From the NCBI GenBank assembly GCA_029261055.1, contig JAJDCA010000071.1:153778-217777 (forward strand): a stretch of 64,000 bases of DNA, in the 5' to 3' direction. Below the pieces are notes generated by a model. It had not been told where the DNA came from and searched no databases. It saw only the letters and a list, made by a program, of their open reading frames with translations. Positions within the stretch are counted from its first letter, which is position 1, and each line of letters opens with the position of its first letter. Both the position numbers and the translations under genes were made by a program. Positions 1 through 64,000 of the stretch are shown here, one piece after another. The DNA comes from Candidatus Omnitrophota bacterium (GTDB lineage: Bacteria > Omnitrophota > Gorgyraeia > Zapsychrales > Zapsychraceae).

Positions 1-490
1 GCGCGCCCATGAGTTAGGCATGTTCACGATTCTTTGGTGTTATCTACGTAATCCTGGGTTTAAGAAGGGTGGAACAGATTATCATGCCGCGGCTGATCTG
101 ACTGGTCAGGCTAATCATTTAGGGGTTACCATTCAGGCAGATATTATCAAACAAAAACTTCCGGAAAATAATGGTGGATTTAATGCCTTAAAGTTTGCAA
201 AAACACATAAATCTGTTTACGACAAGCTTTCTTCTGATCATCCTATTGATTTATGCCGATACCAAGTAGCTAATTGTTATATGGGTAAAATTGGTCTTAT
301 CAATTCCGGTGGAGCTTCAGGCGATAATGATATGCAAGATGCTGTTAAAACAGCCGTTGTCAACAAGCGTGCAGGAGGGATGGGTTTGATTTCCGGCCGT
401 AAAGCGTTCCAAAAACCTGTCGATGAAGGAGTTAAACTCCTTAATGTTATTCAGGATGTGTATCTTTCTGATGAAGTAACGATTGCATAA
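1..490 (+). CDS. Class I fructose-bisphosphate aldolase (DhnA/FbaB-type), C-terminal part; the 5' end lies outside the window
   Basis: Translation (…[10 protein letters not shown]…[12 protein letters not shown]…) resembles the C-terminal region of DhnA-type class I aldolases. The ORF runs to the window edge. A hairpin terminator follows. Confidence 0.6.
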
Positions 491-512
491 GGTTTTTTAA
501 AAATATTATTAA

Positions 513-553
513 AAAGGGCAATTTAATACAATTTGTATTAAATTGCCCTTTTT
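513..553 (+). terminator. Rho-independent terminator (perfect inverted repeat agggcaatttaatacaa/ttgtattaaattgccct followed by a T-run)
   Basis: A 17-bp perfect inverted repeat followed by TTTTT, directly after the aldolase stop codon. Confidence 0.7.
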
Positions 554-606
554 AATGTCGGCCGTAATGATTGACAAATTTAAGAGAGTATGATACATTT
601 TGCCTT

Positions 607-1563
607 ATGATTAAAAGATGTATAATAGTATTATTTTTATCCATATTTTCTTTATCAATTGCAAAAAATAGCTTCGCATTTTGGGTTTGGACACCGGAAA
701 CAAATAAATGGACCAACCCTAAATATTCCGTTAAAGAAACTCCCGCCGAACAACTTGAATATGCACAAGAATTTTATCAAGCCAAAGAATATAAAGAAGC
801 GATTCGGGAATATCGAAAATTATTGAAGCATTATCCTCGTGCGCGTCAGGCTCCTGATGCGCAGTATTTTATCGGACGTTGTTTTGAAAATCAGGAGCAG
901 CATTACGGTGCCTTTAAACAATATCAATTAGTGATAGATAAGTATCCATTTAGTGAACGCTCGGCAGAGATTGTAAAAAGACAGTATGATATTGGCGTGA
1001 AATTTTTAGAAGGAAAGACATCGCGCAGTAAGTTGATGGAAGCTATATCGGATGAAGATTATGACGTGGTTAACGTATTTAATGCGGTAATTAAGAATGC
1101 TCCTTATGGAGATTTAGCTGGTCCGGCGCAGTATAAAATTGGTTTGTATTTTTTAGAAAAGCAGTTGTATCAAGATGCCAGGGATGAGTTTGAAAAGGTG
1201 ATTAATGATTATCCGGATAGTGAATGGTCTAAGGCGGCAAAATATCAAATTGCTATGTCTGATTCTAAACGTTCTGCGGGCGCTCAGTATGATCAAAAAA
1301 TTACAGAATCAGCTGTAGAAGAATTTAAAGAATTTGTGGAGGTTTATCCGGAGGCGGAATTGTCTAAAGAGGCTAAAACACAAATTCAAGAATTGAAGGA
1401 AAAAGAAGCAGAAAATAATGTATTAGTTGCTAGATTTTATGAAAAACAAAAGAATTTTAAGGCAGCTAAGATGTATTATCAGACTATTGTTGATGAATAC
1501 CCAAGTTCAAAGTGGGCTTCTGAATCATTGAAGAAAATTCGTGACTTAGGAAAACAAAACTAA
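607..1563 (+). CDS. Secreted TPR-repeat protein, BamD/YfiO-like outer-membrane assembly factor candidate
   Basis: N-terminal signal peptide (MIKRCIIVLFLSIFSLSIAKNSFA). Multiple TPR-like Y/F-rich repeats and a K/E-rich C-terminus. The upstream ATG at 571 overlaps a TTGACA..TATGAT promoter-like sequence, so 607 is the preferred start. Confidence 0.45.
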   Translation: MIKRCIIVLFLSIFSLSIAKNSFAFWVWTPETNKWTNPKYSVKETPAEQLEYAQEFYQAKEYKEAIREYRKLLKHYPRARQAPDAQYFIGRCFENQEQHYGAFKQYQLVIDKYPFSERSAEIVKRQYDIGVKFLEGKTSRSKLMEAISDEDYDVVNVFNAVIKNAPYGDLAGPAQYKIGLYFLEKQLYQDARDEFEKVINDYPDSEWSKAAKYQIAMSDSKRSAGAQYDQKITESAVEEFKEFVEVYPEAELSKEAKTQIQELKEKEAENNVLVARFYEKQKNFKAAKMYYQTIVDEYPSSKWASESLKKIRDLGKQN

Positions 1564-1579
1564 GAGGTTAAAATACATA

Positions 1580-2116
1580 ATGCGTAAATTTATTTTTTTA
1601 TCTATTTTTTTAACAATTTTTTCCATAAGTTGCGGTTATTCTACACGGTCGACACTTCCAGCGAATATTAGAACTATTTATGTCGAACCTTTTAAAAATA
1701 ATATTGACTACACGGCATCAAGCGGGCGCAGGGTTTATTTTTCTTTATTGGAAGTTAATTCAAGGAATGCGGTGATTGATCGATTTTTGTTTGATGGTCG
1801 TTTGAAAATTGCTAAACCTGACGAAGCAGATTACATCCTTAAAGGGAATCTTGTGGGGTATGAAAGAAGTCCGTTAAGGTATACAGATAGCGATGATGTG
1901 GAAGAATATCGGGTGCATGTTAGTGTATCCTTTGAATTATTAAATCCTTACGCAGAGGAAGAGGGAGAGGAGGTTCTTTGGGCCGAACCTAGTTTTGTCG
2001 GAGAGGCTACCTATTTTGTAACAGGACCTTTAGCTTCATCTGAAGAAACAGCTGTGGATGAGGCTATTATTGATTTGGCGCGTCGTATTGTTGAACGGAC
2101 GATTGAGGATTGGTAA
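1580..2116 (+). CDS. lptE: LptE-like LPS-assembly lipoprotein
   Basis: Lipoprotein signal with a Cys lipobox (FSISCGY). The 'RTIYVEPFKN' motif is typical of LptE. The lptE-holA gene order matches the proteobacterial leuS-lptE-holA arrangement. Confidence 0.5.
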   Translation: MRKFIFLSIFLTIFSISCGYSTRSTLPANIRTIYVEPFKNNIDYTASSGRRVYFSLLEVNSRNAVIDRFLFDGRLKIAKPDEADYILKGNLVGYERSPLRYTDSDDVEEYRVHVSVSFELLNPYAEEEGEEVLWAEPSFVGEATYFVTGPLASSEETAVDEAIIDLARRIVERTIEDW

Positions 2117-2760
2117 TGGTGTACCTCCTTTGCGGTGAGGATAGTGGTGCGAAAGACCGGAAAATTACAGAAATTAAGAAAAAGTATATTTCAAGCAATG
2201 AAGCCTTGGAATTTGATTATGAGGCTTTTTATGGACAAAAATTAGACCCTGCTGAATTAAAAAAATCTCTTATTGCCCTTCCCGCTGTTGCCAAACAAAG
2301 GCTCATTCTTATTCGTTCTGTCCACAAATTAAATCCTCAAAATAAAGAAATTATTTTTCAATTTATTCAGAAAAAAGAAAAATTATCGGTATTGATTTTA
2401 GATTCTGAAAAAATTGATGCAAAGGATAGTTTTACAAAAAAAATAACTCCGTTCGTTCAGTTGCTGCGTTTCTCAACGGAATCCCAGAAAAATGTTTTTG
2501 ATATGACAAGAGCCATGTCTTCTGGGAAAGGAGAGCAGGCCCTTAAAATATTAGAGGGTTTGATATCTTCCGGAACGCATCCTTTGCAGCTTATGGGTGG
2601 GTTAGTTTGGTTTTGGGGAAAGTCTCGGAATCGGTTATCGGAAGAGCGTTATCGCAATGGTCTTTTAGCTCTTGAAGAAGCAGATCTAAACATTAAACGA
2701 AGTCGTTTAAATCCTATTCATGCTTTGGAAATTTTGGTAGTTAAATTAATGAACATTTAG
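2110..2760 (+). CDS. holA: DNA polymerase III delta subunit-like (short form, 216 aa)
   Basis: The start overlaps the lptE stop. N-terminal 'LLCGEDSGAKDRK' and its position after lptE fit holA. It is shorter than the canonical ~330 aa. Confidence 0.4.
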   Translation: MVMVYLLCGEDSGAKDRKITEIKKKYISSNEALEFDYEAFYGQKLDPAELKKSLIALPAVAKQRLILIRSVHKLNPQNKEIIFQFIQKKEKLSVLILDSEKIDAKDSFTKKITPFVQLLRFSTESQKNVFDMTRAMSSGKGEQALKILEGLISSGTHPLQLMGGLVWFWGKSRNRLSEERYRNGLLALEEADLNIKRSRLNPIHALEILVVKLMNI

Positions 2761-2816
2761 GATGGAATTGAAGGGGTGCTGAGGTAAATGATAAGAATTT
2801 TTCTAATTAAGAATTA

Positions 2817-3089
2817 CTACTTATCACTTACCACAGTATTTAATAATTTACTAAATCGAGATTTTCGTCGTGAAGCAGTATTGTCATGTAGGATATTGCG
2901 TTTAGCGGCTTTATCCAATTTCTTTTGAACTAATTTTAGATTAGCTTGAGCATCTGAGGTGTTTTTATCGTTGACGCTGGTAAGAAATTGTTTGATTGTT
3001 TTCTTGAGGTCAGTTTTGATATCAAGATTATGCATCCGACGTTTTCTAGTTTTTCTTAATTCTTTAATTCCTGACTTTCTTTGCGGCAC
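2817..3089 (-). CDS. rpsT: 30S ribosomal protein S20
   Basis: 90-aa basic protein: MPQRKSGIKELRKTRKRRMHNLDIKTDLKKTIK… This matches the bS20 N-terminal pattern (KSAxKRxRxxEKRRxxN). It is divergent to murJ, which is a common arrangement. Confidence 0.8.
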   Translation of the reverse strand: MPQRKSGIKELRKTRKRRMHNLDIKTDLKKTIKQFLTSVNDKNTSDAQANLKLVQKKLDKAAKRNILHDNTASRRKSRFSKLLNTVVSDK

Positions 3090-3144
3090 AGTGCTGCTCC
3101 TTTCGTTAATTTAAGAAACGTCAATATATCAAATAGGTTCATTT

Positions 3145-4731
3145 ATGTCAACCAATAAATTTTCCCCCCGGGCTATTATTAAATCAACGTCTGTTTTATC
3201 TTTAGGGACCTTAAGTTCGCGTATTTTGGGGTTTTTACGAGATATTATTTTAGCAAAATTATTAGGAACTGGGATTAAAGCGGATGCTTTTTTTGTGGCC
3301 TTTAAAATTCCTAATTTATTTAGGGATTTTGTTGGGGAAGGGGCTACAAATGCAGCGGTTGTGCCTGTTTTTTCAGAATATTATGCCAAAAAAGATAAAG
3401 AGGACTTTTGGAACTTTGTGAGTGTTGTTCTTTCTTTAGCTTTTATTGTCCTTAGCGTAATTACTCTTTTGGGCATTGTTTTTGCACCTCTTATTGTTCG
3501 TATGATTGCACCGGGTTTTATGGCAGATCCGGAAAAACTTTTATTGACTATTCAGTTAACGAAATGGATGTTTCCGTATCTTATTTTTATTGGTTTGACG
3601 GCCTACAGTATGGGGATTCTTTACACTTTTCGATCGTTTGCGGTGCCGGCATTTAGTCCATGTTTGCTTAATATTGCCATTATTATTAGCGCGTTTATTT
3701 CTTCAAGAACGATGGTGGAGCCCGTATTTGGTCTGGCTGTGGGTGTTCTTGTAGGGGGGCTATTGCAGCTTATGATTCAATTAGTCCCATTAAAGAAATT
3801 AGGTATGCGATATCGAAAGCCTAAGACATTACGCCATCCCGGGGCAAAAAAGATTGGTCGATTGCTGTTGCCGAGAATGTTTGGAAGTGGGGTTTATCAG
3901 CTAACGGTGCTGATTGATACGTTTTGTGCTTCTTTATCTTTTGTTGTCGGGCAAGGTGGAATTTCTGCAATTTATTATGCAAATCGACTCATTCAGTTTC
4001 CTATGGGGGTTTTTGGCGTTGCTTTAGCTAATGTAGTGTTGCCGACACTTTCCGATTTTGCCCACAAAAAAGATATGGATTCTATGAAAAAAACAATTGT
4101 TTTTTCTTTGGAAAATATCTTTTTTGTGATGTGTCCTTTTATTGTTATATTTGCACTTTTATCGACGCCTATCATTCGGGTGCTTTTTCAGCGTGGGGAA
4201 TTTAATGCTTATTCTACCGATATTACGTCCTGGGCGCTTACGTTTTATGGTTTGGGATTATTTAGTTTTGGCGGGATTAAGATTTTGGTGACGGCATTTC
4301 ATGCTCTTCAGGATACGAAGACACCTGTTAAAGTGGCTATTTTTTGTTTGGTTGTGAACGCAGTTTTGAATTTTGTTTTAATGGGTCCGCTTAAAATCGG
4401 CGGCATTGCGTTGGCCAGTGCCATAGCGGGGACTGTTGATTTTTTGATACTTTTTTATTTTCTTGAAAAAAAGCTTGGTAAGTTTAATGGCCAATTAAAA
4501 ATGTATTTCTTAAAGGTGATTTTGGCTGCAGCCCTTACCGGGGTTGGGATGTTTACTTTTTGGCGATATTGTTTTATTTCCAATGAAATCATTAAGTTAT
4601 GTTTTGCAATCATAAGCGGATTTTTATTTTACGGGTATGTCTGTTATGTATTCAAAGTTATGCAAGCTCAAAAGGTTTGGAAGTGGTTAAGAGATTGTCC
4701 CAAAACAGCTTGGACAACTCCCAAGAAGTAG
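3145..4731 (+). CDS. murJ: Lipid II flippase MurJ (MviN)
   Basis: 528-aa polytopic membrane protein. The N-terminus 'SRILGFLRDIILAKLLGTGIKADAFFVAFKIPNLFR' is a hallmark of the MurJ family. Confidence 0.85.
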   Translation: MSTNKFSPRAIIKSTSVLSLGTLSSRILGFLRDIILAKLLGTGIKADAFFVAFKIPNLFRDFVGEGATNAAVVPVFSEYYAKKDKEDFWNFVSVVLSLAFIVLSVITLLGIVFAPLIVRMIAPGFMADPEKLLLTIQLTKWMFPYLIFIGLTAYSMGILYTFRSFAVPAFSPCLLNIAIIISAFISSRTMVEPVFGLAVGVLVGGLLQLMIQLVPLKKLGMRYRKPKTLRHPGAKKIGRLLLPRMFGSGVYQLTVLIDTFCASLSFVVGQGGISAIYYANRLIQFPMGVFGVALANVVLPTLSDFAHKKDMDSMKKTIVFSLENIFFVMCPFIVIFALLSTPIIRVLFQRGEFNAYSTDITSWALTFYGLGLFSFGGIKILVTAFHALQDTKTPVKVAIFCLVVNAVLNFVLMGPLKIGGIALASAIAGTVDFLILFYFLEKKLGKFNGQLKMYFLKVILAAALTGVGMFTFWRYCFISNEIIKLCFAIISGFLFYGYVCYVFKVMQAQKVWKWLRDCPKTAWTTPKK

Positions 4732-4826
4732 CTTCAGAGTTACGTAAGAAATTTTTTTACATAAAAATTTAAATATTGACAACTAACACGGTGATTTGTT
4801 ATGATAATCACCAAGTTAGTCGTTAA

Positions 4827-5978
4827 TTGGAGGAATTTATGGATATTAAAAGGTGTATCAATCTTCGGGCAACCCTTAATAAAAAATCATTATTTTTATT
4901 TGGCCCCAGGCAGACGGGGAAGTCCTGGTTGATCAATCGTTATTTTAAGGATTGTAGAATTTACGATCTTTTGGATAGTGAAACATATCTTTTATTAAAT
5001 CAAAATCCAAAAAGATTAGAACAAGAAATTCAGCCAGAGGATAAGATTGTTGTTATTGATGAAATACAAAAACTTCCATCTCTTCTTGATGAGGTGCATC
5101 GGCTTATTGAACAGAGGGGGCTTCATTTTTTATTGACCGGATCTAGTGCAAGAAAATTACGCCGGGGTGGTGTCAATTTATTGGGGGGGAGGGCGCGGTC
5201 GCGTCATTTACATCCTTTTATTTTTAACGAACTTAATAATCATTTCAATTTATTAAAAGCTCTTAATTATGGTTTGATTCCTTCTATTTATTTTTCTGAT
5301 GCCCCCCAGGAAGATTTAAAAGCATACGCCGGTGATTATTTAAAAGAAGAAATAGCGACGGAAGGGTTAACTCGTAATGTGCCGGCGTTTAGCCGTTTTT
5401 TACAAGTAGCAGCCTTATGCAACGGATTATTAATCAATTATGCCAGTATTTCTAGTGACGCGCAGGTGCCAAGCAGTACGGTTCAGGAGTATTTTCAAAT
5501 TCTACGCGATACCCTTATTGGGTTTGATGTGCCCGCGTGGAAAAAAAGTATAAAGCGTAAGCCTGTGGGTACCTCAAAATTTTATTTTTTTGATGGAGGC
5601 GTTGTTCGATTTTTACAGAATCGATCCCCCTTTGAAGAAAAATCTCCAGAATTTGGAGATGCCTTTGAAACGTACATAGCGCATGAATTAAAATCTTTTA
5701 TTGATTATTCTCTGTCAGGGGAGCTTTGTTACTGGCGCTCTAGATCAGGTTTTGAAGTTGATTTTATTGTTAATGATATGCTGGCGGTGGAGGTAAAAGC
5801 AAAACAAAATATTACACCCAAAGATATGCGTGGTATTAAAGCTTTACAGGAAGAGCATAAATTATCGCATTATGTTATTGTTTCTTTAGAACAGCGGCCT
5901 CGCATTGTAAATAATATTCACATCCTTCCCTGGAAAGATTTTCTTTTTCAATTATGGGATGGGAAATTTAATAAATAG
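4827..5978 (+). CDS. AAA+ superfamily ATPase (AAA_14 + DUF4143 / COG1373 family)
   Basis: Walker A 'GPRQTGKS' and Walker B 'VVIDEIQ'. The C-terminal region is typical of DUF4143. This is the first of three diverged paralogs in the window. Confidence 0.7.
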   Translation: MEEFMDIKRCINLRATLNKKSLFLFGPRQTGKSWLINRYFKDCRIYDLLDSETYLLLNQNPKRLEQEIQPEDKIVVIDEIQKLPSLLDEVHRLIEQRGLHFLLTGSSARKLRRGGVNLLGGRARSRHLHPFIFNELNNHFNLLKALNYGLIPSIYFSDAPQEDLKAYAGDYLKEEIATEGLTRNVPAFSRFLQVAALCNGLLINYASISSDAQVPSSTVQEYFQILRDTLIGFDVPAWKKSIKRKPVGTSKFYFFDGGVVRFLQNRSPFEEKSPEFGDAFETYIAHELKSFIDYSLSGELCYWRSRSGFEVDFIVNDMLAVEVKAKQNITPKDMRGIKALQEEHKLSHYVIVSLEQRPRIVNNIHILPWKDFLFQLWDGKFNK

Positions 5979-6114
5979 TCAAATTTTAAAAGAATAATAA
6001 CATGTTGATACATAATAGTTTATGTTTTAATGAGTTTTTATTCGTTTATTAGAATTTCTGTAAACTATTAACCATCAGTTGGTTACAATATTCCTACCTG
6101 AAATTTGTGTCCCC

Positions 6115-6166
6115 TTGACATGTGCTTAAAATATGTTATCTTTTCAGTGTATTAGAGAAGAAAACG
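6115..6166 (+). promoter_or_regulatory. Putative sigma70-type promoter (TTGACA-N16-TATCTT) plus a ~38-nt conserved block shared with the 52163..52213 region
   Basis: TTGACA at 6115-6120, 16-nt spacer, TATCTT at 6137-6142. The block aaaatatgttatcttt[t/c]cagt[g/a]tatta..aagaaaacg is nearly identical upstream of the paralogous giant gene at 52327. Confidence 0.55.
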
Positions 6167-6204
6167 ATATCTTGAGTCATTTCGTATAAAAACCTGCCAA
6201 TAAT

Positions 6205-6239
6205 CCTGCCTGTCGGTAGACAGGCTCGCCACGGATTGG
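6205..6239 (+). promoter_or_regulatory. Conserved leader element: hairpin (gcctgtc-ggta-gacaggc) followed by invariant CTCGCCACGGATTGG
   Basis: The same architecture occurs at 52244..52273. The hairpin there has a different stem sequence but the same structure, with the identical 15-nt motif after it. Confidence 0.5.
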
Positions 6240-6267
6240 CCTATTTTTAACTCAATAGAGGAAAAAT

Positions 6268-9200
6268 ATGTTTATTTTACGCCAAAAACAACGGGTGCGT
6301 GTAGCGTACAGAGTGTTATCAGCCTTTATTATGGCCGTATTTTCCGTAACAACAATTATCCCAAGTGGTTATGCACAGAGTGTATCTTTGCCAACGGCAG
6401 GCACGGTTTTAAACCTTCCTGTGCCCGGCACGATGGTGGGCATAACCGAAGGATTTACCCCGGCTCTGATTAAAGGTATTACCATTTATCCGGACAATCC
6501 TTTGATGTTTGATTTTATTGTGGATAGCGGGCATTCTGAGATGACTGGAGAGGCCCTTAAAGATGAGGCGTCTGATATGATTAAATATTTCCTGGCGGCC
6601 TTAACCATTCCGGAAAAGGATTTATGGGTCAACTTGAGCCCGTATGAGGCGGACCGTATTATTCCTGATGGTTTGGGCGACACCTCTATGGGTCGCGATA
6701 TGTTGTCGCAAGATTATATGCTTAAACAACTTACGTCTTCGATGATGTATCCGGAGGATGAGCTGGGTGGTGAATTTTGGGAGCGTGTGTATGATAAGGC
6801 TTATGAAAAATTCGGCAACACCGACATTCCAATGAATACTTTTAACAAAATTTGGATTGTGCCACAGGCGGCTGAAGTCTATGAGCGTGAAAAAAGTGCT
6901 TTTGTAGTGGGCAGCCGTTTAAAGGTTATGTTGGAAGAAGACTATGTCGCTTTGCAGAAAAATTTAGGGGTGGAACAATATGGATTAGATGCGATGCCCA
7001 AGAGCGAGGCCAAGGTTGTCAGTGGTGTCACCTCAGAGGTAGTGCGTGAAGTCTTGATTCCTGAAATCGAACGCGAAATAAACGAAGGCGCCAACTTTGC
7101 CAAACTCCGCCAGATCTACCATGCCATGATTTTGTCTACGTGGTACAAAAAGAGGCTGCAGGAAAGTTTATTGGGACAGGTGTATGTAGATCAAAATAAA
7201 ACCATGGGCGTCGATACTCAGGATAAGCAGATCAACCAAAAAATTTACGATCAATATGTCGAATCTTTTAAAAAAGGCGTGTACAACTACATTAAAGAAG
7301 ATTACAACCCCGCCACCCAACAAATCACCCCCCGCAAATATTTCTCCGGCGGAATGAATCAATCCATGTTGAGCCGTATTTTTAAATTTATGGATAGGCC
7401 GACACGATTTGAGGTAGCACCGACAGGATTTGAGATATCCTACCAAACAAGTCTGATCGATGCCAATAAAGACAATGCGAGTATTGCCGTGCGTGTGAAA
7501 GAAGAGGTTGAATCGCAGGTTGATTTTGTGTTGATGAACTCAGAAAAAGAAATCGTTTCGGATGAGTCGATGCTTCAAGATTTTGATCCGTTTTTTTTGA
7601 TGAGTCTTATAACAAAATGGTCGCCTAAATATGAGGATGATTTAAAGGTATTCCACTTTATAAGGCATTTATATCTTGCCTGGATAGCGACGAAGGGGGA
7701 TCTTGCTAAGGCAACAATGACTTTAACGGAGAAGTCTTCATTTAAAAAATTTATTCAGGATAAAACTTTAGTCAATAAGGCTATTGAAGGGTCGCTTTAT
7801 GTGAATAATCCGAATATTAAAGGTTTGCTAAAAAACATCCGCACAGATATCACCAAGGCTGAAAATAAAATAAAGGCGGTAAGAAGAGAATTTGTTGGGG
7901 TGAATGAAAAAAGTACACAGGAAACGCAGGAGGCGGGGATGATCACGCTTCAGAATGTTCTTTTGAAAAATAAGAGTGCTGGTAAGACAGGGGAGGAGGA
8001 TGTTTTTGGAATAAGCATTAGTCGATTTCCAAGTGATCAATACGGTGAATTCGAGGCAAATTTTATCCAGAAAGATGGAAATACTGTGCAAATAATTGCA
8101 TGGCAAGAAAATAAAATTATTGACGTTGATTACAATCAGACAATGGAAAATTTTTACAAGGATCATAATTTATTTTATCGCAATAATAAAAAAGGGATTC
8201 CAACGGTAATTATTGAGGAAAAGTACGGAAAAAATAGAAAAATTTATAAAATTACACGTGGTGAAGGGCAAGAAGTAATGAAACAAAAGGATTTCAAAGA
8301 GCTTGTTTGGAATGATACGGCGATGGTTACAGATAAAGAAAGTCAGGCCGCTAAGAAGATATTGTTTGATTTTAGAGAAAGTGAAGCTAATAGGATGAAT
8401 ACTGCAAGAATACGAAGAGTCCATGTTCTTATGAATGCAATGAGAATTCGGTATGCCATAGGAAAAGATGAAGGAAGCAGTGTTGTTGGCATATTTTATG
8501 ATATGGAAAAAGCATTCTTGAAAAAGCAATCCAACTTCAAGCACTCAGATGCAATATTATTTTATCATACTGTTTTAGCGTTGGATCTACCAGACGAAGA
8601 ATACGTAACGCTAAAAAATAGTGTGATGCAAAGCTTGTTCCGTTTGGCAGAGAGAATAATGAAGGAAGAGGGGATCGTCATTAGTGTAAAGGAGATTTTA
8701 GCCCAGAAGGAAAAAATAAAAATGGCTATGATAAACGTTTTGCCGCATATGAAGCATTTTAAACATATGGAGTGGGGTGTCTATGATTACATTGATCGGG
8801 TTTTAAGCAGTTCAGATAAGAAATGGGATGAAGTATATTATTACAAGTACAAGGTGGCGATAAGTTTAGGGGAGAGCTATTCCAAGTTAGGGCATTCATT
8901 TGAAGGTGTTTTTGCGAAGATTAAGGGGAAGATAGCTTCTTTTCGGGCCAATGATTATGTAGATGTGTTTAGACAGTTGAATAAAAAATATACCGCGGAT
9001 GCATTGTATCAGGGGTTACCCTACACGGTAGATGGGGTGCGGATTTTTAAATCGAGATTAAAACAATACCGTCAGGATTTCAGATCGGCCATGGATACGC
9101 ACTATAAAAATATTTTTAAACTCGCACTTAAAGGTGAGCTGGAAGACAGTCCTTATGATATTTATGAAAATGAAGGGTCATCATTGCAAAATCAAGCAGG

Positions 9201-11340
9201 TGCGCAACTTTCTACAGAAGAATTAATTTATCTTAATGGCATTGCGGCAGGAAATGAATCGTTCTGGTTAGAAGCGTGGAGAATGCGCAATGCTTTTCAA
9301 AACAGTCCGGATGAGGTCGAAAGACTAATAATCCTTGAGGATGTTTTTAATGGCAAATCAATAGAGTTGGGGCTTTTAAAAATAGAAAAGGACGAAAAAA
9401 AGAAGGATAAGGAAAAAATAGCAATACTTGAAGTTGAAATGAAATCGATCGAAGAAACAATTGACCTTCTTTTAGAGAAAAAGCAAGAGATTTTAAGTGA
9501 AGTAGAGTATGTTGCGGAGGATGAGAATGAACAGAATCTAGCCATGTTAGTAGGGCTGAATCAGAAGATTGATCAATGGCTGCAGGGGCTTGAAAAAGAT
9601 GAAGACGCGGCGATGGCAGCGTTTAAATCATTGCTCCTTAAGATTAAACAGAAAATAACGGGGATATCTAATCGGAAAAAAATTGTTGTCGAGGATATTC
9701 CAGGTCTTGAGACGCTTGGGGTATCGATGGAAAATTTCCTAAATGCAGAAGGTATCCATACACCCAAAGATGCGGCTAAGTTGGGTAAGAGCATCAATGA
9801 GACGATAAACAGAGCGATTAAAGCATTTAGAAAGCGAGGTTCAGTGGATTTTACAGAAGATAATCTTTTCGCACTTCTTCTTAAGAAATATGATGAAAAT
9901 GTGCCCATTAATCGGGACGATTTAATGAAAGATTTAGAAAAATTTTCCCTAGGTGTGTATTCGAATTCTGTTGAGTTTGGCCTTATCAAATTACAATTAC
10001 AAATGAAAGTGTTTCTAAATCGGAACGTCGAGTGGTTTTTGAGTCCTATGCATCACTTTCCTCAAGCGGTGGCCAGGGCCAGTCAAGATAATAATATTGG
10101 GAGAACTATTGAAATGTTGGGCGAAATTTCGACGTATTTAGATGATGGAGTAACCTTTGCTGGAAACGCGGCGAGTAGGATATTCAAGAAGTATAAATAC
10201 ATAGATGAAAATAATTATGAAGAGATGGCCGATGAGTATGCACAAGTAGTGCGTTCTCTTCAAGATCACATCAAACAAATTGCAGATGAAGATCATGAGG
10301 AATTTCAAGAGATGATAGATATTTTAAATGCCAGTATTCAGCAACAGCTTGAAGATGTCTTGGGGGGTATTGCAGAGGCTAAAGTTCCTTATGTAGAAGA
10401 AAGAGGAGGTAAACGTTTTTCCATAGGTATTCCTTATGATTTGAGGGATAGCTTTGCTAAAAATGTAGTGAGTATCTATGAACGCCATACTGACTGGATG
10501 AACATTCTTAAAGTATCTTTAAAAGGGACCTATCGTGATTTGAAAATTAAAATAGATGAAGTGCGGGAGATGGAGAAAAAGTTCATAAATGATTATTTTA
10601 ATGTCAGGCCAAATAGCAATCTTTTGAAGGAAGAAGAAAAAGAAATATATATCCCAAGAGTAGAAGAGTTTTATGAGAAGTTAGCTGAATTTGAAGGAGT
10701 AAAAATGCCATCTAAGGAGAAGCGTTGGATTACGGGGTGGATTTTAAAATTAGAGGGCATATATAAAGGATTAGGAGGGGCAGACAAGGTTATTGATCGC
10801 GTGAATGTAAAGACAATAGGCGACGGCATGGACACCTGGGATGATTTGCCGGATTTTGATCAAATAACGGCAGAATTAGATGACTCCATGATGGCCACGA
10901 CTCTGGCAGAATTGCTAGAGAAATTGAAAATGTCAAAAGATGAAGTGGATAAAAAGGCTGTTACAAAACAAATATTTAGACTGGTGGACGAAGATTTAGA
11001 CGAGCCTTTAAAAGGTAGATTTCTTAAACAATTCACTGAATTAAATGGTGAAACGGATAAAGCGAGCATAACTCCCATTGGTGGTATTAATTTTGATTCG
11101 GCGATGTTGAATTTGCAGATTAAGCGCGATGGGGCTGGGGTGCCCTTGCCTTTGATTGAGCAGGATATGGATTTGGGTATGCGTGTCCAAGGATTTTTGC
11201 CGATTATTATTAATGCTACTCCAGTAAGCCTGCCGCAGTTGCTTGGTTTTTCCGATACTGTACCGCAAGAGGCCGATTCTTCGACTATGAGTCTGTCTTA
11301 TCACATCCTCACCCGCGACCCGCAGGATATTATCATTTAA
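6268..11340 (+). CDS. Giant secreted/surface protein of unknown function (1690 aa). N-terminal conserved domain, long K/E-rich coiled-coil centre, conserved C-terminal ~65-aa module
   Basis: N-terminal signal/anchor (positively charged, then hydrophobic, AQS). Residues ~40-375 are about 70% identical to the 52327 paralog. The central region is strongly lysine/glutamate-rich with heptad-like repeats. The C-terminal block GGINFDSAMLNLQIKRDGAGVPLP…LPIIINATPVSLPQLLGF is shared with the paralog. I recognise no known domain. Confidence 0.75.
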   Translation: MFILRQKQRVRVAYRVLSAFIMAVFSVTTIIPSGYAQSVSLPTAGTVLNLPVPGTMVGITEGFTPALIKGITIYPDNPLMFDFIVDSGHSEMTGEALKDEASDMIKYFLAALTIPEKDLWVNLSPYEADRIIPDGLGDTSMGRDMLSQDYMLKQLTSSMMYPEDELGGEFWERVYDKAYEKFGNTDIPMNTFNKIWIVPQAAEVYEREKSAFVVGSRLKVMLEEDYVALQKNLGVEQYGLDAMPKSEAKVVSGVTSEVVREVLIPEIEREINEGANFAKLRQIYHAMILSTWYKKRLQESLLGQVYVDQNKTMGVDTQDKQINQKIYDQYVESFKKGVYNYIKEDYNPATQQITPRKYFSGGMNQSMLSRIFKFMDRPTRFEVAPTGFEISYQTSLIDANKDNASIAVRVKEEVESQVDFVLMNSEKEIVSDESMLQDFDPFFLMSLITKWSPKYEDDLKVFHFIRHLYLAWIATKGDLAKATMTLTEKSSFKKFIQDKTLVNKAIEGSLYVNNPNIKGLLKNIRTDITKAENKIKAVRREFVGVNEKSTQETQEAGMITLQNVLLKNKSAGKTGEEDVFGISISRFPSDQYGEFEANFIQKDGNTVQIIAWQENKIIDVDYNQTMENFYKDHNLFYRNNKKGIPTVIIEEKYGKNRKIYKITRGEGQEVMKQKDFKELVWNDTAMVTDKESQAAKKILFDFRESEANRMNTARIRRVHVLMNAMRIRYAIGKDEGSSVVGIFYDMEKAFLKKQSNFKHSDAILFYHTVLALDLPDEEYVTLKNSVMQSLFRLAERIMKEEGIVISVKEILAQKEKIKMAMINVLPHMKHFKHMEWGVYDYIDRVLSSSDKKWDEVYYYKYKVAISLGESYSKLGHSFEGVFAKIKGKIASFRANDYVDVFRQLNKKYTADALYQGLPYTVDGVRIFKSRLKQYRQDFRSAMDTHYKNIFKLALKGELEDSPYDIYENEGSSLQNQAGAQLSTEELIYLNGIAAGNESFWLEAWRMRNAFQNSPDEVERLIILEDVFNGKSIELGLLKIEKDEKKKDKEKIAILEVEMKSIEETIDLLLEKKQEILSEVEYVAEDENEQNLAMLVGLNQKIDQWLQGLEKDEDAAMAAFKSLLLKIKQKITGISNRKKIVVEDIPGLETLGVSMENFLNAEGIHTPKDAAKLGKSINETINRAIKAFRKRGSVDFTEDNLFALLLKKYDENVPINRDDLMKDLEKFSLGVYSNSVEFGLIKLQLQMKVFLNRNVEWFLSPMHHFPQAVARASQDNNIGRTIEMLGEISTYLDDGVTFAGNAASRIFKKYKYIDENNYEEMADEYAQVVRSLQDHIKQIADEDHEEFQEMIDILNASIQQQLEDVLGGIAEAKVPYVEERGGKRFSIGIPYDLRDSFAKNVVSIYERHTDWMNILKVSLKGTYRDLKIKIDEVREMEKKFINDYFNVRPNSNLLKEEEKEIYIPRVEEFYEKLAEFEGVKMPSKEKRWITGWILKLEGIYKGLGGADKVIDRVNVKTIGDGMDTWDDLPDFDQITAELDDSMMATTLAELLEKLKMSKDEVDKKAVTKQIFRLVDEDLDEPLKGRFLKQFTELNGETDKASITPIGGINFDSAMLNLQIKRDGAGVPLPLIEQDMDLGMRVQGFLPIIINATPVSLPQLLGFSDTVPQEADSSTMSLSYHILTRDPQDIII

Positions 11341-11408
11341 CCTTCTGATGTTACGATTTTAGAATAAAATAACCTTGTATTATAGTCACAATATTGTATA
11401 ATTAACCT

Positions 11409-12737
11409 ATGAAAAGATTCATAGAAGAAGAATTAATAAAGTGGAAAGATGATTCAGATCGAAAGCCGCTTATTCTTTCAGGGGCTCGGCAAGTTGGCAA
11501 GTCTTATGTCATAGAACGCAACTTTTCTTCCAATTTTGATCAGGTTTTAAGTATCAACTTTGAAAAACAGCCTGAGTTTAAGGATTGTTTTGAGTCAGAC
11601 TTATCACCGGGAAAAATTATTCGTAAAATTGAGGCTTTAAGCCAGAAAAGAGTAGATATTGGTCGAACCCTAGTTTTTTTGGATGAGATTCAAATTTGCC
11701 CAAAAGCCATAACGGCTTTGCGGTATTTTTATGAAGAACTTCCTGCCTTACACCTTATCGCCGCGGGATCGCTGCTTGAGTTTACAATGGAAAGTATTTC
11801 TGTGCCTGTGGGGAGGGTAACTTACCGTCATTTAACTCCGTTATCATTTGAAGAATTTCTTTATAATTCCGGGAATGAAATTTTATTAGAAGAAATATCA
11901 CGGCATAATTTTGATGCCCCGTTTGATAAGGTGGTGGCTCAAAAAGCGGAAGTTCTTCTTAAAGAATATATGGCGATTGGAGGGATGCCGCAGGTTGTAG
12001 ATCGGTATATTCAGAATCAAGATTATTTAAAATGTCAGGAAATTTTGTCAGATTTGCTGGAAACTTATACTAACGATTTCCCTAAATATGGTCGAAGGGA
12101 TGCGGATTTGAAATATATTGATTTAGTTTTCGCGAGAGCTGCGCATCTCGTAGGAAAGCAGTTTAAATATGTTCATATTACGCGGGATATTCAATCAAAA
12201 TACATCAAACAAGGCGTTGACCTTCTTGTTAAGGCTGGCGTTTTGTCCTTGATTTACAAAACATATGGTTCTCCTCTGGGGGCTAATTATAATCCGCATC
12301 GTTTTAAGCTGCTATTTCTTGACATTGGTCTCATGCAAAGGGCATGTGGTTTGAACATATCTAGATGGGTAAGTGATGGGCATGATTTGATTCACGCAGG
12401 GGTGATCGCTGAACAGTTTGTAGGGCAGGAAATTGCAGCACATGCACATTTTAAAAAAGGAAGACTGTATTATTGGGAGAGAGACAAAAGGGGGAGTTCT
12501 GCGGAACTTGATTATCTTGTGGAAATGGCTGGGCGCATTCTACCTGTTGAGGTTAAATCAGGAACCATCGCCAGGTTAAAGAGTTTGCAGAATTTTCTGA
12601 AAGCGCATCCTGATATTCCTGAAGGAATTAAAGTATCTCTCGACAATTCTGGAAAGAAACAAAATATTCGTTCAATCCCGCTGTACGCCTTTGGGAGCTG
12701 GTTAAAACGGCAGGATTATACTAAATCTATTAAATAA
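11409..12737 (+). CDS. AAA+ superfamily ATPase (AAA_14 + DUF4143 / COG1373 family)
   Basis: Walker A 'GARQVGKS' and Walker B 'LVFLDEIQ'. Second paralog, immediately downstream of the giant gene. Confidence 0.7.
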   Translation: MKRFIEEELIKWKDDSDRKPLILSGARQVGKSYVIERNFSSNFDQVLSINFEKQPEFKDCFESDLSPGKIIRKIEALSQKRVDIGRTLVFLDEIQICPKAITALRYFYEELPALHLIAAGSLLEFTMESISVPVGRVTYRHLTPLSFEEFLYNSGNEILLEEISRHNFDAPFDKVVAQKAEVLLKEYMAIGGMPQVVDRYIQNQDYLKCQEILSDLLETYTNDFPKYGRRDADLKYIDLVFARAAHLVGKQFKYVHITRDIQSKYIKQGVDLLVKAGVLSLIYKTYGSPLGANYNPHRFKLLFLDIGLMQRACGLNISRWVSDGHDLIHAGVIAEQFVGQEIAAHAHFKKGRLYYWERDKRGSSAELDYLVEMAGRILPVEVKSGTIARLKSLQNFLKAHPDIPEGIKVSLDNSGKKQNIRSIPLYAFGSWLKRQDYTKSIK

Positions 12738-12769
12738 TTTTTTTAGTTTTTCGATACGAAGCATTCACG

Positions 12770-14002
12770 GTGACCATTAAAGAAAAAATACAGGCATTGC
12801 CTTTAACCAGCGGGGTGTATTTGATGAAAAATGCGGCTGGGAAGGTGATTTATGTGGGCAAAGCGATCGCTCTGCGTAAAAGAGTGCAGTCGTATTTTCG
12901 TAAATCGCAGGCGCCGATTTCTAAGACGGATCTTTTGGTTTCGGAAATTCGGGATATTTCGGTAATTGAGACCGCGAGTGAGGCTGAGGCACTTATTCTT
13001 GAAGCGAGCCTGGTTAAAGAATATAAACCTAAATACAATATTGATTTAAGAGATGATAAGAGTTATCCTTTGATTGAAATCTCTGGGGACATGTTTCCGC
13101 GTATTTCTGTGGAGAGGCCGCATAAGAAAAAAAAGGATAATAAATATTATGGGCCGTATGTTAAGGTGGGATTGGTACGCGAGGCATTAAGTTTAATCCG
13201 AAAGATTTTTCCGTTTAGGACATGTGATCCGTTTCCTCAAAAAGAATGCCTGGATTATCATATCGGTTTATGTGATGCGCCGTGCATAAAGCATATCAAT
13301 AAAAAAGATTATGCCAAGAATGTGCGCAATGTATGTTTGATTCTAGAGGGGAGAAAAGATTCTTTATATCGGAAGTTAAGGAAAGAGATGGAGACGTGCA
13401 CTCAAAAACAGCGGTTTGAAGAGGCGGCTAAAGTGCGAGATCAGCTTCAGGCTTTAGGGGCTTTGTATTCCGGGACAAAAGATATTAATTATTATAAAGA
13501 GGCCGAGCAATTACAACGTGCTTTAGGTTTGCCTCGTTTGCCTGAACGTGTTGAGACATTTGACATTTCGAATACTATGGGACAACAAGCAGTTGGATCT
13601 ATGGTTTCATTTTTGCATGGCAAACCAGACAAAAATAATTATCGGCGTTTTCGCATAAAAGAAGTGGAAGGTATTGATGATTTTAAGATGATTGCAGAAA
13701 TTGTGCGCAGACGTTATCGTCGTTTGAAGAAGGAGGGTCGGACTTATCCTGATCTTATTGTTATTGATGGAGGAAAGGGGCAGCTTTCGGCCGCATTTAG
13801 AGAATTACGATTATTGGATGTAGAAATTCCTATTATTTCCTTAGCTAAACGGGAAGAAGAAGTGTATCTTCCTCAAAAGAGAAGTTCCATTAAGTTGTCA
13901 TCTCATTCATTGGGATTAAAGCTTCTTCAACGGACACGTGATGAAGCGCATCGTTTTGCAATTACTTATCATAGGAAGTTGAGATGGAAAAACACAATTT
14001 AA
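12770..14002 (+). CDS. uvrC: UvrC-like excinuclease subunit (GIY-YIG + UVR + RNase H-like endonuclease domain; lacks the C-terminal HhH region)
   Basis: GIY-YIG motif (SGVYLMKNAAGKVIYVGKA), UVR-like 'QRFEEAAKVRDQLQAL', endonuclease domain 'DISN…IDGGKGQ…RDEAHRFAITYHR'. It is 410 aa against the typical ~600 aa. Confidence 0.7.
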   Translation: MTIKEKIQALPLTSGVYLMKNAAGKVIYVGKAIALRKRVQSYFRKSQAPISKTDLLVSEIRDISVIETASEAEALILEASLVKEYKPKYNIDLRDDKSYPLIEISGDMFPRISVERPHKKKKDNKYYGPYVKVGLVREALSLIRKIFPFRTCDPFPQKECLDYHIGLCDAPCIKHINKKDYAKNVRNVCLILEGRKDSLYRKLRKEMETCTQKQRFEEAAKVRDQLQALGALYSGTKDINYYKEAEQLQRALGLPRLPERVETFDISNTMGQQAVGSMVSFLHGKPDKNNYRRFRIKEVEGIDDFKMIAEIVRRRYRRLKKEGRTYPDLIVIDGGKGQLSAAFRELRLLDVEIPIISLAKREEEVYLPQKRSSIKLSSHSLGLKLLQRTRDEAHRFAITYHRKLRWKNTI

Positions 14003-14316
14003 TCCAAAAAAATTTATTTTTCGGATTAACAAATTTTCAGTGGCAAGTTTTAGCAACTACAGTTAAAATCCCACTAGGAGAAACGAGATCGTACAAATGG
14101 GTAGCGCAACAAATTGGTAATCCAAAGGCAGTACGTGCGGTAGGTCAGGCTTTACGAAGGAATCCTTTTCCGGTTATTATTCCTTGTCATCGAGTGATTA
14201 AATCAGACGGATCTTTAGGTGGTTATGCAGGAGGGCCATCAAAGAAAAAAAAGGAGTTACTAGATTTGGAACAAAGAATTGTGCAAGGGGTTAAAAAGTT
14301 TAAGATAAAGAATTAA
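13984..14316 (+). CDS. ogt: Methylated-DNA-protein-cysteine methyltransferase (DNA-binding/active-site domain only)
   Basis: PCHRV active-site motif (IIPCHRVIKSDGSLGGYAGG). The 110-aa product corresponds to the C-terminal MGMT domain. The start overlaps the uvrC end. Confidence 0.7.
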   Translation: MEKHNLIQKNLFFGLTNFQWQVLATTVKIPLGETRSYKWVAQQIGNPKAVRAVGQALRRNPFPVIIPCHRVIKSDGSLGGYAGGPSKKKKELLDLEQRIVQGVKKFKIKN

Positions 14317-14424
14317 GAAGTAAGAAGCAAAGACGCAAGAAGCAGAAACCTCATAAGGTTGGTTAATTTTTTTCGCTGCATCTTGGTTCTATACTTTTTT
14401 ACTTCTCTTAAGAGAGGAGCGTAT

Positions 14425-15504
14425 ATGAAAGTTAAAGAACTTTTTCAAATTATGGTTGAAAGAGAAGCTTCGGATATGTATTTACGGACAAAGGCTTATC
14501 CTCGTGCACGGATTAATGGGCAAGTAGAAGTGGTTGGGACGGAAGCTCTTTCCAAGGAAGAGATGTCTGCTGTAACAAATTTTCTTTTGGAAAAAGAACA
14601 ACTACGAAGACAATTTCTGAAAGAGATGGATATTGATTTTATCCATGTGGAAGAGGGCGTGGGGCGTTTTCGAGTTAATATTTTTATGCAACGAGGTTCC
14701 CCTGCTATTGTTGCCAGGCACGTACATTCACATTCCAAAACATTTGAAGAATTAAATTTACCTGCCGAATTATTTCAGAAATTTTGTGAAGAATCCAAGG
14801 GGATGTTTATTTGTTCTGGACCGGCAGGAAATGGAAAGTCAACGACCATTGCCACAATGATTGAGCATATTAATACAACCAAATCTAAACATATCATAAC
14901 GGTTGAGGATCCTATTGAATTTTTATTTACAGATAAAAAAAGTATTATTAACCAAAGGGAATTAGGTTTAGATGTTCCTTCGTATCTTTCTGCCTTAAAG
15001 CATGTTACTCAGCAGAGCCCGGATATTGTTTACATTGGTAATATTAGAGATGAAGAAACCATGCGCGCAGCTATTACAGCTACAGAATTGGGTACTTTTG
15101 TGATGACTACATTTCATACGGTCAATGCCGTTCAGGCGATCATACGTATCGTTAATTTCTTTCCACCGTATTTACATGATGAAATAAGGATGCAGCTTTC
15201 AATAATACTGAAAGGAACGATTTCTTTGCGGTTACTTCCACGTAAAGATGGGAAGGGTCGGGTTCCTGCGTTTGAAACTATGGTCGTTACTCCAACCATC
15301 GCGCGTTTAATCAGAGAGGGTCGTATTCGTGAAATTCAGAACTACATTGATGAAGGGGCTATGTTTGGTATGCAATCGTTTAAGAAATCTTTAGTCTCTT
15401 TAGTGAAGCGGGATTTGGTTAATGAAAATGCAGCGCGTGAGTATGCGGATAGTAAAGATGATTTTAATCTTGAATTAAAAGGGATTAAACGAACGTCGGA
15501 ATAA
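14425..15504 (+). CDS. pilT: Type IV pilus retraction ATPase PilT/PilU family
   Basis: Start moved to the ATG at 14425, preceded by AGAGGAG. Walker A 'GPAGNGKSTT' and overall PilT-like sequence (DMYL…, His/Asp boxes). Confidence 0.8.
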   Translation: MKVKELFQIMVEREASDMYLRTKAYPRARINGQVEVVGTEALSKEEMSAVTNFLLEKEQLRRQFLKEMDIDFIHVEEGVGRFRVNIFMQRGSPAIVARHVHSHSKTFEELNLPAELFQKFCEESKGMFICSGPAGNGKSTTIATMIEHINTTKSKHIITVEDPIEFLFTDKKSIINQRELGLDVPSYLSALKHVTQQSPDIVYIGNIRDEETMRAAITATELGTFVMTTFHTVNAVQAIIRIVNFFPPYLHDEIRMQLSIILKGTISLRLLPRKDGKGRVPAFETMVVTPTIARLIREGRIREIQNYIDEGAMFGMQSFKKSLVSLVKRDLVNENAAREYADSKDDFNLELKGIKRTSE

Positions 15505-15602
15505 GAGATTGTAAAGAAATATTGATGTTTTTTTGCAGCACTTAATTGAATATTAGAGAAAATTTGTGATATACTATTTTTTAAAAAAAATGGAAAATTC
15601 TT

Positions 15603-16698
15603 GTGATAGATGATATTAAAAAACAGATTAATCATATTGAGGGAAAATTAAAGCACCTCAGGGGGTTTCTTTGACTTAGCTGAGAAGCAAAAAATAGTCG
15701 AATCTATTCAATCTCAAATGAATGAGGCTGATTTTTGGGAGAATACGGCTAAGGCAAATAAGTTGATGAAGGAAATGAAGTATTTAAAAGGATGTGTAGA
15801 GCCCTTTGAAGAGAGTGTTAAAAAAGTTACCGACCTTAAAGAATTAGCTGAATTATCCGCAGATGATGAAGAACTTTTAACACAGATTCAGGAAGAAGTT
15901 ACTGTTCTTGAAAAGGATGTTGATGTCACAGAGCTGCAAAGTATTTTGGCGGGCCCTTTTGATCGTAATAATGCCATTCTCAGTATTAATGCAGGTGCGG
16001 GTGGAACAGAATCATGTGATTGGTCAAATATGCTTTTGCGGATGTATACCCGTTGGGCGGATGAGCGTAAAGCACAGGTTAAAGTATTAGATATTTTGCC
16101 AGGTGAAGAGGCTGGTGTTAAGAACGTCACGCTGAGCATAGAAGGCGATATGGTGTATGGTTATTTGAAGGGGGAAAGAGGTGTTCATCGGCTAGTGCGG
16201 ATATCACCTTTTGATTCCAATAAAAGACGACATACTTCTTTTGCTTCTGTTGATGTTATTCCTGAAATAGAGGATGATATTGAAATCGAAATTAATCCTG
16301 ATGATTTACGGATTGATATTTTTCGTTCTTCCGGTCCTGGTGGTCAAAGTGTAAATACCACGGATTCAGCGGTGAGAATTACACATATTCCGACAGGGAT
16401 TTCTGTTCAAAGTCAGAATGAACGATCGCAGTTGCAAAATAAACAGAATGCAATGAAGGTTCTTCGAGCACGACTTTACGAATTGAAACTTAAAGCTCAG
16501 GAAGAGAAGATTTCAAAAGAATATGCAGAAAAGCAAAAAATCGAATGGGGAAGTCAAATTCGTTCGTATGTAATGCATCCCTATTCGATGGTCAAGGATC
16601 ACCGGACCGACGCAGAGACAGGTAATGTCGCTAAAGTTATGGACGGGGGTATAGATTTGTTTATAGAGGCTTATTTAAAGAAAAAGGATAAAGGATAA
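15603..16698 (+). CDS. prfB: Peptide chain release factor 2, with a programmed +1 ribosomal frameshift at CTT TGA C (15669-15675)
   Basis: Frame-0 leader peptide VIDDIKKQINHIEGKLKHLRGFL stops at an in-frame TGA. This is preceded by the SD-like AGGGGG and the slippery CTTT, exactly the conserved RF2 autoregulatory site. The +1 frame continues DLAEKQ…MNEADFW… Downstream RF2 motifs: SPFDSNKRRHTSF and GQ-type 'GGQSVNTTDSAVRITHIPTG'. Confidence 0.85.
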
Positions 16699-16701
16699 TT
16701 T

Positions 16702-19700
16702 ATGTTTGATTTTCTTATTAAGAAACAAGCTGTTAAAAATACGCAAAAATTTATTGATAAATTAGAGCCTAAGGTGCAAGTGTATGTTTCAGAAGAACTG
16801 CCTTTGCCATCAGTTAAGGTGATAAAGAAAAAAGCTGCTATTGTATCTCAGATTAATGCCCTTGAAGAAAAAATTAGTGGATTGTCTGATGGTGATTTGA
16901 AGGCAAAGACACAGGAATTTAAGTCAAGATATCAAGAGGTGGTTAAAAAAGATCAAGAGGCTCTGGCACAACAGCAAGATTTTTATAAAAAAGCATCGGG
17001 ACCTGAAGAAAAAGAAAATATTAATCTGCAAATAGAAAAGGCGCAAGAGACACTTAAGAAGGCGAAGCAAAAGTCTCTTGATGAAATTTTACCTGAGGCT
17101 TTTGCTGTGGTGAGGGAGGCAGGTAAAAGAGTGCTTTCGATGCGACATTTTGATGTTCAAATGATTGGCGGTATGGTTTTGCATGAAGGGAATATTGCAG
17201 AGATGACTACAGGGGAAGGGAAAACTTTGGTAGCAACATTACCTTCTTATTTGAATGCCTTAACTGGCGAAGGTGTGCATGTTGTGACCGTGAATGATTA
17301 TTTAGCTAATCGTGATTGTGGATGGATGGGGCCGATTTTTGAATTTTTAGGGTTAACCATTGGCGTGATTCAACATGATATGATGCCGCGCGAACGTCAG
17401 GACGCTTACGCATGTGATATTGTTTATGGAACAAATAATGAATTTGGATTTGATTATCTTCGAGACAATATGGTGAATTACAAAGAAGAAATGGTACAAA
17501 AAAGACATCATTTTGCGGTTGTTGATGAGGTGGATAGTATTTTGATTGATGAGGCAAGAACGCCGCTTATCATTTCCGGTCCGGCTGAAGAATCTACAGA
17601 TAAATATTACAGAGCAAATGAAATTTCCAAAAAACTCAAAGGTAGGCGCGTAACGGAAAAAGATGAAATTGATGCTAAGCATCGTCAAGAAGATTTATCT
17701 GTAGGGTTTGATTATATGGCGGATGAAAAGGCTAAATCTGTTTCATTGACGGAAACGGGAGAAATAAATGTGGCCAAATTATTTGGGATCGATAATTTGC
17801 ATGACATGGAAACCATCGAGTATCGTCATCATATTTTAGCAGCGTTGAGAGCTAAAGAGTTTTTTGTACAAGACGTAGACTATGTTCTTCGTGATGGTGA
17901 AGTCATTATCGTTGATGAATTCACCGGACGTATGATGCCGGGTCGACGCTGGTCGGATGGTTTACACCAGGCTGTAGAAGCCAAAGAAGGGATTAAGATT
18001 GCACGGGAAAATCAGACGTTAGCAACGATTACATTCCAGAATTATTTTCGGCTTTATGAAAAATTGTCCGGTATGACCGGTACAGCGCATACCGAAGCAA
18101 CAGAGTTTAAGCAAATTTATGATTTAGACTGCGTTTCAATTCCAACAAATAAAAAGTTACAGAGGACTAATCATCCAGATTGTGTTTATCGAAGTTTGAA
18201 GGAAAAATTTGCCGCCGTTGTGGAGGAAATTGCCGACTGTCATAAACAAGGGCAGCCTGTTTTAGTGGGGACAATTTCCATAGAGAAATCCGAATTATTG
18301 TCGAAAATGTTAAAACAGAAAGGTGTTGAGCATAAAGTGCTTAATGCTAAATATCATGAAATGGAAGCTCATATTATTGCCCAGGCGGGACGATATAAAG
18401 GTGTAACCATTGCAACGAATATGGCTGGTCGCGGAACGGATATTGTTTTGGGAGGGAATGCAGAATATTTGGCTCAGAATTTAGTTGAACAAAAGGTTAA
18501 AACTAAAAAATCTGAAGAAGGAGACTCAGAAGAGTTAACAGAAAAATTTATTGAACAGTTTCGGCAGCAGGTAAAAGAGGAAAATGGAAAAGTTCTTGAG
18601 GCGGGTGGTTTGTATGTTTTGGGAACGGAGCGGCATGAATCTCGGCGGATTGATAATCAGTTGCGTGGTCGTCAGGGGCGTCAGGGGGATCCAGGGGCTT
18701 CACGTTTTTTTGTTTCTTTGGAAGATGATTTAATGCGCCTTTTTGCTTCCGATAGAATTATTGGTCTTATGGATAAACTGGGTATGGAAGAAGGGCAAGT
18801 GTTAGAGCATCCGTGGTTGACAAAAGCGATTGAGAATGCGCAGAGAAGAGTTGAGGGACATAATTTTGAAATTCGTAAACATCTTTTGGAATATGATAAT
18901 GTGATGAATCGACAGCGTGAAGTTATTTATAATCTTCGACGGGATGTTTTAGAAAGTGAAGATGTTAAATATCTTATTGTTCAGGCTATTGAAGATGCCG
19001 CTGAAGATATTGTTGCACAGCATCTTTTTGAGGATGGGCAGGAAGAATCCGGTTGGGATATTGAAGGATTAGAAACTTATTTAAAGACTAAGTTTAATTG
19101 TGATGTAGGAGATCATAGGGAAAAATTGAATGATATGTCCAGGGAGAAAATTGCCGATTTAATTCGTGAAAAATTATTATCCCTTTATGGTGTGAAAGAA
19201 AGAGATATTGACTCTCAAAATTTACGTCATTTGGAAAAAATGCTTTTATTACAGACCATTGATGCGAAATGGAAAGATCATCTTTATGCTATGGATCATT
19301 TAAAGGAAGGGATTAACCTTCGTTCTGTTGCCCAGAGAGACCCGATTATTGAATACAAGAGAGAAGGTTTTGAAATGTTTCAGCAGATGTATATTTCTGT
19401 CAGCCGCGAAGTGATTGAAATTTTGTTTAAGATACAGTCGGCAGAACCTTCGCAAAAAGTTAAAGGTGTTTTTAGTTCATTGCCTCAGAAACTCGTTCAT
19501 AATGAATTTTCCGGTTTATCTGGGCCAGAAGCTCAAGATCAAGGCCTTCAGCCCATTCAGCCGTCATCATCCTCCTTTTCAAGTGCATCTCCTCAGGAAA
19601 ACGCGCCTACTTTTGAACCTCTCCGAAAAACTGGCCCCAAAGTCGGCCGCAATGACCCCTGCCCCTGCGGCAGTGGAAAAAAACATAAAAAATGCTGCGG

Positions 19701-19704
19701 GTAG
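16702..19704 (+). CDS. secA: Preprotein translocase ATPase SecA
   Basis: 1000-aa DEAD-like motor (…[11 protein letters not shown]…[10 protein letters not shown]…). C-terminal zinc-binding tail [14 protein letters not shown]. Confidence 0.9.
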
Positions 19705-21203
19705 AAAAATTAATAAAAAAGAGTGCCCCGATACTTCTAGTTTGTTTTTCTGCGATATTGCTCACCTTGGCTTTTCCTAAAACTGACGTATGGATTTTGA
19801 CATGGATTGGGCTTGTGCCATTAATGTTGGCTTTGGATGGGCAGAAGCCGTTTAAAGCGTTTTGGACGGCATATTTTTGTGGCGTGCTTTTTTTTGCCGG
19901 TACGCTGTATTGGCTTGTTCATGTCACGATTCCTGGGGCGATGCTTATGGTTTTGGTTTTGTCTGTTTATTTTGGTTTGTTTGGTTGGGGTTATAGTTAT
20001 TTTTCTGGTCAAAAGCCAGTGTGGAAATTATTTTTACTGCCTAGCCTTTGGGTAGGGTTAGAGTTTTTACGTACACATCTTTTTACTGGTTTTGGGTGGG
20101 CGAGTTTAGGATATTCGCAGTATAAAAATTTACCAGTGATTCAAATAGCAGATATTACCGGCCTATTTGGTGTTTCATTTTTGATTGTGATGGTGAATGT
20201 TTTTTTGAAGGAATGGATCGTAACCACAAGCAGACCTCCGAGGTTTGTTTGTGGTCTGATTGTGGTGATTACGCTTGGAATTGTTTTAGGGTATGGAGGT
20301 TTTCGTCTCAATGAAAAGGATAGTTCTTCGGGGATGTCCGTAGCGGTTGTTCAGGCTAATATTCCGCAAGAAATGAAATGGCGGGAATCGGCTTGGCCAA
20401 GCATTATGAAAAAATATTTGGCCTTAACCGAAAAAGCATCTCAAGATCAGCCAGATCTTATTATTTGGCCTGAAACAGCTTTTCCAGGGTTTTTGTGGGA
20501 AGATGATGATGTATTAAAAGATGTAAGGCAATTGGTACGCAATATTCAAATACCTTTATTGTTTGGCTCTGTTGTAAAGGAGGGGGGGGACTATTATAAT
20601 TCGGCTATTTTCCTCGACAAAGATGGTGAATTCTCTGAAGGTTATAATAAAATACATTTAGTCCCTTTTGGTGAATATATTCCTTTGCGAGGATTTTTTC
20701 CGTTTTTAAGTGATATTGTGCCAATCGCAGACTTTACACCAGGTAATCAATATACTGTTTACAAAAAAGGTTTTTCAGTTTTAATTTGTTTTGAAGATAC
20801 GATAGCCTGGTTGACAAGACAATTTGTAGGGCAAGGGGCGCAATGGTTGATTAATATTACGAATGATGCATGGTTTCAAGATACAAAAGAACCTTTTATG
20901 CATTTGCAAGGATCGGTTTTTCGTGCGATTGAAAATAGAAGAAATCTTGTCCGGGCTGCGAATACAGGGGTAAGTTGTTTTATTGATTCTTATGGAAGGA
21001 TTGTGCAGAAATTGCAGAATCAAAATCAAAAAACAACCTTCATCGCTGGTTCCTCCACGGGAACGGTTTATTTAAGGGATAGAAAATCTTTTTATACAAA
21101 ATATGGAGATGTTTTTGCATATTTATGTTTTGGGTGTATACTGATGGGTGTTGTGTTAAGAAATTTAAAAATTTCTGGAGAAAAATATGAAAAATATACT
21201 TGA
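19692..21203 (+). CDS. lnt: Apolipoprotein N-acyltransferase
   Basis: N-terminal multi-TM region plus C-terminal CN-hydrolase domain (…LIIWPETAFPGF…, C in ICFEDT). Confidence 0.75.
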   Translation: MLRVEKLIKKSAPILLVCFSAILLTLAFPKTDVWILTWIGLVPLMLALDGQKPFKAFWTAYFCGVLFFAGTLYWLVHVTIPGAMLMVLVLSVYFGLFGWGYSYFSGQKPVWKLFLLPSLWVGLEFLRTHLFTGFGWASLGYSQYKNLPVIQIADITGLFGVSFLIVMVNVFLKEWIVTTSRPPRFVCGLIVVITLGIVLGYGGFRLNEKDSSSGMSVAVVQANIPQEMKWRESAWPSIMKKYLALTEKASQDQPDLIIWPETAFPGFLWEDDDVLKDVRQLVRNIQIPLLFGSVVKEGGDYYNSAIFLDKDGEFSEGYNKIHLVPFGEYIPLRGFFPFLSDIVPIADFTPGNQYTVYKKGFSVLICFEDTIAWLTRQFVGQGAQWLINITNDAWFQDTKEPFMHLQGSVFRAIENRRNLVRAANTGVSCFIDSYGRIVQKLQNQNQKTTFIAGSSTGTVYLRDRKSFYTKYGDVFAYLCFGCILMGVVLRNLKISGEKYEKYT

Positions 21204-21918
21204 TAATGTAAAAACGATAGGTGTTTTATTATCCGTATTATTTGGCATTTCCTTGATTAATTATCTCTTTGTTTTCCACGTTGAGGGTTTTAGTTGGAAC
21301 ACAGTTTTTTTAATTGTTTTATTTGTAGGCTCATTTGTGGGCTCATTAGCCGTGATTTGTTTACAAGATTGGGGGAGGGTTGTATTAGTTTTGGCGCACG
21401 CTTTTTTGGCAGTGTATTTTATAAAACCCTATTTAATAATGGACAATATTTTATCCATTGGATACGTATCTATAAGTATTATAATTATTCTTTTTTTTAC
21501 CCAAGAACAAACCAAAACACGCTTTTTGGTAAAAGGTGGAAAAGTCGATTGGAAATCTATTTTAGTTGTTGATGATGATGAAACTTTGTTGAGGACGATT
21601 CGTCCAATTCTGATTACGCATGGCTATTCTGTTTTAACGGCAAATACAGGTGAAAGCGGCTTACAAGTTGCGATTAGCCAGAAACCTGATTTAATTATTT
21701 TGGATGTTATTCTTCCGGGAATGATAGGAAGAAAGGTATGTGAAAATTTAAAATCAAACCCAGCCACCAAAAATATTCCTGTGGTTTTTTTAACGGCAAA
21801 AGATTCTGCTTATGATATTCAAGCCGAAATGGATGTCGGCGGTGAAGCGCATTTAACTAAGCCGGTTAATGCGAAGGCACTAATTGAAACCATCCGAAAT
21901 GTCCTCAAGATGCGGTAA
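21187..21918 (+). CDS. Membrane-anchored response-regulator receiver (REC) domain protein
   Basis: Three predicted TM helices, then a CheY-like receiver (ILVVDDDETLL…LIILDVILPGMIG…FLTAKD…). No output domain. The start overlaps the lnt end. Confidence 0.6.
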   Translation: MKNILDNVKTIGVLLSVLFGISLINYLFVFHVEGFSWNTVFLIVLFVGSFVGSLAVICLQDWGRVVLVLAHAFLAVYFIKPYLIMDNILSIGYVSISIIIILFFTQEQTKTRFLVKGGKVDWKSILVVDDDETLLRTIRPILITHGYSVLTANTGESGLQVAISQKPDLIILDVILPGMIGRKVCENLKSNPATKNIPVVFLTAKDSAYDIQAEMDVGGEAHLTKPVNAKALIETIRNVLKMR

Positions 21919-21922
21919 TTTT

Positions 21923-22843
21923 ATGAAATCCCCCCTTAAACTAAAAGAATTTAATCGAGCATTTGCCCGGAATAGTTTATATGCCGTTTCGTGGTGTTTT
22001 AATCGTCTTCCTTTTTGGGCTATTCGTTTTTTTTCTTATCTGCTTGTGTCTATTGCATTTTATTTTATTAAGAAGCAGCGAAAAATTGCACAAGAGAGTC
22101 TTGATATAGCTTTTGGTCAAGAAAAAAGTGCCCAAGATGTTAATAATATCATAAAGAAATGTTTTAGGAATTTTGGTTACGGCATGATTGAAATGTTTTA
22201 TTTTATGGCCCACCCACAACTGATTAATCCACAAGTTGCATTAGAAGGTAAAGAGCATATTGAAGCCGCCTTTAAACAAGGAAAAGGAATTATTGCGGTA
22301 ACAGCCCATTTTGGTAATTTTCCATTGATGATGTTGCGTTGTATTAGGGAGGGATATAAGGTGAATGTTATTCTTCGTCATATGCGGGATCAAAAATTTG
22401 AAGAATTTTTAGCAAAAAAAAGATCTGAGGTTGGATTAAAATCAATCTATGCCATCCCACGTCGAGAGTGTGTAAAAACTTCTTTGGAAGCGTTAAAGAA
22501 TAATGAAATGGTGTTTATTCCCCTTGATCAAAATTTTGGAAGTAAGGGAGGCGTATTTGTGGATTTTTTTGGACAAAAAGCGGCGACAGCCACAGGTCCG
22601 GTTGTTTTTGCCCGCCGTTCAAATGCTGTTATTTTACCCATGTTTGTTGTGCGGCAAAAAGATGATACGCACAAAATTATTGTGGAGCCACCGCTTGAGC
22701 TTGAAGAGGGAAAAGATGATGAGGATGTGAAATTAGTGAACACTGCAAAAATAACAAAAATTATTGAGAAGTATATACGGAAGTATCCCGAGGAATGGGG
22801 TTGGATGCATCGACGCTGGAAGAGCCGCCCAAAAACTCGGTAA
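21923..22843 (+). CDS. Lipid A biosynthesis (Kdo2-lipid IVA) acyltransferase, LpxL/HtrB family
   Basis: N-terminal membrane anchor and 'HFGNFPLM' acyltransferase motif region. Family-level resemblance to lauroyl/myristoyl acyltransferases. The start was chosen at the ATG directly after the upstream stop. Confidence 0.6.
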   Translation: MKSPLKLKEFNRAFARNSLYAVSWCFNRLPFWAIRFFSYLLVSIAFYFIKKQRKIAQESLDIAFGQEKSAQDVNNIIKKCFRNFGYGMIEMFYFMAHPQLINPQVALEGKEHIEAAFKQGKGIIAVTAHFGNFPLMMLRCIREGYKVNVILRHMRDQKFEEFLAKKRSEVGLKSIYAIPRRECVKTSLEALKNNEMVFIPLDQNFGSKGGVFVDFFGQKAATATGPVVFARRSNAVILPMFVVRQKDDTHKIIVEPPLELEEGKDDEDVKLVNTAKITKIIEKYIRKYPEEWGWMHRRWKSRPKTR

Positions 22844-22862
22844 CATTGGAGAACATTAATTT

Positions 22863-23030
22863 ATGGCTAAAAAATCACTTTATGCAATCGCAGGTATTCC
22901 CTTATTAATTGTGGGCATTACATTAATCCTTGTGTGGTGGGTAGATGTTGTTAGTATTTTTCGTGGAGGTATTGGATTGGCCTTAGCCCTGGCTGGATTA
23001 TTAGTGTTATATTCGGCAAATAAAAAATAG
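22863..23030 (+). CDS. Small two-TM membrane protein (55 aa), hypothetical
   Basis: MAKKSLYAIAGIPLLIVGITLILVWWVDVVSIFRGGIGLALALAGLLVLYSANKK. Not in the ORF track (<60 aa). It is an intergenic ORF with hydrophobic composition. Confidence 0.3.
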   Translation: MAKKSLYAIAGIPLLIVGITLILVWWVDVVSIFRGGIGLALALAGLLVLYSANKK

Positions 23031-23055
23031 CGACGAGCCATTATTCAAATTAATT

Positions 23056-24033
23056 ATGTATTGGTTACAATTTCTTATAAGTGCTTTTATGATAGTTATC
23101 AGTGGGGTTCGGCTTACTCGATACGCTGATAAACTTAGTGATCAAATTCAACTTGGAAAAGTATGGGTTGGAATTATGCTGTTGGGACTTGTAACGTCTT
23201 TACCTGAGTTAGTGACGAGTCTCATAGCTGTGATTTCTATAGGCGCGGAAGATTTAGCCGTGGGTAATTTGCTGGGAAGTAATAATTTTAACCCTATGCT
23301 CATTGTTGTTATGGATATAATTTATCGGAAAGGATCTGTTACGAATGCTATTGTGCCACGTTCTTCCCATAAAATATCCGCATTTTTGGCGATGAGTCTA
23401 GCCATAGTCGTGATTATGCAAATCTTTTTTAGGATACCATTTCTTTTTTCTTTGGGAAGTTTTTTGATCGTTTTAATTTATTTTGGAGGAATGAGATATT
23501 TGGCGCATATTGGGAAAGCAGAGTCTCAAACACAGCAATATGATACATCGCAAAAACCGATGTCGCTAAGTCGTATATGGATAAATTTAATCGTGAGTGC
23601 TATATTGATTGTTTTGGCGGCTATGTGGTTGACACATTCGGCAGATACAATAGCTGAAAAGACAGGTTTGGGGCGGACGTTTGTAGGAAGTATTCTTTTA
23701 GCTATTGTCACTTCGTTACCTGAAATGGTAGTTACGATTTCGGCCTTAAAATTAGGTTCATTTGATTTGGCGGTAGGAAATATTTTTGGCAGTAATATGA
23801 CCAATACTTTTATTCTTGTCATTTGTGATATGGTTCAGCCTGGAGCCGCCATATTAAATGCCGTTGCCCCAACCCATATTTTTACGGCGATTTTAAGTGT
23901 TATTTTGGTAGGTGTTGTTGTGACAGGTATTTATACAAGAAATAAAAAAACAATTTTTGGTTTGGGGTGGGATTCTGTTATAATGATTTTTTTCTTTATT
24001 ATGGGGACGGGGCTGCTGTATAAATTGAAATAG
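23056..24033 (+). CDS. Ca2+/cation antiporter, CaCA (YrbG-like) family
   Basis: Two alpha-repeat motifs (GNLLGSNNFN…, GNIFGSNMTN…) in a ~10-TM protein. Confidence 0.7.
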   Translation: MYWLQFLISAFMIVISGVRLTRYADKLSDQIQLGKVWVGIMLLGLVTSLPELVTSLIAVISIGAEDLAVGNLLGSNNFNPMLIVVMDIIYRKGSVTNAIVPRSSHKISAFLAMSLAIVVIMQIFFRIPFLFSLGSFLIVLIYFGGMRYLAHIGKAESQTQQYDTSQKPMSLSRIWINLIVSAILIVLAAMWLTHSADTIAEKTGLGRTFVGSILLAIVTSLPEMVVTISALKLGSFDLAVGNIFGSNMTNTFILVICDMVQPGAAILNAVAPTHIFTAILSVILVGVVVTGIYTRNKKTIFGLGWDSVIMIFFFIMGTGLLYKLK

Positions 24034-24036
24034 TTT

Positions 24037-24651
24037 TTGGGAATAAATATTATGCTTAAACATTTTAAAAAATATTTTCTTTCAGGATTAGTCGTTTTTC
24101 TTCCGATGGCTTTGACGGTGTATTTATTTGTTTTGGCCATAAATTTTACGGATGGACTTGTTGGGAAGTATTTGCAGCCTTATTTTTATGAGAATTTTGG
24201 TTTTTATTTCCGAGGGATTAGTATTCTTGTCGGTGTTTTTCTTATTGTGTCGGTAGGTTTTTTTGTGACGAATTTCTTAGGACGAAAGGTTTACGATTTT
24301 TTTGAGAAACTGTTGGTTAAACTTCCATTTTTTAGACAGGTGTATCCAGCCATTAAAGAAATGGCTATTTTTTTATTTTCTCGAGAACGATTGAGTTCTT
24401 TTCGTCAAGTCGTTTTATTGGAGTATCCGCGGAAAGGTATTTATTCGTTTGGTTTCTTAACAAATGAATCGGCGCAAAAAGTTTCAGAAGCAACTAAAGT
24501 GGAATTATGTAATGTGTTTGTCCCGAGTGCTCCTGGTCCTTTAACAGGTTTTGCGCTCATGGTGCCTAAAAAAGAAATTATTTTTACAGATATTACTGTT
24601 GAAGAAGCTTTTAAATTTATTGTTTCAGGTGGGGTGGTTAATCCCGGATAG
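24037..24651 (+). CDS. DUF502-family membrane protein
   Basis: Two N-terminal TM helices and a conserved DUF502-like core (…LLEYPRKGIYSFGFLT…PSAPGPLTGF…). Assigned by sequence pattern only. Confidence 0.5.
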   Translation: MGINIMLKHFKKYFLSGLVVFLPMALTVYLFVLAINFTDGLVGKYLQPYFYENFGFYFRGISILVGVFLIVSVGFFVTNFLGRKVYDFFEKLLVKLPFFRQVYPAIKEMAIFLFSRERLSSFRQVVLLEYPRKGIYSFGFLTNESAQKVSEATKVELCNVFVPSAPGPLTGFALMVPKKEIIFTDITVEEAFKFIVSGGVVNPG

Positions 24652-24775
24652 TCCGGGTAACTCTGATTCAGAGACTTTTTTAATAATTTTAATTGCTTAT
24701 TAGGCCCTTTTTTTGTATAAATATCGTTTAAAAAGTTTGAATAAACAATAGCATAGAAAAGAGAGGTGTATTACT

Positions 24776-24856
24776 ATGAGTAAAAAGAAAAGAAGAGGGA
24801 AATTAAGTTGGCGTTCTAAAAAAGCAAACCATGGAACCAAACCAAACAAAGGATAA
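24776..24856 (+). CDS. Small highly basic peptide (26 aa), hypothetical
   Basis: MSKKKRRGKLSWRSKKANHGTKPNKG with a strong SD (GAGAGGTG) 8 nt upstream. It sits just before hppA. Vague resemblance to small ribosomal/THX-like peptides. Not verified. Confidence 0.25.
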   Translation: MSKKKRRGKLSWRSKKANHGTKPNKG

Positions 24857-24863
24857 ATAATAT

Positions 24864-26960
24864 ATGTCAGACTTTATTTTTTTTGTGCCACTGTGTGCCG
24901 TAATTGCATTAGGTTTTTCAGGATATCTTACCTTAAAAATATTTCGGCATGAAGAAGGCAGTGAAAAAATGATCGAAATTGCTGTTGCCGTTCGCGAAGG
25001 TGCATCAGCCTATTTAGGTAGGCAATATAAAGCTGTCAGTGTCTTTTTTCTTATTGTATTTTTATTGCTTTTTGGACTTGTCCTTAAGGGGTATTTTGTT
25101 ATATTTGTGCCGTTTGCTTTTATTGCAGGTGGATTTTTTTCCGGTTTAGCTGGATTCTTTGGGATGAAAATTGCCACGCATTCGAGTGCACGGACAGCTC
25201 ATGCCTGTAAATCGAGTTTGAATGCCGGCCTGAGGCTCGCTTTTTCGTCAGGGGCTGTTATGGGATTTATCGTCGTTGGACTCGGCCTTTTAGATATAAG
25301 TATTTGGTACTTTGGTCTTGACTGGTATTATTCTAATAATCCCCTTCCAGAAGGTGTTAGTAAATTAACGGTCATTACAAGTACAATGCTGTGTTTAGGA
25401 ATGGGGGCGAGTTTTATGGCCCTTTTTGCGCGTGTTGGTGGCGGTATTTTTACGAAGGCAGCTGATGTTGGAGCCGATCTTGTTGGGAAAGTTGAGGCAG
25501 GCATTCCAGAAGATGATCCTAGAAATCCAGCTGTTATTGCAGACAATGTTGGGGATAATGTTGGTGATGTAGCTGGCATGGGCGCAGATCTTTTTGAATC
25601 TTACATTGGTTCGATTATCGCGACGTCAACATTGGGTGTAGCGGCTGGTCTTGGTGTAAAAGGTCTGACGGTTCCTATGATATTAGCTTCTGTTGGCGTT
25701 TTAGCTTCTATTATCGGAACGTATTTTGTTAAGACAAAAGAAGATGCCACACAAGAAGCCTTACTCATGGCCTTACGAAAAGGAATTTTTATTGCTTCGG
25801 GAATTGTGGCCGTATTGGCTTATATTATTGTCAGGGGGGTTCTTGGGATTCAATATACCGGAATCGCTTGGGCGATTATTACAGGATTATTAGCAGGTTT
25901 ATTCATTGGATTGACGACAGAATATTTTACGTCTGCTAGTTATAAGCCTACGCAAAAATTATCTGAAACAGCTCTAACAGGTCCGGCAACGATTATTATT
26001 GGAGGTTTGTCTTTGGGTATGATGTCTACGGCAATGCCTGTTATTATTATTGCCGGCGCGATATTACTCAGTTTCTTTCTGGCGGGTGGTGGTAGTGACA
26101 CTACTCTTGGATTGTATGGCATAGGTATTGCAGCAGTAGGAATGCTGAGTACATTGGGAATTACATTAGCAACGGATGCTTATGGGCCGGTAGCTGATAA
26201 TGCCGGCGGTATTGCGCAGATGGCTGATCTTGATCCTGAGGTACGAAAAAAAACAGATGCCCTTGACTCATTAGGAAATACGACAGCCGCTACGGGAAAA
26301 GGTTTTGCCATTGGTTCGGCTGCTTTAACGGCATTAGCTTTAATTGCTGCGTACAAAGAAGGGGTTATTTTAGCCGGCGGAACAATTCATCTTGATTTGA
26401 TGAATCCGGTGGTTTTAATTGGTCTTTTTATTGGAACAATGATGCCATTTTTATTTTCAGCTTTGACGATGAGTGCTGTAGGGCGGGCTGCAGGTATGGT
26501 AGTCGTCGAAGTTAGGCGACAGTTTAAAGAGATTGCAGGTATTATGGAAGGCAAAGGTAAACCTGATTATGCCCGTTGTGTGAGTATTGTAACAAAAGCT
26601 GCTTTGAAAGAAATGATATTGCCCGCATTATTAGCTTTAGTCACCCCGATAGTTGTTGGAATTTTATTTGGTGTTAATTGTGTCGGAGGGCTTTTAATTG
26701 GAGCGACAGCATCAGGTTTTGTTTTAGCCATTATGATGGCCAATTCCGGTGGGGCGTGGGATAACGCCAAAAAACATATGGAAGAAGGCGCTTGTGGCGG
26801 TAAGGGCTCAGATGCCCATAAAGCCGGTGTGGTTGGAGACACCGTGGGGGACCCGTTTAAAGACACTTCCGGACCGAGCATTAATATTCTTATCAAACTT
26901 ATGTCTATCGTTTCAATTGTTTTTGTAGCATTTGTGATTAAAAACACCTTAATTCCTTAA
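24864..26960 (+). CDS. hppA: Membrane-bound proton/sodium-translocating pyrophosphatase
   Basis: 698-aa polytopic protein with signature [20 protein letters not shown] and '[11 protein letters not shown]' motifs. Confidence 0.9.
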
Positions 26961-26969
26961 TTCTCTACT

Positions 26970-28496
26970 ATGAAGCAACCTCAATTAAGTGAAGCGCATC
27001 ATCCGCGACCGCAGTGGAAGTCTCGAATGGGATTTATCCTTGCTGCATTAGGATCAGCCGTTGGATTAGGTAATATTTGGCGGTTTTCTTACCTGTGTTA
27101 TAAAAATGGCGGCGGAGCGTTTCTTGTTCCTTATCTTATTGCCCTCTTTGTTGTGGGTATTCCCCTTATGATTTTAGAATTAGGCATCGGGCATCGTATG
27201 CGCGGTAGTGCGCCTATGACTTTTGCAAAAGTTAACCGTAATTGGGAATGGTGTGGTTGGTGGGCGGTTATTTGTGCAATGTTTGGGATTATGCTTTATT
27301 ATTCAACGGTGATTTCTTGGTGTTTTAATTATGTCTTTTTTTCATTTGATCTAAGGTGGGGAATAGATGCAAATCATTTCTTTTTTCAAGAATTTTTGAA
27401 AATAAGTTCTGGTCCTGGAGAAATTGGTGATATTATTTCACCCATTGTTTTAGGCTTGATTGGTGTTTGGGCTTTTAGTTGGCTCATTGTATTCTTTGGT
27501 GTGCAAAAAGGGGTGGAGCGCGCCAATAAAATTTTTATGCCTTTATTGCTTGTTCTAACGATTGTATTGGTTGTTTTAAGTGTTCGGTTAGAGGGGGCCA
27601 TGGAAGGCATTAAAGTATATTTAACTCCAAATTTTGATCTTCTCACCAAAAAGCAGGTTTGGATTGATGCCTTTTCTCAAATATTTTTTACGTTGTCCCT
27701 AAGTTTTGGGATTATGATTACGTATGCTTCCTATCTTCCACGTAAAGTTAATATTGTTAAAGATGCTTACATCATTAGTTTAGGTAATTGTTTATTCTCG
27801 TTTATTTCAGGTTTTGCCGTATTTGGGACGTTAGGATATATGTCACATGCAACGGGTAAACCTGTTTCTGAAGTTGTCAGTCAAGCTATTGGGCTTGCTT
27901 TTGTGACTTATCCGCAGGCCATCAGTTTGATGCCGAAAATGTTTTGTAATTTTTTTGGTGTCTTATTTTTTGGCAGCCTTGTCGTTGCCGGGTTATCTAG
28001 TGCTGTTTCATTGATAGAAGCTTTTAGTTCCGCAGTGATTGATAAGTTCCATTACCCTCGGAAGGTTGTTGTTTCTGTTGTATGCATTGCAGGGTTTTTC
28101 GGGAGCATTATTTTTACATCACAGAGTGGATTGTTTTGGATCGATATCGTCGATCATTTTATTAATCAATATGGGCTAATTTTGGTGGGTATTTTTCAGT
28201 GCATTTTATTAGGTTGGATTTTTAAATTATCCAAATTGCGAGAGCATATCAATCATGCCGGAGGAATTGTTTTGCGCAGATGGTGGGAGGTATGTATTAA
28301 ATTTGTTACTCCGATTGTTCTTATTTTGCTGTTTATAAATAATTTACAAAAGGAACTTTCCAGCCCGTATGAAGGCTATCCTTGGGAGGCGATTATTCTC
28401 ATCGGTCGTGACTGGTTAATAGTTGCTTTGATTGCGGCTTTGTTTGTTGCGATGCGCCCATGGAAAAGAGAATTAGTAGATCAATCTGAACATTAA
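26970..28496 (+). CDS. Sodium-dependent transporter, neurotransmitter:sodium symporter (SNF) family
   Basis: N-terminal 'GLGNIWRFSYLCYKNGGGAFLVPYLI' NSS signature. 12-TM topology. Confidence 0.8.
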   Translation: MKQPQLSEAHHPRPQWKSRMGFILAALGSAVGLGNIWRFSYLCYKNGGGAFLVPYLIALFVVGIPLMILELGIGHRMRGSAPMTFAKVNRNWEWCGWWAVICAMFGIMLYYSTVISWCFNYVFFSFDLRWGIDANHFFFQEFLKISSGPGEIGDIISPIVLGLIGVWAFSWLIVFFGVQKGVERANKIFMPLLLVLTIVLVVLSVRLEGAMEGIKVYLTPNFDLLTKKQVWIDAFSQIFFTLSLSFGIMITYASYLPRKVNIVKDAYIISLGNCLFSFISGFAVFGTLGYMSHATGKPVSEVVSQAIGLAFVTYPQAISLMPKMFCNFFGVLFFGSLVVAGLSSAVSLIEAFSSAVIDKFHYPRKVVVSVVCIAGFFGSIIFTSQSGLFWIDIVDHFINQYGLILVGIFQCILLGWIFKLSKLREHINHAGGIVLRRWWEVCIKFVTPIVLILLFINNLQKELSSPYEGYPWEAIILIGRDWLIVALIAALFVAMRPWKRELVDQSEH

Positions 28497-28518
28497 GAAA
28501 AATAAAAGGAGGCTTGCA

Positions 28519-28920
28519 TTGAATTTGTCATCCATCCGAAAGAGTATACTCTTAAAATTGTTTTTGTTACCATTATTAATTTCTTTATCAGGGTGTATTT
28601 ATGTTGTTGTCGGAGGGGTTGGTGTTTTGGGTGGTTATATTGTCAGCCCGGATACGGTTGAAGGGGTTGTGGAAAATGATATGATAAGTGCATGGGAAAC
28701 GGCTGTTGATGTCGTTTCCATTATGGGCACGATTCAAGAAGAATATGAAAGTAGTGGTATTATACTTGCTCAAATTCATAGAGCTAAAGTAATTGTAACG
28801 CTAACATCATTAAGTGATTCGGCGGTAAAAGTAAATGTAAAAGCAAGAAAAACCCTTTTTCCAAGAATTTCTATCGCCCAGGATGTTTATGCAAAAGTTG
28901 TAAGCCGTCTGAATGAATAG
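28519..28920 (+). CDS. Small lipoprotein, hypothetical
   Basis: Signal peptide with lipobox LSGC, followed by a ~110-aa domain of unknown function. Confidence 0.5.
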   Translation: MNLSSIRKSILLKLFLLPLLISLSGCIYVVVGGVGVLGGYIVSPDTVEGVVENDMISAWETAVDVVSIMGTIQEEYESSGIILAQIHRAKVIVTLTSLSDSAVKVNVKARKTLFPRISIAQDVYAKVVSRLNE

Positions 28921-28987
28921 ACCAATAGAATATTTGACATTTAAGTTTTTTTGTATATCATAGGTGTTTCATATTTATTTTTTGAGT

Positions 28988-29063
<76 letters not shown>

Positions 29064-29176
29064 TTTTTCTTGAAGTTAACTACGAAGTCGAACAAAATGA
29101 GACTAAGTGATTTAGCCTAGTAGAATCAAAATGCCCGAACTATTTTTGTTCGGTTTTTTTATAGATATAAAAACTG

Positions 29177-29264
29177 CCGTTGTAGCTCAGTTTCCGCCAC
29201 AAAGCGTGGCAGATCCGCCATGTATTTTGGTGGAGGTAGGGCAAGTGAGTTTATTCGTAATTTT
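29177..29264 (+). pseudogene. Degenerate tRNA-Thr 5' fragment (D-arm + anticodon arm) interrupted by a ~44-nt insertion
   Basis: gccgttgtagctcagtt … gggcaagtgagtttattcgtaatttt matches the 5' half of the intact tRNA-Thr at 31659. There is no 3' half. Confidence 0.55.
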
Positions 29265-29336
29265 TTAATATTTTGATGAATATTGGTATTGAAGTAATTA
29301 GCATCTTTTGGTGCCGTTTATTGTGAGTTTAAGAAA

Positions 29337-29963
29337 ATGACAAAGATAAAAATTTGGGAATCATTTTGTGATGGTCAGAATTTTTTTTATGGAATTGGAT
29401 GTAAGAAGAATTATAAAAAAGCTTTTGAGTTTTTAATGATAGCTGCCAATAATGGAATTCCTCACGCTCAAAATCTTATTGGATTTTGCTATTCAGAAGG
29501 AAAAGGAATTAAGAAAGATAGTAAATCAGGCTTTAAATGGTATCGTAAGGCTGTCCTTAATAAAAAGAAACATGATTCCTCCAGAAAAAATAGAGCTATT
29601 GCTTTTTGTAATTTAGCTATGATGTGCGATGAAGGTAAAGGCGTCGAAAAAAATTCAAAACTTGCGTTTAAATATTATAAAAGTGCTGCTGAATTAGGGG
29701 ACACTGAATCCCAGTGTAATTTAGGAGTTTTATATCATGAAGGTCGTGGCATTCAGCAGAATGATAAGTTATCGATCTATTGGACTAGAAAAGCGGCAAA
29801 AAAAGGTGATGATATGGCTCAATATAACCTTGGATTGTTTTATTTGGATGGAGATGGAGTCCAAAAAAGTAATAAATTTGCAAATTTATGGTTAAAAAAG
29901 GCTTCTGGTAACAGGAATAAAAAAACTGAAAAGAAGTTAAAGTTGATTAACAAATGTAATTGA
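29337..29963 (+). CDS. Sel1-like repeat (SLR) protein
   Basis: Repeated 'A.NLG..Y..G.GV.KD..KA..WY.KAA' Sel1 motifs. Confidence 0.65.
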   Translation: MTKIKIWESFCDGQNFFYGIGCKKNYKKAFEFLMIAANNGIPHAQNLIGFCYSEGKGIKKDSKSGFKWYRKAVLNKKKHDSSRKNRAIAFCNLAMMCDEGKGVEKNSKLAFKYYKSAAELGDTESQCNLGVLYHEGRGIQQNDKLSIYWTRKAAKKGDDMAQYNLGLFYLDGDGVQKSNKFANLWLKKASGNRNKKTEKKLKLINKCN

Positions 29964-30011
29964 TTCTAGTGCTCATCCTTTATAAAAGACAGCATTTATT
30001 TATGGCTCCAC

Positions 30012-30743
30012 ATGAAAGTTAAAATTTTAATAGTTTATTTTGTCTCGATAATGTGTAATTCTTATGCTTTTGCTGATGATATAAGTGGTTATGATGCTTG
30101 TCCTAAATCAGATTATAAATTAACTTTAAATGAATTTAGGAGTTTTGATAATCCAAGAGGTGTTGATATTACTTGTGAATATGAAAAACGATTTACACTT
30201 AGAGTGTGGTATTATTTAGATTCAGTTGAAAGTCAAGAGTTGTGTGAGAAGACAGCTTCATATATTGCATCGAATTCTAATGAAATTGAATTTATTAGGA
30301 AAGAAGAATCTCAATATACAGGTGTTGGCATAGAAGTTAAAAAACAATTTAAAAATTTTGTTATATTGAGTGTACTCAAAGATGGACCTTCTGAGAAGGC
30401 AGGTATTAAAGTTAATGATCAAATTCTTATGATTAACGAAGAGAGTGTAACAAACTTAAGTTTTGAAGAAGGTATTAAAATGATTGGAGGTCCAGAAAGT
30501 ACAAATATTAGGTTAAAAATATACAGACCAGAAGAAATGAATTATTTTGAAGTACTCCTAAGTCGTGAATTGTTAGCTCCTGCCTCAGTTACATTAACAA
30601 AGCTAAGTAGAGATTCTTTAATATCTGTTATGGTTAGAATGCCAAAAAGTGAAGAAAGTAATCAGGAGTTGATTGAATATTGGCAAGGAATGGCCAATCA
30701 GTTTTTATTTAGATTTAAAAATGAAGCTTATCAATGTAATTAA
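30012..30743 (+). CDS. Secreted PDZ-domain protein
   Basis: Signal peptide and PDZ motif (…GVGIEVKK…VLKDGPSEKAGIKVNDQILMINEESV…). Confidence 0.55.
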   Translation: MKVKILIVYFVSIMCNSYAFADDISGYDACPKSDYKLTLNEFRSFDNPRGVDITCEYEKRFTLRVWYYLDSVESQELCEKTASYIASNSNEIEFIRKEESQYTGVGIEVKKQFKNFVILSVLKDGPSEKAGIKVNDQILMINEESVTNLSFEEGIKMIGGPESTNIRLKIYRPEEMNYFEVLLSRELLAPASVTLTKLSRDSLISVMVRMPKSEESNQELIEYWQGMANQFLFRFKNEAYQCN

Positions 30744-30801
30744 AATATAGAAAAAGTGAAAAATTATAGAATATAGTATTAAAAATTTTTTAATTTCCAT
30801 G

Positions 30802-30848
30802 ACGTTGTAGCTCAGTTAGTAGGGCCAGTGAGTTCATTCGTAATTTTC
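30802..30848 (+). pseudogene. Degenerate tRNA-Thr 5' fragment
   Basis: acgttgtagctcagttagtagggccagtgagttcattcgtaatttt aligns to positions 1-~40 of the tRNA-Thr at 31659. The 3' half is absent. Confidence 0.55.
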
Positions 30849-30975
30849 TAAATTTGTAGATATATTGCTTTTTGAACAGAAAATAGGATATAAAATTTGA
30901 GAAATATACTGACATAATTAAACCTAGTAGAGTTTTTCATACTTAATAGAATTTAAGAATAATAAAGAATTTGTT

Positions 30976-31572
30976 ATGCTACAGATTATCAAGCGTATAA
31001 TTCGTGCAGCTAAATTGGATTTAACTCTTTATGAAGAAATTAAATTCGATAAAACAGCCACACGTCAGGCAATATTTATTGTTGCTTCGTGTAGTTCTTT
31101 TTTAGGGGTGTTTCTTTCTATAGCGAGTCGAAATTTAATTTTTATACCAATGTATATCATATCGGGATTAGTAAGTTGGTATATTTTGACGTATTGTATT
31201 TATTTTGTTGGTACAAAATTTCTTAAATCTTCACAAACAAACGTTGATCACAGGAGTTTGTTAAGAACGATAGGGTTTTCCTATTCCCCTGGATTAATAA
31301 TATTTTTATTCTTAATTCCTGGTATTGAGTTGAATTTGTTAATTTTAATTGTTAAAATTTGGATGTTAAGTTCATTGGTTATTGCGGTACAAAATACTTT
31401 TGGTTATAAAAATGTAGGGAGAGCGATAGGTGTTTGCATTATAGGGTGGATTGTTCAAATTGTTTTTTATATTATTCTTGGGACGCTATTGTTTATTGTT
31501 AAAAAATCTTCGAACAAGACTCCATCAAAAGATTTAAAGCTTGAGGATAATAGAATTTCAATCCCAGGATAG
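30976..31572 (+). CDS. Yip1-like multi-TM membrane protein, hypothetical
   Basis: 198 aa with 4-5 hydrophobic helices. No catalytic motif recognised. Confidence 0.4.
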   Translation: MLQIIKRIIRAAKLDLTLYEEIKFDKTATRQAIFIVASCSSFLGVFLSIASRNLIFIPMYIISGLVSWYILTYCIYFVGTKFLKSSQTNVDHRSLLRTIGFSYSPGLIIFLFLIPGIELNLLILIVKIWMLSSLVIAVQNTFGYKNVGRAIGVCIIGWIVQIVFYIILGTLLFIVKKSSNKTPSKDLKLEDNRISIPG

Positions 31573-31658
31573 CGTGGAATATGGTTTTAAATGTTAAAAA
31601 ATATGGGGAATAGACATCTAAATAGGGAAAGTCCACTGTCCCTCAATTACAAATTCAT

Positions 31659-31731
<73 letters not shown>

Positions 31732-31865
31732 TTTATTTAGGAATTTCGATGCTTTAACGAAATTCCAAACGGGTTTAATACCCTTGATTATCCTTCTTGA
31801 AAGATTTTTTATAAGATGATATACTTCTGCCTTAACTCATTGAAAGAAAATACGTTTTGCTTCTT

Positions 31866-33368
31866 ATGAAAAATTTCTTAATAAAAATATGGGTGTTTCT
31901 TGTAGTTATCTTTCTTGGGCTTCCTTTTGCCGCACAAGGACAGGGGACGGCTACGGATTCTTATACGCATCATGGTCGCGTTATGTTGGAGTGGGGAAAT
32001 GTGACTGAGGCTGTTGATGATTTTAGCAAGGCTATTTTGCGTGATCCTCATAATAGAGAAGCCCAAGGGCAATTGATGGCCTTGGCTTCGCAGGGTAGCT
32101 TAACGCCTCAACAAAGGATCAATTTGGTCCTTTTGAAAGACTTAGTGAAATATAATCAGAGCCTTGAGGCTAAAGTAGATTATTATGAAACTAAAAATAG
32201 GCTGCTTAGAGAAATTCTCATCCAGAAAGGATATCCTGTACCTTTTAGTGATGAAGAAATTATACAGATTAAGTTTAATGGAACATCAGCTGAACCATTA
32301 GAGCAAGTGAATGCAGCGTTAAGGTTTGAAAAACAACAATTATCAGATAAAATTGTATTTTTGAAAAAAGAGTATGATCGTTTAAGAAATGTGCGCAGTG
32401 AGAACTTCTCAAATGTGCGGCGTGTTGTTAAAACGCAACCATCGGAAAGGATAACGCATTTTTATAACCCGTATTCTGAAGATTTTCATAATAGAACAAA
32501 AGGTTCAACAGAATCTTTGAATGTTCCATCAGAGCAGATAATTCGAAATCAAGACATGTATGCGGCTCAATTTAAACCTGTGGAAGTCCCAACGGTTATA
32601 TCGGCATCACGAGAAGATGCCCTTATGTTGAAAAACGAATTAGCCCTTGTACTTGGAAAATTGAATAATTTGGAAAGAAATATTACACAGAAAGATCAAA
32701 GAATTGAAGAATTAAATAAACAAATCGTTAATTATGCCTTGGAGCTTTCTGAAGTTAAAATGATGTTAACACAAAAGATTGAAAAAATTTCGTCATTTAA
32801 TACGGCATTGATTGATATACAGTCGCGATTTGAACTTGGGCAGAGAATAATCCAAGAAAAAGATGGAACAATTCAATCCGTTCAAGCTATGCTTCAAGAG
32901 GTCAGGACACAGTTATTTTCACGGGAAAATGAAATAAAGACTATCCTAACGTCTAAGGATGAAAAATTGGTTGAGCTGAACGGCATATTGCAAGTTTACA
33001 AGGAAAAGCTCGGTGATGTTCACCAAGAAGTAAAAGAAAAAGGGGCAAGTGTGTCTACTTTAGAAGATCAATTAACGCTTGTGCAGGTTAAAATGTTTGA
33101 GAAAAATAAAATGCTTCGTAAAACACAAGAACAATTTTTGAAATTAGAAGGACAGTTAAAGGATATTCAAAATAATGTGTTTGAATTAAAGGGGTATTCA
33201 AAAGGCAATAGTAAAATTCTTGAATTTGATGAAGATGTTTCAGGTTTGCAAGGTGAGTTAAAAAATATTCACCAATTTTTATTAAAGCAATTAAGCAGTT
33301 TTGAGGATTCTAACAGTAATTTTGCTGTTGAGGATTTGCGTGACGTCAGGGAAATGCTTGATAAGTAA
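31866..33368 (+). CDS. Secreted coiled-coil protein with an N-terminal TPR-like segment, hypothetical
   Basis: Signal peptide (MKNFLIKIWVFLVVIFLGLPFAAQG), then long heptad-rich, Q/E/K-rich sequence. Confidence 0.5.
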   Translation: MKNFLIKIWVFLVVIFLGLPFAAQGQGTATDSYTHHGRVMLEWGNVTEAVDDFSKAILRDPHNREAQGQLMALASQGSLTPQQRINLVLLKDLVKYNQSLEAKVDYYETKNRLLREILIQKGYPVPFSDEEIIQIKFNGTSAEPLEQVNAALRFEKQQLSDKIVFLKKEYDRLRNVRSENFSNVRRVVKTQPSERITHFYNPYSEDFHNRTKGSTESLNVPSEQIIRNQDMYAAQFKPVEVPTVISASREDALMLKNELALVLGKLNNLERNITQKDQRIEELNKQIVNYALELSEVKMMLTQKIEKISSFNTALIDIQSRFELGQRIIQEKDGTIQSVQAMLQEVRTQLFSRENEIKTILTSKDEKLVELNGILQVYKEKLGDVHQEVKEKGASVSTLEDQLTLVQVKMFEKNKMLRKTQEQFLKLEGQLKDIQNNVFELKGYSKGNSKILEFDEDVSGLQGELKNIHQFLLKQLSSFEDSNSNFAVEDLRDVREMLDK

Positions 33369-34852
33369 TGAAATTATTTTCTAAATATTTGTTATTGTTT
33401 TTTGGTTTATGGAGCGTAACGGCTGTTTCTACGGCGGCTTTACCACCGACAGATGCTGTTGTTAAAGTTTTTGTTACGTCCAACAGCATGGATTATCAAA
33501 GTCCCTGGCAATCTGAGGGAACGCAGGTTGCAGGTGGCTCAGGCAGTATTATCAGCGGCAATAGAATTCTTACCAATGCCCACGTAGTAGCCGATCACAC
33601 TTTTATTCAAGTCAAAAGAAATGCCGATCCTAAGAAATATACAGCTAAGGTTGAAGTTATTGGTTACGATTGTGATTTAGCTCTCCTTTCCGTTGATGAT
33701 CCCGATTTTTTTAAAGATATTAAGCCGTTAGATTTTGGTCAGTTGCCCAGTTTGCAAGATACGGTGGCTGTTTTAGGGTATCCACAAGGTGGGGATAAAC
33801 TTTCGATTACAAAAGGGGTTGTCTCCCGTATTGAGTTAACTTCTTACGTTATTAGTTCCCGAAAATTATTAGCCGTACAAATTGATGCTGCCATTAATCC
33901 TGGCAATAGCGGTGGTCCAGTGGTAAAGGATGGTCAAATTGTTGGTGTCGCCATGCAGGGGTATAAATGGGCGCAAAGTATTGGATATATGATTCCGATT
34001 CCGGTTATCGAACATTTTTTTCAAGATCTTGAAGATGGAACCTATGATGGTTTTCCAGTTATGGGGATTGAGTTTCATAATACGGAAAATAAGGCGCTCA
34101 GAAAATTTTATGATCTTGGAAAAGATGAAGGCGGTATACTTGTTAATAAGGTTTTACCATTTTCACCAGCCTTTGAAGTTATTAAGGCAGGAGATATTAT
34201 TCTTAAGATAGGCGATGTTTCTATTGGTGAAGATGGAACATTTGCTTTTCAAGGTGGTGAGCGGCTTTCAATGTCTTACCTTATTACAAGCCAACAAATC
34301 GAGGGGAAAATTTCGATAAAAGTTAAACGTAATAAGAAAGTGAAAGATGTTATTGTCAAGCTGAGTTCTTTTGTACCATTAGTGCCGTATCCGCATCATT
34401 TTAAAAAACCATCGTATTATATTTTTGGGGGTTTGGTTTTTACTGTGCTGAGTGCAGATTTATTAAGTTCGTGGGGTGAACGGTGGTGGGAAAATGCCCC
34501 TTTAGAACTAAGTAATTATTATTTTGGAACAGGTCGGTTGAATGATAAAAAACGTCAAGAATTAGTTGTTCTTTTAGACGTTTTATCCGATGATGTCAAT
34601 GTTGGTTATCATAATCAAGCCAATGTTATCATTACAAAGGTTAATGATCAGGAGTTTAGGTCATTCAAAGAGTTTGTATTGCTTCTCAATAAAATAAAGA
34701 CTAAGGAAGAATATACTTTAATTGAGACGGAGCGCGCTTCACGCATTGTTTTGGATAATGCAAATATTGATCAAATTGATGAAAAAATTTTAAACCGCAA
34801 CAATATTCCTTACCTGTACTCATCGGATGTTGCTAACTGGCTTGGAAAATAA
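33368..34852 (+). CDS. HtrA/DegP-family (S1C) periplasmic serine protease with PDZ domain
   Basis: Catalytic His 'ILTNAHVV', Asp in 'DCDLALL', Ser in 'GNSGGPVV'. PDZ 'GILVNKVLPFSPAFEVIKAGDIIL'. Signal peptide present. Confidence 0.75.
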   Translation: MKLFSKYLLLFFGLWSVTAVSTAALPPTDAVVKVFVTSNSMDYQSPWQSEGTQVAGGSGSIISGNRILTNAHVVADHTFIQVKRNADPKKYTAKVEVIGYDCDLALLSVDDPDFFKDIKPLDFGQLPSLQDTVAVLGYPQGGDKLSITKGVVSRIELTSYVISSRKLLAVQIDAAINPGNSGGPVVKDGQIVGVAMQGYKWAQSIGYMIPIPVIEHFFQDLEDGTYDGFPVMGIEFHNTENKALRKFYDLGKDEGGILVNKVLPFSPAFEVIKAGDIILKIGDVSIGEDGTFAFQGGERLSMSYLITSQQIEGKISIKVKRNKKVKDVIVKLSSFVPLVPYPHHFKKPSYYIFGGLVFTVLSADLLSSWGERWWENAPLELSNYYFGTGRLNDKKRQELVVLLDVLSDDVNVGYHNQANVIITKVNDQEFRSFKEFVLLLNKIKTKEEYTLIETERASRIVLDNANIDQIDEKILNRNNIPYLYSSDVANWLGK

Positions 34853-34854
34853 TT

Positions 34855-35787
34855 TTGAAAAAATTAAATTCTTACCCCAAAAGTAAATCAAATTATTTTG
34901 TTCTTATTTTAAAAGGTTTTTGTATGGGAACCGCGGATATTATTCCCGGTATTTCCGGTGGGACCATTGCTTTTATTTTAGGTATTTATGAGGAATTTAT
35001 CCAGTCTATCAAATCATTTGACCTGCCGTTTTTGCAATTGCTTTTTCGTTTTAGAATTCGTGAAGCTTTTCAGAAGGTGTCCTGGAAATTTCTTGGGTCT
35101 ATTCTTCTAGGTATTATTTGTGCAATTTTAACTTTGTCAAAATCTCTTAGTTGGCTTTTACACAATAAGCCGATCTTAATTAATTCGTTTTTCTTTGGAC
35201 TGATCTTAGCCACGATTCCTATTGTTATGCGTGTTATGAAACAATGGACTGTAGCTAAGGGGATATCCGTTGTCGTTGCGGCTATGGGGACTTATTTTTT
35301 TGTAGGGATGGCACCGGTATCAACACCTGAGGCATTATGGTTTGTTTTTTTAAGTGGGGCGGTAGCCATCAGTGCCATGATTATGCCGGGGGTTTCTGGC
35401 GCCTTTATTTTAGTTTTATTTGGCAAATATAGTTTTATTCTTGATGCGGTGAATCATCGTGATTTTGTGGTTTTAGGTGTTTTTATTTTAGGTATTGGTG
35501 TAGGGGTTATAACATTTGTTCGTGTTTTAAGTTGGCTTTTTAAAAATTACCATGATGCAACTATTGCCGTTATTACCGGAGTTGTCATTGGTTCTCTCAA
35601 TAAAATTTGGCCATGGAAAGAAACCATACGAGAAATAACGACAAGTCATGGGAAAATTATACCGATTGAGCAAATAAATATATGGCCAGCGTCCATAAAT
35701 AATGAAGTAGGTTTTGCCGTTGGGCTTATGGTTATTGGATTTGTTATGGCGTTAAATTTAAATGTTTTTGGCAATAAGAAATCATAA
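34855..35787 (+). CDS. DUF368-family polytopic membrane protein (putative polyprenyl-phosphate transporter family)
   Basis: Repeated 'PG(I/V)SGG' motifs (IIPGISGGTIAF…, MPGVSGAFIL) characteristic of DUF368. Confidence 0.5.
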   Translation: MKKLNSYPKSKSNYFVLILKGFCMGTADIIPGISGGTIAFILGIYEEFIQSIKSFDLPFLQLLFRFRIREAFQKVSWKFLGSILLGIICAILTLSKSLSWLLHNKPILINSFFFGLILATIPIVMRVMKQWTVAKGISVVVAAMGTYFFVGMAPVSTPEALWFVFLSGAVAISAMIMPGVSGAFILVLFGKYSFILDAVNHRDFVVLGVFILGIGVGVITFVRVLSWLFKNYHDATIAVITGVVIGSLNKIWPWKETIREITTSHGKIIPIEQINIWPASINNEVGFAVGLMVIGFVMALNLNVFGNKKS

Positions 35788-35799
35788 AAAAGGAGGCTT

Positions 35800-37131
35800 A
35801 TGCAACGTATCTTTTTAAAAATTATTATGACATTTGGGTTTATTTTTTGTTCCGGCAGTTTAGCTTTTTCTGGTGAGGAGATTGGGGTTGATTCCGGTGT
35901 GACTTCCTGGATGATAACATCAACGGCATTAGTGCTTTTGATGATTCCGGGATTGGCCATGTTTTATGGTGGTTTGGTACGTGCGAAAAATGTTCTTGGG
36001 ACTATGTTGCACAGTTACAGTGCCATGGCAATTATCGGTGTTTTTTGGGCCGTCTGTGGTTATTCTATGAGTTTTGGTCCGAGTGTGATGGGAGGGTGGT
36101 TTGGATGGGATCCCGACTTGGTTTTTCTGTCAGGGATTGATGATAAAATTATGGACGCGGGGGTTCCGGAATATGTATTTGCCATGTTCCAGGGGAAATT
36201 TGCGATTATCACACCTGCTATCATTGCAGGGGCCTTTGCTGAAAGGGTACGTTTTAAGACCTATTGTATTTTTATTCTATTGTGGACTATTTTGGTCTAT
36301 TCCCCTTTATGCCATTGGGTTTGGGCTGAGGATGGTTTTATTTTTAACATGGGGGCTAATGGAGCTATTGATTTTGCCGGTGGGACAGTGGTTCATATTT
36401 CATCAGGAATCAGTGCGTTAGTTATTGCTCTTTATTTAGGCTCCCGGCGTGGTTATCCAAGAACGGCTATGCATCCGAATAATCTTGTGATGACATTGAT
36501 TGGAGCCGGTCTTTTATGGGTGGGTTGGTTTGGATTTAATGCAGGAAGTTCAATAGGAAGTAATCTGGACACAGCCCGAGCTTTAACGGTTACGCAAGTT
36601 GCCGGTGCATCCGGAGCTTTGATGTGGATGCTGATAGAAGGCTTCAAACATGAAAAGGTTACCAGTTTAGGGGTGGCGAGTGGTATTTTAGCTGGGTTGG
36701 TTGTTATAACGCCGGCAGCCGGTGTGGTGCAGGTTAAAGGGGCGATTATTTTGGGTTTTATTGCTTCGATTTTTAGTTATAGTGCTATTCAGATGAAAAA
36801 TAAATTAGGATATGATGATACTTTAGATGTATTTGGCATACACGGCGTATCCGGGATTGTCGGAGCTCTTGGGTTGACATTTTTTATCCGTTCCAGTTGG
36901 ATGGAAGAAGCGGCAATTTTGGCCGGCGGTTCATGGACCGTTCTCCAGCAGTTAGGCGTACAAGCTTTGGCCGTATTGATTACTGTTATTTATGCTTCAA
37001 TTATTACATTCATTTTGGTTGTTATTTTAGAAAAGACAATAGGTTTTCGTATCACAGAAAGAGAAGAAATGGAAGGTCTTGATCATAGCCTTCATGGCGA
37101 ACATGGGTATGGGTTAATTAATTTGAATTAA
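35800..37131 (+). CDS. amtB: Ammonium transporter
   Basis: Amt signatures 'DFAGGTVVHISSG' and 'GAGLLWVGWFGFNAGS'. Signal peptide. A P-II gene follows. Confidence 0.9.
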   Translation: MQRIFLKIIMTFGFIFCSGSLAFSGEEIGVDSGVTSWMITSTALVLLMIPGLAMFYGGLVRAKNVLGTMLHSYSAMAIIGVFWAVCGYSMSFGPSVMGGWFGWDPDLVFLSGIDDKIMDAGVPEYVFAMFQGKFAIITPAIIAGAFAERVRFKTYCIFILLWTILVYSPLCHWVWAEDGFIFNMGANGAIDFAGGTVVHISSGISALVIALYLGSRRGYPRTAMHPNNLVMTLIGAGLLWVGWFGFNAGSSIGSNLDTARALTVTQVAGASGALMWMLIEGFKHEKVTSLGVASGILAGLVVITPAAGVVQVKGAIILGFIASIFSYSAIQMKNKLGYDDTLDVFGIHGVSGIVGALGLTFFIRSSWMEEAAILAGGSWTVLQQLGVQALAVLITVIYASIITFILVVILEKTIGFRITEREEMEGLDHSLHGEHGYGLINLN

Positions 37132-37260
37132 AGGTTATTCTTAGAGAAGCAAGAAATAAAGAAGTAAGAATCAGAGAGATAAAACAGCGTTAATTTTTTG
37201 TTTTGTTCTTTGCATCTTGCTTCTTTGTGCCTGTGCTTCTTTATTAGTGAGGAGAGTTAT

Positions 37261-37602
37261 ATGAAACTTATTACTGCAATAATTCAACCTGATAAATTAG
37301 ATGAGGTACGGGAAGCTCTTATAAAAAAAGATATTAAACGCATCACGGCCAGTCGTGTTACAGGGCGTGGTCAGCATGTTGAAGAAGATTTGTACCGCGG
37401 TCAGGAAGTGGCCCTTGATTTAATTCCAAAGGTACGTGTTGATATTGCCTGTAATGAAAAATTTGTTAAGGTCATTTGCGATACCATTATCAAATCTGCC
37501 CGGCATAATAACGGAAAGTTGGGGGATGGAAAGATTTTTGTCACAAATCTTGAAGAATGTATCCGCATCCGCACCGGTGAAAAAGGGGCGGATGCTATTT
37601 AG
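37261..37602 (+). CDS. glnK: Nitrogen regulatory protein P-II
   Basis: MKLITAIIQPDKLDEVREAL…RVTGRGQH…GDGKIFV is a classic P-II sequence. Start chosen at the ATG with GAGGAGAG SD rather than the upstream ORF-track ATG. amtB-glnK pairing. Confidence 0.9.
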   Translation: MKLITAIIQPDKLDEVREALIKKDIKRITASRVTGRGQHVEEDLYRGQEVALDLIPKVRVDIACNEKFVKVICDTIIKSARHNNGKLGDGKIFVTNLEECIRIRTGEKGADAI

Positions 37603-37625
37603 TCTATAAATATAGTCAAAAAACC

Positions 37626-37680
37626 GGGGCAGGTATGAATTTAAAATATATCTTTAAATTTGTATCTGCCCTTGTTTTTT
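37626..37680 (+). terminator. Rho-independent terminator after glnK
   Basis: gggcag…ctgccc stem with an internal aatttaaa/tttaaatt sub-stem, followed by ttgtttttt. Confidence 0.5.
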
Positions 37681-37717
37681 GGATATGTCTATAAGTCGTA
37701 TGTTATACTTATAATGA

Positions 37718-38569
37718 ATGGAAATGAGATGGGAATTTAAAAGATTAAATAAAGAGAAAATTATGCGTTATTTTAGAACTAACAAACAAATTGTTGTTTT
37801 ATTGACAGTATGCCACTTTTTGTTAATAAGTGGGGTAGGAGGGGTTTATGCTTTTGATTTGAGCCTGGAAGGTAAGAAGTTGTATGAAGAGAAAACAGGA
37901 AAGAATTGGCAGGATGCGACTATTTATGAACAGGAAACTTTTTTGCAATATTTTCGAACTAGAAAACTTAATTCTACAAGAAATGTTAATAGTCAAAGAC
38001 AGGCGAAGGATGTAAACGAAGAAACGCAGGAGGTCAGTCAAGAAGTTCTAAAACGTACTCTTAAAATTCGTGGTGAATTTAAGGAAAAGACAGGTAAGGA
38101 GTGGGGTCAGGCGAATGAACGTGAGCAAGAAATATTTCTTAAGCATTTTCGTATTATTGAATTAAAGGAAAAACAAAAGAAGGTAACAAAAAAATATGCT
38201 CCGGATCCTAATGTTACATTAGAAATTCGTCGTAATTTTGAAAGAGGTCGAAATAAAAAATGGGAAGAGGCTACTGAGGAAGAGCAGAATAAATTTTTTA
38301 AAGATTATGAAAAGGCAAAAAAAATAGAGCTACAAAAAGAGTCCCGAAGAATACTTCAAGTAAAAAGGTCTGGGCAAATATCTGAAAGAAATAAAAAGAA
38401 TGCAAAAAGAAGTAAAAAGCGAGCCAAGATGCGGGAAGAAAGAGAAAGGATGCTTGAGCATCGCGCTAAGGAAAAGAAACGTCAGGATATACGGAGATGG
38501 ATCGTACAGACAAAAAGGAATTTTGATCGTAAACGCCAACAAATGCAGAGGAAGCGAAAGAAAAGGTGA
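37718..38569 (+). CDS. Secreted lysine/arginine-rich tandem-repeat protein, hypothetical
   Basis: Three ~45-aa repeats with core K(T/R)GK.W..A.E.EQE.FLK.F, a highly basic C-terminus (KRSKKRAKMREERERM…RKRKKR), and a signal-like segment after M37763. Confidence 0.5.
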   Translation: MEMRWEFKRLNKEKIMRYFRTNKQIVVLLTVCHFLLISGVGGVYAFDLSLEGKKLYEEKTGKNWQDATIYEQETFLQYFRTRKLNSTRNVNSQRQAKDVNEETQEVSQEVLKRTLKIRGEFKEKTGKEWGQANEREQEIFLKHFRIIELKEKQKKVTKKYAPDPNVTLEIRRNFERGRNKKWEEATEEEQNKFFKDYEKAKKIELQKESRRILQVKRSGQISERNKKNAKRSKKRAKMREERERMLEHRAKEKKRQDIRRWIVQTKRNFDRKRQQMQRKRKKR

Positions 38570-38626
38570 TAATAGCATCAAATCATCTTGCCAAATTTTC
38601 CCACCCAAATTACAATAAGTCATTTT

Positions 38627-39298
38627 ATGTCTAAAATAAATTATAAAGTTAAAGCTGTTATTTTTGATATGGATGGTGTGATTACTAACACCATGCCAGA
38701 CCATTATCGTTCTTGGAAAGTTATTCTTGATAAAGAAGGTATTCCGCTGACGCATCATGATGTTTATATTCGGGAAGGTCAGCCGGGGCAATTTTTTTTA
38801 AAGGAAATTCTTCCGAAATATAATAAAGTTTATAGTGAAAAATTAGCTAAAAGAATATTGCATGAAAAAGAAGAATATTTTAAGGGAATTGTAAAGACGC
38901 GGTTTGTGGTGGGGGCGAGAAGTTTTTTAAAGGGTTTGCATAAACGGAATTTTTGTTTGGCTTTAGTCACAGGAACGTCGCGTCATGAATTACATAAAAT
39001 ACTGCCACAACATTTGCTTGATTTATTTTCTGTCATAATTACGGGGACTGACGTCAAGAAAGGAAAACCTCATCCTGAGCCGTATCTAAGGTCTTTAAAT
39101 AAGTTGAACTTGAAGCCTTGTGAAGCCGTTGTCATTGAAAATGCCCCGTTTGGTATTCAGGCCGCAAAGAGTGCCGGAATGAAATGCTTGGCATTAGAAA
39201 CCTCATTATCAAAAGGGTATTTAAAGGAAGCCAATGGTGTTTTTATTTCTTTTAAAGCGCTTTGTAATAAAGTTAGTTTTAACCTCTTATCATCATGA
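38627..39298 (+). CDS. HAD-superfamily hydrolase, subfamily IA (beta-phosphoglucomutase-like)
   Basis: Motif I 'VIFDMDGVITNT', motif III K, motif IV 'ENAPFGIQAA…'. Confidence 0.7.
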   Translation: MSKINYKVKAVIFDMDGVITNTMPDHYRSWKVILDKEGIPLTHHDVYIREGQPGQFFLKEILPKYNKVYSEKLAKRILHEKEEYFKGIVKTRFVVGARSFLKGLHKRNFCLALVTGTSRHELHKILPQHLLDLFSVIITGTDVKKGKPHPEPYLRSLNKLNLKPCEAVVIENAPFGIQAAKSAGMKCLALETSLSKGYLKEANGVFISFKALCNKVSFNLLSS

Positions 39299-40161
39299 TT
39301 AAAAAAACATTACTTCTTTATAAAAAAAGTTCTTACACGATATATTTTATGGAACGTAAGAATGCGTTATGTCACGATAAAAATACGGTGACTAAAAAAG
39401 CATTTGATCGTTTGATAAAATCGCATGATGAGCATTATGCTGCGTTAAAAAAAGTGCAGCATATTTTGCATAAATATAAGGTGGCGTATGACAAATGTTG
39501 TCGGGGGAATACGATTAATTATGCCAAATATGATTTAGTTATTACAGTCGGGGGAGATGGAACATTTCTTGAAGCGGCTCGAAAAATTAAGAATCAAATT
39601 ATTGTGGGGGTTAATTCTTCCCTTAGTTACAGCGTAGGAAAATTATGTGCGGCTAATACCAATAATTTTGAGTTGTTTTTAAGTGGTATTTTAGATAAAA
39701 GTCTAGAGATAAGTATTTGGCCTCGGTTAAGGTTACAATTGGAAGAAAGGGTTAATCCTATCGAGGTGATGAATGATATGTTGATTTGTCATGGTAATCC
39801 GGCGGCCATGAGCCGATATATTTTAAAAATTAAAGGTGTCAGGGAAAATCAACGCAGCTCAGGTCTTTGGATATCTACATCCTCGGGAAGTACGGGGGCT
39901 ATACATTCTGCCGGAGGCAAAACAATGGCTCCGGAAGAAAAAAATATGCAATATCGGCCCAGGGAATTATGTCAGAGCTGTAAGGGGGGGTATCGTTTAA
40001 CCGGTGATATTTTAACATCGCGTCAGAAGATTTCGGTGACCTCTTTAATGCGCAAGGGCATGATATTCATTGATGGTACGCATGTGCGTATCCCATTTGA
40101 TTTTGGGTTAACGGCAAAAATTGGGCTATCCCCAACACCTATCAGGACGGTTAAACTATGA
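39295..40161 (+). CDS. NAD+ kinase-like (ATP-NAD kinase/diacylglycerol kinase fold)
   Basis: 'DLVITVGGDGTFL' GGDGT motif and 'NDMLI' region typical of NadK/PpnK. Confidence 0.55.
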   Translation: MIKKTLLLYKKSSYTIYFMERKNALCHDKNTVTKKAFDRLIKSHDEHYAALKKVQHILHKYKVAYDKCCRGNTINYAKYDLVITVGGDGTFLEAARKIKNQIIVGVNSSLSYSVGKLCAANTNNFELFLSGILDKSLEISIWPRLRLQLEERVNPIEVMNDMLICHGNPAAMSRYILKIKGVRENQRSSGLWISTSSGSTGAIHSAGGKTMAPEEKNMQYRPRELCQSCKGGYRLTGDILTSRQKISVTSLMRKGMIFIDGTHVRIPFDFGLTAKIGLSPTPIRTVKL

Positions 40162-40538
40162 AAGCTATTTTGTTAATTGCTCACGGCAGTTATAATGCCA
40201 AGGTTAAAATAGAAGTACGTGCGCTTGTTGATACGCTCCAAGAAAAATATTCCAAAAAACATCCCGATGAAAAAGTAATATTTGATTACGCTTTTTTGAC
40301 AATCGAAGATCCGGATGTTTATGAAGGGATTGAGCAGTGTGTTAATAAAGGGGCTAAAGAAATTGTTGTTTTGTTAAATTTTCTTAATTCCGGACGGCAT
40401 GCCGATGAAGATATTCCTAAGATGGTTGATAATGCCCGTAAGAAGTATCCTGACGTAGTTTTTCGGTTGACACCACCTTTGGGTTTGCATCCTTTAATCA
40501 ATGACCTTTTTCTTGATCTTATCGAAGCGAAGAAATAG
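40158..40538 (+). CDS. CbiX-like (short form) sirohydrochlorin chelatase family protein
   Basis: 126 aa. 'LLIAHGS' at the N-terminus and overall CbiX(S)-like layout. Confidence 0.45.
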   Translation: MKAILLIAHGSYNAKVKIEVRALVDTLQEKYSKKHPDEKVIFDYAFLTIEDPDVYEGIEQCVNKGAKEIVVLLNFLNSGRHADEDIPKMVDNARKKYPDVVFRLTPPLGLHPLINDLFLDLIEAKK

Positions 40539-40565
40539 TCCAAAAGAAAATTGAACAACTCCTAA

Positions 40566-41618
40566 ATGAAACAAAACATTCCTTTCACAAAATTAATCAT
40601 GCAATGGTATCGGAAGAACGCTCGGGATTTACCGTGGCGCAGGACATCTGATCCTTATTCTATTTGGGTGTCTGAGGTGATGCTGCAGCAAACCACGGTT
40701 AATGCTGTTATTCCTTATTATCAGCGTTGGTTAAAAGAATTTCCAACGGTCCAACATGTAGCCAAGGCTTCTGAACAAAAAGTTCTTAAATTATGGCAGG
40801 GGTTGGGATATTATCAACGGGCTAAGAATTTGCATAAGTCCGCCCAAATAATATGTCAGGAATATGATGGGAAAGTTCCCAATACAGCTGAAGGATTGAG
40901 TAAATTACCTGGTTTTGGGCCTTATACGATTGGAGCGGTATTAAGTATTGCCTTTGATGTCCGGCATCCGATTATTGATGCCAATGTGCGTCGTGTGATT
41001 ATGCGGATACAGGCGATCGAAGGATTTGCGGATACCTCACAGGATAAAAAGATTTTAACTTTTCTTGAAAAAGCTTTACCTTATCGACATTTGAGCATTT
41101 TTAATCAGGCCTTGATGGAATTAGGCGCCTTGATTTGTGCTAATCGACAGGCAGCCTGTTTGCAATGTCCTGTGCGAACAGAATGTAAGGCTTATGCTAA
41201 AGGCGTTCAGGAAATTATTCCCACCCCGAAAAAGAAAGTGATTAAAGACTTACATGTTGCGATTGGTATTATTAAGAATAAAGAGAAATATTTTATTCAA
41301 AAGCGTCCTCCCAAAGGTTTATTAGCCGATTTATGGGAATTTCCGGGAGGCAAAATTGAACAAGGCGAAACGCCGCAACAAGCCTTAAAGCGGGAACTTA
41401 AAGAAGAATTAGACGTTGAAGTCATTTTAGAGCAACACGTTATGAATGTTCAGCATTATTACACCCAGTTTCGCGTCAAACTCCACGTTTTTTCCTGCCA
41501 ACTCAAATACAATCCCGCACAAGACGCCACTCACAAATGGGTCACCCCCCGCCAAATTATCAAATATCCTATGCCCTCTGGAAGTGCCAAAATTGTAGAA
41601 AAGTTGATAAAGCTTTGA
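40566..41618 (+). CDS. mutY: A/G-specific adenine DNA glycosylase MutY (HhH-GPD + [4Fe-4S] + NUDIX-like C-terminal domain)
   Basis: 'WYRKNARDLPWRRTSDPYSIWVSEVMLQQT' N-terminus. Cys cluster CANRQAACLQCPVRTEC. C-terminal MutT-like domain. Confidence 0.85.
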   Translation: MKQNIPFTKLIMQWYRKNARDLPWRRTSDPYSIWVSEVMLQQTTVNAVIPYYQRWLKEFPTVQHVAKASEQKVLKLWQGLGYYQRAKNLHKSAQIICQEYDGKVPNTAEGLSKLPGFGPYTIGAVLSIAFDVRHPIIDANVRRVIMRIQAIEGFADTSQDKKILTFLEKALPYRHLSIFNQALMELGALICANRQAACLQCPVRTECKAYAKGVQEIIPTPKKKVIKDLHVAIGIIKNKEKYFIQKRPPKGLLADLWEFPGGKIEQGETPQQALKRELKEELDVEVILEQHVMNVQHYYTQFRVKLHVFSCQLKYNPAQDATHKWVTPRQIIKYPMPSGSAKIVEKLIKL

Positions 41619-41697
41619 AGCGGTAAAATTTTTTATTGACAAATTTTATGAAGCAGTGTATCATTACTAACTTAATTAACTAACGAGACATTAGAAG

Positions 41698-42123
41698 ATG
41701 AAAATATCCGCTAAGACAGATTATGCGTGTCGGGCGCTTTTGGAGTTATCTTTGCATTGGCCTAATGAGGTGCCGTTGCATATTGGGGTGATTGCTGAAC
41801 GGCAGGGTATTCCGATGAAGTTTTTGACGCAGATTTTGGTTCTTTTAAAACAATTGGGTTATGTACAAAGTGTCCGTGGTAAAAGTGGGGGTTACCTTTT
41901 GACGCGGGAACCGCAGGCTATAAATTTGGGGGATTTTCTGAAGAGTTTTGATAGCGGGGCCTATGCTGCCTATAATAGAGAAAATAGTAAGAGCGAGCAT
42001 GTGATGGATTTGATTTGGGGAGAGATTAATGCAACGGTTGTTGAGGCTATGGAAAAAATTAATTTTGAAATTATTTGTCAGCGTAAGCGTGATCAGGATA
42101 ATGTGGTGATGTTTAATATTTAA
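41698..42123 (+). CDS. Rrf2-family transcriptional regulator (CymR/IscR-like)
   Basis: 'MKISAKTDYACRALLEL' Rrf2 wHTH N-terminus. Lies upstream of a sulfate-assimilation cluster, as B. subtilis CymR does. Confidence 0.7.
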   Translation: MKISAKTDYACRALLELSLHWPNEVPLHIGVIAERQGIPMKFLTQILVLLKQLGYVQSVRGKSGGYLLTREPQAINLGDFLKSFDSGAYAAYNRENSKSEHVMDLIWGEINATVVEAMEKINFEIICQRKRDQDNVVMFNI

Positions 42124-42136
42124 GTGATAAGAAGGG

Positions 42137-43102
42137 GTGAGAAGGATGTTTTGGGTGGTCATTATTTTGGCGGTGTTTTTTGCGGTTAATATGGGGGTGG
42201 CGAGTTTTGCGGCTTCATTTGCTACGGCTTATGGAGGAAAGGTTCTTTCACAAAAATCGGCAGGGTTTCTTTTTGTTGGATTTGTGATTTTGGGATCAGT
42301 TGTGCTTGGCAAAAATGTGGCCATTACTTTAGGTCAAGAGATTGTGCCACCGCTTTTTATTGGAAAAAAGGCTTTGATCGTGATTTTTGTGTCTGCGGGA
42401 TCGAGTATGTTTATTTCCAACCTCATGAAGATTCCGCAGTCAACCAGCTTAGTTACAGTGGCCGCTATTGCCGGTGTAGGAGCATATTATCGGAAAGTTA
42501 ATCTTCCCGTTATTGCGGGGTTGATTCCATTTTGGATTTTGCTACCTTTGATAAGTTATTTTATTACGCGTTATATTACGGGATTAATTTACCCACCACG
42601 CAAAGGTAATTTTTGGGTATATGAACGTTTTATTCATCATCGTGAAAAGTTAAAGAAGTTTGTTATTATTACGGGGTGTTACAGCGCATTTTCCGTCGGA
42701 GCCAATAATGTGGCGAATGTGGCGGGGCCTCTAATCGGGTTAGAAGGTTTTTCAGTATTTTTTGCATTAGTTATATTTGCAGGCATCTACGGAATGGGAG
42801 CTTTTACATTTGACGGACCGTTAAAAACAGCAGGTAAACATATCGTGCCCTTAGGGTTGATGACAGCCTCGATTATTTCTTGTGTGAGTGGTACATTAAT
42901 GATATTTGCTTCTCTCTTTGGCGTACCACAATCATTTGTCATGTTACAGATGGGCGCCATCTTTGCCGTGGCTAGTTTGAAGCATGGAACGGAGTTAACA
43001 TTTAATGATGCATGGACAAAGAAAACATTGTATACTTGGACCATTAATCCCGTGCTGACATTTGTGATCAGCTGGGGCTTGTGCTTTTTGATTATTAGAT
43101 GA
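42137..43102 (+). CDS. PiT-family anion permease (putative sulfate/phosphate permease, CysP-like)
   Basis: Two 'GANNVAN/GANDVAN'-type PiT signature regions (GANNVANVAGPLIG). Context is cysK/H/D/N. Confidence 0.6.
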   Translation: MRRMFWVVIILAVFFAVNMGVASFAASFATAYGGKVLSQKSAGFLFVGFVILGSVVLGKNVAITLGQEIVPPLFIGKKALIVIFVSAGSSMFISNLMKIPQSTSLVTVAAIAGVGAYYRKVNLPVIAGLIPFWILLPLISYFITRYITGLIYPPRKGNFWVYERFIHHREKLKKFVIITGCYSAFSVGANNVANVAGPLIGLEGFSVFFALVIFAGIYGMGAFTFDGPLKTAGKHIVPLGLMTASIISCVSGTLMIFASLFGVPQSFVMLQMGAIFAVASLKHGTELTFNDAWTKKTLYTWTINPVLTFVISWGLCFLIIR

Positions 43103-43122
43103 ATCTGGAAAGTATCATGCTC

Positions 43123-43313
43123 GACACGAAATCGCTTTTAAGAGATTGCTGATAAATTATTTGCAATCTCCTAAGCAAAGATTAGCACATTCGGCTCAGA
43201 GGAGATTTCGTTCTGCTCGATCTCCAATTCGCCGCATGCACTAATCTTTGCTTTGAACGATTACAACTTTTAAGTTGTAAATTTTTGGTCAACCCGTCTT
43301 ATCAAGAGGTTGT
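43123..43313 (+). repeat. Structured repeat element, copy 1 (long imperfect hairpin; carries an extra 34-nt sub-hairpin gagattgc…gcaatctc)
   Basis: ~85% identical to 58597..58750 over the shared segments (cgaaatcgcttttaag…aaagattagcacattcggctcagaggag…ctccaattcgcc…atgcactaatcttt…cgattac…ggtcaa(c/t)ccgtctta..aagaggtt). Inverted-repeat arms pair into a long stem-loop. Confidence 0.6.
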
Positions 43314-43403
43314 GTTAAAGCCTGCAAGCGAATTGGACGCGACAAAAATACTACGTCCTCTGAGCTGAAAGGTTTTAACACAATTTCCAATAGACGGGTT
43401 GAC
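43288..43403 (+). promoter_or_regulatory. 116-nt perfect-ended hairpin (gtcaacccgtct … agacgggttgac) in the cysK 5' region
   Basis: 12-bp perfect terminal inverted repeat plus inner gtgttaaag/ttttaacac pairing. It ends 34 nt before the cysK ATG. Candidate cis-regulatory RNA structure. Confidence 0.4.
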
Positions 43404-43436
43404 TTGAAAGTGTCTTTTAATTTGGATAGTAGTAAA

Positions 43437-44369
43437 ATGAAAAATAAAATTATTAACAATGTGATTGAGCTTATCGGCGGGACGCCGTTGATACGGTTGA
43501 ATAAGATCGTTGCGCAAGAGAACTGTGCTGAGATATTAGGGAAGTTGGAGTCGTTTAATCCTGGGGGGAGTGTCAAAGATCGGCCTTGTTTGGCTATGAT
43601 TGAGAATGCTGAACGGAAAGGGATTTTGAAAAAAGGGGCAACGGTTATTGAGCCGACTACCGGGAATACCGGTATTGGGTTGGCTATGATTTGTGCGGTT
43701 AAAGATTATCGTTGTATTTTGACTATGCCTGAAGATTTAAGTTTGGAACGCATTTATCTTTTGCGTTCTTATGGGGCTGAAGTTATTTTGACGCCGGCCA
43801 AAAAAGGTATTCAAGGGGCTATAAAAAGGGCGGATGAGTTGAATCATAAAATAGCGGGCAGTTTTATGCCGCGGCAATTTAAAAGTCCTGAGAATCCTGA
43901 AGCCCATCGGCAGACAACAGCAAAAGAAATTTTAGAGGCTGTTGATGGAAAGATAGATGCCTTTGTCGCAAGCGTCGGTACAGGAGGGACAATAACTGGA
44001 ATCGGAGAAGTCTTGAAAAAAGAGTTTAATTCGATTAGAATTGTGGCCGTCGAACCCAAGAAAAGTGCTGTTTTATCTGGTCGACCGGCAGGAGCCCATA
44101 GAATTCAAGGTATCGGTGCGGGGTTTGTCCCAAAAACATTAAACCGCAATATTATTGATGAAATTATTTTAGTAGACGATCAAGAAGCCTTTGATATGTC
44201 ACGGCGTTTAGGGCACCAAGAAGGCCTATGTGTTGGGATTTCTTCAGGGGCCAATGTACTGGCAGCCTTGAAGGTAGCAAAAGATCTTGGTCCGGGTAAA
44301 CGTGTCGTAACCGTATTATGCGATACTGGTGAACGTTATTTTTCAATGGAACAATATTTTGAAGCGTAA
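43437..44369 (+). CDS. cysK: Cysteine synthase A (O-acetylserine sulfhydrylase)
   Basis: PLP-lysine motif 'SVKDRP'. 'TTGNTGIGLA' and 'GISSGA' motifs. Start at the ATG giving MKNKIINNVIELIGGTPLIRLNK. Confidence 0.9.
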   Translation: MKNKIINNVIELIGGTPLIRLNKIVAQENCAEILGKLESFNPGGSVKDRPCLAMIENAERKGILKKGATVIEPTTGNTGIGLAMICAVKDYRCILTMPEDLSLERIYLLRSYGAEVILTPAKKGIQGAIKRADELNHKIAGSFMPRQFKSPENPEAHRQTTAKEILEAVDGKIDAFVASVGTGGTITGIGEVLKKEFNSIRIVAVEPKKSAVLSGRPAGAHRIQGIGAGFVPKTLNRNIIDEIILVDDQEAFDMSRRLGHQEGLCVGISSGANVLAALKVAKDLGPGKRVVTVLCDTGERYFSMEQYFEA

Positions 44370-44378
44370 GGAATTATC

Positions 44379-45104
44379 ATGAATTATCAAGATAAAATAA
44401 AAGAGTATTTAGAAAAAACTAAAGATTATAGCCCGGAAGAAATTATCAAATTTGCCTATGAAGAGTTTGGGGCAAGGGTAAAATTTGCTTCGAGTCTGGG
44501 AGAAGAAGATCAAGTCATAGCCGATATGATTTCTCGTGAAGCGCCACAAATTGAAATATTCACATTAGATACAGGTCGGCTTTTTCAAGAGACGTACGAA
44601 TTGTTAGCTAAAACACAGAAAAGATATTCTACAAATTTAAAGGTCTATTATCCCGACACAAAGGCTGTTGAAGAAATGGTACAGCAAAAAGGGATTAATT
44701 TGTTTTATGAAAGTGTTGAAAATAGAAAACAATGCTGTCATGTACGAAAGATTGAACCTTTGCAAAGGGCTTTGAAAGATACGGATGCCTGGATATGTGG
44801 ATTGCGTCGGGCGCAATCCATTACGCGTACGGCCGTCGCAACATTTGAGTGGGACGAAGGTAATCAGAAAGTTAAAATTAATCCTTTGGCGGCTTGGAGT
44901 ATGCAACAGTTGCAAGAGTATATCAGCCAAAATAGTGTTGATGTTAATCCTTTGCATCAGCAAGGTTTTGTTAGTATCGGTTGTGCGAGTTGTACACGTG
45001 CACTTAAAGATGGAGAAGATATCCGCGCTGGTCGGTGGTGGTGGGAAGAACCGGAACAGAAAGAGTGTGGATTGCATGGCCGTTTAAAAGATGCAAAGAA
45101 ATAA
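44379..45104 (+). CDS. cysH: Assimilatory adenylyl-sulfate (APS)/PAPS reductase, thioredoxin-dependent, with Fe-S cysteine pairs
   Basis: PAPS-reductase fold. 'KQCCHVRKIEPL' and 'SIGCASCT' cysteine pairs typical of [4Fe-4S] APS reductases. C-terminal 'ECGLH'. Confidence 0.85.
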   Translation: MNYQDKIKEYLEKTKDYSPEEIIKFAYEEFGARVKFASSLGEEDQVIADMISREAPQIEIFTLDTGRLFQETYELLAKTQKRYSTNLKVYYPDTKAVEEMVQQKGINLFYESVENRKQCCHVRKIEPLQRALKDTDAWICGLRRAQSITRTAVATFEWDEGNQKVKINPLAAWSMQQLQEYISQNSVDVNPLHQQGFVSIGCASCTRALKDGEDIRAGRWWWEEPEQKECGLHGRLKDAKK

Positions 45105-45111
45105 GATGTAA

Positions 45112-45131
45112 CCTGCCTGCCGGCAGGCAGG
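45112..45131. repeat. 20-bp perfect palindrome CCTGCCTGCCGGCAGGCAGG (member of a small palindromic repeat family)
   Basis: Perfect self-complementarity in the cysH-cysD intergenic spacer. Related copies at 6205..6224, 53120..53135 and 53289..53315. Confidence 0.7.
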
Positions 45132-45158
45132 GAAGCAGAGAAAAGGAATTAAAAAAAT

Positions 45159-46058
45159 ATGATAAAACAAAAAACTATGTCCAAATTAGATGTCATTGAA
45201 TCGCAGAGTATTTATATTTTGCGTGAAGCTTATCGAGAATTTAAAAATTTGGCTATGCTTTGGTCAATCGGTAAGGATAGTACCGTGTTGTTGTGGTTGG
45301 CCCGTAAGGCTTTTTTTGGGCATGTGCCTTTGCCTTTAGTGCATATTGATACACATTACAAAATTCCGGAAATGATAGAATATCGAGACAAACTCGCCCG
45401 TAAATGGAAATTGAATATGGTTTACGGCCAAAATACAAAAGCACTTGAATCGAAACAAACATTTCCTGATGGTGCTATTGATCGGATTGCCTGCTGTAAA
45501 TCATTAAAATCTGAAGCCCTTAAACATACATTGGCTGGAGATTGGCCAAGATACCGGATGAATCATCAAACAGGGAAGTATGATTTGGATACAAACACAG
45601 AACCGTATACCGGTGTGATTGTCGGTGTGCGTGCTGACGAAGAAGGTAGCCGTTCCAAAGAGAGGTATTTTTCCCCTCGCGATCGCAACAATGATTGGGA
45701 TGTTGGTGACCAACCGCCGGAATTATGGAATCAATTTAAAACAGATTTTGCGCCAGGAACCCATTTGCGTATTCATCCTTTATTAGACTGGACAGAATTG
45801 AATATTTGGGAATACATCGAACGGGAAAATATTCCGATTACTAAACTTTATTTTGATCAAGGCGAAGGCAAACGATACCGTTCGTTAGGATGTTATCCTT
45901 GTACAACCCCTGTAGAATCTCCGGCTAAAAATGTACAAGACATCGTTGAAGAACTACGTGGCGGAAAATTCGCCAACATCGCCGAACGCTCGGGACGTGC
46001 ACAAGACAAAGACGACGGCGGGGGTCTTGAGACGCTTCGCCTCGATGGATACATGTAA
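45159..46058 (+). CDS. cysD: Sulfate adenylyltransferase subunit 2
   Basis: '[20 protein letters not shown]' PP-loop ATPase motif. Overall CysD similarity. Confidence 0.9.
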
Positions 46059-46068
46059 AGGTAAATAA

Positions 46069-47889
46069 ATGAATAATACAACAAGAGAACAGATGAATGT
46101 CGTGATTGTCGGACACGTTGATCACGGGAAGAGTACTTTGATCGGGCGATTGCTGGCCGATACGAAATCTTTACCGGATGGTAAGTTAGAGGCTGTGAAG
46201 GCGAATTGTAAACGGAATGCGAAGCCTTTTGAATATGCTTTTCTTTTAGATGCCCTTAAAGATGAGCAGTCGCAGGGGATCACGATTGATACGGCCCGCT
46301 GTTTCTTTAAATCTGACAAAAGAGATTACATTATTATTGATGCGCCGGGGCACATTGAATTTCTCAAGAATATGATTACCGGAGCTGCACGAGCTGAAGC
46401 CGCTGTTTTGGTGATTGATGCCAAGGAAGGTATTCGTGAAAATTCTAAACGGCATGGTTACATGATGTCATTTTTAGGGATTAAGAATGTGACGGTGTGT
46501 GTGAATAAAATGGATTTGGTGGATTACAGTGAAAAAGTTTACGAAGATATTAAAGTGGAGTATACAGAATTCTTGAAAGAAATTAATCTTAAGCCCAAGA
46601 ATTTTATTCCGATTAGTTCACGTGAAGGGGATAATATGGTGACCCTTTCGGATAAAATGCCTTGGTATAAAGAGTTATCAGTTTTAGAAGCATTAGATCA
46701 TTTTTCTAAAGCGGCTCCAGATTATGCGCGTGATTTACGTTTTCCCATTCAAGATATTTATAAATTTACAGCAGAGAAGGATGACCGACGAATTATGGCA
46801 GGACGTATTGAATCCGGGACTGTGTGTGAAGGGGATGAAGTTATATTTTTGCCGTCTAAAAAAACATCCCGAATTACAACGATAGAAGGTTTTAATCTGG
46901 CGAAACAAACCGAAGCTTTTGCAGGGCAGAGCACCGGGATGACATTAGATACACAAATTTACATTCGTCCCGGCGAAATTATGTGCAAAGCCAATGAAAA
47001 ACAGCCGCATGTAAGTTCAAAATTTAAAGGCAATGTTTTTTGGATGAGCAAAGAACCCCTGGTTAAAGGCAAGAATTATAAATTGAAGCTGGCGACGCAG
47101 CAGGTTCCGGTGGTTCTGTCGGATATTCTTAGTGTTCTGGATGCTTCAGAGTTGTCTTCGATCAAAAATAAACCGCAAGTTGATCGCCATGATGTTGCAG
47201 AATGTATTTTGGAAACTTTAAAACCTATTGCTTTTGATGAAGTGAATAATATTTCCGAAACAGGGCGGTTCGTGATTGTCGATAATTATGAAATTGTCGG
47301 TGGAGGTATTGTTTTAGCACCGGTATTTGATCAGGAAACGTCTTTAAATCAGCATATTAAAGAGCGCGAGTTCCATTGGGAGCGCAGTGACATTACGCCG
47401 GGTAAACGGGCTGTAAAATATCAGCATAAGTCTGCTTTTGTGGTCGTTACCGGTCAGGCGGATACAGGGAAAAAAGACATTGCCAAGATGTTGGAAGAAG
47501 AGTTGTTCAAGTTAGGAAAATTTACCTATTTCCTTGGTATTGCTAATGAGTCGTTGGCAAGCACCTCAAACTCTAATGATAAGACGTTAAAAAGAGTTCA
47601 GCACGTTCGACAGTTAGGGGAAATGGCGCATACGTTTACTGATGCTGGGTTGATATTGATTACAAGTATTTCCGATATTGATGATTACGATATTGAAACT
47701 TTAAAATCATTGAATAGACCTAACAAAACAATTGTTGTTAATGTCGGGGAAAATCGATTTTCTGAAGGTTACATCGATTTGACCCTTCCGAAAACAGACT
47801 TCGATGCTGAAGTACTTAAAAATACCGTGACACAAATTATTCAGTTATTAATGAAATCTATTGTTTTAGATCCGGAGTATTCAATTTAA
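46069..47889 (+). CDS. cysN: Sulfate adenylyltransferase subunit 1 (GTPase) fused to an APS-kinase-like C-terminal domain (CysNC-type)
   Basis: G1 'GHVDHGKST', G3 'DAPGH', G4 'NKMD'. The C-terminal ~170 aa are APS-kinase-like but the P-loop is degenerate (TGQADTGKK instead of GxSGSGKS[T]). Confidence 0.85.
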
Positions 47890-47981
47890 AGTAAAGATAT
47901 CAGTCGTCAGACATTAGTCTTCAGTATGGTTTTACTGATGACGGACGTCGGGTGGCTAGAGACTACGTATTTCATATCAAA

Positions 47982-49817
47982 ATGAATATTTCTTTCATTT
48001 CCACGAAATTGTCCCGAATAAGTGTTTCGCTTCTAGTCGGGTTGGTTTTATTTTTACAGTCGGCCATTGCTCAAGATATATCCTTTGATGCAGAAGTAAG
48101 TACCAACAGGGCTGTTGTAGGAAATCCTATCCAATTAACGCTTATCATTCGCGGGACACAAAAAATTTCTCCGAAACAATTACCGCCGATAGATGGGTTT
48201 GACATCCAATATCAAAATTCTTCACAACGTTTTACAACAATCAATGGACAATTTGAAGGTTCGGTTTCATTTCAATATTCATTAGTTCCTTTAAAGGTTG
48301 GAAATTATGGCATACCCGCTTTAAAGCTGGCCATTGATGGTAAGGACTATACAACGCAGCCTATTTCTATTGAAGTTGTTGATTCTGCCGGGGGAGTATC
48401 ATCTCCATCTCAGGGCACACAAACTTCGCTTGATGATAGAATATTTGTACGTTTGGAAACATCAAAACAAGAAGTGTATTTAAATGATCGTGTGCCGATT
48501 AAGATGTTACTTTATATCGCCAATGTTGATGTTGATGATATCCAATATCCTCAATTAGAGCATGCCGGTTTTACGGTTGAGAAGGATGATCAATACAAAA
48601 AATATCAGCAAATTATTCAAGGGGTTCGGTATACAATTTTTGAATTTAATACATTTGCGTATCCAACACGATTAGGCGCTTTAACATTGGGGCCAGTTCA
48701 AATAGAATGTAATCTTATTGTACGTAATCAAAATCGAAGATCTTCATCTGGGCGAGGCAGAGGGGTCTTTGATGATGATTTCTTTAGTGGGTTTTTTGAT
48801 CGTGTTGAAAAAAGACCTGTAACATTAAAATCAGATCCGATCACGCTTAATGTTCTTCCCTTACCGGAAGATGGTCGGCCGCAGGATTTTTCCGGGGCCG
48901 TAGGAAATTTTAATTTTGATGTGTCGGTAGGGCCACGTGAGTTAAAAGTGGGGGATCCGATTACATTAAGGATGAAGATAAGGGGAAACGGGAATTTAAA
49001 GGCTGTGGAATTTCCTTCTTTTGCGAATCAGGATGAATTCAAGCTGTATGATCCGATTATTAAAGAAGAAAATAATACCAAGATTCTAGAGCAAGTGATC
49101 GTCCCAAAATCAGATCAGATAGAAACTGTCCTTGCTATTCAGTTTTCGTATTTTGATATTAATTATGGTAAATATCGAACGATAACCAGAGGGCCGTTTC
49201 CGATTAAAGTAGAAAAGTCAGATCAAGGTGAAGGGGTTAAGGTTATTGGGCTTGGTGAATTGGCAACTTCTATTGTTCCGCCGGAAAAATTAGGACAAGA
49301 CATAGTCTTTATTAAAGATTCTGCCGGGACGTTTCGTGCTAAGGGTGCGTGGCTTTACAGGCGGGTTGGATTTTATATTTTTCTTTTTGTGATGGGCATT
49401 TTTTGGGGTGTGGCGTATATTTTCTACAAACAAACACATCGTTTAAAAACAGATACCGTTTATGCCCGGCGTATGCAAGCGCCTCGACATGCGCGTAAAG
49501 GATTGATGCACGCTAAGAAGCTTTTGGAAGAAGGTAAAAGAGAAGACTATTACACTACGATTTTTAAGACTTTGCAGAATTATCTAGGCAATAAATTTCA
49601 TCTATCATCGGGGGCAGTGACATTTGAAACCATTGAAGAAATATTATTGAATAAACAAGGTGCCGATATGGCATCAGTCCGTAACAGATTAAAAATTATT
49701 TTTGACGAATGCGATATGATTCGTTATGCATCCGGACAGATTACGGCAAAGGATATGCAGGAAAATTATCAGAAGGTTGAGCAGATTATTGATTATTTGG
49801 AGAGGCACGTAAAATGA
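47982..49817 (+). CDS. BatD-like protein (Bacteroides aerotolerance operon D family): signal peptide, large periplasmic region, C-terminal TM
   Basis: N-terminal signal peptide. A single TM near residue ~470 (VGFYIFLFVMGIFWGVAYIFY), then a cytoplasmic tail. Followed by a TPR-SH3 (BatE-like) gene. Family assignment is by architecture and context. Confidence 0.45.
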   Translation: MNISFISTKLSRISVSLLVGLVLFLQSAIAQDISFDAEVSTNRAVVGNPIQLTLIIRGTQKISPKQLPPIDGFDIQYQNSSQRFTTINGQFEGSVSFQYSLVPLKVGNYGIPALKLAIDGKDYTTQPISIEVVDSAGGVSSPSQGTQTSLDDRIFVRLETSKQEVYLNDRVPIKMLLYIANVDVDDIQYPQLEHAGFTVEKDDQYKKYQQIIQGVRYTIFEFNTFAYPTRLGALTLGPVQIECNLIVRNQNRRSSSGRGRGVFDDDFFSGFFDRVEKRPVTLKSDPITLNVLPLPEDGRPQDFSGAVGNFNFDVSVGPRELKVGDPITLRMKIRGNGNLKAVEFPSFANQDEFKLYDPIIKEENNTKILEQVIVPKSDQIETVLAIQFSYFDINYGKYRTITRGPFPIKVEKSDQGEGVKVIGLGELATSIVPPEKLGQDIVFIKDSAGTFRAKGAWLYRRVGFYIFLFVMGIFWGVAYIFYKQTHRLKTDTVYARRMQAPRHARKGLMHAKKLLEEGKREDYYTTIFKTLQNYLGNKFHLSSGAVTFETIEEILLNKQGADMASVRNRLKIIFDECDMIRYASGQITAKDMQENYQKVEQIIDYLERHVK

Positions 49818-50587
49818 AATTGTATGCAAAATATTTTGGAACGACATTATTTGTACTGCTGGCGTTTGTTTTTACAGATTTAGCCATGGCGCAAATATCC
49901 AAAAGTGAAAGCCTGTCAAAATTTGTTTCTGCCGGATTAGCTTACAAAAGTGGGGAATATTCTGAGGCTATTGCAATCTATGAAGAAGTTCTTGATGGCG
50001 ACAAAGAAAGCGGGGCCTTGTATTACAATTTAGGCAATAGTTATTTTAAAGAGGGAAAGCGCGGTAAGGCAATTTTAAATTATGAACGTGCACTTCAACT
50101 GATGCCCCGCGATAGCGATTTACAATTTAATTATCGACACGCCCGCTCGTCTGTCAAAGGCTATGGTGAACAGAAGCCTTCCAATATTTTAAATCGATTG
50201 GCTCAGGCACATGTTCAATTTTATGCAGTTGATGAAATGGTCGTAATCATTACAATCATAACTTTGGCTCTAGGTATTCTTTATTTACTATCCCTTTATT
50301 TGAAATGGCCAACCAAATTACGTCAAAACTTCTTTATCATTTTAGGTGTTTTCTGGCTGATTTATACCGCCGGGTTTATTCTCAAATTTCAGCAAGATAA
50401 AAATATGGCTATTACTCTCACCAACGCAAAAGCCACCTTTGAACCCCGCCAAGAATCCACCACCCATTTCCAGCTTTCCGAAGGCATAAAAGTCAAAATA
50501 TTAAAAAAACAAGATAATTGGATCAAAATCAAACGCGCAGATGGAAAATTAGGGTGGGTTCAGGAAGATGCGGTAGAGAGGATTTGA
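49814..50587 (+). CDS. BatE-like TPR + SH3b domain protein
   Basis: Signal peptide, TPR motifs (…ALYYNLGNSYFKEGKRGKAILNYERALQL…), TM, and a C-terminal SH3b-like 'DNWIKIKRADGKLGWVQEDAV'. Confidence 0.5.
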   Translation: MKLYAKYFGTTLFVLLAFVFTDLAMAQISKSESLSKFVSAGLAYKSGEYSEAIAIYEEVLDGDKESGALYYNLGNSYFKEGKRGKAILNYERALQLMPRDSDLQFNYRHARSSVKGYGEQKPSNILNRLAQAHVQFYAVDEMVVIITIITLALGILYLLSLYLKWPTKLRQNFFIILGVFWLIYTAGFILKFQQDKNMAITLTNAKATFEPRQESTTHFQLSEGIKVKILKKQDNWIKIKRADGKLGWVQEDAVERI

Positions 50588-50592
50588 AGGGG

Positions 50593-51762
50593 TTACAAAT
50601 CATTCAAGAGGTGGATATCAGAAGGGTCTTTTATGATAAGTTTTTTGGTGGCTTTTATGCGGTTGAAAAGGTTTAATTGCTTTTTAGTAAGTTCTCGATA
50701 ATATTTTGATTCAATTAAGGTTTTATTTTGTGTATAGAAATCAATTTCTATGCCGTCCTCGTATATGTAAGATGGGCTTGCCTGACGGATTTTTAAGAAA
50801 ATATAGTTTTCAAAAAGGCTCCCTTTGTCTCGAAACCCTGTAAACAAAGTGCGTATGCCAAGGTCCGGGGCGTAGCCTTTTTTAGGGGATAGAAGTGTTT
50901 CATTAGTTTTACCATGGCGTGGGATAAGGTAAATTAAGTAGGTTTCGGCAAACATCGAAAGATAGCGTTTAGCTGTATCGGGCGCAATAGAGAGTATTTT
51001 AGCCATTTTATTGATACTTATTTGTTTGCCGGCACGTTCCATAAGGAGCATGAAATAGTCTTTTATCATTTGAGGATTCTTAATGTTATGATAGGCAATA
51101 ATATCTTTATAAATAATGTCATCGACCAGGGTTTTTAAATATTCACGATCTGGGTGGAGAACATATTCAGGGATACCACCGGTTTTCATATAATCTTCAA
51201 AATACGGTTCTTTAAGATAGTTTTCTTTTTGTTTGATGGTGATGTTACGAAATTGGCAAAATTCTTCAAAATCAAGTGGGGCGATTTCTAAAATACGTTC
51301 TCTTCCGGTTAAAAGTGCTTTTTTATCTTTGAGTAAAGAAGTGCTTGAGGAAGACGTATAAATTTTTACGTTTTGATTGTCATAAAGGTTTTTTAGTTGT
51401 AAATGTGGATTTTTTTTGTAGGTAATTTCATCAAGAAAAAGATAGATTTTTTTGTTAAGAGGCAGTTTGAAAATTTTGCGATATTCTGAAATGATATCAA
51501 GGATGGATTTATTTATTAAGGTATAATCATCCAGGCTCACATAAAAAATGTGTTTTGGGTTAGCTCCTTTATGAATAAGCCGTTGGATAAAAAGTTTCAA
51601 TAGAGTCGTTTTTCCAACCCTTCGTAAGCCGGTAAGGATAACGATTGATTTTGTGTTGAGAAGATTTTCCATGGAAGAAAGTATGCGCGGACGATCTTTA
51701 ATTGCTTCTAGTGAAATGGGCTCTTCCCACCATGGATTGTATTGGTAGAGTGTTTCTTTCAT
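50593..51762 (-). CDS. AAA+ superfamily ATPase (AAA_14 + DUF4143 / COG1373 family)
   Basis: Walker A 'GLRRVGKTT' and Walker B 'YLFLDEIT'. Start trimmed to MKETLYQYNPWWEE by analogy with the paralogs. Third paralog, divergent to the second giant gene. Confidence 0.65.
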   Translation of the reverse strand: MKETLYQYNPWWEEPISLEAIKDRPRILSSMENLLNTKSIVILTGLRRVGKTTLLKLFIQRLIHKGANPKHIFYVSLDDYTLINKSILDIISEYRKIFKLPLNKKIYLFLDEITYKKNPHLQLKNLYDNQNVKIYTSSSSTSLLKDKKALLTGRERILEIAPLDFEEFCQFRNITIKQKENYLKEPYFEDYMKTGGIPEYVLHPDREYLKTLVDDIIYKDIIAYHNIKNPQMIKDYFMLLMERAGKQISINKMAKILSIAPDTAKRYLSMFAETYLIYLIPRHGKTNETLLSPKKGYAPDLGIRTLFTGFRDKGSLFENYIFLKIRQASPSYIYEDGIEIDFYTQNKTLIESKYYRELTKKQLNLFNRIKATKKLIIKDPSDIHLLNDL

Positions 51763-52162
51763 GCCTAAAGTATACGTTATAATCGTATATTTATCAAGGA
51801 AATTATACGATAATGATAAAATAATAATGTAATTGTTAAATACCATGAAATAAGAAATTGACAATTTTGAATATCATGTCCTTAAGATATGTAAGTATTT
51901 AGCATTCTGAGTTGTCGAAGAGCGTTAAAAGCATGAAATTATTTCTAGCAGGACATTGAAAGCCCTGCGCATTCCATGCTGACACCGGGGAATTTTCTGA
52001 GTGTTTTCTTAAAAAAATAAGTATTTTAAAAGAAATGTATCATGTTTTAAATCAATAGGTTATGCAATCTACAAATTTCTTCATTTTTATAATATATTAT
52101 AACATTATTTATTTCAATATGTTATGAATCATCTGGCTTCATTTCTCTCCACTTGACACTCG

Positions 52163-52213
52163 TCCAAAATATGTTATCTTTCCAGTATATTAATAAGAAA
52201 ACGTTTTATTCCA
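52163..52213 (+). promoter_or_regulatory. Putative sigma70-type promoter (TTGACA-N16-TATCTT) plus conserved block, paralogous to 6115..6166
   Basis: TTGACA 52163-52168, TATCTT 52185-52190. The block aaaatatgttatctttccagtatattaataagaaaacg is nearly identical to the one upstream of the first giant gene. Confidence 0.55.
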
Positions 52214-52243
52214 CATAATTACACCAATAATTCCTACAGCAGG

Positions 52244-52273
52244 TAGGTCTCGCCACGGATTGGTTAAATTTAT
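52244..52273 (+). promoter_or_regulatory. Conserved leader element: hairpin (cctac-agcag-gtagg) followed by invariant CTCGCCACGGATTGG
   Basis: The structure is conserved relative to 6205..6239 with a different stem sequence (compensatory changes). The 15-nt motif is identical. Confidence 0.5.
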
Positions 52274-52326
52274 AAAAATTAATTAGACATTGAACTACAA
52301 TGTTTTTTCATAATCCGGAGGAAATA

Positions 52327-55300
52327 ATGAACATTTACATAAAAAAACAACGTTTTTGTCTGTTTTACAGGGCTTTATCCGCCTTTATTGCCGTGGCATT
52401 CCTAACCACCAGCATTGTGCCGCAAGGGTTTGGGCTGAGCGCAGTCGAAGCCTATGCGCAGAGTATGTCTGTGCCAGCACCAATAGTGTTAAATTTGCCT
52501 GTACCGGGTACAATGGTCGGCATGACCGAAGTATTTACACCGGCAATGGTCAAGGGCATCACTATTCATCCGGATAATCCGCTTTTATTTGATTTTCTCA
52601 TCAATAAAGGGGATACCCATCTTAAAGGCGACGAATTAAAGACGGAAGCCAATAAATTGATTAAATATTTTTTGGCGGGCCTAACCGTGCCGGAGAAAGA
52701 AATGTGGGTTAACCTCAGTCCGTACGAAGCAGATAGAATTATCCCTGAAGGTTTTGGCGATACCGAAATGGGCCGGGATTTGCTTGCGCAAGATTACATT
52801 TTAAAACAGCTCACCTCATCATTGATGTATCCAGAAGATGAATTAGGTGAGGCCTTTTGGCAACGTGTTTATGAAAAATCTTATGAAAAATTTGGTCATA
52901 CAGATATTCCGATGAACACATTTAACAAAATTTGGATCGTGCCGGAAAACGCATCTGTGTATGAACACGAAGAAACTTCGACCGTGTATTTAGTGGATAG
53001 TCATTTGAAGGTGATGCTTGAAGAAGATTATGTTGCTGCGCAACATAATAGTGACGCGTCGCTCGTGGCTCGTGACTCGAAAAAACATTCGGATATCAAG
53101 CGCGCCACGCGTCACGCCATGCCTGCCGGCAGGCAGGAGCGACTAGCGACGAACCTTATCCGAGAGATTCTTATCCCCGAAATCGAACGCGAAGTCAACC
53201 AAGGCAAAACGTTCGCCAATCTGCGCCAGATTTATCATTCCGTTATTCTGGCCACGTGGTACAAACGAAAATTTGCTGTAGGGAACGAGCACCTGCCTGC
53301 CGGTAGGCAAGGTGCCCAATCCTTATTAGGACACGTGTATGTAGATCAAAACAAAACCAAAGGTGTAGATACGCAGGATAAAGACATTAACCAAAAGATT
53401 TATAATCAGTACGTCGAATCTTTCAAGAAAGGCGTTTACGATTACATCAAAGAAGATTATGATCCCGCGACTCGACAGATCATCCCGCGGAAATATTTCT
53501 CAGGAGGAGCGGAGCTTTTTCTGGCCAAAATAAATCACGCTATGCTCACTCCAGAAAGGCGTGTAGAGATAACAAGCGAGGGTAAGAATACAGATCGTGT
53601 TGTAGTGGAATTGAATGAAATCGGATTAAAAGGTACTGACTATGCACAAGTAGTTACAGATTCAGGAGAATATTTACAGCGGGCAGGTGATATTAAAAGT
53701 GCGGAAAATGTAGATGCAGTAATTAGTCCTATTGTCGATAATGCGATGCAAACATTTCCAGGCTTAATGAATAAATTTTCAAAGGATGGGTATGTTTTAC
53801 ATGCATTGGAACGAGGAGCTGATTTAACGCCTTGGGATGGAGAGGTTGTTATGGAATTGCTTGGTCAAATGACTGAAGGGCGTGAGTATGCGAATGGAGT
53901 TATTTATGATTCGGGTCATTATAGAAGCAGAAGTTTTACTTATTTTAACATGCCATTTTTGAGTGAATTGAGTGAAGATATTATTAGGTTTTCCGTTGAT
54001 TCATCTCATAAAAATCCAATCGAAGTAGTAGATACATCTGAAAATTTTGAGTTTTTTCTTGGTGAAAATAAAGAAACACAAAAAATTGAATTTTTAGCTT
54101 GGGAATGGAAACGACGCGATGTGAGCTATGAAGAACATAACATTTCCTATAAAGGTGAAAATGGGAAATATGATGTTCTTAAAATAAGCCCTAAGCAATA
54201 TGGGAATGTTTTGAGTAAAGGATTTGGAGTTGAAGAAAAACCTTCTAGTAATCAGATTGCCTATTTAGGGGCTACACAACTAAAAGGGAAAGAGTTTAAG
54301 GAATGGAATTTTTCTAATATTGAAGAAACTTCTCAGGGAAAGTGGGGGCATGGCTCTTCATATAGTATGGATTATCCTGAGTTTAAGAAAGACTTTATTC
54401 ATTACACGCAATATAGAAATGATGATGTAGATTTAATGACACACGTTTATTCAATTCCAGTAATTATGAAAGATAATCTTTCTTATAATATGGGTAAAAA
54501 TAAAAATAGCGAAGGTTTTGAAATTCGTATTGGCAGAAATAAAAATAGAGAAATTGAGTTTATGTTGTTAACAGCTCCACAAAAAATTATTTTAAGGTAT
54601 AAAAATAAGCTAGGAATGCCGAAAAGTAAAGTGATAACGAAAGCTGAACGTGATCAAATTTTAAAAGATCCGACAATAATTAATACAATAATATTTAATA
54701 GTAAGAAAATGTCCAAGGAATGGGTTGTTGATGAGGCAAAGGAAAAAGAATTTTCAGAAAACACTAAAACACGTATTCTAAATAATCAGGTAATAGTAGA
54801 TGAGCATACTAAGGTATTAAAAAATAAGAGAGTTGTGGAGATTAAAGAAAATGGAAAGAAGCCCTCCAACTTAATGCCGGAGAATAAAAAAGAACATGAA
54901 AAAGTTATGCGTATTAATAAAATAATAGAAGAGATGAAGTCGGTTGTTAAGAACCATTCTTTTCGTGACCTTTATTTTGGTCCAATTCTAGGACGAAAAA
55001 ATATTAAATCTTTTCGTGATTATTTAATAGCAGGGAATATACAAGACATTCAGGCGATTGTTTCTGGTATGAATCCACAGAAGGCAAAAGATAAGGGAGA
55101 AAAAAAGATTTTTAGAAAATATTATGAAAGTCCAAAATTTTCTAATTTAGCAACACAAATCAAATCAAAAGCAAAAGCTTTAATAGATAAGCTTCCTCAA
55201 ATCAAGGGAAAAAATCTAGAAGCCGAGATAAATTCTTTTCGTGAAGATGTTTTAAATGAAATTGAAAATCTTGATGCGGCGATGATTGGAAATGGTCAAG

Positions 55301-56097
55301 ATAATACCACCGTGTCGGCAGAAATAAAGCCAACTATCGTTATGATAGAAGATAAGGACGAACCTAATTCTAGCGAGCCTGATAAAGCTATGATGGAGAA
55401 AAAGACAATTTTATTAGTTGAGGATGATGAAGATATAAGAAAAGGATTGAAGGATTTCTTTGAGTCGAGAGATTACAATGTTATTGCGATGGAAAATGGT
55501 AAAGAGGCTTTAACACTTATAATAAAGAGAAAGGAAATGAAAGAGCCTCTTGATCTTGTTATAAGTGACTTAGATATGCCAGAGATGGATGGGATGGAGT
55601 TGCTAGAAAATGCAGAAAAAATATGGCCCGAATTACTTTTTATTATGCAATCAGGGAGAATGCCTTCAAATATTTCTGGTTTGCTTGAGAGGAAATCTAA
55701 TGTACATAAGGCTTTGGATAAAAGATTTGCTTTAGAGAAATATGAATCTGCGTTAAATGATTTGTGGGGGGATGTTGATTCAGCAATGATAAGGGCGGAG
55801 GAAGTGACGGGGGTAAATAAAGTTGGTGGTATCAATCTTGACCCGGCCATGCTGGATTTGCAGATCAAGCGTGATGGCAACGGTGTACCATTGCCGGTGA
55901 GTGAACAGGATTTTTCGATGATGCATATTGAAGGGGTTTTGCCTGTTATTATCAATGTAACGCCAGTTAATATTCCTATGCTGCTAGGTTTTGCAAATGA
56001 CGTACTCCCTGTTGCTGGCTGTCCATCGGATGATGAAATGATTGATTGCGATCGCGACTTGATTTCCATCAAACCGGAAGAGGAGGTTTTTTTGTAG
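52327..56097 (+). CDS. Giant secreted/surface protein paralog (1256 aa) with an embedded CheY-like receiver (REC) domain near the C-terminus
   Basis: Start at the ATG preceded by CCGGAGGA. N-terminal ~400 aa are about 70% identical to the 6268 protein. REC domain at ~residues 1030-1150 (LLVEDDEDIRK…LVISDLDMPEMDG…IMQSG…). C-terminal module GGINLDPAMLDLQIKRDGNGVPLP…LPVIINVTPVNIPMLLGF is shared with the paralog. Confidence 0.75.
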   Translation: MNIYIKKQRFCLFYRALSAFIAVAFLTTSIVPQGFGLSAVEAYAQSMSVPAPIVLNLPVPGTMVGMTEVFTPAMVKGITIHPDNPLLFDFLINKGDTHLKGDELKTEANKLIKYFLAGLTVPEKEMWVNLSPYEADRIIPEGFGDTEMGRDLLAQDYILKQLTSSLMYPEDELGEAFWQRVYEKSYEKFGHTDIPMNTFNKIWIVPENASVYEHEETSTVYLVDSHLKVMLEEDYVAAQHNSDASLVARDSKKHSDIKRATRHAMPAGRQERLATNLIREILIPEIEREVNQGKTFANLRQIYHSVILATWYKRKFAVGNEHLPAGRQGAQSLLGHVYVDQNKTKGVDTQDKDINQKIYNQYVESFKKGVYDYIKEDYDPATRQIIPRKYFSGGAELFLAKINHAMLTPERRVEITSEGKNTDRVVVELNEIGLKGTDYAQVVTDSGEYLQRAGDIKSAENVDAVISPIVDNAMQTFPGLMNKFSKDGYVLHALERGADLTPWDGEVVMELLGQMTEGREYANGVIYDSGHYRSRSFTYFNMPFLSELSEDIIRFSVDSSHKNPIEVVDTSENFEFFLGENKETQKIEFLAWEWKRRDVSYEEHNISYKGENGKYDVLKISPKQYGNVLSKGFGVEEKPSSNQIAYLGATQLKGKEFKEWNFSNIEETSQGKWGHGSSYSMDYPEFKKDFIHYTQYRNDDVDLMTHVYSIPVIMKDNLSYNMGKNKNSEGFEIRIGRNKNREIEFMLLTAPQKIILRYKNKLGMPKSKVITKAERDQILKDPTIINTIIFNSKKMSKEWVVDEAKEKEFSENTKTRILNNQVIVDEHTKVLKNKRVVEIKENGKKPSNLMPENKKEHEKVMRINKIIEEMKSVVKNHSFRDLYFGPILGRKNIKSFRDYLIAGNIQDIQAIVSGMNPQKAKDKGEKKIFRKYYESPKFSNLATQIKSKAKALIDKLPQIKGKNLEAEINSFREDVLNEIENLDAAMIGNGQDNTTVSAEIKPTIVMIEDKDEPNSSEPDKAMMEKKTILLVEDDEDIRKGLKDFFESRDYNVIAMENGKEALTLIIKRKEMKEPLDLVISDLDMPEMDGMELLENAEKIWPELLFIMQSGRMPSNISGLLERKSNVHKALDKRFALEKYESALNDLWGDVDSAMIRAEEVTGVNKVGGINLDPAMLDLQIKRDGNGVPLPVSEQDFSMMHIEGVLPVIINVTPVNIPMLLGFANDVLPVAGCPSDDEMIDCDRDLISIKPEEEVFL
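53120..53135. repeat. Palindromic repeat copy (tgcctgccggcaggca) inside the giant gene, encoding an MPAGRQE insertion
   Basis: 16-bp perfect palindrome. It coincides with an extra peptide segment that is absent from the paralog. Confidence 0.55.
53289..53315. repeat. Imperfect palindromic repeat copy (cacctgcctgccggtaggcaaggtg) inside the giant gene, encoding a …HLPAGRQGAQ insertion
   Basis: Same family. It coincides with a 13-aa in-frame insertion relative to the paralog (KRKFAVGNEHLPAGRQGAQSLLG vs KKRLQESLLG). Confidence 0.5.
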
Positions 56098-56136
56098 CAT
56101 TTTCTGTGGTGAAATATTCTAAAGATTTAACATAGG

Positions 56137-56180
56137 GACACTTAAGGCGTTTTAAGAGCGTGGAAAGTGTCTTTTTTTTT
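56137..56180 (+). terminator. Rho-independent terminator after the giant gene
   Basis: ggacactt…aagtgtc stem followed by a T9 run. Confidence 0.65.
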
Positions 56181-56473
56181 GTAGTAGAATAATTATATGA
56201 TGGAATCGTGTAATTTCTAAATAAATCATACGATTACAGCTGAATATGTTTTAATGATCCATTATTTTTCCGTTTGCTTGATTTCTATAGGATGTACCCG
56301 TATACTTATAAATTCAAGAAGGGAATATATTATGAAAAATAATATTTTTAAGGCGGGTTATCAACAAGATGAGAAAGATTGTTTTATTGAGGAGTACAGC
56401 GACGAAAGAGTTCAAGAATTTATGGAGGAAGATAGTTTGGATAAGGTAACAGCGGATAAGATGAAAGCCTTTA

Positions 56474-57151
56474 ATGGCGCATAAAATTCTAATTATCGAA
56501 GATGACCGGGATATTGCGGAGATGATTGAGTATAATTTGCAGCGGGAGGGGTATGTGGTTCTGAAGGTGTTTGATGGTCAGGAGGCTTTGCCGGCGGTTA
56601 CGCGGCATCGGCCGGATTTGGTTATTTTGGATATTATGTTGCCTTCGGTGGATGGGTTGGATATCTGTAAGGCTTTGCGTAGAGATGAAACTACCATTGA
56701 TCTTCCGATTATTATGTTAACTGCCAAATCGCAAGAGTCGGATAAGGTGATTGGTTTGGAGCTCGGGGCCGACGATTATGTGACCAAGCCTTTTAGTCCG
56801 CGCGAATTGATGGCTAGGGTTAAGGCGGTGCTGCGACGGACGAAAGTAGATAAATCTTCGTCCAAAACTTCTTTCGGCCCTGTAATCATTGATCATAAAC
56901 GTCACAGGGTTGACGTGGATGGTCAGGAGGTTATGTTGACGGCTACGGAATTTAAGCTATTAGATTTCTTGGTCCAAAAGACAGGGGCGGTTGTTTCACG
57001 TGATCAGATTCTTGATGCGGTTTTTGGGTACAGCTCCGAAGTGTATGACCGCACGGTCGACGCCCATATTAAATCCCTACGTAAGAAACTGGGACCTGCC
57101 AAAGATTACATTGAAACCATCCGGGGTTTTGGATATCGATTCAAAGAGTAA
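56474..57151 (+). CDS. phoB: OmpR/PhoB-family response regulator
   Basis: REC domain (ILIIEDDRDIAEM…LVILDIMLPSVDG…) plus winged-helix output (…RGFGYRF). Adjacent to a PhoR-like kinase, a Na/Pi cotransporter and a PhoU-like gene. Confidence 0.75.
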   Translation: MAHKILIIEDDRDIAEMIEYNLQREGYVVLKVFDGQEALPAVTRHRPDLVILDIMLPSVDGLDICKALRRDETTIDLPIIMLTAKSQESDKVIGLELGADDYVTKPFSPRELMARVKAVLRRTKVDKSSSKTSFGPVIIDHKRHRVDVDGQEVMLTATEFKLLDFLVQKTGAVVSRDQILDAVFGYSSEVYDRTVDAHIKSLRKKLGPAKDYIETIRGFGYRFKE

Positions 57152-57156
57152 TTTTT

Positions 57157-58584
57157 ATGAAAAATAAAATCCTTTGGAAATTTTTAGGGGCGTATCTTCC
57201 TTTAATTTTGTTGGCTATTCTTGTGCTTAATTTTTTTGTGAGTTTTAGCTTACGAAAACATTTTGAAAAGAAAATTGCCGATCAATTGCATAGTAGTTCT
57301 CTTTTAATTGGTGATATTTTTGGAACAACATTATGGCAGAATCAACAAGAAAAAATTATTCAACAAAAAGTCAAAGATCTGGGGCAAAGATTAAATATTC
57401 GTATTACGATTATTGGTAAAAATGGTGAAGTTTTGGGGGATTCTGAAAAGAATCCACAACATATGGAGTTGCATAATAATCGTCCTGAAGTCATAGATGC
57501 TCTTAGATATGGACTTGGAGAGAGTTCACGCTACAGCAGCACGCTTAAATATGATATGAAATATTTAGCGACAACGGTTCGTGATAATGGAGGTGTGCTT
57601 GGCGTTATTCGTTTGGCTCTTCCATTAACAGAGGTTGGGGCGCAGATCCGTGTAATTTATCGGGCGGTTTTAATCGGTGGGATTTTTGCTGCATTTTTGA
57701 TGCTGATCATCGGTTATTTTATTTCGCGTAGTATCACTACGCCTATTAGTGAAATGAGAGATATTGCCGGGCGAATTGCTAAAGGGGATTTTTCACGAAA
57801 ATTGAAAGTTAAAAGTAAAGATGAATTGGGTCAGCTGGCGCATTCTATGAATTCTATGGCAGATGAATTACAAATGAAAATTAGTCATTTGGAAAGAATG
57901 GAGCAGATGAAGACGGACTTTGTTGCCAATGTTTCACATGAACTTAAGACGCCGTTAACGTCTATTAAAGGTTTTATTGAAACTTTAGAGCATGGGGCCG
58001 TGGATGACAAGGAAACGGCTAAGCGGTTTATGGGTATTATTCGCAAACATGCTGATTCTTTAAGTAATATTGTTGATGATTTATTGAGTCTATCTGAAAT
58101 TGAACCTGGAAAGAATGAATTAATAAAAGTGCCGTGTGATTTGAAAGGAATATTAGATGAAGTTATCTTAGGGTTTAGTCATCGGTTGAAAGGAAAAAAC
58201 CAACAGTTAACGTTGGAGGTTAAAGGCAGAAATTTTCAACTTAAGGCGGATAAGATTAAGCTTGAGCAGATATTTGTTAATTTGATTGATAATGCTAGTA
58301 AATATACGCCGGAAGGTGGGGAAATTAAGATTACAATGGATGAACAAAATGATGTTTTGCAGGTAATTGTGCAAGATAATGGCATAGGCATTCCTAAGGA
58401 AGATTTAGATAATGTCTTTGAGAGGTTTTATCGTGTAGACAAAGCGCGTTCCCGCGAATTAGGGGGGACAGGTCTTGGATTGTCTATTGTTAAACATATT
58501 GTCGCTTTGCATAAAGGAACTATCGATTTAAAAAGTGAGATTAATAAAGGTACGGCCATAACGATTTCTTTTCCGAAAGTTTAA
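57157..58584 (+). CDS. phoR: Sensor histidine kinase, PhoR-like (TM, HAMP, HisKA, HATPase_c)
   Basis: Two TM helices, HAMP, H-box 'FVANVSHELKTPLTSI', N/G boxes (…DNGIGIP…GGTGLGLSIV…). Confidence 0.75.
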   Translation: MKNKILWKFLGAYLPLILLAILVLNFFVSFSLRKHFEKKIADQLHSSSLLIGDIFGTTLWQNQQEKIIQQKVKDLGQRLNIRITIIGKNGEVLGDSEKNPQHMELHNNRPEVIDALRYGLGESSRYSSTLKYDMKYLATTVRDNGGVLGVIRLALPLTEVGAQIRVIYRAVLIGGIFAAFLMLIIGYFISRSITTPISEMRDIAGRIAKGDFSRKLKVKSKDELGQLAHSMNSMADELQMKISHLERMEQMKTDFVANVSHELKTPLTSIKGFIETLEHGAVDDKETAKRFMGIIRKHADSLSNIVDDLLSLSEIEPGKNELIKVPCDLKGILDEVILGFSHRLKGKNQQLTLEVKGRNFQLKADKIKLEQIFVNLIDNASKYTPEGGEIKITMDEQNDVLQVIVQDNGIGIPKEDLDNVFERFYRVDKARSRELGGTGLGLSIVKHIVALHKGTIDLKSEINKGTAITISFPKV

Positions 58585-58596
58585 CCTTAATCAGAG

Positions 58597-58750
58597 ACGC
58601 GAAATCGCTTTTAAGTAAAGATTAGCACATTCGGCTCAGAGGAGACCTCGTTCTGCTCGGCCTCCAATTCGCCTAATGCACTAATCTTTACTTTGAGCGA
58701 TTACGACTCAACTCGGTCAATCCGTCTTAATAAGAGGTTATGTATCTTCA
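58597..58750 (+). repeat. Structured repeat element, copy 2
   Basis: Matches 43123..43313, minus that copy's 34-nt sub-hairpin. Lies between the phoR stop and the Na/Pi transporter start. Confidence 0.6.
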
Positions 58751-58822
58751 CCTAATCTTCACATTTCCTTCACAGCAGTTTCACATAAAAACGTATAATC
58801 ATTTAATAGGAGTTCATACGTT

Positions 58823-59950
58823 TTGAAAAAAGAAACACTAAAAACAATTTTAAAATTTGCTGCCGTTTTTGCCCTTCTCTATTTTTTTCTTGTAAGTATT
58901 GGATTGATGGGGAAGGCTTTTAAGGGATTTGGTAAAGATTTTGCCGAAGCCCTTTTGAATACAACGTCTAATCCTTTTATCGGGCTTTTTGTTGGGATAT
59001 TTGCTACGAGTTTGGTGCAGAGTTCTTCCACAACCACATCTATTATTGTCGGCATGGTCGCCGCTGGTACCCTTACGGTCAGTGGAGCCGTGCCGATTAT
59101 TTTTGGAGCTAATATCGGAACAACCGTAACGAATTCTCTTGTTGCACTGGGGCATGTTTCGCGGCGGGAGGAATTTAAGCGGGCCATTGCTGGGGCCACG
59201 ATTCATGATTTTTTTAATTTAATTTGTGTAGCCATTCTTTTTCCCATTGAATTAGCTACAGGATTTCTCCAAAAAATGGCGACATGGTTAGCTAATGCTT
59301 TTATAAATTTTGGAGGTATAAAATTTACTAGTCCACTTAAGACAGCTACGACACCTGCGATTAGTGGTATTAAACATTTTATTCTGGATTTATTCCCGTC
59401 AAATCATACCTTGGGATATATCATGGTATTGGTCATTGCCTTTGGTATGCTTTATGTTGCCTTGTTTTTTATCGTAAAAGTGATGAAATCTATGGTAATG
59501 AAACAAACAGAGGCCGCATTTAACAATGTGATTGATAAGAATGGGTTTGTCGGGATTTTAGCTGGGGCTCTTTTTACGTTTCTTGTCCAGAGCAGTTCAA
59601 TTACAACGTCTATTTTAGTGCCTCTTATTGCATCCGGCATTATTAGTGTTGAGGCGGCGTTCCCTATTACTATGGGGGCAAATATTGGGACAACGGCGAC
59701 CGCTATGCTGGCTTCTTTTGCTACGGGAAACCCTTCAGCGATTATTATTGCTTTTGTGCATTTATTGTTTAATGTGATCGGGGTATCCTGTATTTATCCC
59801 ATCGCTATATTTCGAAAAATTCCTATTAAGCTGGCGAAAAGTTTAGGAGAGCTGGCCTTTCATAAAAGACGGTATGCTATTGCGTATGTGCTAAGTTTAT
59901 TCTTTATTATTCCGGGATTATTGATTATGATATCAAAGTTATTAAAATAA
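58823..59950 (+). CDS. Na+/phosphate cotransporter (NptA / type II Na-Pi cotransporter family)
   Basis: Duplicated 'GANIGTTVTN…' Na/Pi-cotransporter motifs. TTG start per the ORF track. Confidence 0.75.
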   Translation: MKKETLKTILKFAAVFALLYFFLVSIGLMGKAFKGFGKDFAEALLNTTSNPFIGLFVGIFATSLVQSSSTTTSIIVGMVAAGTLTVSGAVPIIFGANIGTTVTNSLVALGHVSRREEFKRAIAGATIHDFFNLICVAILFPIELATGFLQKMATWLANAFINFGGIKFTSPLKTATTPAISGIKHFILDLFPSNHTLGYIMVLVIAFGMLYVALFFIVKVMKSMVMKQTEAAFNNVIDKNGFVGILAGALFTFLVQSSSITTSILVPLIASGIISVEAAFPITMGANIGTTATAMLASFATGNPSAIIIAFVHLLFNVIGVSCIYPIAIFRKIPIKLAKSLGELAFHKRRYAIAYVLSLFFIIPGLLIMISKLLK

Positions 59951-59970
59951 AAATTAAGGAAGGGAAAACT

Positions 59971-60639
59971 ATGTTTAAAAATATTTTATCTTTTTGGAAA
60001 GGGCGCGAATTTTTAGAGCAAGCCTTAGGTGAATTTAAAGTAATGCTTACAAATAGTCAGGAGATGTATACTCTTGTGACGCGAAAGCTTATTGATAATG
60101 AAGAGATTGAGGATCTTGAGGATAAAATTTATACTTTGGATAAAGAAATTAATGAAAATGAAAAGGCTATCCGTAAGCGTATTGTAGAGCATTTAATTAT
60201 GCAGCCATCAGTGGATGTTTCTGTTTGTCTTACGTTGATGAGTGTGGTCAAAGATGCGGAAAGATTAGGGGATTATTGTAAAAATTTGCATGAGATAATT
60301 GATCTTTTGGACAAGCCAATCAAAAAAGAAATTTACGAAGATCTTTTTAATGGTACAGATACGCAGCTTGCTGAATTTTTTGAGAAGACCAAGACCGCTT
60401 TTATGGAATCGGACGAGGATATTGCTGCCAGTTCTTGGGATGAGAAAAAACAAATTTCCAAACGATGTGACGAAATTATCGAAAAACTTGCCAAAAGTAG
60501 CTTAGATGTCAACACAGCGGTCTGCTTCACACTTATTGCCCGCCATTTCAAACGCCTGTCGTCCCACCTAACCAATATCGCCACCTCCGTCATTTTGTCG
60601 GTTGATGAATTAGATTATTTTGATGAGAGTAGAAAATAA
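59971..60639 (+). CDS. PhoU-domain protein (Na/Pi-cotransporter-associated regulator)
   Basis: Two PhoU-like helical repeats. Lies directly downstream of the Na/Pi cotransporter. Confidence 0.6.
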   Translation: MFKNILSFWKGREFLEQALGEFKVMLTNSQEMYTLVTRKLIDNEEIEDLEDKIYTLDKEINENEKAIRKRIVEHLIMQPSVDVSVCLTLMSVVKDAERLGDYCKNLHEIIDLLDKPIKKEIYEDLFNGTDTQLAEFFEKTKTAFMESDEDIAASSWDEKKQISKRCDEIIEKLAKSSLDVNTAVCFTLIARHFKRLSSHLTNIATSVILSVDELDYFDESRK

Positions 60640-60798
60640 TATCAAAATAATCTAATTATCCATTGGTATGGGTATAATTTTTTTATAACTTATTCGACAA
60701 AAAGCTCCCTTTTTGATATAGTTCTCATCAATTAAGCCATTAAATTGGTTTGGTAAAGGGCGTAGTTTTTAATTTTAACTGTAATTAAGGAGAGAAAA

Positions 60799-61080
60799 AT
60801 GACTAAAGCAAAAGCACGGCATATTTTGGTGGAAAACCAAGAAGATTGTCAGAAATTAAAAGAAGAAATTGAAGGCGGTAAAGATTTTGCAAGTGTTGCC
60901 AAAGAAAATTCTCAATGTCCTTCAGGTAAGAGTGGTGGAGATTTGGGGGAGTTTGGCAAAGGGCAAATGGTTCCTGAATTTGACCAAGTTGTTTTCAACG
61001 AAGAAGTTAATAAGGTCCACGGCCCTATTAAAACTCAATTTGGATATCATTTGGTTGAAATTACAAGTCGAGAAGGTTAA
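60799..61080 (+). CDS. ppiC: Parvulin-type peptidyl-prolyl cis-trans isomerase (Par10/PpiC)
   Basis: 93 aa. 'ARHILV…' and 'GGDLGEF…GQMVPEFD…GYHLVE' parvulin signature. Confidence 0.85.
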   Translation: MTKAKARHILVENQEDCQKLKEEIEGGKDFASVAKENSQCPSGKSGGDLGEFGKGQMVPEFDQVVFNEEVNKVHGPIKTQFGYHLVEITSREG

Positions 61081-61158
61081 TTAGGAATTTCTAGCTGTAA
61101 AGAAATTCCAAAAGGATCTAATTCCCCGAGGCTTGCCTCGAGGAGATTCATTACTAGA

Positions 61159-62271
61159 TTAGAAATTATTTTCAATTGTGCTAATAGCAATCGCGGTGAA
61201 TATGACGGGGGCACACCACGTTGATATGATGGGAGGAAAAAGACCCCCTTTGCCGAAGGCGAGTGCAACGGCATTGGTTACAAAATAGAGAAGCCCGATG
61301 GCAAAAGCAATAGCCACAGAAGTAAAGGCCGAACGTTTGCGGCTTTTAACCATCAAAACAAACGGCAACCCACACAAAACCGTCACAAACGATCCCAAAG
61401 GAAATGTTAATTTTTGATGCATGTCGACCTTGAGATTTCTTAACGCTTGGGTCGCCCCGCTGTTAGCAAATCGGTTAATGTAGGCCTTGAGTTGTTGAAA
61501 ATTCATAGATGAGACATTCAGCCGTTGCCGCAGAAAATCTTCCGGAGTTTCTTTAATATCCATTAATTTTTCTTTGTACACCTTCACCTTGACGGGGAGG
61601 TTAACGCTTTCCGGAGAAAATTCTGTAATTTGACATTGATAGAATTTCCATGCAATTCCCGTCCATTTACCTCTAAAGGCAACCAATTTTTGTTTAACGT
61701 TTTGATGGGCATCGTATTCCAGGATCGTAATGCCGCTTAATTCGTCATTGTTGGCGTCAAAGGCGTCGATAAAATAGAGGCGGTTTTTTAAGCCATAAAA
61801 TGTCAGGTTTCTGATTTTTTCTTTTTTCTTACGTTCCCGGTCAACTTTGAGAATCATATTCTCATCACGGATTTGTTTAACCGCCACTGTGGCTTGCGGC
61901 ACGTAACTTTCATTAAACCAAAAAAGGGCTATTACAATAAGGATGCTAAATGAAATAGCTGGTTTAGTAATTTGCCAGAAATTTAGACCGCTGGAGCGCA
62001 TGGCAATGATTTCATTGTGATTATTGAGTTGGCTGAACGTTAGTAAGGGGGCTAAAAGACAGGCGACCGGAACAGCTTGCATTTGTGTGAAAAATATCGG
62101 TAATGAGGTGAGGTAATATTTTGCAAGGATCGTAAAGGGAATTTTACGCTCAATAATCTCATCCAGCTTTCCGGTGACATCAATCAGAACATACAGAAAA
62201 CAAAATACGGCCAGCAACATAAAGAATGTGGAAATGATGGATCGGTTAATGTGTTTGTCTAAGATACGCAT
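61159..62271 (-). CDS. lptG: LPS export ABC permease LptG (YjgP/YjgQ family)
   Basis: 6-TM YjgP/YjgQ permease, second of a tandem pair. Start overlaps the upstream gene's stop. Confidence 0.7.
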   Translation of the reverse strand: MRILDKHINRSIISTFFMLLAVFCFLYVLIDVTGKLDEIIERKIPFTILAKYYLTSLPIFFTQMQAVPVACLLAPLLTFSQLNNHNEIIAMRSSGLNFWQITKPAISFSILIVIALFWFNESYVPQATVAVKQIRDENMILKVDRERKKKEKIRNLTFYGLKNRLYFIDAFDANNDELSGITILEYDAHQNVKQKLVAFRGKWTGIAWKFYQCQITEFSPESVNLPVKVKVYKEKLMDIKETPEDFLRQRLNVSSMNFQQLKAYINRFANSGATQALRNLKVDMHQKLTFPLGSFVTVLCGLPFVLMVKSRKRSAFTSVAIAFAIGLLYFVTNAVALAFGKGGLFPPIISTWCAPVIFTAIAISTIENNF

Positions 62272-63344
62272 TTGTAGTTAAGTATAATCGCCAGAATTCC
62301 AGCGATGGCATTAGGTATCCACATAATAAAAATGGGTGGCAGGACATCTTTAATACCCAAAGCCTGACAGCCCATGGATAACAGGTAATAGCCAAATCCA
62401 AAAATCATGGCTAAAACGACATTAGCAGCCTTTTCCCTTCGATTTGTAATGATCGCTAAGGGGAATCCCAAAAGGATCAAGACTAAAGGGGAAAATGACC
62501 AGGAAATTTTGCGGTGATATTCTGTCCGCAACGGAGCGCTGTTGACAAACCGTCTGTTTAAATTATCAATTTCACTATCTAATTCTTTTAACGTCATACT
62601 TTTAGGTTTTTTTTCTACTTTTTTTTCTCCTGAAGATAAATCAAGAGTCATAAAATAATTTTTGAAATTGAGTTTGTAAAAATTTTGAGGATTTTCAAGG
62701 TTGGGTTCATCGGATGTTCCATCCATCAGTTTTAATTTGATCTGATCTTTTCCTGGAATAGGTGTAAATTCGCCACGCTTGGCAATGATCGTCCGGGTTG
62801 GGCCATCGGGCTGCGGCTGATAAATTGTGACATTGTACATTTTGTTGCCATCAATTTTATGGATAAAGAGAATTTGGTTATCAAATGAATGGATAAAAAT
62901 TCCAGCTTCTAACATAGCTGTTGGATTGTCTTTGCCAAGATTTTTGAGCAGCTTACGTTGCTCATGATGCGCATAAGGAACGACGCGTTCATTAAGAATA
63001 ATAGAACCTAAACTGATCAAAAGACCGATCATAAACAAGGGGGCTAGAATTTTGCTTAAATGAATGCCGTTGGCTCTCAAGGCAATAATTTCATTATCTG
63101 CCGAGAAGCGGCTGAAGGCCAGGATGACACTGACGAGGCAGGCGATTGGAAGTGTGTATCCGAGAAGCACAGGGATGTACAACACAAATACACGTCCGAT
63201 GGTCGCAAGACCGACGCCTTTATTAATAACCATATTCGTTAATTGAATAAGATTTCCGAGGAGAAAAACGCAGGTTAACACACCGAGAGATAAAATAAAG
63301 GGGAGAACGCATTCAGATAGGATGTAGTTTCTAAGGATTCGCAT
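62259..63344 (-). CDS. lptF: LPS export ABC permease LptF (YjgP/YjgQ family)
   Basis: YjgP/YjgQ permease with a periplasmic beta-jellyroll insert. First of the tandem pair. Confidence 0.7.
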   Translation of the reverse strand: MRILRNYILSECVLPFILSLGVLTCVFLLGNLIQLTNMVINKGVGLATIGRVFVLYIPVLLGYTLPIACLVSVILAFSRFSADNEIIALRANGIHLSKILAPLFMIGLLISLGSIILNERVVPYAHHEQRKLLKNLGKDNPTAMLEAGIFIHSFDNQILFIHKIDGNKMYNVTIYQPQPDGPTRTIIAKRGEFTPIPGKDQIKLKLMDGTSDEPNLENPQNFYKLNFKNYFMTLDLSSGEKKVEKKPKSMTLKELDSEIDNLNRRFVNSAPLRTEYHRKISWSFSPLVLILLGFPLAIITNRREKAANVVLAMIFGFGYYLLSMGCQALGIKDVLPPIFIMWIPNAIAGILAIILNYKCVS

Positions 63345-63415
63345 TTATTAGAAATTTAAAGTTAGTCATCAGATGTCTGAAGACTGATGCCTGAAAGCTA
63401 AAGTCATTCAATTTA

Positions 63416-64000
63416 TTAAGCTATCGCCAGAGTTAACACCCCGACTGTTTTTACGCCGGCGGATTTGATGGTACGGGCTGCTTCCGAAGCCGTAGCGCCG
63501 GTTGTTAATAAATCATCTATAAGTAAAATTGATTTTTCGGAAAATTGCTTAAGATTTTTTATTCTAAAAGCCTTGTGGATATTTGTCCAGCGTTCTTTTT
63601 TACTTAAAAGAGTTTGGTTTTTGGTATTTTGCACGCGAATAAGATTATTTAAAGATAAATTAATATTAAAAGTCTGCGCAATAGTTTGAGCCAGTAATTG
63701 AGACTGATTGTATCCGCGTTCTCTTAGGCGGCTTGGAAAAAGTGGGATGGGGGTAATGATGTCAAACTGTTCAATATCCAAATTGTATTCGCGAATAAAA
63801 GAAATGATCAGTTTGGAAAATAATGGGCTCAGTAATGTTTTTTGGTGGTATTTAAATTTATGAATGAGGTGACGTAATGGATCATGGTAAAGGCAAGCGG
63901 CCCAGGCAAAATCAAAGTGAGGATTAGAGGTGGAGCAATCCTGACATCGCGGATGTTCAAAATTTTTTCCAAGGTGGCGTGAACATTTGGGGCAAAACGG
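63416..64000 (-). CDS. comF: ComF-family protein (zinc-ribbon + phosphoribosyltransferase domain); N-terminus lies beyond the window
   Basis: C-terminal PRTase motif 'ILLIDDLLTTGATASEA'. The reading frame continues to the window edge, encoding …PFCPKCSRHLG…HPRCQDCS… (CxxC…CxxC zinc ribbon), so the ORF-track start at 63781 is internal. Confidence 0.7.
   Translation of the reverse strand, partial: PFCPKCSRHLGKNFEHPRCQDCSTSNPHFDFAWAACLYHDPLRHLIHKFKYHQKTLLSPLFSKLIISFIREYNLDIEQFDIITPIPLFPSRLRERGYNQSQLLAQTIAQTFNINLSLNNLIRVQNTKNQTLLSKKERWTNIHKAFRIKNLKQFSEKSILLIDDLLTTGATASEAARTIKSAGVKTVGVLTLAIA

Follow-up and report, generated by a model that had tools for sequence, protein, structure and literature searches.

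The closest described relatives of the genes considered here belong to PDC-S01, a very common candidate family in which an ATPase is combined with a PD-(D/E)XK nuclease and which has been transferred repeatedly between domains (PMC12988326). One PDC-S01 representative was assayed in E. coli B against T4, T5 and T7 and fell outside the four protective candidates (bioRxiv 10.1101/2024.09.26.614923); since the representative gave no protection, a defence role of the candidate family is unproven. The other system to be compared is that of the Omnitrophota giant genes, whose products are tens of thousands of amino acids long (West-Roberts et al. 2023 preprint; bioRxiv 10.64898/2026.06.07.730766). 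The flanks of the giant genes were reported to be rich in mobile DNA (bioRxiv 10.64898/2026.06.07.730766), and the genes described there are secretion, pilus and glycoside-hydrolase genes, not those of the AAA_14/DUF4143 type (West-Roberts et al. 2023; bioRxiv 10.64898/2026.06.07.730766).

The DNA analysed in this work, the window, is a stretch of 64,000 nucleotides from an Omnitrophota genome. A sequence-only reading had proposed that three COG1373-like ATPases are encoded within these 64 kb, and Pfam detected AAA_14 and DUF4143 in all three open reading frames. The genes A1 (4839..5978, plus strand), A2 (11409..12737, plus strand) and A3 (50593..51762, minus strand) each encode a stand-alone ATPase-nuclease, and each belongs to a different subfamily. 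The reading frame of A1 is open from a TTG at 4827, and the public gene call begins at the ATG at 4839 (P0121, 379 aa; 100% identity to A1 across 379 aa). For A3 the open frame covers 50593-51864, and the start at 51762 was taken in agreement with the N-termini of homologs. In all three proteins the domains occur in the order AAA_14 then DUF4143, and both exceed the Pfam gathering cut-offs of 27 bits for AAA_14 (PF13173) and 28.1 bits for DUF4143 (PF13635). The AAA_14 matches were 3.7e-22 (79.1 bits) in A1, 1.9e-24 (86.5 bits) in A2 and 4.2e-30 (104.9 bits) in A3, and those of DUF4143 were 2.3e-28 (99.4 bits), 4.7e-21 (75.6 bits) and 4.5e-17 (62.7 bits), respectively. PADLOC placed the proteins in three different PDC-S01 sub-models, PDLC04790 for A1 (7.4e-51), PDLC04788 for A2 (5e-132, a full-length match) and PDLC04787 for A3 (2e-69). 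The catalytic motifs were intact in a multiple alignment, where the Walker A sequence G..GK(S/T) was present in A1, A2 and A3, the D74-E75 columns of Walker B were invariant, and the PD-(D/E)XK core residues D308, E318 and K320 were invariant across 10 diverse members. DUF4143 has been classed as PD-(D/E)XK (PMC3424549), and A1, A2 and A3 are predicted to be ATPases that carry a PD-(D/E)XK nuclease. No NCBIfam model matched the ATPases, a sequence search of solved structures found no relative of A2, and a scan of viral contigs with the ATPase alignment gave no matches.

The three ATPases had been judged, from the sequence alone, to share roughly 25-30% identity and not to be recent duplicates. 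Their divergence was confirmed, but the identity proved somewhat lower: pairwise BLASTP gave partial alignments of 24%, 20% and 24% identity (E 3e-9, 6e-5 and 1e-3), and in the multiple alignment the values were 21-22%. The ATPases have their closest relatives either in other phyla or within islands that also contain transposase, TIR, Abi and toxin-antitoxin genes. The closest homologs of A3 (60-72% identity) include named proteins from Syntrophales, Nitrospirae, Wallbacteria, Gammaproteobacteria and Desantisbacteria, and there is no Omnitrophota protein among those named.

The long genes next to the ATPases are members of one protein family. G1 (6268..11340, plus strand) encodes a protein of 1690 aa that begins with a hydrophobic helix and continues with an N-module, a middle region of its own and a C-module. 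G2 (52327..56097, plus strand) encodes 1256-1265 aa, and Pfam recognises a receiver domain within the variable middle (Response_reg, 9e-16, aa 1037-1148); the frame of G2 is open from 52300, and the start that aligns with that of G1 is 52327. The two proteins are 60% identical in the N-module (about 380-420 aa) and 48% in the C-module (~90 aa). As family features, the conserved N-module measures about 330-380 aa and follows the hydrophobic helix, and the C-module measures ~80 aa and has the pattern GGI[ND].D...L.IKRDG.GVPLP. In a model, the N-terminal helix covers aa 2-30. There was no match to G1 in a Pfam search and no hit to G1 or G2 in a PADLOC search. Searches with the N-module returned 1282 homologs at E<=1e-3, the named ones nearly all from Omnitrophota, and 572 matches were confirmed in GTDB species representatives; the C-module gave 83 hits across 79 Omnitrophota loci. 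The middle region of G1 (aa 400-1580) had no homolog across these 79 loci, and when orthologs were sought there with the middle regions of both G1 and G2 none was found, the only hits being to the receiver domain of G2. Judged from these searches, this would be an unnamed, Omnitrophota-only family with conserved ends and hypervariable middles, and a keyword look-up found no mention of it in either giant-gene preprint. At one other locus (L015) a family member is inserted, without ATPases, between two genes that lie 3 bp apart in the window, and the long genes themselves appear to be accessory insertions.

The region upstream of A1 contains a strong promoter-like site at 4776..4805 on the plus strand (TTGACA, 18 nt, TATGAT, with an extended-10 TG; 11/12 consensus matches), which may act as a promoter and which falls inside a stretch of ~75 bp that is common to the window and to the related locus L080. 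The promoter-like region and leader of G1 (6103..6267, plus strand) consist of TTGACA-16-TATCTT at 6115-6142, a small hairpin and then CTCGCCACGGATTGG, and those of G2 (52141..52326, plus strand) of TTGACA-16-TATCTT at 52153-52180, again followed by CTCGCCACGGATTGG. By blastn, alignment and promoter scan the two leaders are paralogous, and because the paralogous genes G1 and G2 have promoter DNA in common, they would have been duplicated within the lineage. The motif CTCGCCACGGATTGG was considered as a regulatory element of the whole family and rejected, because it was not found upstream of 73 other long-family members. Weak promoter-like sites of A2 are located at 11337-11386, within the 68 bp gap between G1 and A2. 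A3 has a promoter-like site at 51797-51769 on the minus strand, and the divergent spacer between A3 and G2 measures about 540-560 bp. The earlier suggestion that A3 and G2 share a promoter region did not hold, since their promoter-like sites are about 360 bp apart and no single promoter is common to both. We counted the strong site of A1 and the conserved region of G1 and G2 in favour of the autonomy of these genes.

Within the window the gene order around the first long gene is murJ-A1-G1-A2-uvrC. The left neighbour encodes the lipid II flippase MurJ (3145..4731, plus strand; Pfam MurJ, E 1.3e-120) and the right neighbour is uvrC (12770..14002, plus strand; Pfam UvrC_RNaseH_dom 7.4e-54, GIY-YIG and UVR). 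The proposal that an ATPase-giant-ATPase block is inserted between otherwise typical neighbours was upheld by synteny with another locus (L038), in which murJ (2-616) is followed directly by uvrC (597-1934; E 5e-177) and, further on, by the two genes that also come after uvrC in the window. A1, G1 and A2 therefore constitute an insertion of roughly 8 kb (4732..12769). Besides the long genes, the neighbours of the window ATPases are MurJ, UvrC, a response regulator and a protein of the TPR-SH3 type, and these islets contain no other defence or mobile genes. The window as a whole is compact and almost single-stranded in its coding, 39 of its 52 intergenic gaps being shorter than 100 bp (median gap 37 bp) and 48 of its 53 genes lying on one strand.

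Each ATPase directly adjoins a long paralog, as had been stated: A1 and A2 flank G1, and A3 is divergent to G2. When the order of the 53 window genes was shuffled in 200,000 trials, all three ATPases fell beside a long gene with a probability of 1.3e-4, a value that comes from a post hoc test; the probability is estimated at ~1% if insertion is restricted to ~14 transcription-unit boundaries. The ATPases are thus placed non-randomly within the window. We then surveyed ~170 loci, namely 79 long-gene Omnitrophota loci, 10 contexts of close ATPase homologs and 80 distant ATPase loci. The 79 long-family loci (1.29 Mb) contained about 108 open reading frames with the N-module and only two ATPase homologs, one of them adjacent to a long gene (L009) and the other 9.5 kb away. 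An ATPase next to a long gene was missing in 74 of the 75 scorable long-family loci according to three independent detectors, a custom HMM, Pfam and PADLOC; the custom HMM recovered all Pfam-called copies in control loci. Of the 124 genes of ATPase size located no more than 3.5 kb from a long gene, Pfam found one to carry DUF4143, and PADLOC called PDC-S01 in that same single gene. In the reverse direction, nine of the ten contexts of close ATPase homologs (65-90% identity) had no long-family gene, and neither the N- nor the C-module was present in any of the 80 distant metagenomic loci (43-75% identity). The metagenome scan with A1 retrieved mostly relatives of 43-49% identity that probably come from other phyla, so it is weak as a reverse test specific to Omnitrophota. 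The homolog contexts contained IS66 and MULE transposases, PIN/Phd, nucleotidyltransferases, HTH/RHH pairs, AbiEii, Fic, TIR, HNH and Bro-N, and three of them (L080, L168 and L172) held additional copies of the same ATPase family, with four copies within 21 kb in L172 and two in L168. The functional partnership that the sequence-only reading had offered for the co-location found no backing in this survey, and the pattern in the window is one of accessory genes clustered locally rather than of a conserved partnership.

Co-location was seen again at two loci. At L080, which belongs to another assembly, a 90%-identical ortholog of A1 lies between two long-family genes. The DNA similarity between L080 and the window is confined to the A1 gene and about 75 bp upstream of it, the neighbouring genes differ, and a second ATPase there shares no more than 33% identity with A2 and is oriented the opposite way. 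The co-location of ATPase and long gene recurs, rearranged, in this close relative. At L009 an A1-like ATPase that has lost its P-loop is located between members one and two of three tandem long-family genes, and this locus has a TPR-SH3 gene in common with the G2 locus. No fixed order or orientation was seen among the window, L080 and L009, where four arrangements occur (same strand upstream, same strand downstream, divergent, and as a divergent pair at L080). Two further A1-like homologs, at L164 and L177, are immediate neighbours of very long unrelated genes (3,223 aa and at least 3,333 aa). Among the 805 genes of the Omnitrophota loci, no more than 2 reach such a length without an N-module. 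The two long genes of L164 and L177 were considered as hidden members of the family and rejected, because both lack the N-module and the C-module and they do not resemble each other.

The alternative that A1-G1-A2, and likewise A3-G2, arrived jointly as a mobile block by horizontal transfer corresponds to the earlier idea of a cassette acquired as a unit. It would account for the interruption of the conserved murJ|uvrC junction by a block of three accessory genes, and the mobile-DNA-rich flanks reported for Omnitrophota giant genes (bioRxiv 10.64898/2026.06.07.730766) agree with it, but the block does not have the structure or the composition of a mobile element. We searched the surroundings of the ATPases, one by one, and those of the 8 kb block for terminal inverted or direct repeats and for target-site duplications, and obtained only short AT-rich matches at chance level. 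The block contains no recombinase or integrase, its contents being A1, G1 and A2 only. A 32-nt inverted pair at 51780/56205 that flanks G2 with 72% complementarity was also judged to be a chance match. For GC, GC3 and codon distance, A1, G1 and A2 did not differ from their surroundings (|z| <= 1.3 relative to the window mean); the codon distance of A3 was higher (z 2.8), but such a deviation is common to the minus-strand genes (z 1.4-2.2 for the others). A joint arrival is further opposed by L080, where the shared DNA ends with A1 and its upstream stretch and the A2-like gene is distant, by the insertion of a long gene without ATPases at L015, and by the duplication of G1 and G2 within the lineage that their common promoter DNA suggests. 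We regard the cassette as the least probable of the readings considered. Coincidence, in which the genome would contain numerous ATPases of this family and three of them would stand by chance beside two long genes, draws on the family being among the commonest candidate defence genes and often multi-copy, as at L172 and L168, and on the pattern having been noticed post hoc. The shuffling result, the second occurrence at L080 and the scarcity of the ATPases in the other Omnitrophota loci (2 copies per 1.29 Mb) speak against it and make it improbable.

A further alternative is a lineage-specific functional link, by which the long genes of this genus would be targets or partners of the ATPase-nucleases. 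The latter might guard or regulate the long genes, or drive recombination and diversification of the paralogs, and conserved ends with variable middles would suit cassette exchange. The non-random adjacency in the window, the recurrences at L080 and L009, the presence of ATPase homologs beside unrelated very long genes and the intact ATPase and nuclease motifs are all consistent with such a link. Against it stand the lack of adjacency in nearly all family loci and close ATPase contexts, the membership of the ATPases in different subfamilies with nearest relatives in phyla that do not have the long family, the varying order and orientation, the promoter that each gene appears to carry for itself, and the loss of the P-loop in the L009 copy. 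We consider the link unlikely. The preferred reading, to which we assign a probability of about 0.58, is that the three ATPases are independent stand-alone modules located at some of the few permissive gene boundaries, which are made by the long genes. The three-for-three adjacency in the window, improbable at 1.3e-4, and the recurrences at L080 and L009 count against this reading also, as do the lack of other defence or mobile genes in the window islets and the unproven defence role of PDC-S01.

The ATPases are members of the widespread AAA_14-DUF4143 family (COG1373, PADLOC candidate PDC-S01), and according to the preferred reading each would be sufficient in itself as a single-gene module, with an AAA+ ATPase followed by a PD-(D/E)XK nuclease at the C-terminus of the same protein. 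Proteins of this kind may, by analogy, act on nucleic acid in an ATP-driven manner and then cut it, in a defence-like or selfish function. The ATPases would not be partners of the long genes but would each have been acquired or retained separately, as their membership in three different subfamilies suggests. We infer that they settled at the borders of the long genes because the latter also came in as accessory insertions, each equipped with a promoter, so that their borders would tolerate further insertion without harm. In a compact genome with almost all genes on a single strand, the long genes would create some of the few boundaries at which insertion is harmless, and the outcome would be small accessory islets that are neither an operon nor a mobile cassette. 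The ATPases beside the long genes of L164 and L177 hint at a real preference for long-gene borders, which the idea of permissive sites explains only loosely. It is rather doubtful that PDC-S01-type genes in Omnitrophota occur preferentially at the borders of very long, rapidly evolving accessory genes, among them the N/C-module family at the window, L080 and L009 and the unrelated long genes of L164 and L177, whether because these are insertion hot spots or because the ATPases have a role in turnover or protection. The gathering of ATPase-nuclease genes at such borders is a weak but testable hint; if true, the preference would tie a common 'defence candidate' to long-gene biology, and if it were true in complete genomes it would provide a handle on PDC-S01 function and on long-gene dynamics in an uncultured phylum.

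Taken together, the sequence-only reading was partly supported, with respect to the placement of the ATPases and the insertion of the block but not with respect to partnership or cassette. The example of this locus cautions that local gene clustering should not be read as a functional system. The murJ|uvrC junction represents a clear case of accessory genes accreting step by step at a single conserved site, and a by-product of the analysis is the description of a long-protein family, apparently exclusive to Omnitrophota, with conserved ends and hypervariable middles.

In comparison with known systems, the ATPases of the window correspond closely to PDC-S01, whose HMMs match them over most or all of their length (E 7e-51 to 5e-132). 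They have the same fusion of ATPase and PD-(D/E)XK nuclease in a single gene, and are likewise multi-copy and, as it appears, horizontally spread. They differ in their surroundings: here, members of a very common yet uncharacterised candidate defence family occur as solitary genes of a compact genome from Omnitrophota, amid a housekeeping backbone and long surface-type genes and with no other defence genes around them, whereas PDC-S01 homologs elsewhere do accompany AbiEii, Fic, TIR, toxin-antitoxin pairs and transposases. It was from such company with defence genes that PDC-S01 had been proposed as a candidate. With defence islands and integration hot spots, in which one genomic slot carries different defence genes from strain to strain, the locus shares the insertion of the A1-G1-A2 block into conserved synteny and the occupation of equivalent long-gene borders by different ATPase subfamilies, such as A3 upstream of G2 and an A1-like copy upstream of a family member in L009, or A2 in the window and its 33%-identical counterpart in L080. 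In contrast to such islands and hot spots, the islets of the window consist of one or two genes and have no recombinases or tRNA anchors, and the slot is empty in nearly all other sampled genomes. As for the Omnitrophota giant genes, G1 and G2 resemble them in phylum, in their N-terminal hydrophobic or signal segments, in their probable accessory character and in having, at some loci, mobile or defence flanks; they are far shorter (1.3-1.7 kaa) and would represent a distinct family with conserved N- and C-modules.

All three ATPase-nuclease genes of the window carry an AAA_14 domain followed by DUF4143 (Pfam), and each lies beside one of the two long paralogous genes, G1 (6268-11340, 1690 aa) and G2 (52300/52327-56097, 1265 aa, with a receiver domain in its middle). 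A1 (4827/4839-5978) and A2 (11409-12737), both on the plus strand, are found in a cluster with the order murJ-A1-G1-A2-uvrC, and A3 (50593-51762, minus strand) in a second cluster with the order TPR/SH3-A3-G2-response regulator-kinase. When the 53 window genes were shuffled, the proportion of trials in which every ATPase adjoined a long gene was 1.3e-4; the placement noticed in the sequence-only reading is real and non-random within the window. The OmpR-type response regulator just 3' of G2 (56474-57151) showed an unusually high GC content (0.46, z 2.7; GC3 z 3.2) and is followed by a HAMP/HisKA kinase (57157-58584). The uvrC gene (12770-14002) is short, 410 aa, with GIY-YIG, UVR and RNase H-like domains detected and the C-terminal HhH region not detected; its counterpart in L038, a locus of a related genome, has 445 aa.

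Members of the long-gene family consist of an N-terminal hydrophobic helix, an N-module of about 350 aa, a hypervariable middle, which in some of them contains ankyrin, NUDIX or receiver domains, and a C-module of about 80 aa. G1 and G2 share 60% identity in the N-terminal module and 48% in the C-terminal one (about 90 aa), and apart from these modules their middles are unrelated. A scan with the N-module alignment over one genome per GTDB species gave 572 confirmed matches, of which the best 80 were kept. These represent 79 distinct loci (1.29 Mb), whose records are titled Omnitrophota, 'uncultured Planctomycetales' or, in a few cases, just 'bacterium'. Named N-module homologs were nearly all from Omnitrophota, the phylum to which the window also belongs. 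The members in these loci are 766 to over 3,700 aa long, and N-module ORFs (n = 108) occurred two or more together in 24 of 77 loci. The family is Omnitrophota-only, multi-copy and frequently tandem. It matched no Pfam family and no PDB fold, and its AlphaFold model had a pLDDT of only 65. Upstream of G1 and G2 we detected about 170 nt of common DNA (6103-6267 and 52141-52326), with TTGACA-16-TATCTT, a short hairpin whose stem sequence differs between the copies and then an identical CTCGCCACGGATTGG, 44-79 nt 5' of the start codon. This DNA is a predicted lineage-specific promoter and leader. None of 73 other family members has the 15-mer upstream, which identifies G1 and G2 as in-lineage paralogs. 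The ATPases fall outside this duplicated unit.

The mutual identity of A1, A2 and A3 is only 20-24%, which agrees with the earlier view that they are not recent duplicates and lies below the 25-30% then claimed. Along most or the whole of its length, each matched a different sub-model of PDC-S01, the PADLOC candidate single-gene anti-phage system: A1 matched PDLC04790 (E 7e-51), A2 PDLC04788 (E 5e-132) and A3 PDLC04787 (E 2e-69). The aligned sequences of ten diverse members contained Walker A, an invariant D-E pair of Walker B and an invariant D...E-x-K nuclease core. At the sequence level A1-A3 thus belong to the family and keep its predicted catalytic motifs intact. A search for a solved structure or an NCBIfam model for the window ATPases found none. 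Proteins similar to A1 (65-77% identity) were found in Omnitrophota, Xenobiia and Deltaproteobacteria, and the nearest named relatives of A3 in Syntrophales, Nitrospirae, Wallbacteria, Gammaproteobacteria and Desantisbacteria, with no Omnitrophota among the named hits. Such a distribution over phyla is characteristic of self-contained genes that spread horizontally.

The history of the first cluster was revealed by synteny. In L038 uvrC (597-1934) comes directly after murJ (2-616), and homologs of the two genes downstream of uvrC in the window are next in line, which demonstrates that the approximately 8 kb carrying A1, G1 and A2 (4732-12769) are an insertion, as had been proposed. The further proposal that this block was acquired as one cassette is unsupported by the comparative evidence. 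The block contains only these three genes and no recombinase, no terminal repeats or target duplications of it were found, and it shows no deviation from the flanks in GC, GC3 or codon usage, the comparison that had been suggested; the codon distance of A3 was raised, but likewise in all minus-strand genes. In L080, a locus of an A1 ortholog with 90% protein and 81% DNA identity, the layout is unlike that of the window: the 3' end of a long gene, an A2-like gene (minus), the A1-like gene (plus), an MscS channel gene and the 5' end of a long gene. DNA similarity to the window covers A1 and about 75 bp upstream, nothing beyond, and this stretch includes a near-consensus promoter-like site, TTGACA-18-TATGAT (4776-4805). 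With similarity so limited, A1 appears to be a discrete gene-plus-promoter unit whose neighbours changed. The A2-like copy of L080 is 33% identical to A2 and represents a different acquisition. Long genes are insertions in their own right and change position between genomes: in L015 (7218-14843) a family member, with no ATPase, is inserted between homologs of window genes that lie 3 bp apart, an HtrA-like protease gene and an undecaprenyl-phosphate-translocase-like gene (window 33368-35787).

A functional partnership of ATPase and long gene, also suggested earlier, is likewise unsupported, as no conserved adjacency was observed in either direction. Searched with an HMM of A1, A2 and A3, the 79 long-gene loci yielded only two ATPase homologs: one at L009:8623-9684, missing its P-loop and located directly between two family members, and a fragment in L066, 9.5 kb from the nearest one. 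The HMM recovers every Pfam-called copy in control loci, so sensitivity is not the issue. As an independent check, Pfam and PADLOC were applied to the 124 genes of ATPase size that lie no more than 3.5 kb from 75 family members; DUF4143 and PDC-S01 were each found in the same L009 gene only. That gene lies on the opposite strand, wedged between the first and second of three tandem members (L009:1826-20183; 2249, 1110 and 2279 aa). L009 has the TPR-SH3 gene in common with the G2 region, and its copy upstream of a family member is A1-like, not A3-like; L050 and L007, which have LptF/G genes in common with the G2 region, contain a family member and no ATPase.

Similar results were obtained when we started from the ATPases. 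Neither module was detected in 80 metagenome loci that carry relatives of A1 (648 kb; identity mostly 43-49%), and among ten contexts of A1 or A3 homologs at 65-90% identity only P0122 (L080) adjoins family members. P0124 (L161) lies among housekeeping genes, P0133 (L163) and P0127 (L179) have an IS66 transposase in the vicinity, P0129 (L173) is accompanied by a PIN/Phd toxin-antitoxin pair, nucleotidyltransferases and NYN, and P0154 (L175) by small HTH and RHH genes. In L164 (76-11137) the A1-like P0168 directly adjoins an unrelated gene that encodes 3,223 aa and three P-loop regions. In L177 (5093-16244) the direct neighbour of the A1-like P0224 is a gene of at least 3,333 aa, also unrelated and lacking any Pfam match, and Fic and AbiEii are present as well. 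P0226 (L168:1184-21155) is one of two AAA_14/DUF4143 genes interleaved with seven paralogous HisKA_7TM kinases, together with AbiEii, Fic, a bAvd-like gene and an RHS/Tc toxin, a further example of such ATPases within expanded paralog arrays. P0242, the closest relative of A3, seems to belong to a defence or mobile island (L172:6616-21042) with four ATPase copies, an AEP-TOTE/DEAD helicase, HNH, Bro-N and TIR.

The evidence best supports an accumulation of independent and autonomous ATPase-nuclease genes of the PDC-S01 type, three in all, at the borders of two long genes that are accessory themselves. The autonomy of each gene is suggested by promoter-like sites and by the short reach of the DNA similarity to L080. 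The plus strand holds 48 of the 53 window genes, with strong GC skew and a median intergenic gap of 37 bp; as 39 of 52 gaps are shorter than 100 bp, few boundaries of this compact genome would tolerate insertion. We infer that a promoter-bearing accessory gene, once placed in a housekeeping array, would create insertion-tolerant boundaries. If insertions were confined to the approximately 14 promoter-bearing boundaries, the chance of the observed pattern would rise to about 1%; this figure is an estimate, and the test is post hoc. Three small genes at 29337-31572 (Sel1 repeats, PDZ and Yip1; GC 0.29-0.31, z -2 to -2.8), with long intergenic gaps, may form another accessory patch.

The co-location seen again in L080 and L009, together with the two homologs beside genes of more than 3,000 aa, raises a different reading, that Omnitrophota PDC-S01-type genes sit preferentially at the borders of very long accessory genes, either as hot spots or through a role in turnover or protection. 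Genes of at least 2,000 aa lacking the N-module are rare in the Omnitrophota loci (at most 2 of 805), and a 2026 complete-genome preprint (bioRxiv 10.64898/2026.06.07.730766) describes giant-gene flanks rich in mobile DNA. Neither that preprint nor the other Omnitrophota giant-gene paper (West-Roberts et al. 2023) mentions AAA_14/DUF4143 neighbours, and the pattern may reflect no more than co-residence in flexible regions. We consider such a border preference improbable.

The window ATPases belong to a candidate defence family described elsewhere, and any role in defence would be putative. The one PDC-S01 representative challenged in E. coli with T4, T5 and T7 was outside the four protective candidates (bioRxiv 10.1101/2024.09.26.614923). 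DUF4143 has been assigned to the PD-(D/E)XK superfamily (PMC3424549), and PDC-S01 is a single-gene candidate combining an ATPase with PD-(D/E)XK, ranking fourth among prokaryote 'defence' calls and repeatedly transferred between domains (PMC12988326). A1, A2 and A3 are new members of this known and common family of candidate defence genes.

What the first reader, a model, noticed from the sequence alone, without database searches (positions are those of the whole stretch)
6115..6267. Near-identical promoter and structured leader upstream of both giant genes, with a covarying hairpin and invariant CTCGCCACGGATTGG (second copy at 52163..52326)
Both upstream regions share TTGACA-N16-TATCTT, then an almost identical ~38-nt block (aaaatatgttatcttt[t/c]cagt[g/a]tatta..aagaaaacg). 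About 40-55 nt further downstream there is a hairpin whose stem differs between copies (gcctgtc/gacaggc against cctac/gtagg) but keeps its pairing. The identical 15-mer CTCGCCACGGATTGG follows directly. Intergenic sequence conserved between diverged paralogs, with compensatory stem changes, is the signature of a functional cis-regulatory element. It could be an operator at the transcription start plus an RNA leader motif. This would mean the two giant genes are co-regulated by a dedicated mechanism.
Basis: seen in the sequence. Interest (0 to 1): 0.75.

Follow-up and report, generated by a model that had tools for sequence, protein, structure and literature searches.

The report
Shared promoter, LacI-type operator, private leader
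Two related secreted-protein genes of an uncultivated Omnitrophota bacterium share a strong promoter, a repressor-type binding site found before this gene family across the phylum, and a short folded leader seen only in this genome; this is mostly ordinary gene control, newly mapped in a little-known phylum.

Summary
The sequence features exist and exceed chance. Both genes (6268-11340; 52327-56097) have TTGACA-N16-TGTTATCTT, a 27-nt block with 25 identities, AAGAAAACG, CCAATAAT, a hairpin and the identical 15-mer. Four-fold degenerate sites of the two genes are only 41% identical, so these islands are under selection.

Comparison with 78 homologous Omnitrophota loci splits the finding in two.

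1. The promoter is an ordinary extended -10 sigma-70 promoter. AAGAAAACG is the left half of a palindrome, GAAAnCGnTTTC, lying about +11 to +23.
   - It occurs upstream of 25 of 78 family genes (1.8 expected).
   - It equals the core of streptococcal CcpA cre sites.
   - A conserved Omnitrophota LacI-family regulator gene lies directly upstream of a family gene in 3 of 7 contexts examined.
   - The most likely mechanism is repression by a LacI-type regulator. This is inferred, not shown.

2. The hairpin plus 15-mer was found nowhere else.
   - With two copies, covariation cannot be shown, and the two stems are not in register.
   - The hairpin of copy A is a degenerate copy of a dispersed 20-nt GC-rich palindrome.
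   - An outer helix (G/A)CCAAU/AUUGG(C/U) is kept, with one compensatory closing pair.
   - Its function is unknown.

Verdict: partly supported, a new member of a known kind, moderate interest.

The parts
5983..6024 (+). Distal shared block of copy A (ATTTTAAAAGAA..CATGTT..ATAG.TTATG), 132 nt upstream of the -35 hexamer. Function unexplained.
   Evidence: 74% identical to 52023-52064 and at the same distance from the promoter.
6115..6142 (+). Sigma-70-type promoter of gene A: -35 TTGACA at 6115-6120, 16-nt spacer, extended -10 TGTTATCTT at 6134-6142. The predicted transcription start is near G6149.
   Evidence: The consensus scan gives 10 of 12 matches plus TG. TATGTTATnnT occurs 15 times within 300 nt upstream of family genes and once elsewhere on that strand in the 78 homolog loci. 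The start site is inferred from spacing, not measured.
6160..6171 (.). LacI-type operator-like site of copy A, GAAAACGATATC (degenerate right half), at about +12 to +23.
   Evidence: It has 1 mismatch to G[AT]AAnCGnTT[AT]C and 2 mismatches to GAAAACGTTTTC. It lies at the same distance from the -10 element as in the homolog loci.
6196..6240 (+). 5'-UTR stem-loop of copy A. Outer helix GCCAAU (6196-6201) pairs with AUUGGC (6235-6240). The inner hairpin is 6208-6225. The 3' internal loop is UCGCCACGG.
   Evidence: RNAfold gives -21.5 kcal/mol for 6185-6250, z = -3.8. The inner hairpin region 6205-6224 is a 3-mismatch copy of CCTGCCTGCCGGCAGGCAGG.
6225..6239 (+). Invariant 15-mer CTCGCCACGGATTGG, copy A.
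   Evidence: There are exactly two copies in the window. It is absent from the 78 homolog loci.
6257..6270 (+). Ribosome-binding site AGAGGA and the ATG of gene A (6268-11340, 1690 aa).
52023..52064 (+). Distal shared block of copy B, 130 nt upstream of the -35 hexamer. It overlaps a promoter-like site on the minus strand that faces the divergent AAA_14 gene.
52153..52180 (+). Sigma-70-type promoter of gene B: TTGACA at 52153-52158, 16-nt spacer, TGTTATCTT at 52172-52180. The predicted transcription start is near A52187.
52197..52208 (.). LacI-type operator-like site of copy B, GAAAACGTTTTA, at about +11 to +22.
   Evidence: It has 1 mismatch to the 12-bp palindrome GAAAACGTTTTC.
52223..52264 (+). 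5'-UTR stem-loop of copy B. Outer helix ACCAAU (52223-52228) pairs with AUUGGU (52259-52264). The inner hairpin is CCUAC/GUAGG at 52233-52247.
   Evidence: RNAfold finds the same architecture, but only -9.1 kcal/mol, z = -0.7. The closing pair is A-U here and G-C in copy A.
52249..52263 (+). Invariant 15-mer CTCGCCACGGATTGG, copy B.
52317..52329 (+). Ribosome-binding site GGAGG and the ATG of gene B. The true start is 52327, not the 52300 given in the ORF list. Gene B is 52327-56097, 1256 aa.

Best explanation
The two regions are the promoter and 5' leader of two old paralogs (about 60% identical in the N-terminal domain). The paralogs belong to a very large Omnitrophota-specific family of signal-peptide proteins. 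Three layers are present.

1. A strong extended -10 (TRTGn-type) sigma-70 promoter. This is shown by consensus matches and by comparison with homologs.

2. A palindromic site of the form aGAAAnCGnTTTCt, lying just downstream of the predicted transcription start.
   - I infer that it is the operator of a LacI-family repressor.
   - The candidate is the conserved Omnitrophota LacI/Peripla_BP_3 protein, whose gene often sits directly in front of a family gene.
   - On this view, family genes scattered around the genome, including these two, form one regulon. The regulon would be switched by the regulator's unknown small-molecule ligand, through blocking of promoter escape or elongation.

3. A 5'-UTR stem-loop specific to this genome.
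   - Its outer helix is (G/A)CCAAU/AUUGG(C/U).
   - It encloses a variable GC-rich palindromic hairpin and an invariant unpaired CUCGCCACGG.
   - It is most likely a sequence-specific binding site on the mRNA for a protein or small RNA that is not in this window.
   - This last step is the weakest and is pure inference.
For: Promoter:
- Both copies score 10 of 12 consensus matches plus TG.
- TATGTTATnnT occurs 15 times within 300 nt upstream of family genes and once elsewhere on that strand in 78 homolog loci.

Operator:
- GAAAACGTTTTC with at most 1 mismatch gives 20 hits in 511 kb, and 15 of them lie within 250 nt upstream of a family gene.
- 17 of 78 upstream regions have at most 1 mismatch, against 0.1 in shuffles.
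- The relaxed pattern with a central CG is found in 25 of 78 regions, against 1.8 expected. Perfect matches number 16, against 0.12 expected.
- Positions -2 and +2 vary freely while G, AA, CG, TT and C are fixed, as in LacI-family sites.
- Where an extended -10 element is recognisable, the site starts 4-20 nt after it.
- As RNA the palindrome is essentially unstructured, 0 to -2.3 kcal/mol.
- The same 12-mer is the core of the streptococcal cre consensus ATGAAAACGTTTTCAA (PMC6090898). It is also the core of an in vivo CcpA-bound site, AAAGAAAACGTTTTCT (PMC8359418).

Candidate regulator:
- A LacI-family gene (Pfam LacI plus Peripla_BP_3) lies directly upstream of family genes in L047, L202 and L203. 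Sites TGTAAGCGCTTTCA or TGAAAACGTTTTCA sit just after the intervening promoter.
- Orthologs of this regulator are widespread in Omnitrophota.
- They carry TGTAAnCGnTTACA in front of their own genes or operons.

Selection on the leader:
- Four-fold degenerate sites are 41% identical, against 15/15 and 8/8 identity in the leader islands.
- The outer helix is kept although the loop length differs by 3 nt, with a G-C to A-U change at its base.
Against: - No transcription start, protein binding or expression data exist.
- No LacI-family gene is in the window, and the rest of the source genome is unavailable.
- The site of copy A is degenerate: its right half is GATATC.
- Only about one third of family upstream regions carry a site.
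- Only 3 of 7 regulator loci adjoin a family gene.
- The regulator's own sites prefer GTAA, whereas family sites prefer GAAA, so a different paralog could be involved.
- For the leader there are only two copies.
- Copy B folds no better than shuffled sequence (z = -0.7).
- No relative of the leader was found by pattern search, BLAST or covariance model.
Confidence: 0.6

Rival explanations
1. The hairpin and 15-mer region has no regulatory role. An old small stem-loop (AAUCC-UGCCAC-GGAUU) received an insertion of the genome's dispersed GC-rich palindromic repeat. The identity between the two copies reflects patchy gene conversion between paralogs rather than selection.
For: - Hairpin A (6205-6224) matches CCTGCCTGCCGGCAGGCAGG with 3 mismatches. 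Zero such matches are expected in shuffles. Three other copies occur in the window.
- Removing 20 nt from copy A gives AATCCTGCCACGGATT. This contains the CCTGCCACGG word seen in leaders of another genome (L017, L018, L025).
- The leader of copy B folds no better than shuffles.
- No homolog of the motif was found elsewhere.
Against: - Identity comes in short islands (8 nt and 15 nt) separated by unalignable stretches of different length. This is the footprint pattern of selection, not a conversion tract.
- Synonymous sites are near saturation.
- The flanks CCAATAAT and CTCGCCACGGATTGG are absent from the other copies of the palindrome.
Confidence: 0.2
2. Everything downstream of the -10 element is one structured RNA leader, of riboswitch or attenuator type. 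On this view the conserved GAAAACG...  palindrome acts as an RNA 5' hairpin rather than as a DNA operator.
For: - The conserved elements all lie in the predicted transcript.
- The stem-loop of copy A is followed by CUAUUUUU.
- In copy B the 15-mer can alternatively pair with AUAAUCCG next to the ribosome-binding site.
Against: - The palindrome folds at 0 to -2.3 kcal/mol and leaves only a 4-nt loop.
- Its variable positions do not covary.
- No Rfam family matches, even at E-values up to 10.
- No terminator-like site is called on the + strand.
- The alternative pairing with the ribosome-binding region is not shared by copy A.
Confidence: 0.1
3. The 15-mer and the CCAAT arm are DNA sites for a second transcription factor, for example the OmpR-type response regulator encoded just after gene B.
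For: - A perfectly invariant 15-mer suggests sequence-specific recognition.
- A response regulator and histidine kinase pair lies at 56474-58584, and gene B itself carries a receiver domain.
Against: - The distance between the CCAAT and ATTGG arms differs by 3 bp between the copies (33 versus 30 nt), which is unfavourable for a dimeric DNA binder.
- The site lies 75-90 nt downstream of the predicted start.
- OmpR-family sites are direct repeats, and none is seen here.
Confidence: 0.07
4. The shared upstream sequence is a generic dispersed repeat or mobile promoter cassette unrelated to these genes.
For: The window contains other dispersed repeats.
Against: - There are only two copies in 64 kb, both at the same position before paralogous genes.
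- The promoter and operator recur before homologs in dozens of other genomes.
- Metagenome matches to the 15-mer are unrelated contexts, mostly in G+C-rich contigs.
Confidence: 0.03

Closest known systems
LacI/GalR-family operators, in particular CcpA cre sites (TGWAANCGNTNWCA; streptococcal consensus ATGAAAACGTTTTCAA, PMC6090898; in vivo CcpA site AAAGAAAACGTTTTCT, PMC8359418)
   Same: - A 12-16-bp palindrome with an invariant central CG.
- Fixed G, AA, TT and C positions, and free positions at -2 and +2.
- Placement at or just after the transcription start.
- A LacI-family gene adjacent to target genes, and autoregulatory sites before the regulator gene.
   Different: - Position -7/+7 is mostly A/T(C) rather than T/A.
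- The targets are a huge family of secreted proteins of unknown function, not sugar catabolic operons.
- Neither the regulator-site pairing nor the ligand is known.
- The window's own two sites each deviate from the palindrome.
Extended -10 (TRTGn / TGn) sigma-70/sigma-A promoters
   Same: TTGACA, a 16-nt spacer, and TATGT immediately before TATCTT.
   Different: Nothing unusual. The -10 hexamer TATCTT is two bases away from TATAAT.
Short dispersed palindromic repeats (REP/BIME elements; Rickettsia palindromic elements, which insert in frame into genes)
   Same: A 20-nt GC-rich palindrome occurs intergenically (45112) and twice in frame inside gene B, where it adds PAGRQ (53118, 53292). A degenerate copy forms the hairpin of leader A.
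   Different: It is much shorter than Rickettsia palindromic elements. It is nearly specific to this genome, with one similar copy in the other loci. No transposase or mechanism is known. The comparison rests on my own knowledge of those elements and was not tested.
Protein- or sRNA-bound 5'-UTR stem-loops (for example CsrA-type GGA sites)
   Same: A conserved single-stranded sequence containing ACGGAU is presented next to a helix, and a second GGA lies in the ribosome-binding site.
   Different: - The GGA is partly inside the outer helix.
- No csrA gene or partner RNA was seen.
- Related leaders in another genome have GGU instead.
- This is only a lead recalled from memory.

Membership tests
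Sigma-70 extended -10 promoter | A -35 hexamer close to TTGACA, a 16-18-nt spacer, a -10 hexamer close to TATAAT, and TG one base upstream of the -10 hexamer. | tested here: met
   Both copies have TTGACA-16-TATCTT with TG, 10 of 12 matches.
Sigma-70 extended -10 promoter | A transcript 5' end 6-8 nt downstream of the -10 hexamer. | not testable with these tools
   No RNA data are available. The start sites at about 6149 and 52187 are predictions.
LacI/GalR-family operator (cre-like) | An imperfect palindrome of 14-20 bp with a central CG and the pattern GnAAnCGnTTnC. | tested here: met
   In the count matrix of 25 sites, G, AA, CG, TT and C are fixed in 22-25 of 25 sites, and positions -2 and +2 vary. 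The window sites have 1 mismatch each to the relaxed pattern.
LacI/GalR-family operator (cre-like) | Non-random association with a defined set of target genes. | tested here: met
   15 of 20 near-perfect sites lie within 250 nt upstream of family genes. 25 of 78 upstream regions carry a site, against 1.8 in shuffles.
LacI/GalR-family operator (cre-like) | A LacI-family regulator is encoded in the same genomes and linked to targets. | tested here: inconclusive
   A LacI plus Peripla_BP_3 gene lies directly upstream of family genes in L047, L202 and L203, but not in L204-L207. There are more than 1000 homologs at E <= 1e-20, and every one of the listed best hits that carries a source name is from Omnitrophota. 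None is in this window, and the source genome is not available.
LacI/GalR-family operator (cre-like) | Physical binding of the regulator to the site, relieved or enhanced by a ligand. | not testable with these tools
   This needs gel-shift, DAP-seq or reporter assays.
Any described structured RNA family (Rfam 15) | A covariance-model score at or above the family's gathering threshold. | tested here: not met
   Only two tRNAs were found in the whole window. In the two leaders the best E-values are 2-9, far below the gathering scores.
Conserved structured cis-regulatory RNA (new motif) | The same structure in several independent sequences, with compensatory changes. | tested here: inconclusive
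   There are two copies only. One compensatory closing pair (G-C versus A-U) is seen in the outer helix. The inner stems are not in register. The covariance model finds no further member in 0.66 Mb. The word GCCACGG occurs in 5 other leaders, against about 1.5 expected, which is weak.
Intrinsic terminator / attenuator | A G+C-rich stem-loop followed directly by a U run. | tested here: not met
   No terminator-like site is called on the + strand in either leader. In copy A the U run is 17 nt from the strong hairpin.
Upstream leader peptide (uORF) | An open frame with a start codon and ribosome-binding site, conserved at the protein level. | tested here: not met
   The frame across the 15-mer gives similar pseudo-peptides. 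However, neither copy has ATG, GTG or TTG before the last few codons.

The most novel reading that the evidence does not exclude
Each Omnitrophota genome keeps its own private 5'-UTR signature on many paralogs of this secreted-protein family. Here it is (G/A)CCAAU-hairpin-CUCGCCACGG-AUUGG. In the DATDQB genome it is CCUGCCACGGUAAUUCAGG. In several other genomes it is AUUCCCCAAUC. On this reading the signature is read by a fast-evolving trans-acting RNA or protein, forming a second, post-transcriptional layer on top of a phylum-wide LacI-type regulon. That regulon would control a polymorphic effector family in host-dependent nanobacteria.
Probability: 0.2. Interest if true: 0.6.

Novelty: new member of a known kind. 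Interest (0 to 1): 0.4.

Why it matters
Omnitrophota are uncultivated, mostly ultra-small bacteria thought to depend on hosts (PMC10066038). This gene family has more than 1,300 clusters. Its members have a signal peptide, a conserved 400-aa head, a variable middle and a conserved tail. It has no annotation and, in the literature I could search, no described regulation.

The family shares a cre-like operator and is genomically linked to a conserved LacI-family regulator. This gives a concrete, testable handle on when these proteins are made and which small molecule triggers them. It also provides a search pattern for finding the rest of the regulon. The mechanism itself would be conventional. 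The genome-private leader motif is at present an observation with two copies.

Tried and rejected
- **Rfam.** Searches at gathering score over the whole window and at E-values up to 10 on both leaders found nothing relevant.
- **15-mer in homolog loci.** A search with up to 3 mismatches in 78 homolog loci gave only scattered 3-mismatch hits. The one in L010 (TTTTCCACGGATTGG) appears to lie in the upstream gene's coding region.
- **Metagenome scan.** It was uninformative for finding relatives. A longer pattern including CCAATAAT would have been a better use.
- **Closest homologs.** The closest homologs of genes A and B are only 58-67% identical. Where their upstream DNA was read (L199-L201, L208), there was an extended -10 promoter (L199, L200), a direct tandem junction (L208), or no shared block recognised (L201). 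None has the 15-mer. No close relative of the source genome is in the protein database.
- **Covariance model.** A model built from the two leaders, using the outer helix only because MAFFT does not align the inner stems, found only the two seeds. The next hits had E about 0.04-0.05 in unrelated positions.
- **Conserved neighbouring regulator.** The upstream neighbours of 75 family genes are diverse housekeeping genes. The AAA_14/DUF4143 ATPase genes that flank both window genes are not conserved neighbours elsewhere.
- **GCCACGG as a family-wide leader word.** It occurs 5 times against about 1.5 expected, which is too weak.
- **Leader peptide.** Rejected because there is no start codon.
- **Sequestration of the ribosome-binding site by the 15-mer.** This is plausible for copy B only and is not shared by copy A.
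- **Sigma-54 promoter reading of the 15-mer.** Rejected by eye: there is no GG-N10-GC arrangement on either strand.

Full report
**What is there**

The window comes from a Candidatus Omnitrophota genome: all named homologs of its large genes are from that phylum.

The two 'giant' genes are gene A (6268-11340, 1690 aa) and gene B. Gene B really starts at ATG 52327, behind GGAGG, and ends at 56097 (1256 aa).

- They share a signal peptide, a 400-aa N-terminal domain (60% identity) and an 80-aa C-terminal domain (48%). Their middles differ, and gene B carries a receiver domain.
- The N-terminal domain defines a family of more than 1,300 protein clusters with no Pfam, NCBIfam or PDB match.
- Family genes occur many times per genome, dispersed or in tandem.

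**Check of the observation**

| Element | Copy A | Copy B |
|---|---|---|
| TTGACA-N16-TATCTT with upstream TG | 6115-6142 | 52153-52180 |
| 27-nt block, 25 identical | 6128-6154 | 52166-52192 |
| AAGAAAACG | 6158-6166 | 52195-52203 |
| Hairpin | 6208-6225 | 52233-52247 |
| 15-mer CTCGCCACGGATTGG | 6225-6239 | 52249-52263 |

The 15-mer occurs at these two places only in the window.

I add two features. The first is a shared CCAATAAT (6197-6204; 52224-52231). The second is a distal block (5983-6024; 52023-52064) lying 130-132 nt upstream of the -35 hexamer.

The conservation is not neutral. At four-fold degenerate sites of identical residues in the aligned N-terminal domains, only 37 of 91 third bases agree. 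Between the islands, the upstream regions are unalignable and differ in length. This pattern indicates selection on short elements, not a recent conversion tract.

**Promoter and operator**

I fetched 78 loci encoding the N-terminal domain from other Omnitrophota genomes.

- *Promoter.* The word TATGTTATnnT (TRTGn plus a -10 hexamer) occurs 15 times within 300 nt upstream of family genes. It occurs once elsewhere on that strand and never on the opposite strand. The promoter is thus a normal strong extended -10 promoter that the family tends to keep.
- *Palindrome.* k-mer counting showed that AAGAAAACGTT recurs. Anchoring on the -10 element revealed a palindrome, GAAAACGTTTTC, a few bases downstream.
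- *Enrichment.*
  - With at most 1 mismatch there are 20 hits in 511 kb, and 15 lie within 250 nt upstream of a family gene.
  - 17 of 78 upstream regions have such a site, against 0.1 in shuffles.
  - With the relaxed pattern G[AT]AAnCGnTT[AT]C and a fixed central CG, 25 of 78 regions have a site (1.8 expected). Of these, 16 are perfect (0.12 expected).
- *Position.* Where an extended -10 element is recognisable, the site begins 4-20 nt after it, most often 15-20 nt.
- *Window sites.* These are GAAAACGTTTTA (52197-52208) and the weaker GAAAACGATATC (6160-6171). Both lie 16-17 nt after the -10 element, at about +11 to +23.
- *RNA or DNA.* As RNA the palindrome has essentially no stability, 0 to -2.3 kcal/mol. 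The free positions -2 and +2 do not covary. A DNA site for a dimeric protein is therefore the better reading.

**Which protein**

The pattern GnAAnCGnTTnC with a central CG is the signature of LacI/GalR-family operators.

- The literature search for the exact 12-mer returned CcpA cre sites. These include the streptococcal consensus ATGAAAACGTTTTCAA (PMC6090898) and an in vivo CcpA-bound site AAAGAAAACGTTTTCT (PMC8359418).
- A tblastn search with E. coli LacI against all held Omnitrophota DNA hit one place only, L047:1742-2779. This gene has Pfam LacI plus Peripla_BP_3 domains.
- It lies directly upstream of a family gene. That gene's TTGACA-N17-TATCTT promoter is followed after 5 nt by TGTAAGCGCTTTCA.
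- The regulator has more than 1,000 homologs at E <= 1e-20. All of the best hits that carry a source name are from Omnitrophota.
- Seven genomic contexts were examined. In three (L047, L202, L203) the next gene downstream is a family member (tblastn E of 1e-85 to 1e-121). Each has a palindrome right after the intervening promoter: TGAAAACGTTTTCA and TGCAAACGTTTTCA in L202.
- In five contexts (L047, L204-L207) a TGTAAnCGnTTACA site precedes the regulator gene or its operon, as expected for autoregulation.
- Caveats: the regulator's own sites prefer GTAA and family sites prefer GAAA. Only 3 of 7 contexts are linked to a family gene. No LacI gene lies in the window.

The link is therefore a well-supported inference, not a demonstration.

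**The hairpin and the 15-mer**

RNAfold puts the 15-mer's AUUGG in a 6-bp helix with the upstream CCAAU in both copies. The helix is GCCAAU/AUUGGC in copy A and ACCAAU/AUUGGU in copy B. It encloses the variable hairpin and leaves (U)CUCGCCACGG unpaired.

- The helix base pair changes from G-C to A-U. This is the only real compensatory change.
- The arm-to-arm distance differs by 3 nt. This fits RNA pairing better than a dimeric DNA site.
- Copy A folds well (z = -3.8), but copy B does not (z = -0.7).
- The inner stems are not homologous position by position.
- Hairpin A is a 3-mismatch copy of a 20-nt palindrome, CCTGCCTGCCGGCAGGCAGG. That palindrome also occurs at 45112 and twice in frame inside gene B. 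Zero such matches are expected by chance.

Neither the 15-mer nor the architecture turned up in any of these searches:
- the 78 homolog loci;
- the nearest homologs of genes A and B;
- a covariance-model search of 0.66 Mb;
- Rfam.

The 120 metagenome matches to the 15-mer are unrelated contexts, mostly in G+C-rich contigs.

Other genomes show their own shared leader words among paralogs. One example is CCTGCCACGG in L017, L018 and L025. Another is ATTCCCCAATC in L021, L022, L030, L031, L039 and L068, with a close variant (ATTTCCCCAATC) in L072. This hints at genome-specific leader signatures. The common core GCCACGG is only weakly enriched, 5 occurrences against about 1.5 expected.

Three readings of the leader were tested and not met:
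- a leader peptide, because there is no start codon;
- an intrinsic terminator;
- a shared mechanism that sequesters the ribosome-binding site.

**Conclusion**

The finding is real but composite.

- The upstream half is an ordinary strong promoter plus what is very probably a LacI-type operator. That operator marks this gene family across the phylum. It is a new regulon of a known kind, and the most useful result here.
- The downstream half (helix, hairpin, 15-mer) is selectively maintained in this genome. Its function is unknown. It cannot be called a covarying RNA motif on two copies.

Noticed in passing
window 45112-45131, 53118-53137, 53292-53311 (and 6205-6224): A 20-nt GC-rich perfect palindrome, CCTGCCTGCCGGCAGGCAGG, is dispersed in this AT-rich window. 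Two copies lie in frame inside gene B and add MPAGRQE and LPAGRQG, exactly where gene B has insertions relative to gene A. This resembles in-frame palindromic element insertions. Only one similar copy was found in about 0.6 Mb of other Omnitrophota DNA (L046).
   Followed up: partly
window 43172-43268 and 58612-58708: A 97-nt direct repeat, 90% identical, containing a long internal inverted repeat (AAGCAAAGATTAG...CTAATCTTTGCTT). Each copy lies just after a gene end (ORF 42137-43102; histidine kinase 57157-58584) and is preceded by GAAATCGCTTTT. There is no Rfam hit. It could be a small mobile element or an unknown structured RNA.
   Followed up: no
window 29236-29268 and 30819-30851: A 33-nt repeat, 91% identical (GTAGGGCAAGTGAGTTTATTCGTAATTTTTTAA), lies upstream of two neighbouring genes (a Sel1-repeat protein and a Yip1-domain protein). 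It may be a shared regulatory site.
   Followed up: no
window 4827-5978 (+), 11409-12737 (+), 50593-51864 (-): Three AAA_14 + DUF4143 ATPase genes flank the two family genes. They are only 20-24% identical to each other. This neighbourhood is not conserved next to family genes in other genomes (1 of 78 loci).
   Followed up: partly
L047:1742-2779; L202, L203 and L204 6001-7035; L205, L206 and L207 from 5001: A conserved Omnitrophota LacI-family regulator carries TGTAAnCGnTTACA before its own gene or operon. In 3 of 7 contexts it is directly followed by a member of the secreted-protein family. In L204 and L207 it is followed by other large unannotated proteins with similar sites.
   Followed up: partly
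gene A 6268-11340, gene B 52327-56097, and homologs P0001-P0270: The family is built as signal peptide, conserved 400-aa head, variable middle and conserved 80-aa tail (GGINxDxxMLxLQIKRDGxGVPLP...). The variable middles include a receiver domain, and other members have Pfam hits to Metallophos, ankyrin, PGI and epimerase families. This is a polymorphic, cargo-carrying architecture with no annotation in Pfam, NCBIfam or the PDB.
   Followed up: partly
window 5983-6024 and 52023-52064: A distal upstream block is shared by both genes at a fixed distance (130-132 nt) from the -35 hexamer and contains the palindromic words TTTTAAAA and (A)ACATGTT. In copy B it overlaps a promoter-like site on the minus strand that faces the divergent ATPase gene. 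Its role is unexplained.
   Followed up: partly
whole window: 43 of the 47 ORFs of at least 150 aa are on the + strand. The + strand has G 22.8% against C 14.9%. This strong strand bias is consistent with one replichore and a leading-strand gene orientation.
   Followed up: no

Follow-up and report, generated by a model that had tools for sequence, protein, structure and literature searches.

Paralogous proteins A and B, with conserved ends and unrelated centres, belong to a very large, unnamed and nearly Omnitrophota-only family

Introduction

Omnitrophota are widespread, uncultured and ultra-small bacteria which are thought to live off other cells. In two-partner secretion (TPS) exoproteins such as TpsA, CdiA and FhaB, an extended signal peptide is followed by a conserved N-terminal domain of ~250-300 aa, which is recognised by a dedicated transporter, and by a long variable remainder. 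Short VENN-like motifs mark exchangeable modules in TPS exoproteins, and FhaB has a conserved C-terminal part. Among eukaryotes, microsporidia secrete a hexokinase: these parasites equip a glycolytic enzyme with a signal for export and supply it to their host. The Omnitrophota themselves encode giant proteins, the 'Archaeovorins' (West-Roberts et al. 2023, 10.1101/2023.11.21.568195; 10.64898/2026.06.07.730766), which, according to the available text of these papers, are longer than 30,000 aa, contain numerous TM helices as well as SecA-like domains, combine signal peptides with cytoplasm-type domains and carry N-terminal regions described as being without identifiable domains.

Here we analyse two large genes, A and B, in a stretch of 64,000 nucleotides of an Omnitrophota genome, hereafter the window. 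An earlier note on this DNA had proposed that their products represent a family of modular proteins which are secreted or located at the surface. We find that A and B are paralogous members of a very large, unnamed and nearly Omnitrophota-only family; its modular build is directly evident from the comparison of its members, and secretion is suggested by sequence features.

Results

Genes A and B share their ends, a promoter-like site and a leader

Both ORFs are present in the window as listed in Table 1. For B, the start at ATG 52327, which had already been chosen in the earlier note, is preferred because it is preceded by GGAGG at 52317-52321, a site that ATG 52300 lacks. The N-terminal parts of A and B are identical in 248 of 413 residues (60%, E 7e-157, BLASTP) and their C-terminal parts in 43 of 90 (48%, E 1e-21, BLASTP). 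Outside the two ends, BLASTP aligned nothing at all, and the centres are unrelated. The common C-terminal module and the unlike centres had been recognised before, and so had the N-terminal similarity, which is real and extends over ~400 aa; the identity of ~70% then given for it holds only within ungapped blocks. By tblastn, the window contains exactly two copies each of the head and the tail module. Moreover, the two genes have a promoter-like site and a 5' leader, the CGCCACGGA leader, in common. An Rfam scan of the window returned two tRNAs only.

Table 1. Positions in the window of the features of genes A and B; signal peptides were read from sequence patterns.
Feature	Position	Strand	Description
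A promoter-like site	6115..6142	+	TTGACA, 16-nt spacer, TATCTT; TG just upstream of TATCTT
A 5' leader element	6196..6240	+	Outer stem CCAAU/AUUGG, inner hairpin GCCUGUC/GACAGGC, conserved CUCGCCACGG
A 15-mer CTCGCCACGGATTGG	6225-6239	+	Within leader element
ORF A	6268..11340	+	1690 aa; family member; four cargo modules of no recognised type
A putative extended signal peptide	6268..6375	+	aa 1-36; K/R-rich n-region, h-region ~20 aa, G-Y-A↓Q site
A conserved head	6376..7353	+	aa 37-362, LNLPVPG to PRKYFSGG
A delimiter DESM	7561..7572	+	aa 432-435
A delimiter DTAM	8314..8325	+	aa 683-686
A delimiter DAAM	9604..9615	+	aa 1113-1116
A delimiter DDSM	10879..10890	+	aa 1538-1541
A tail core	11080..11250	+	aa 1605-1661, GGINFDSAMLNLQIKRDG...LPQLLGF
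A C-terminal extension	11251-11337	+	29 aa, acidic, after tail core
B promoter-like site	52153..52180	+	TTGACA, 16-nt spacer, TATCTT; near-identical to A block
B 5' leader element	52223..52264	+	Outer stem CCAAU/AUUGG, inner hairpin CCUAC/GUAGG, conserved CUCGCCACGG
B 15-mer CTCGCCACGGATTGG	52249-52263	+	Within leader element
ORF B	52327..56097	+	1256 aa; family member; open frame from 52300; SD-like site before ATG 52327
B putative extended signal peptide	52327..52458	+	Ends A-Y-A↓Q
B conserved head	52459..53508	+	Ends PRKYFSGG; two lineage-specific insertions vs A
B delimiter DNAM	53737..53748	+	
B delimiter DAAM	55273..55284	+	
B delimiter DKAM	55381..55392	+	Met coincides with would-be native start of receiver module (M-EKKTILLVEDD)
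B receiver (REC) cargo module	55408..55743	+	Pfam Response_reg
B delimiter DSAM	55777..55788	+	
B tail core	55825..55992	+	GGINLDPAMLDLQIKRDG...IPMLLGF
B C-terminal extension	55993-56094	+	34 aa, after tail core

A large family whose members carry a single head and a single tail

The head has 1,271 relatives, which are labelled Omnitrophica/Omnitrophota in nearly all cases, and the GTDB species genomes hold at least 538 confirmed family places, often several per MAG and with two to three in tandem. The tail profile matches ~4,100 (4,104) representative clusters and lies at the C-terminus in 150 of 150 among the matches listed. When 79 loci from other genomes were inspected and only 3'-complete ORFs were counted, 71 of 77 head-bearing ORFs had the tail, at 0-49 aa from the stop; conversely, among tail-bearing proteins with a length of 1,000 aa or more, the majority carry the head as well. 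Tail-bearing proteins reach 5,808 aa, the longest members seen with both modules measure 5,808 and 5,312 aa, and eight head-bearing ORFs of more than 3,690 aa run beyond the 10-kb limit of the loci. Three short members (P0032, P0082 and P0107) consist of head and tail only. Each protein has exactly one head and one tail, the middles of the members are unrelated to each other, and homologous modules occupy differing positions across members. These counts bear out the proposal of constant ends with a swappable middle, and other proteins with both modules, for which a search had been suggested, are thus plentiful. No paper describing a head-and-tail family was found in the portion of the literature searched, and within these texts and the domain libraries used the family is undescribed, as had been supposed.

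Head and tail match no known domain

At the N-terminus of the members, the sequence pattern across the family indicates a conserved extended signal peptide, which is followed by a head of ~330 aa. Both A and B have this signal peptide together with the head signature LxLPxPG ... WVNLSPYE ... PRKYFSGG, and they can be aligned with 83 family sequences over the entire head, with 37 columns being invariant. The head is predicted to be alpha/beta, with two beta-hairpins and long helices (pTM 0.77), and this confident model matched none of the solved folds. The tail comprises ~57-60 aa, of which about seven are prolines, and in most cases an acidic extension comes after it; A and B both end in its signature, GGI[ND]L[ND]PxxLxLQIKRDGxGxPLP...P[VI]IINxxP...LLG, at the extreme C-terminus. 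Modelled alone, the tail has no strands (pTM 0.23) and appears not to fold autonomously. Searches of head and tail against Pfam, NCBIfam and PDB sequences gave no match, in line with the earlier note, which had recognised no known catalytic or adhesin domain in either module and had recommended the structure prediction.

Protein A contains a single hydrophobic segment, and in B the only other one is the proline-rich core of the tail. A second TM-like segment is absent in 170 of 184 members (~90%); it occurs in only 14, and some of these segments are native signal peptides of fused modules. The idea that a TM helix after the head returns the cargo to the cytoplasm was rejected on this count.

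The centres carry unrelated and often complete modules

The receiver domain reported for B is recovered by Pfam Response_reg with 58.5 bits (cut-off 30.2) and E 9e-16, and it spans aa 1037-1148 when numbered from 52300. In its sequence the conserved residues are in place, with LLVEDDED for the acidic pocket, LVISDLDMP for the phospho-acceptor Asp, IMQSG for the Ser and ALDKRF for the Lys. At E<=1, Pfam matched A and B with DUF7207, Response_reg and CCB1 only, and Pfam and NCBIfam together gave response-regulator-type families, three weak unrelated matches and nothing else. A PDB sequence search with both centres yielded only a weak CheA-like match in B (E 0.0012), and no relatives of the two centres were found at E<1e-10 among the middles of ~100 family members.

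In relatives, the cargo includes PGI (2.7e-198), PGK, enolase, PGM, UDPGP, GH116, PPDK, HEAT, HATPase_c, PP2C and REC, and PROSITE-type active-site motifs of the cargo enzymes are intact. An embedded PGI is 52-56% identical to free-standing PGIs of many phyla, and therefore its donor cannot be named. Cysteine makes up 0.047% of the middles compared to 1.11% of neighbouring ORFs, a depletion of ~20-fold, and it is completely missing from the centres of A and B. The lack of cysteine in the embedded PGI alone is not significant, because none is present either in 10 of 117 free PGIs.

Two descriptions of the centres received no clear support. The centre of A had been taken for a K/E-rich coiled coil of ~1200 aa, but a crude heptad scan, used in place of a dedicated coiled-coil predictor, flags only ~163 of 1690 aa in A (~10%) and 57 aa in B. 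Furthermore, the centre of A contains 23 prolines, its longest run free of P and G is 66 aa, and its K and E contents are only moderately above the window average. The centre of B, described as low-complexity, is not obviously so.

Short delimiters separate the modules

Together, A and B contain 12 occurrences of the motif D.[AS]M, compared to a single one in 16,771 aa of other ORFs of the window. The type of delimiter is genome-specific, with D-x-A-M-[LVM] here and [AST]-S-S-P-[VI] in others, and delimiters are not evident in all genomes. In three relatives in which Pfam domains were mapped, delimiters never fall inside a domain; homology blocks between members stop 0-20 aa from delimiters, and the positions of the blocks differ. 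Among the 132 sites from which the consensus was derived, each of the four Ala codons is represented, with some bias to GCG and GAC. We read the delimiters as probable peptide-level motifs, since all synonymous codons are used and no SD-like sequence lies upstream; for the same reasons, a DNA-level element such as a recombination site or an internal start was rejected. That the middles consist of delimiter-separated whole proteins, that enzymes of cytoplasmic type are among the cargo and that the family is spread across the phylum had escaped the earlier note.

No conserved translocon, protease or partner gene was found beside the members: when 888 ORFs from the 79 loci and the window were clustered, with the clusters left unannotated, no neighbour cluster occurred in more than 8 of the 79 loci.

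Discussion

On sequence comparison, known secretion or adhesin families do not account for the A/B family. Our best explanation, which we hold with moderate confidence, is that its members are exported as carriers of payloads and interact through head and tail with a common machinery. Secretion is suggested by the conserved extended signal peptide, by the single hydrophobic segment, with no further TM segment in ~90% of members, and by the ~20-fold depletion of cysteine. The organism is a diderm, as indicated by BamD, LptE, LptF/G, Lnt and SecA in the window. A member consists, in this order, of a predicted Sec-type signal peptide, the head of ~330 aa, a cargo string, the proline-rich tail and a short acidic extension, and the cargo string comprises one to more than ten unrelated modules, each a whole protein or domain, which are separated by delimiters. 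The protein would be exported via Sec, and the near-absence of cysteine would keep it free of disulfides. The constant head and tail may then engage one common machinery encoded in the genome, which would carry, anchor or assemble the variable payload beyond the inner membrane, with the cell surface or a host or prey cell as its likely destination. The delimiters could serve as handling or cleavage sites and might also be the borders of module exchange.

A large share of the cargo found in relatives depends on ATP, UTP or a phospho-donor (PGK, PPDK, kinases, REC and UDPGP), which is hard to fit with the periplasm or the surface, unless the payload enters the cytoplasm of another cell. An alternative that deserves attention, even if we consider it unlikely, is that the proteins are membrane-tethered cytoplasmic scaffolds, in which an uncleaved N-terminal anchor holds enzyme and signalling modules lined up in the cytoplasm in a metabolon-like manner. 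Such a location would suit the cargo of the relatives, which are typical cytoplasmic nucleotide-dependent enzymes with intact motifs, as well as the receiver of B with its preserved acidic pocket, phospho-acceptor Asp, Ser and Lys, and the available text of a 2026 preprint (10.64898/2026.06.07.730766) notes the same conflict for the Omnitrophota giants. However, the helix is preceded by a K/R-rich n-region and followed by a small-x-Ala↓Gln site, a pattern which predicts an N-in/C-out orientation or cleavage; a second TM-like segment by which the cargo could be returned is limited to 14 of 184 members, and the 20-fold cysteine depletion has no obvious cytoplasmic reason.

Somewhat more doubtful is a self-assembling surface coat, in which the tail docks in a head of its own or of another molecule so that chains or rings display the modules in a cellulosome-like fashion. 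The occurrence of head and tail exactly once in each protein, the very strong conservation of both ends among paralogues with freely varying middles and the existence of members with head and tail only are all consistent with this arrangement; moreover, the predicted tail resembles a binding peptide rather than a domain, and a protein coat has been reported for Omnitrophota. Nevertheless, ATP-dependent cargo would idle on the surface, and a static coat needs no conserved delimiters.

We regard it as highly improbable that A and B belong to the ordinary giant adhesins of one of the known secretion types (trimeric autotransporter, TpsA, T1SS RTX or T9SS cargo), with the centre of A as a coiled-coil stalk. 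Their large size, an extended signal peptide like that of type V substrates and the coiled coil perceived in the earlier note point in this direction, and low cysteine is typical of autotransporter passengers. None of the defining families is, however, among the Pfam and NCBIfam matches at E<=1, the tail is rich in proline, is predicted to be without beta strands and in most cases precedes an acidic extension, the modelled head is not a beta-helix, heptad-like sequence covers only ~10% of A in the crude scan, and relatives carry whole enzymes instead of adhesive repeats. The resemblance to TPS exoproteins is one of outline, with an extended signal peptide, a conserved N-terminus, a variable remainder and short motifs that mark modules. 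In contrast to these, A and B match no TPS-type family in Pfam or NCBIfam at E<=1, their head is predicted to be alpha/beta, unlike the beta-helix of the TPS (haemagglutination activity) domain, and the cargo of the family consists of whole enzymes and not of toxins. No TpsB (Omp85-type) or other transporter-type protein was found among the ~40 ORFs of the window annotated by Pfam, and a distant gene could encode one. T9SS cargo likewise combines a Sec signal peptide in front and a conserved C-terminal element with any cargo between, but it has no conserved head of 330 aa; A and B have no C-terminal sorting-domain family (Por secretion tail) in Pfam or NCBIfam at E<=1, and their modelled tail is not a beta-sandwich. 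Three comparisons with defining C-terminal features were also negative. The YadA-like anchor of trimeric autotransporters (type Vc) has four beta strands per chain and its own Pfam family; no such family was matched at E<=1, and the tail has no strands (pTM 0.23). A T1SS RTX adhesin (LapA-like), which would have RTX nonapeptide repeats ahead of a C-terminal signal and no Sec signal peptide, is discounted by the lack of an RTX-repeat family in Pfam and by the presence of a putative Sec-type signal peptide. PEP-CTERM, VPLPA-CTERM and similar sorting signals, in which a short motif precedes a TM helix and a basic cluster at the very end, are discounted by the lack of an NCBIfam sorting-signal family at E<=1, an extension that is acidic and not basic, and the lack of a TM helix.

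An assembly or duplication artefact, which the earlier note had raised and which is conceivable only a priori for a metagenome-derived contig, or a chance similarity can practically be dismissed, since the copies are 60% identical as proteins and not near-identical DNA, their middles differ, the E values are 7e-157 and 1e-21 and the same architecture recurs in hundreds of independent assemblies.

Within the phylum, the available text on the Archaeovorins shows HEAT_2, HATPase_c, PPDK_N, phosphoglucomutase, receiver and starch synthase domains in common with the A/B family. In contrast to these giants, A and B are only 1690 and 1256 aa long, have one hydrophobic segment (in addition to the tail core in B) and lack a SecA domain. 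The searched text of the giant-protein papers (10.1101/2023.11.21.568195; 10.64898/2026.06.07.730766) makes no mention of a conserved head or of a tail at the C-terminus, nor of delimiters or a depletion in cysteine. Viral and eukaryotic-style polyproteins and polymorphic-toxin cassettes resemble the family in that complete units lie in one frame, with short junction motifs and unit-wise exchange, but neither A nor B showed an identifiable protease domain and toxin/immunity pairs were not seen. The secreted hexokinase of microsporidia is an analogy only, as it is eukaryotic and a single enzyme without head, tail or delimiters.

If the family does represent exported payload carriers, a bolder and speculative reading, which we consider improbable as a whole, can be proposed. 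The Omnitrophota may possess a dedicated payload system throughout the phylum, in which whole cytoplasmic enzymes and signalling proteins, remade in cysteine-free form and placed between a universal head and tail, would be exported, cut or handled at genome-specific delimiters and would operate outside the producer, most plausibly in or against a host or prey cell, where they might rewire sugar metabolism and signalling. The family would then be the standard-size version of the giant proteins of the phylum.

For the question of how Omnitrophota act on their partner cells, the family described here offers a tangible entry point. Its genes number in the thousands, have two constant, recognisable ends and exchangeable payloads, and can be searched for by the sequence marks of head, tail, delimiters and near-absence of cysteine; in this genome, a promoter and leader common to A and B come in addition. 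If the proteins are not exported, they would represent a new kind of membrane-tethered multi-enzyme string. If they are exported, they would constitute a new bacterial way to package and deliver whole enzymes, which would also bear on the puzzle of metabolic domains behind signal peptides in the giant proteins of Omnitrophota.

Results

The two large ORFs A and B share their ends and have unrelated centres, as the earlier note had proposed. BLASTP matched their N-terminal regions at 60% identity (248/413 residues, E 7e-157) and their C-terminal regions at 48% (43/90, E 1e-21), and found nothing significant in the stretch that separates the two. When each part was searched against the whole window by tblastn, we found exactly two copies of the head (the conserved region after the signal peptide), two of the tail (the conserved C-terminal module) and no second copy of either centre. 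An assembly duplication as the origin of the pair, which lies on one contig of 242,490 bp, is excluded because the copies have diverged at the protein level and carry different middles. For B the start at 52327 is favoured, with GGAGG 5 nt upstream; the ATG at 52300 has no such site. Pfam and NCBIfam scans of head and tail were both empty, and PDB sequence searches with the two parts gave zero matches. The receiver domain described in B was recovered (aa 1037-1148, E 9e-16) as the one domain that Pfam and NCBIfam recognise in the pair. The 1200-aa coiled coil described as the centre of A was not supported by a crude heptad scan, which flagged about 163 aa; the centre contains 23 prolines, its longest Pro/Gly-free run being 66 aa.

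Features of the window and loci sharing the upstream motif
Feature	Position (strand)	Remark
ORF A	6268-11340	1690 aa
ORF B	52300-56097	open reading frame
C-terminal extension of A	11251-11337	acidic stretch after the tail core; also in many family proteins
C-terminal extension of B	55993-56094	as in A
Promoter-like block and leader, A	6115-6240
Promoter-like block and leader, B	52153-52264
Delimiter codons in A (examples)	7567-7572, 8320-8325, 9610-9615
CheA-like match in B	55114-55272	aa 939-991, numbered from 52300
AAA_14/DUF4143 ATPase genes	4827-5978 (+), 11409-12737 (+), 50593-51864 (-)	three paralogues
T2SSE-type ATPase gene	14359-15504 (+)	PilT/PilB-like
ORF without Pfam match at E<=1e-5	31857-33368 (+)	503 aa; immediately upstream of HtrA-type protease
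ORF without Pfam match at E<=1e-5	37718-38569 (+)	283 aa
Regulatory cluster 3' of B	56474-60639 (+)	OmpR-type response regulator, histidine kinase, Na/Pi cotransporter, PhoU
GCCACGG loci in other genomes		L007, L013, L021, L025, L031, L032, L041, L042, L049, L054, L056, L066, L073

The head-and-tail family is large. At E<=1e-3 the head of A has 1,271 relatives, and those with a named source come almost entirely from Candidatus Omnitrophica/Omnitrophota MAGs, many being 'partial' at contig ends. When each GTDB species is represented by a single genome, relatives are encoded at no fewer than 538 places; the best 80 of these fall in about 45 MAGs, a single MAG having up to five copies or more. 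The 79 loci that we fetched hold 106 head-bearing ORFs, frequently in tandem sets of two or three; the complete ones span 750-3,260 aa, and eight exceed 3,690 aa and overrun the edge of the locus. A small HMM made from the two window tails places the tail at the very C-terminus, 0-49 aa before the stop, in 71 of 77 3'-complete ORFs. A tail profile run against 1.84 billion representatives matched 4,104 clusters at E<=1e-3 (2,141 at E<=1e-10), and the tail was C-terminal in 150/150 listed matches, whose host proteins reach 5,808 aa. Head and tail occur together in 57 of the fetched proteins, and where a tail-bearing protein reaches 1,000 aa or more it mostly has the head too. Short entries with the tail alone appear to be 3' fragments from short contigs, and five tail-bearing proteins of 1,238-3,338 aa with a Met start and no head (P0141, P0167, P0187, P0253 and P0256) may either have lost their 5' part in gene calling or truly be headless. 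In three natural proteins of 549-575 aa (P0032, P0082 and P0107) head and tail are separated by just a linker of about 100 aa, without recognisable cargo.

The family N-terminus is conserved and signal-peptide-like (36-45 aa), with a K/R-rich n-region, an h-region of about 20 aa (YRxLSxFIAxTFIFSxxIPP) and a small-x-Ala|Gln site some seven residues ahead of the first head motif, LxLPxPG. In this length it is like the extended signal peptides found on very large exported proteins. The tail has the consensus GGI[ND]L[ND]PALLDLQIKRDGNGVPLPxxxQPxxxMxIxGFLPVIINVTPVxNLPLLLG and is followed by a variable acidic stretch, frequently with a terminal motif such as EE[IV]SxLN. Modelled alone from 53 sequences, it had no secondary structure (pLDDT 62, pTM 0.23), and it is probably a linear element for recognition or docking, not a domain. 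The last C-terminal motif is conserved in many lineages (…KAREPEEISALN, …DKYRNKYxxxY…); the final residues of A are …DPQDIII, those of B …PEEEVFL.

Short delimiter motifs separate the modules, [AST]SSP[VI] in many members and D-x-A-M in others, including the window genome; the type tracks the genome and not the protein, and some of the genomes compared have no obvious motif. A and B, together 2,955 aa, contain D.[AS]M 12 times, versus once in 16,771 aa of other window ORFs. These sites divide A into the head, the tail and, between them, four modules of about 250, 430, 425 and 70 aa, and exactly bracket the receiver domain of B, where the Met of DKAM is the expected start of a free-standing regulator (M-EKKTILLVEDD). 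The 132 sites from relatives give the consensus D-x-A-M-[LVM]-[AGS]. For its Ala the codon is GCG in 59% of 124 cases versus 27% elsewhere in the same proteins, and for its Asp GAC in 50% versus 28%. Because all codons occur despite the over-use of GCG, the motif appears to be under selection at the peptide level. No delimiter fell inside a Pfam domain in three relatives with mapped enzymes, and the three PPDK domains lie side by side within one module. Moreover, homologous modules of 500-700 aa stand at differing positions in different members, with BLAST blocks ending 0-20 aa from delimiters. Taken together, this suggests that entire genes have been joined in frame at standard junctions and are swapped as units.

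The middles are built of whole proteins strung together. A Pfam scan of 59 of them from other genomes identified phosphoglucose isomerase (E 2.7e-198), phosphoglycerate kinase (1e-107), enolase, phosphoglucomutase, UDP-glucose pyrophosphorylase, GH116, pyruvate phosphate dikinase and starch synthase, and among other domains HEAT repeats, HATPase_c, PP2C and a receiver domain. The first four enzymes have intact active-site motifs of PROSITE type, and the isomerase embedded in the family protein P0159 is 52-56% identical to ordinary 550-aa isomerases of many phyla. Some modules appear to retain a complete signal peptide of their own straight after the delimiter (about 35-60 aa after the head in L019 and L024; also P0111; example DGAM-LSWRAKGVGIASAALLLMSLVVSAPAQE), which suggests that formerly secreted proteins were fused in as well. 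For the centres of A and B, neither some 100 other middles nor the PDB yielded a relative, with the sole exception of a weak CheA-like match in B (6y1y, E 0.0012). This segment lies just upstream of the receiver module, ends at a DAAM delimiter and is possibly an Hpt-type phosphotransfer segment.

Cysteine is nearly absent from the family. The centres of A and B contain none, versus 1.0% in the rest of the window; family middles have 0.047% and heads 0.059%, versus 1.11% in neighbouring ORFs. At most two cysteines are present in 80 of 100 proteins above 700 aa, and P0159, with its full isomerase, has zero in 2,198 aa. Such strong avoidance is known for proteins that cross the outer membrane unfolded or work extracellularly, for example autotransporter passengers.

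The window is unremarkable chromosomal DNA of a diderm, with genes for MurJ, SecA, Lnt, a lipid A acyltransferase, BamD, LptE, LptF/G, HtrA, UvrC, RF2, H+-PPase, AmtB and MutY, for sulfate assimilation and for a two-component system of Pho type; the genes directly 3' of B form a phosphate-type regulatory cluster. Since no neighbouring gene family recurs in more than 8 of the 79 loci, any partner machinery is encoded elsewhere. AAA_14/DUF4143 ATPase genes stand on either side of A and just upstream of B, and a similar gene lies 3' of the family member in L008; this association is not general across loci. The T2SSE-type secretion ATPase is encoded 3 kb downstream of A by an isolated gene that has no further pilus or type II genes around it.

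Upstream, A and B have almost the same promoter-like block (TTGACA, 16-nt spacer, TATCTT) and share a 5' leader element. Within the window the 15-mer CTCGCCACGGATTGG is confined to these two leaders (expected 0.02), which fold with a common outer stem (CCAAU/AUUGG) and an inner hairpin differing in sequence. Of 103 family genes, 15, A and B among them, have a GCCACGG core (often CGCCACGGA) in the 220 nt upstream, versus 1 of 540 control ORFs (Poisson p ~2e-11); the core is a candidate for a regulatory motif that is specific to the family and conserved between genomes.

Discussion

The undescribed modular family suspected from A and B is real and large, and the reading given in the earlier note is supported and considerably extended. 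What the data show is the architecture, the size of the family, the delimiters, the scarcity of cysteine and the absence of recognised homologues. As to its function, we infer, with about even confidence, an exported payload carrier. The main difficulty for export is that much of the cargo requires ATP or other phospho-donors, which favours either delivery of the cargo to another cell or a string tethered to the membrane on its cytoplasmic side. Such a cytoplasmic scaffold is unlikely: it is weakened by the way charges are distributed around the helix, by how seldom a second TM segment occurs (14/184 members) and by the cysteine depletion. A coat self-assembling head to tail, itself partly compatible with an exported payload carrier, seems rather improbable. 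A known type of adhesin is highly improbable.

In their working, the proteins are most like type V two-partner substrates and T9SS cargo, which combine a constant recognition element with a variable payload, and in their standard junctions and module exchange they are like polyproteins and polymorphic-toxin cassettes; tests for the defining domains of all of these were negative. The closest biological relatives are probably the giant Omnitrophota proteins, with which the family shares several cargo domains and the paradox of metabolic domains behind signal peptides (10.1101/2023.11.21.568195; 10.64898/2026.06.07.730766); the searched text of these papers makes no mention of this head, tail, delimiters or cysteine pattern.

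As exported payload carriers, the proteins would leave by Sec with cleavage at xYA|Q and then pass on in a disulfide-free transit. Head and tail would be the constant elements by which a common machinery recognises them, and the delimiters would serve as handling or cleavage sites.
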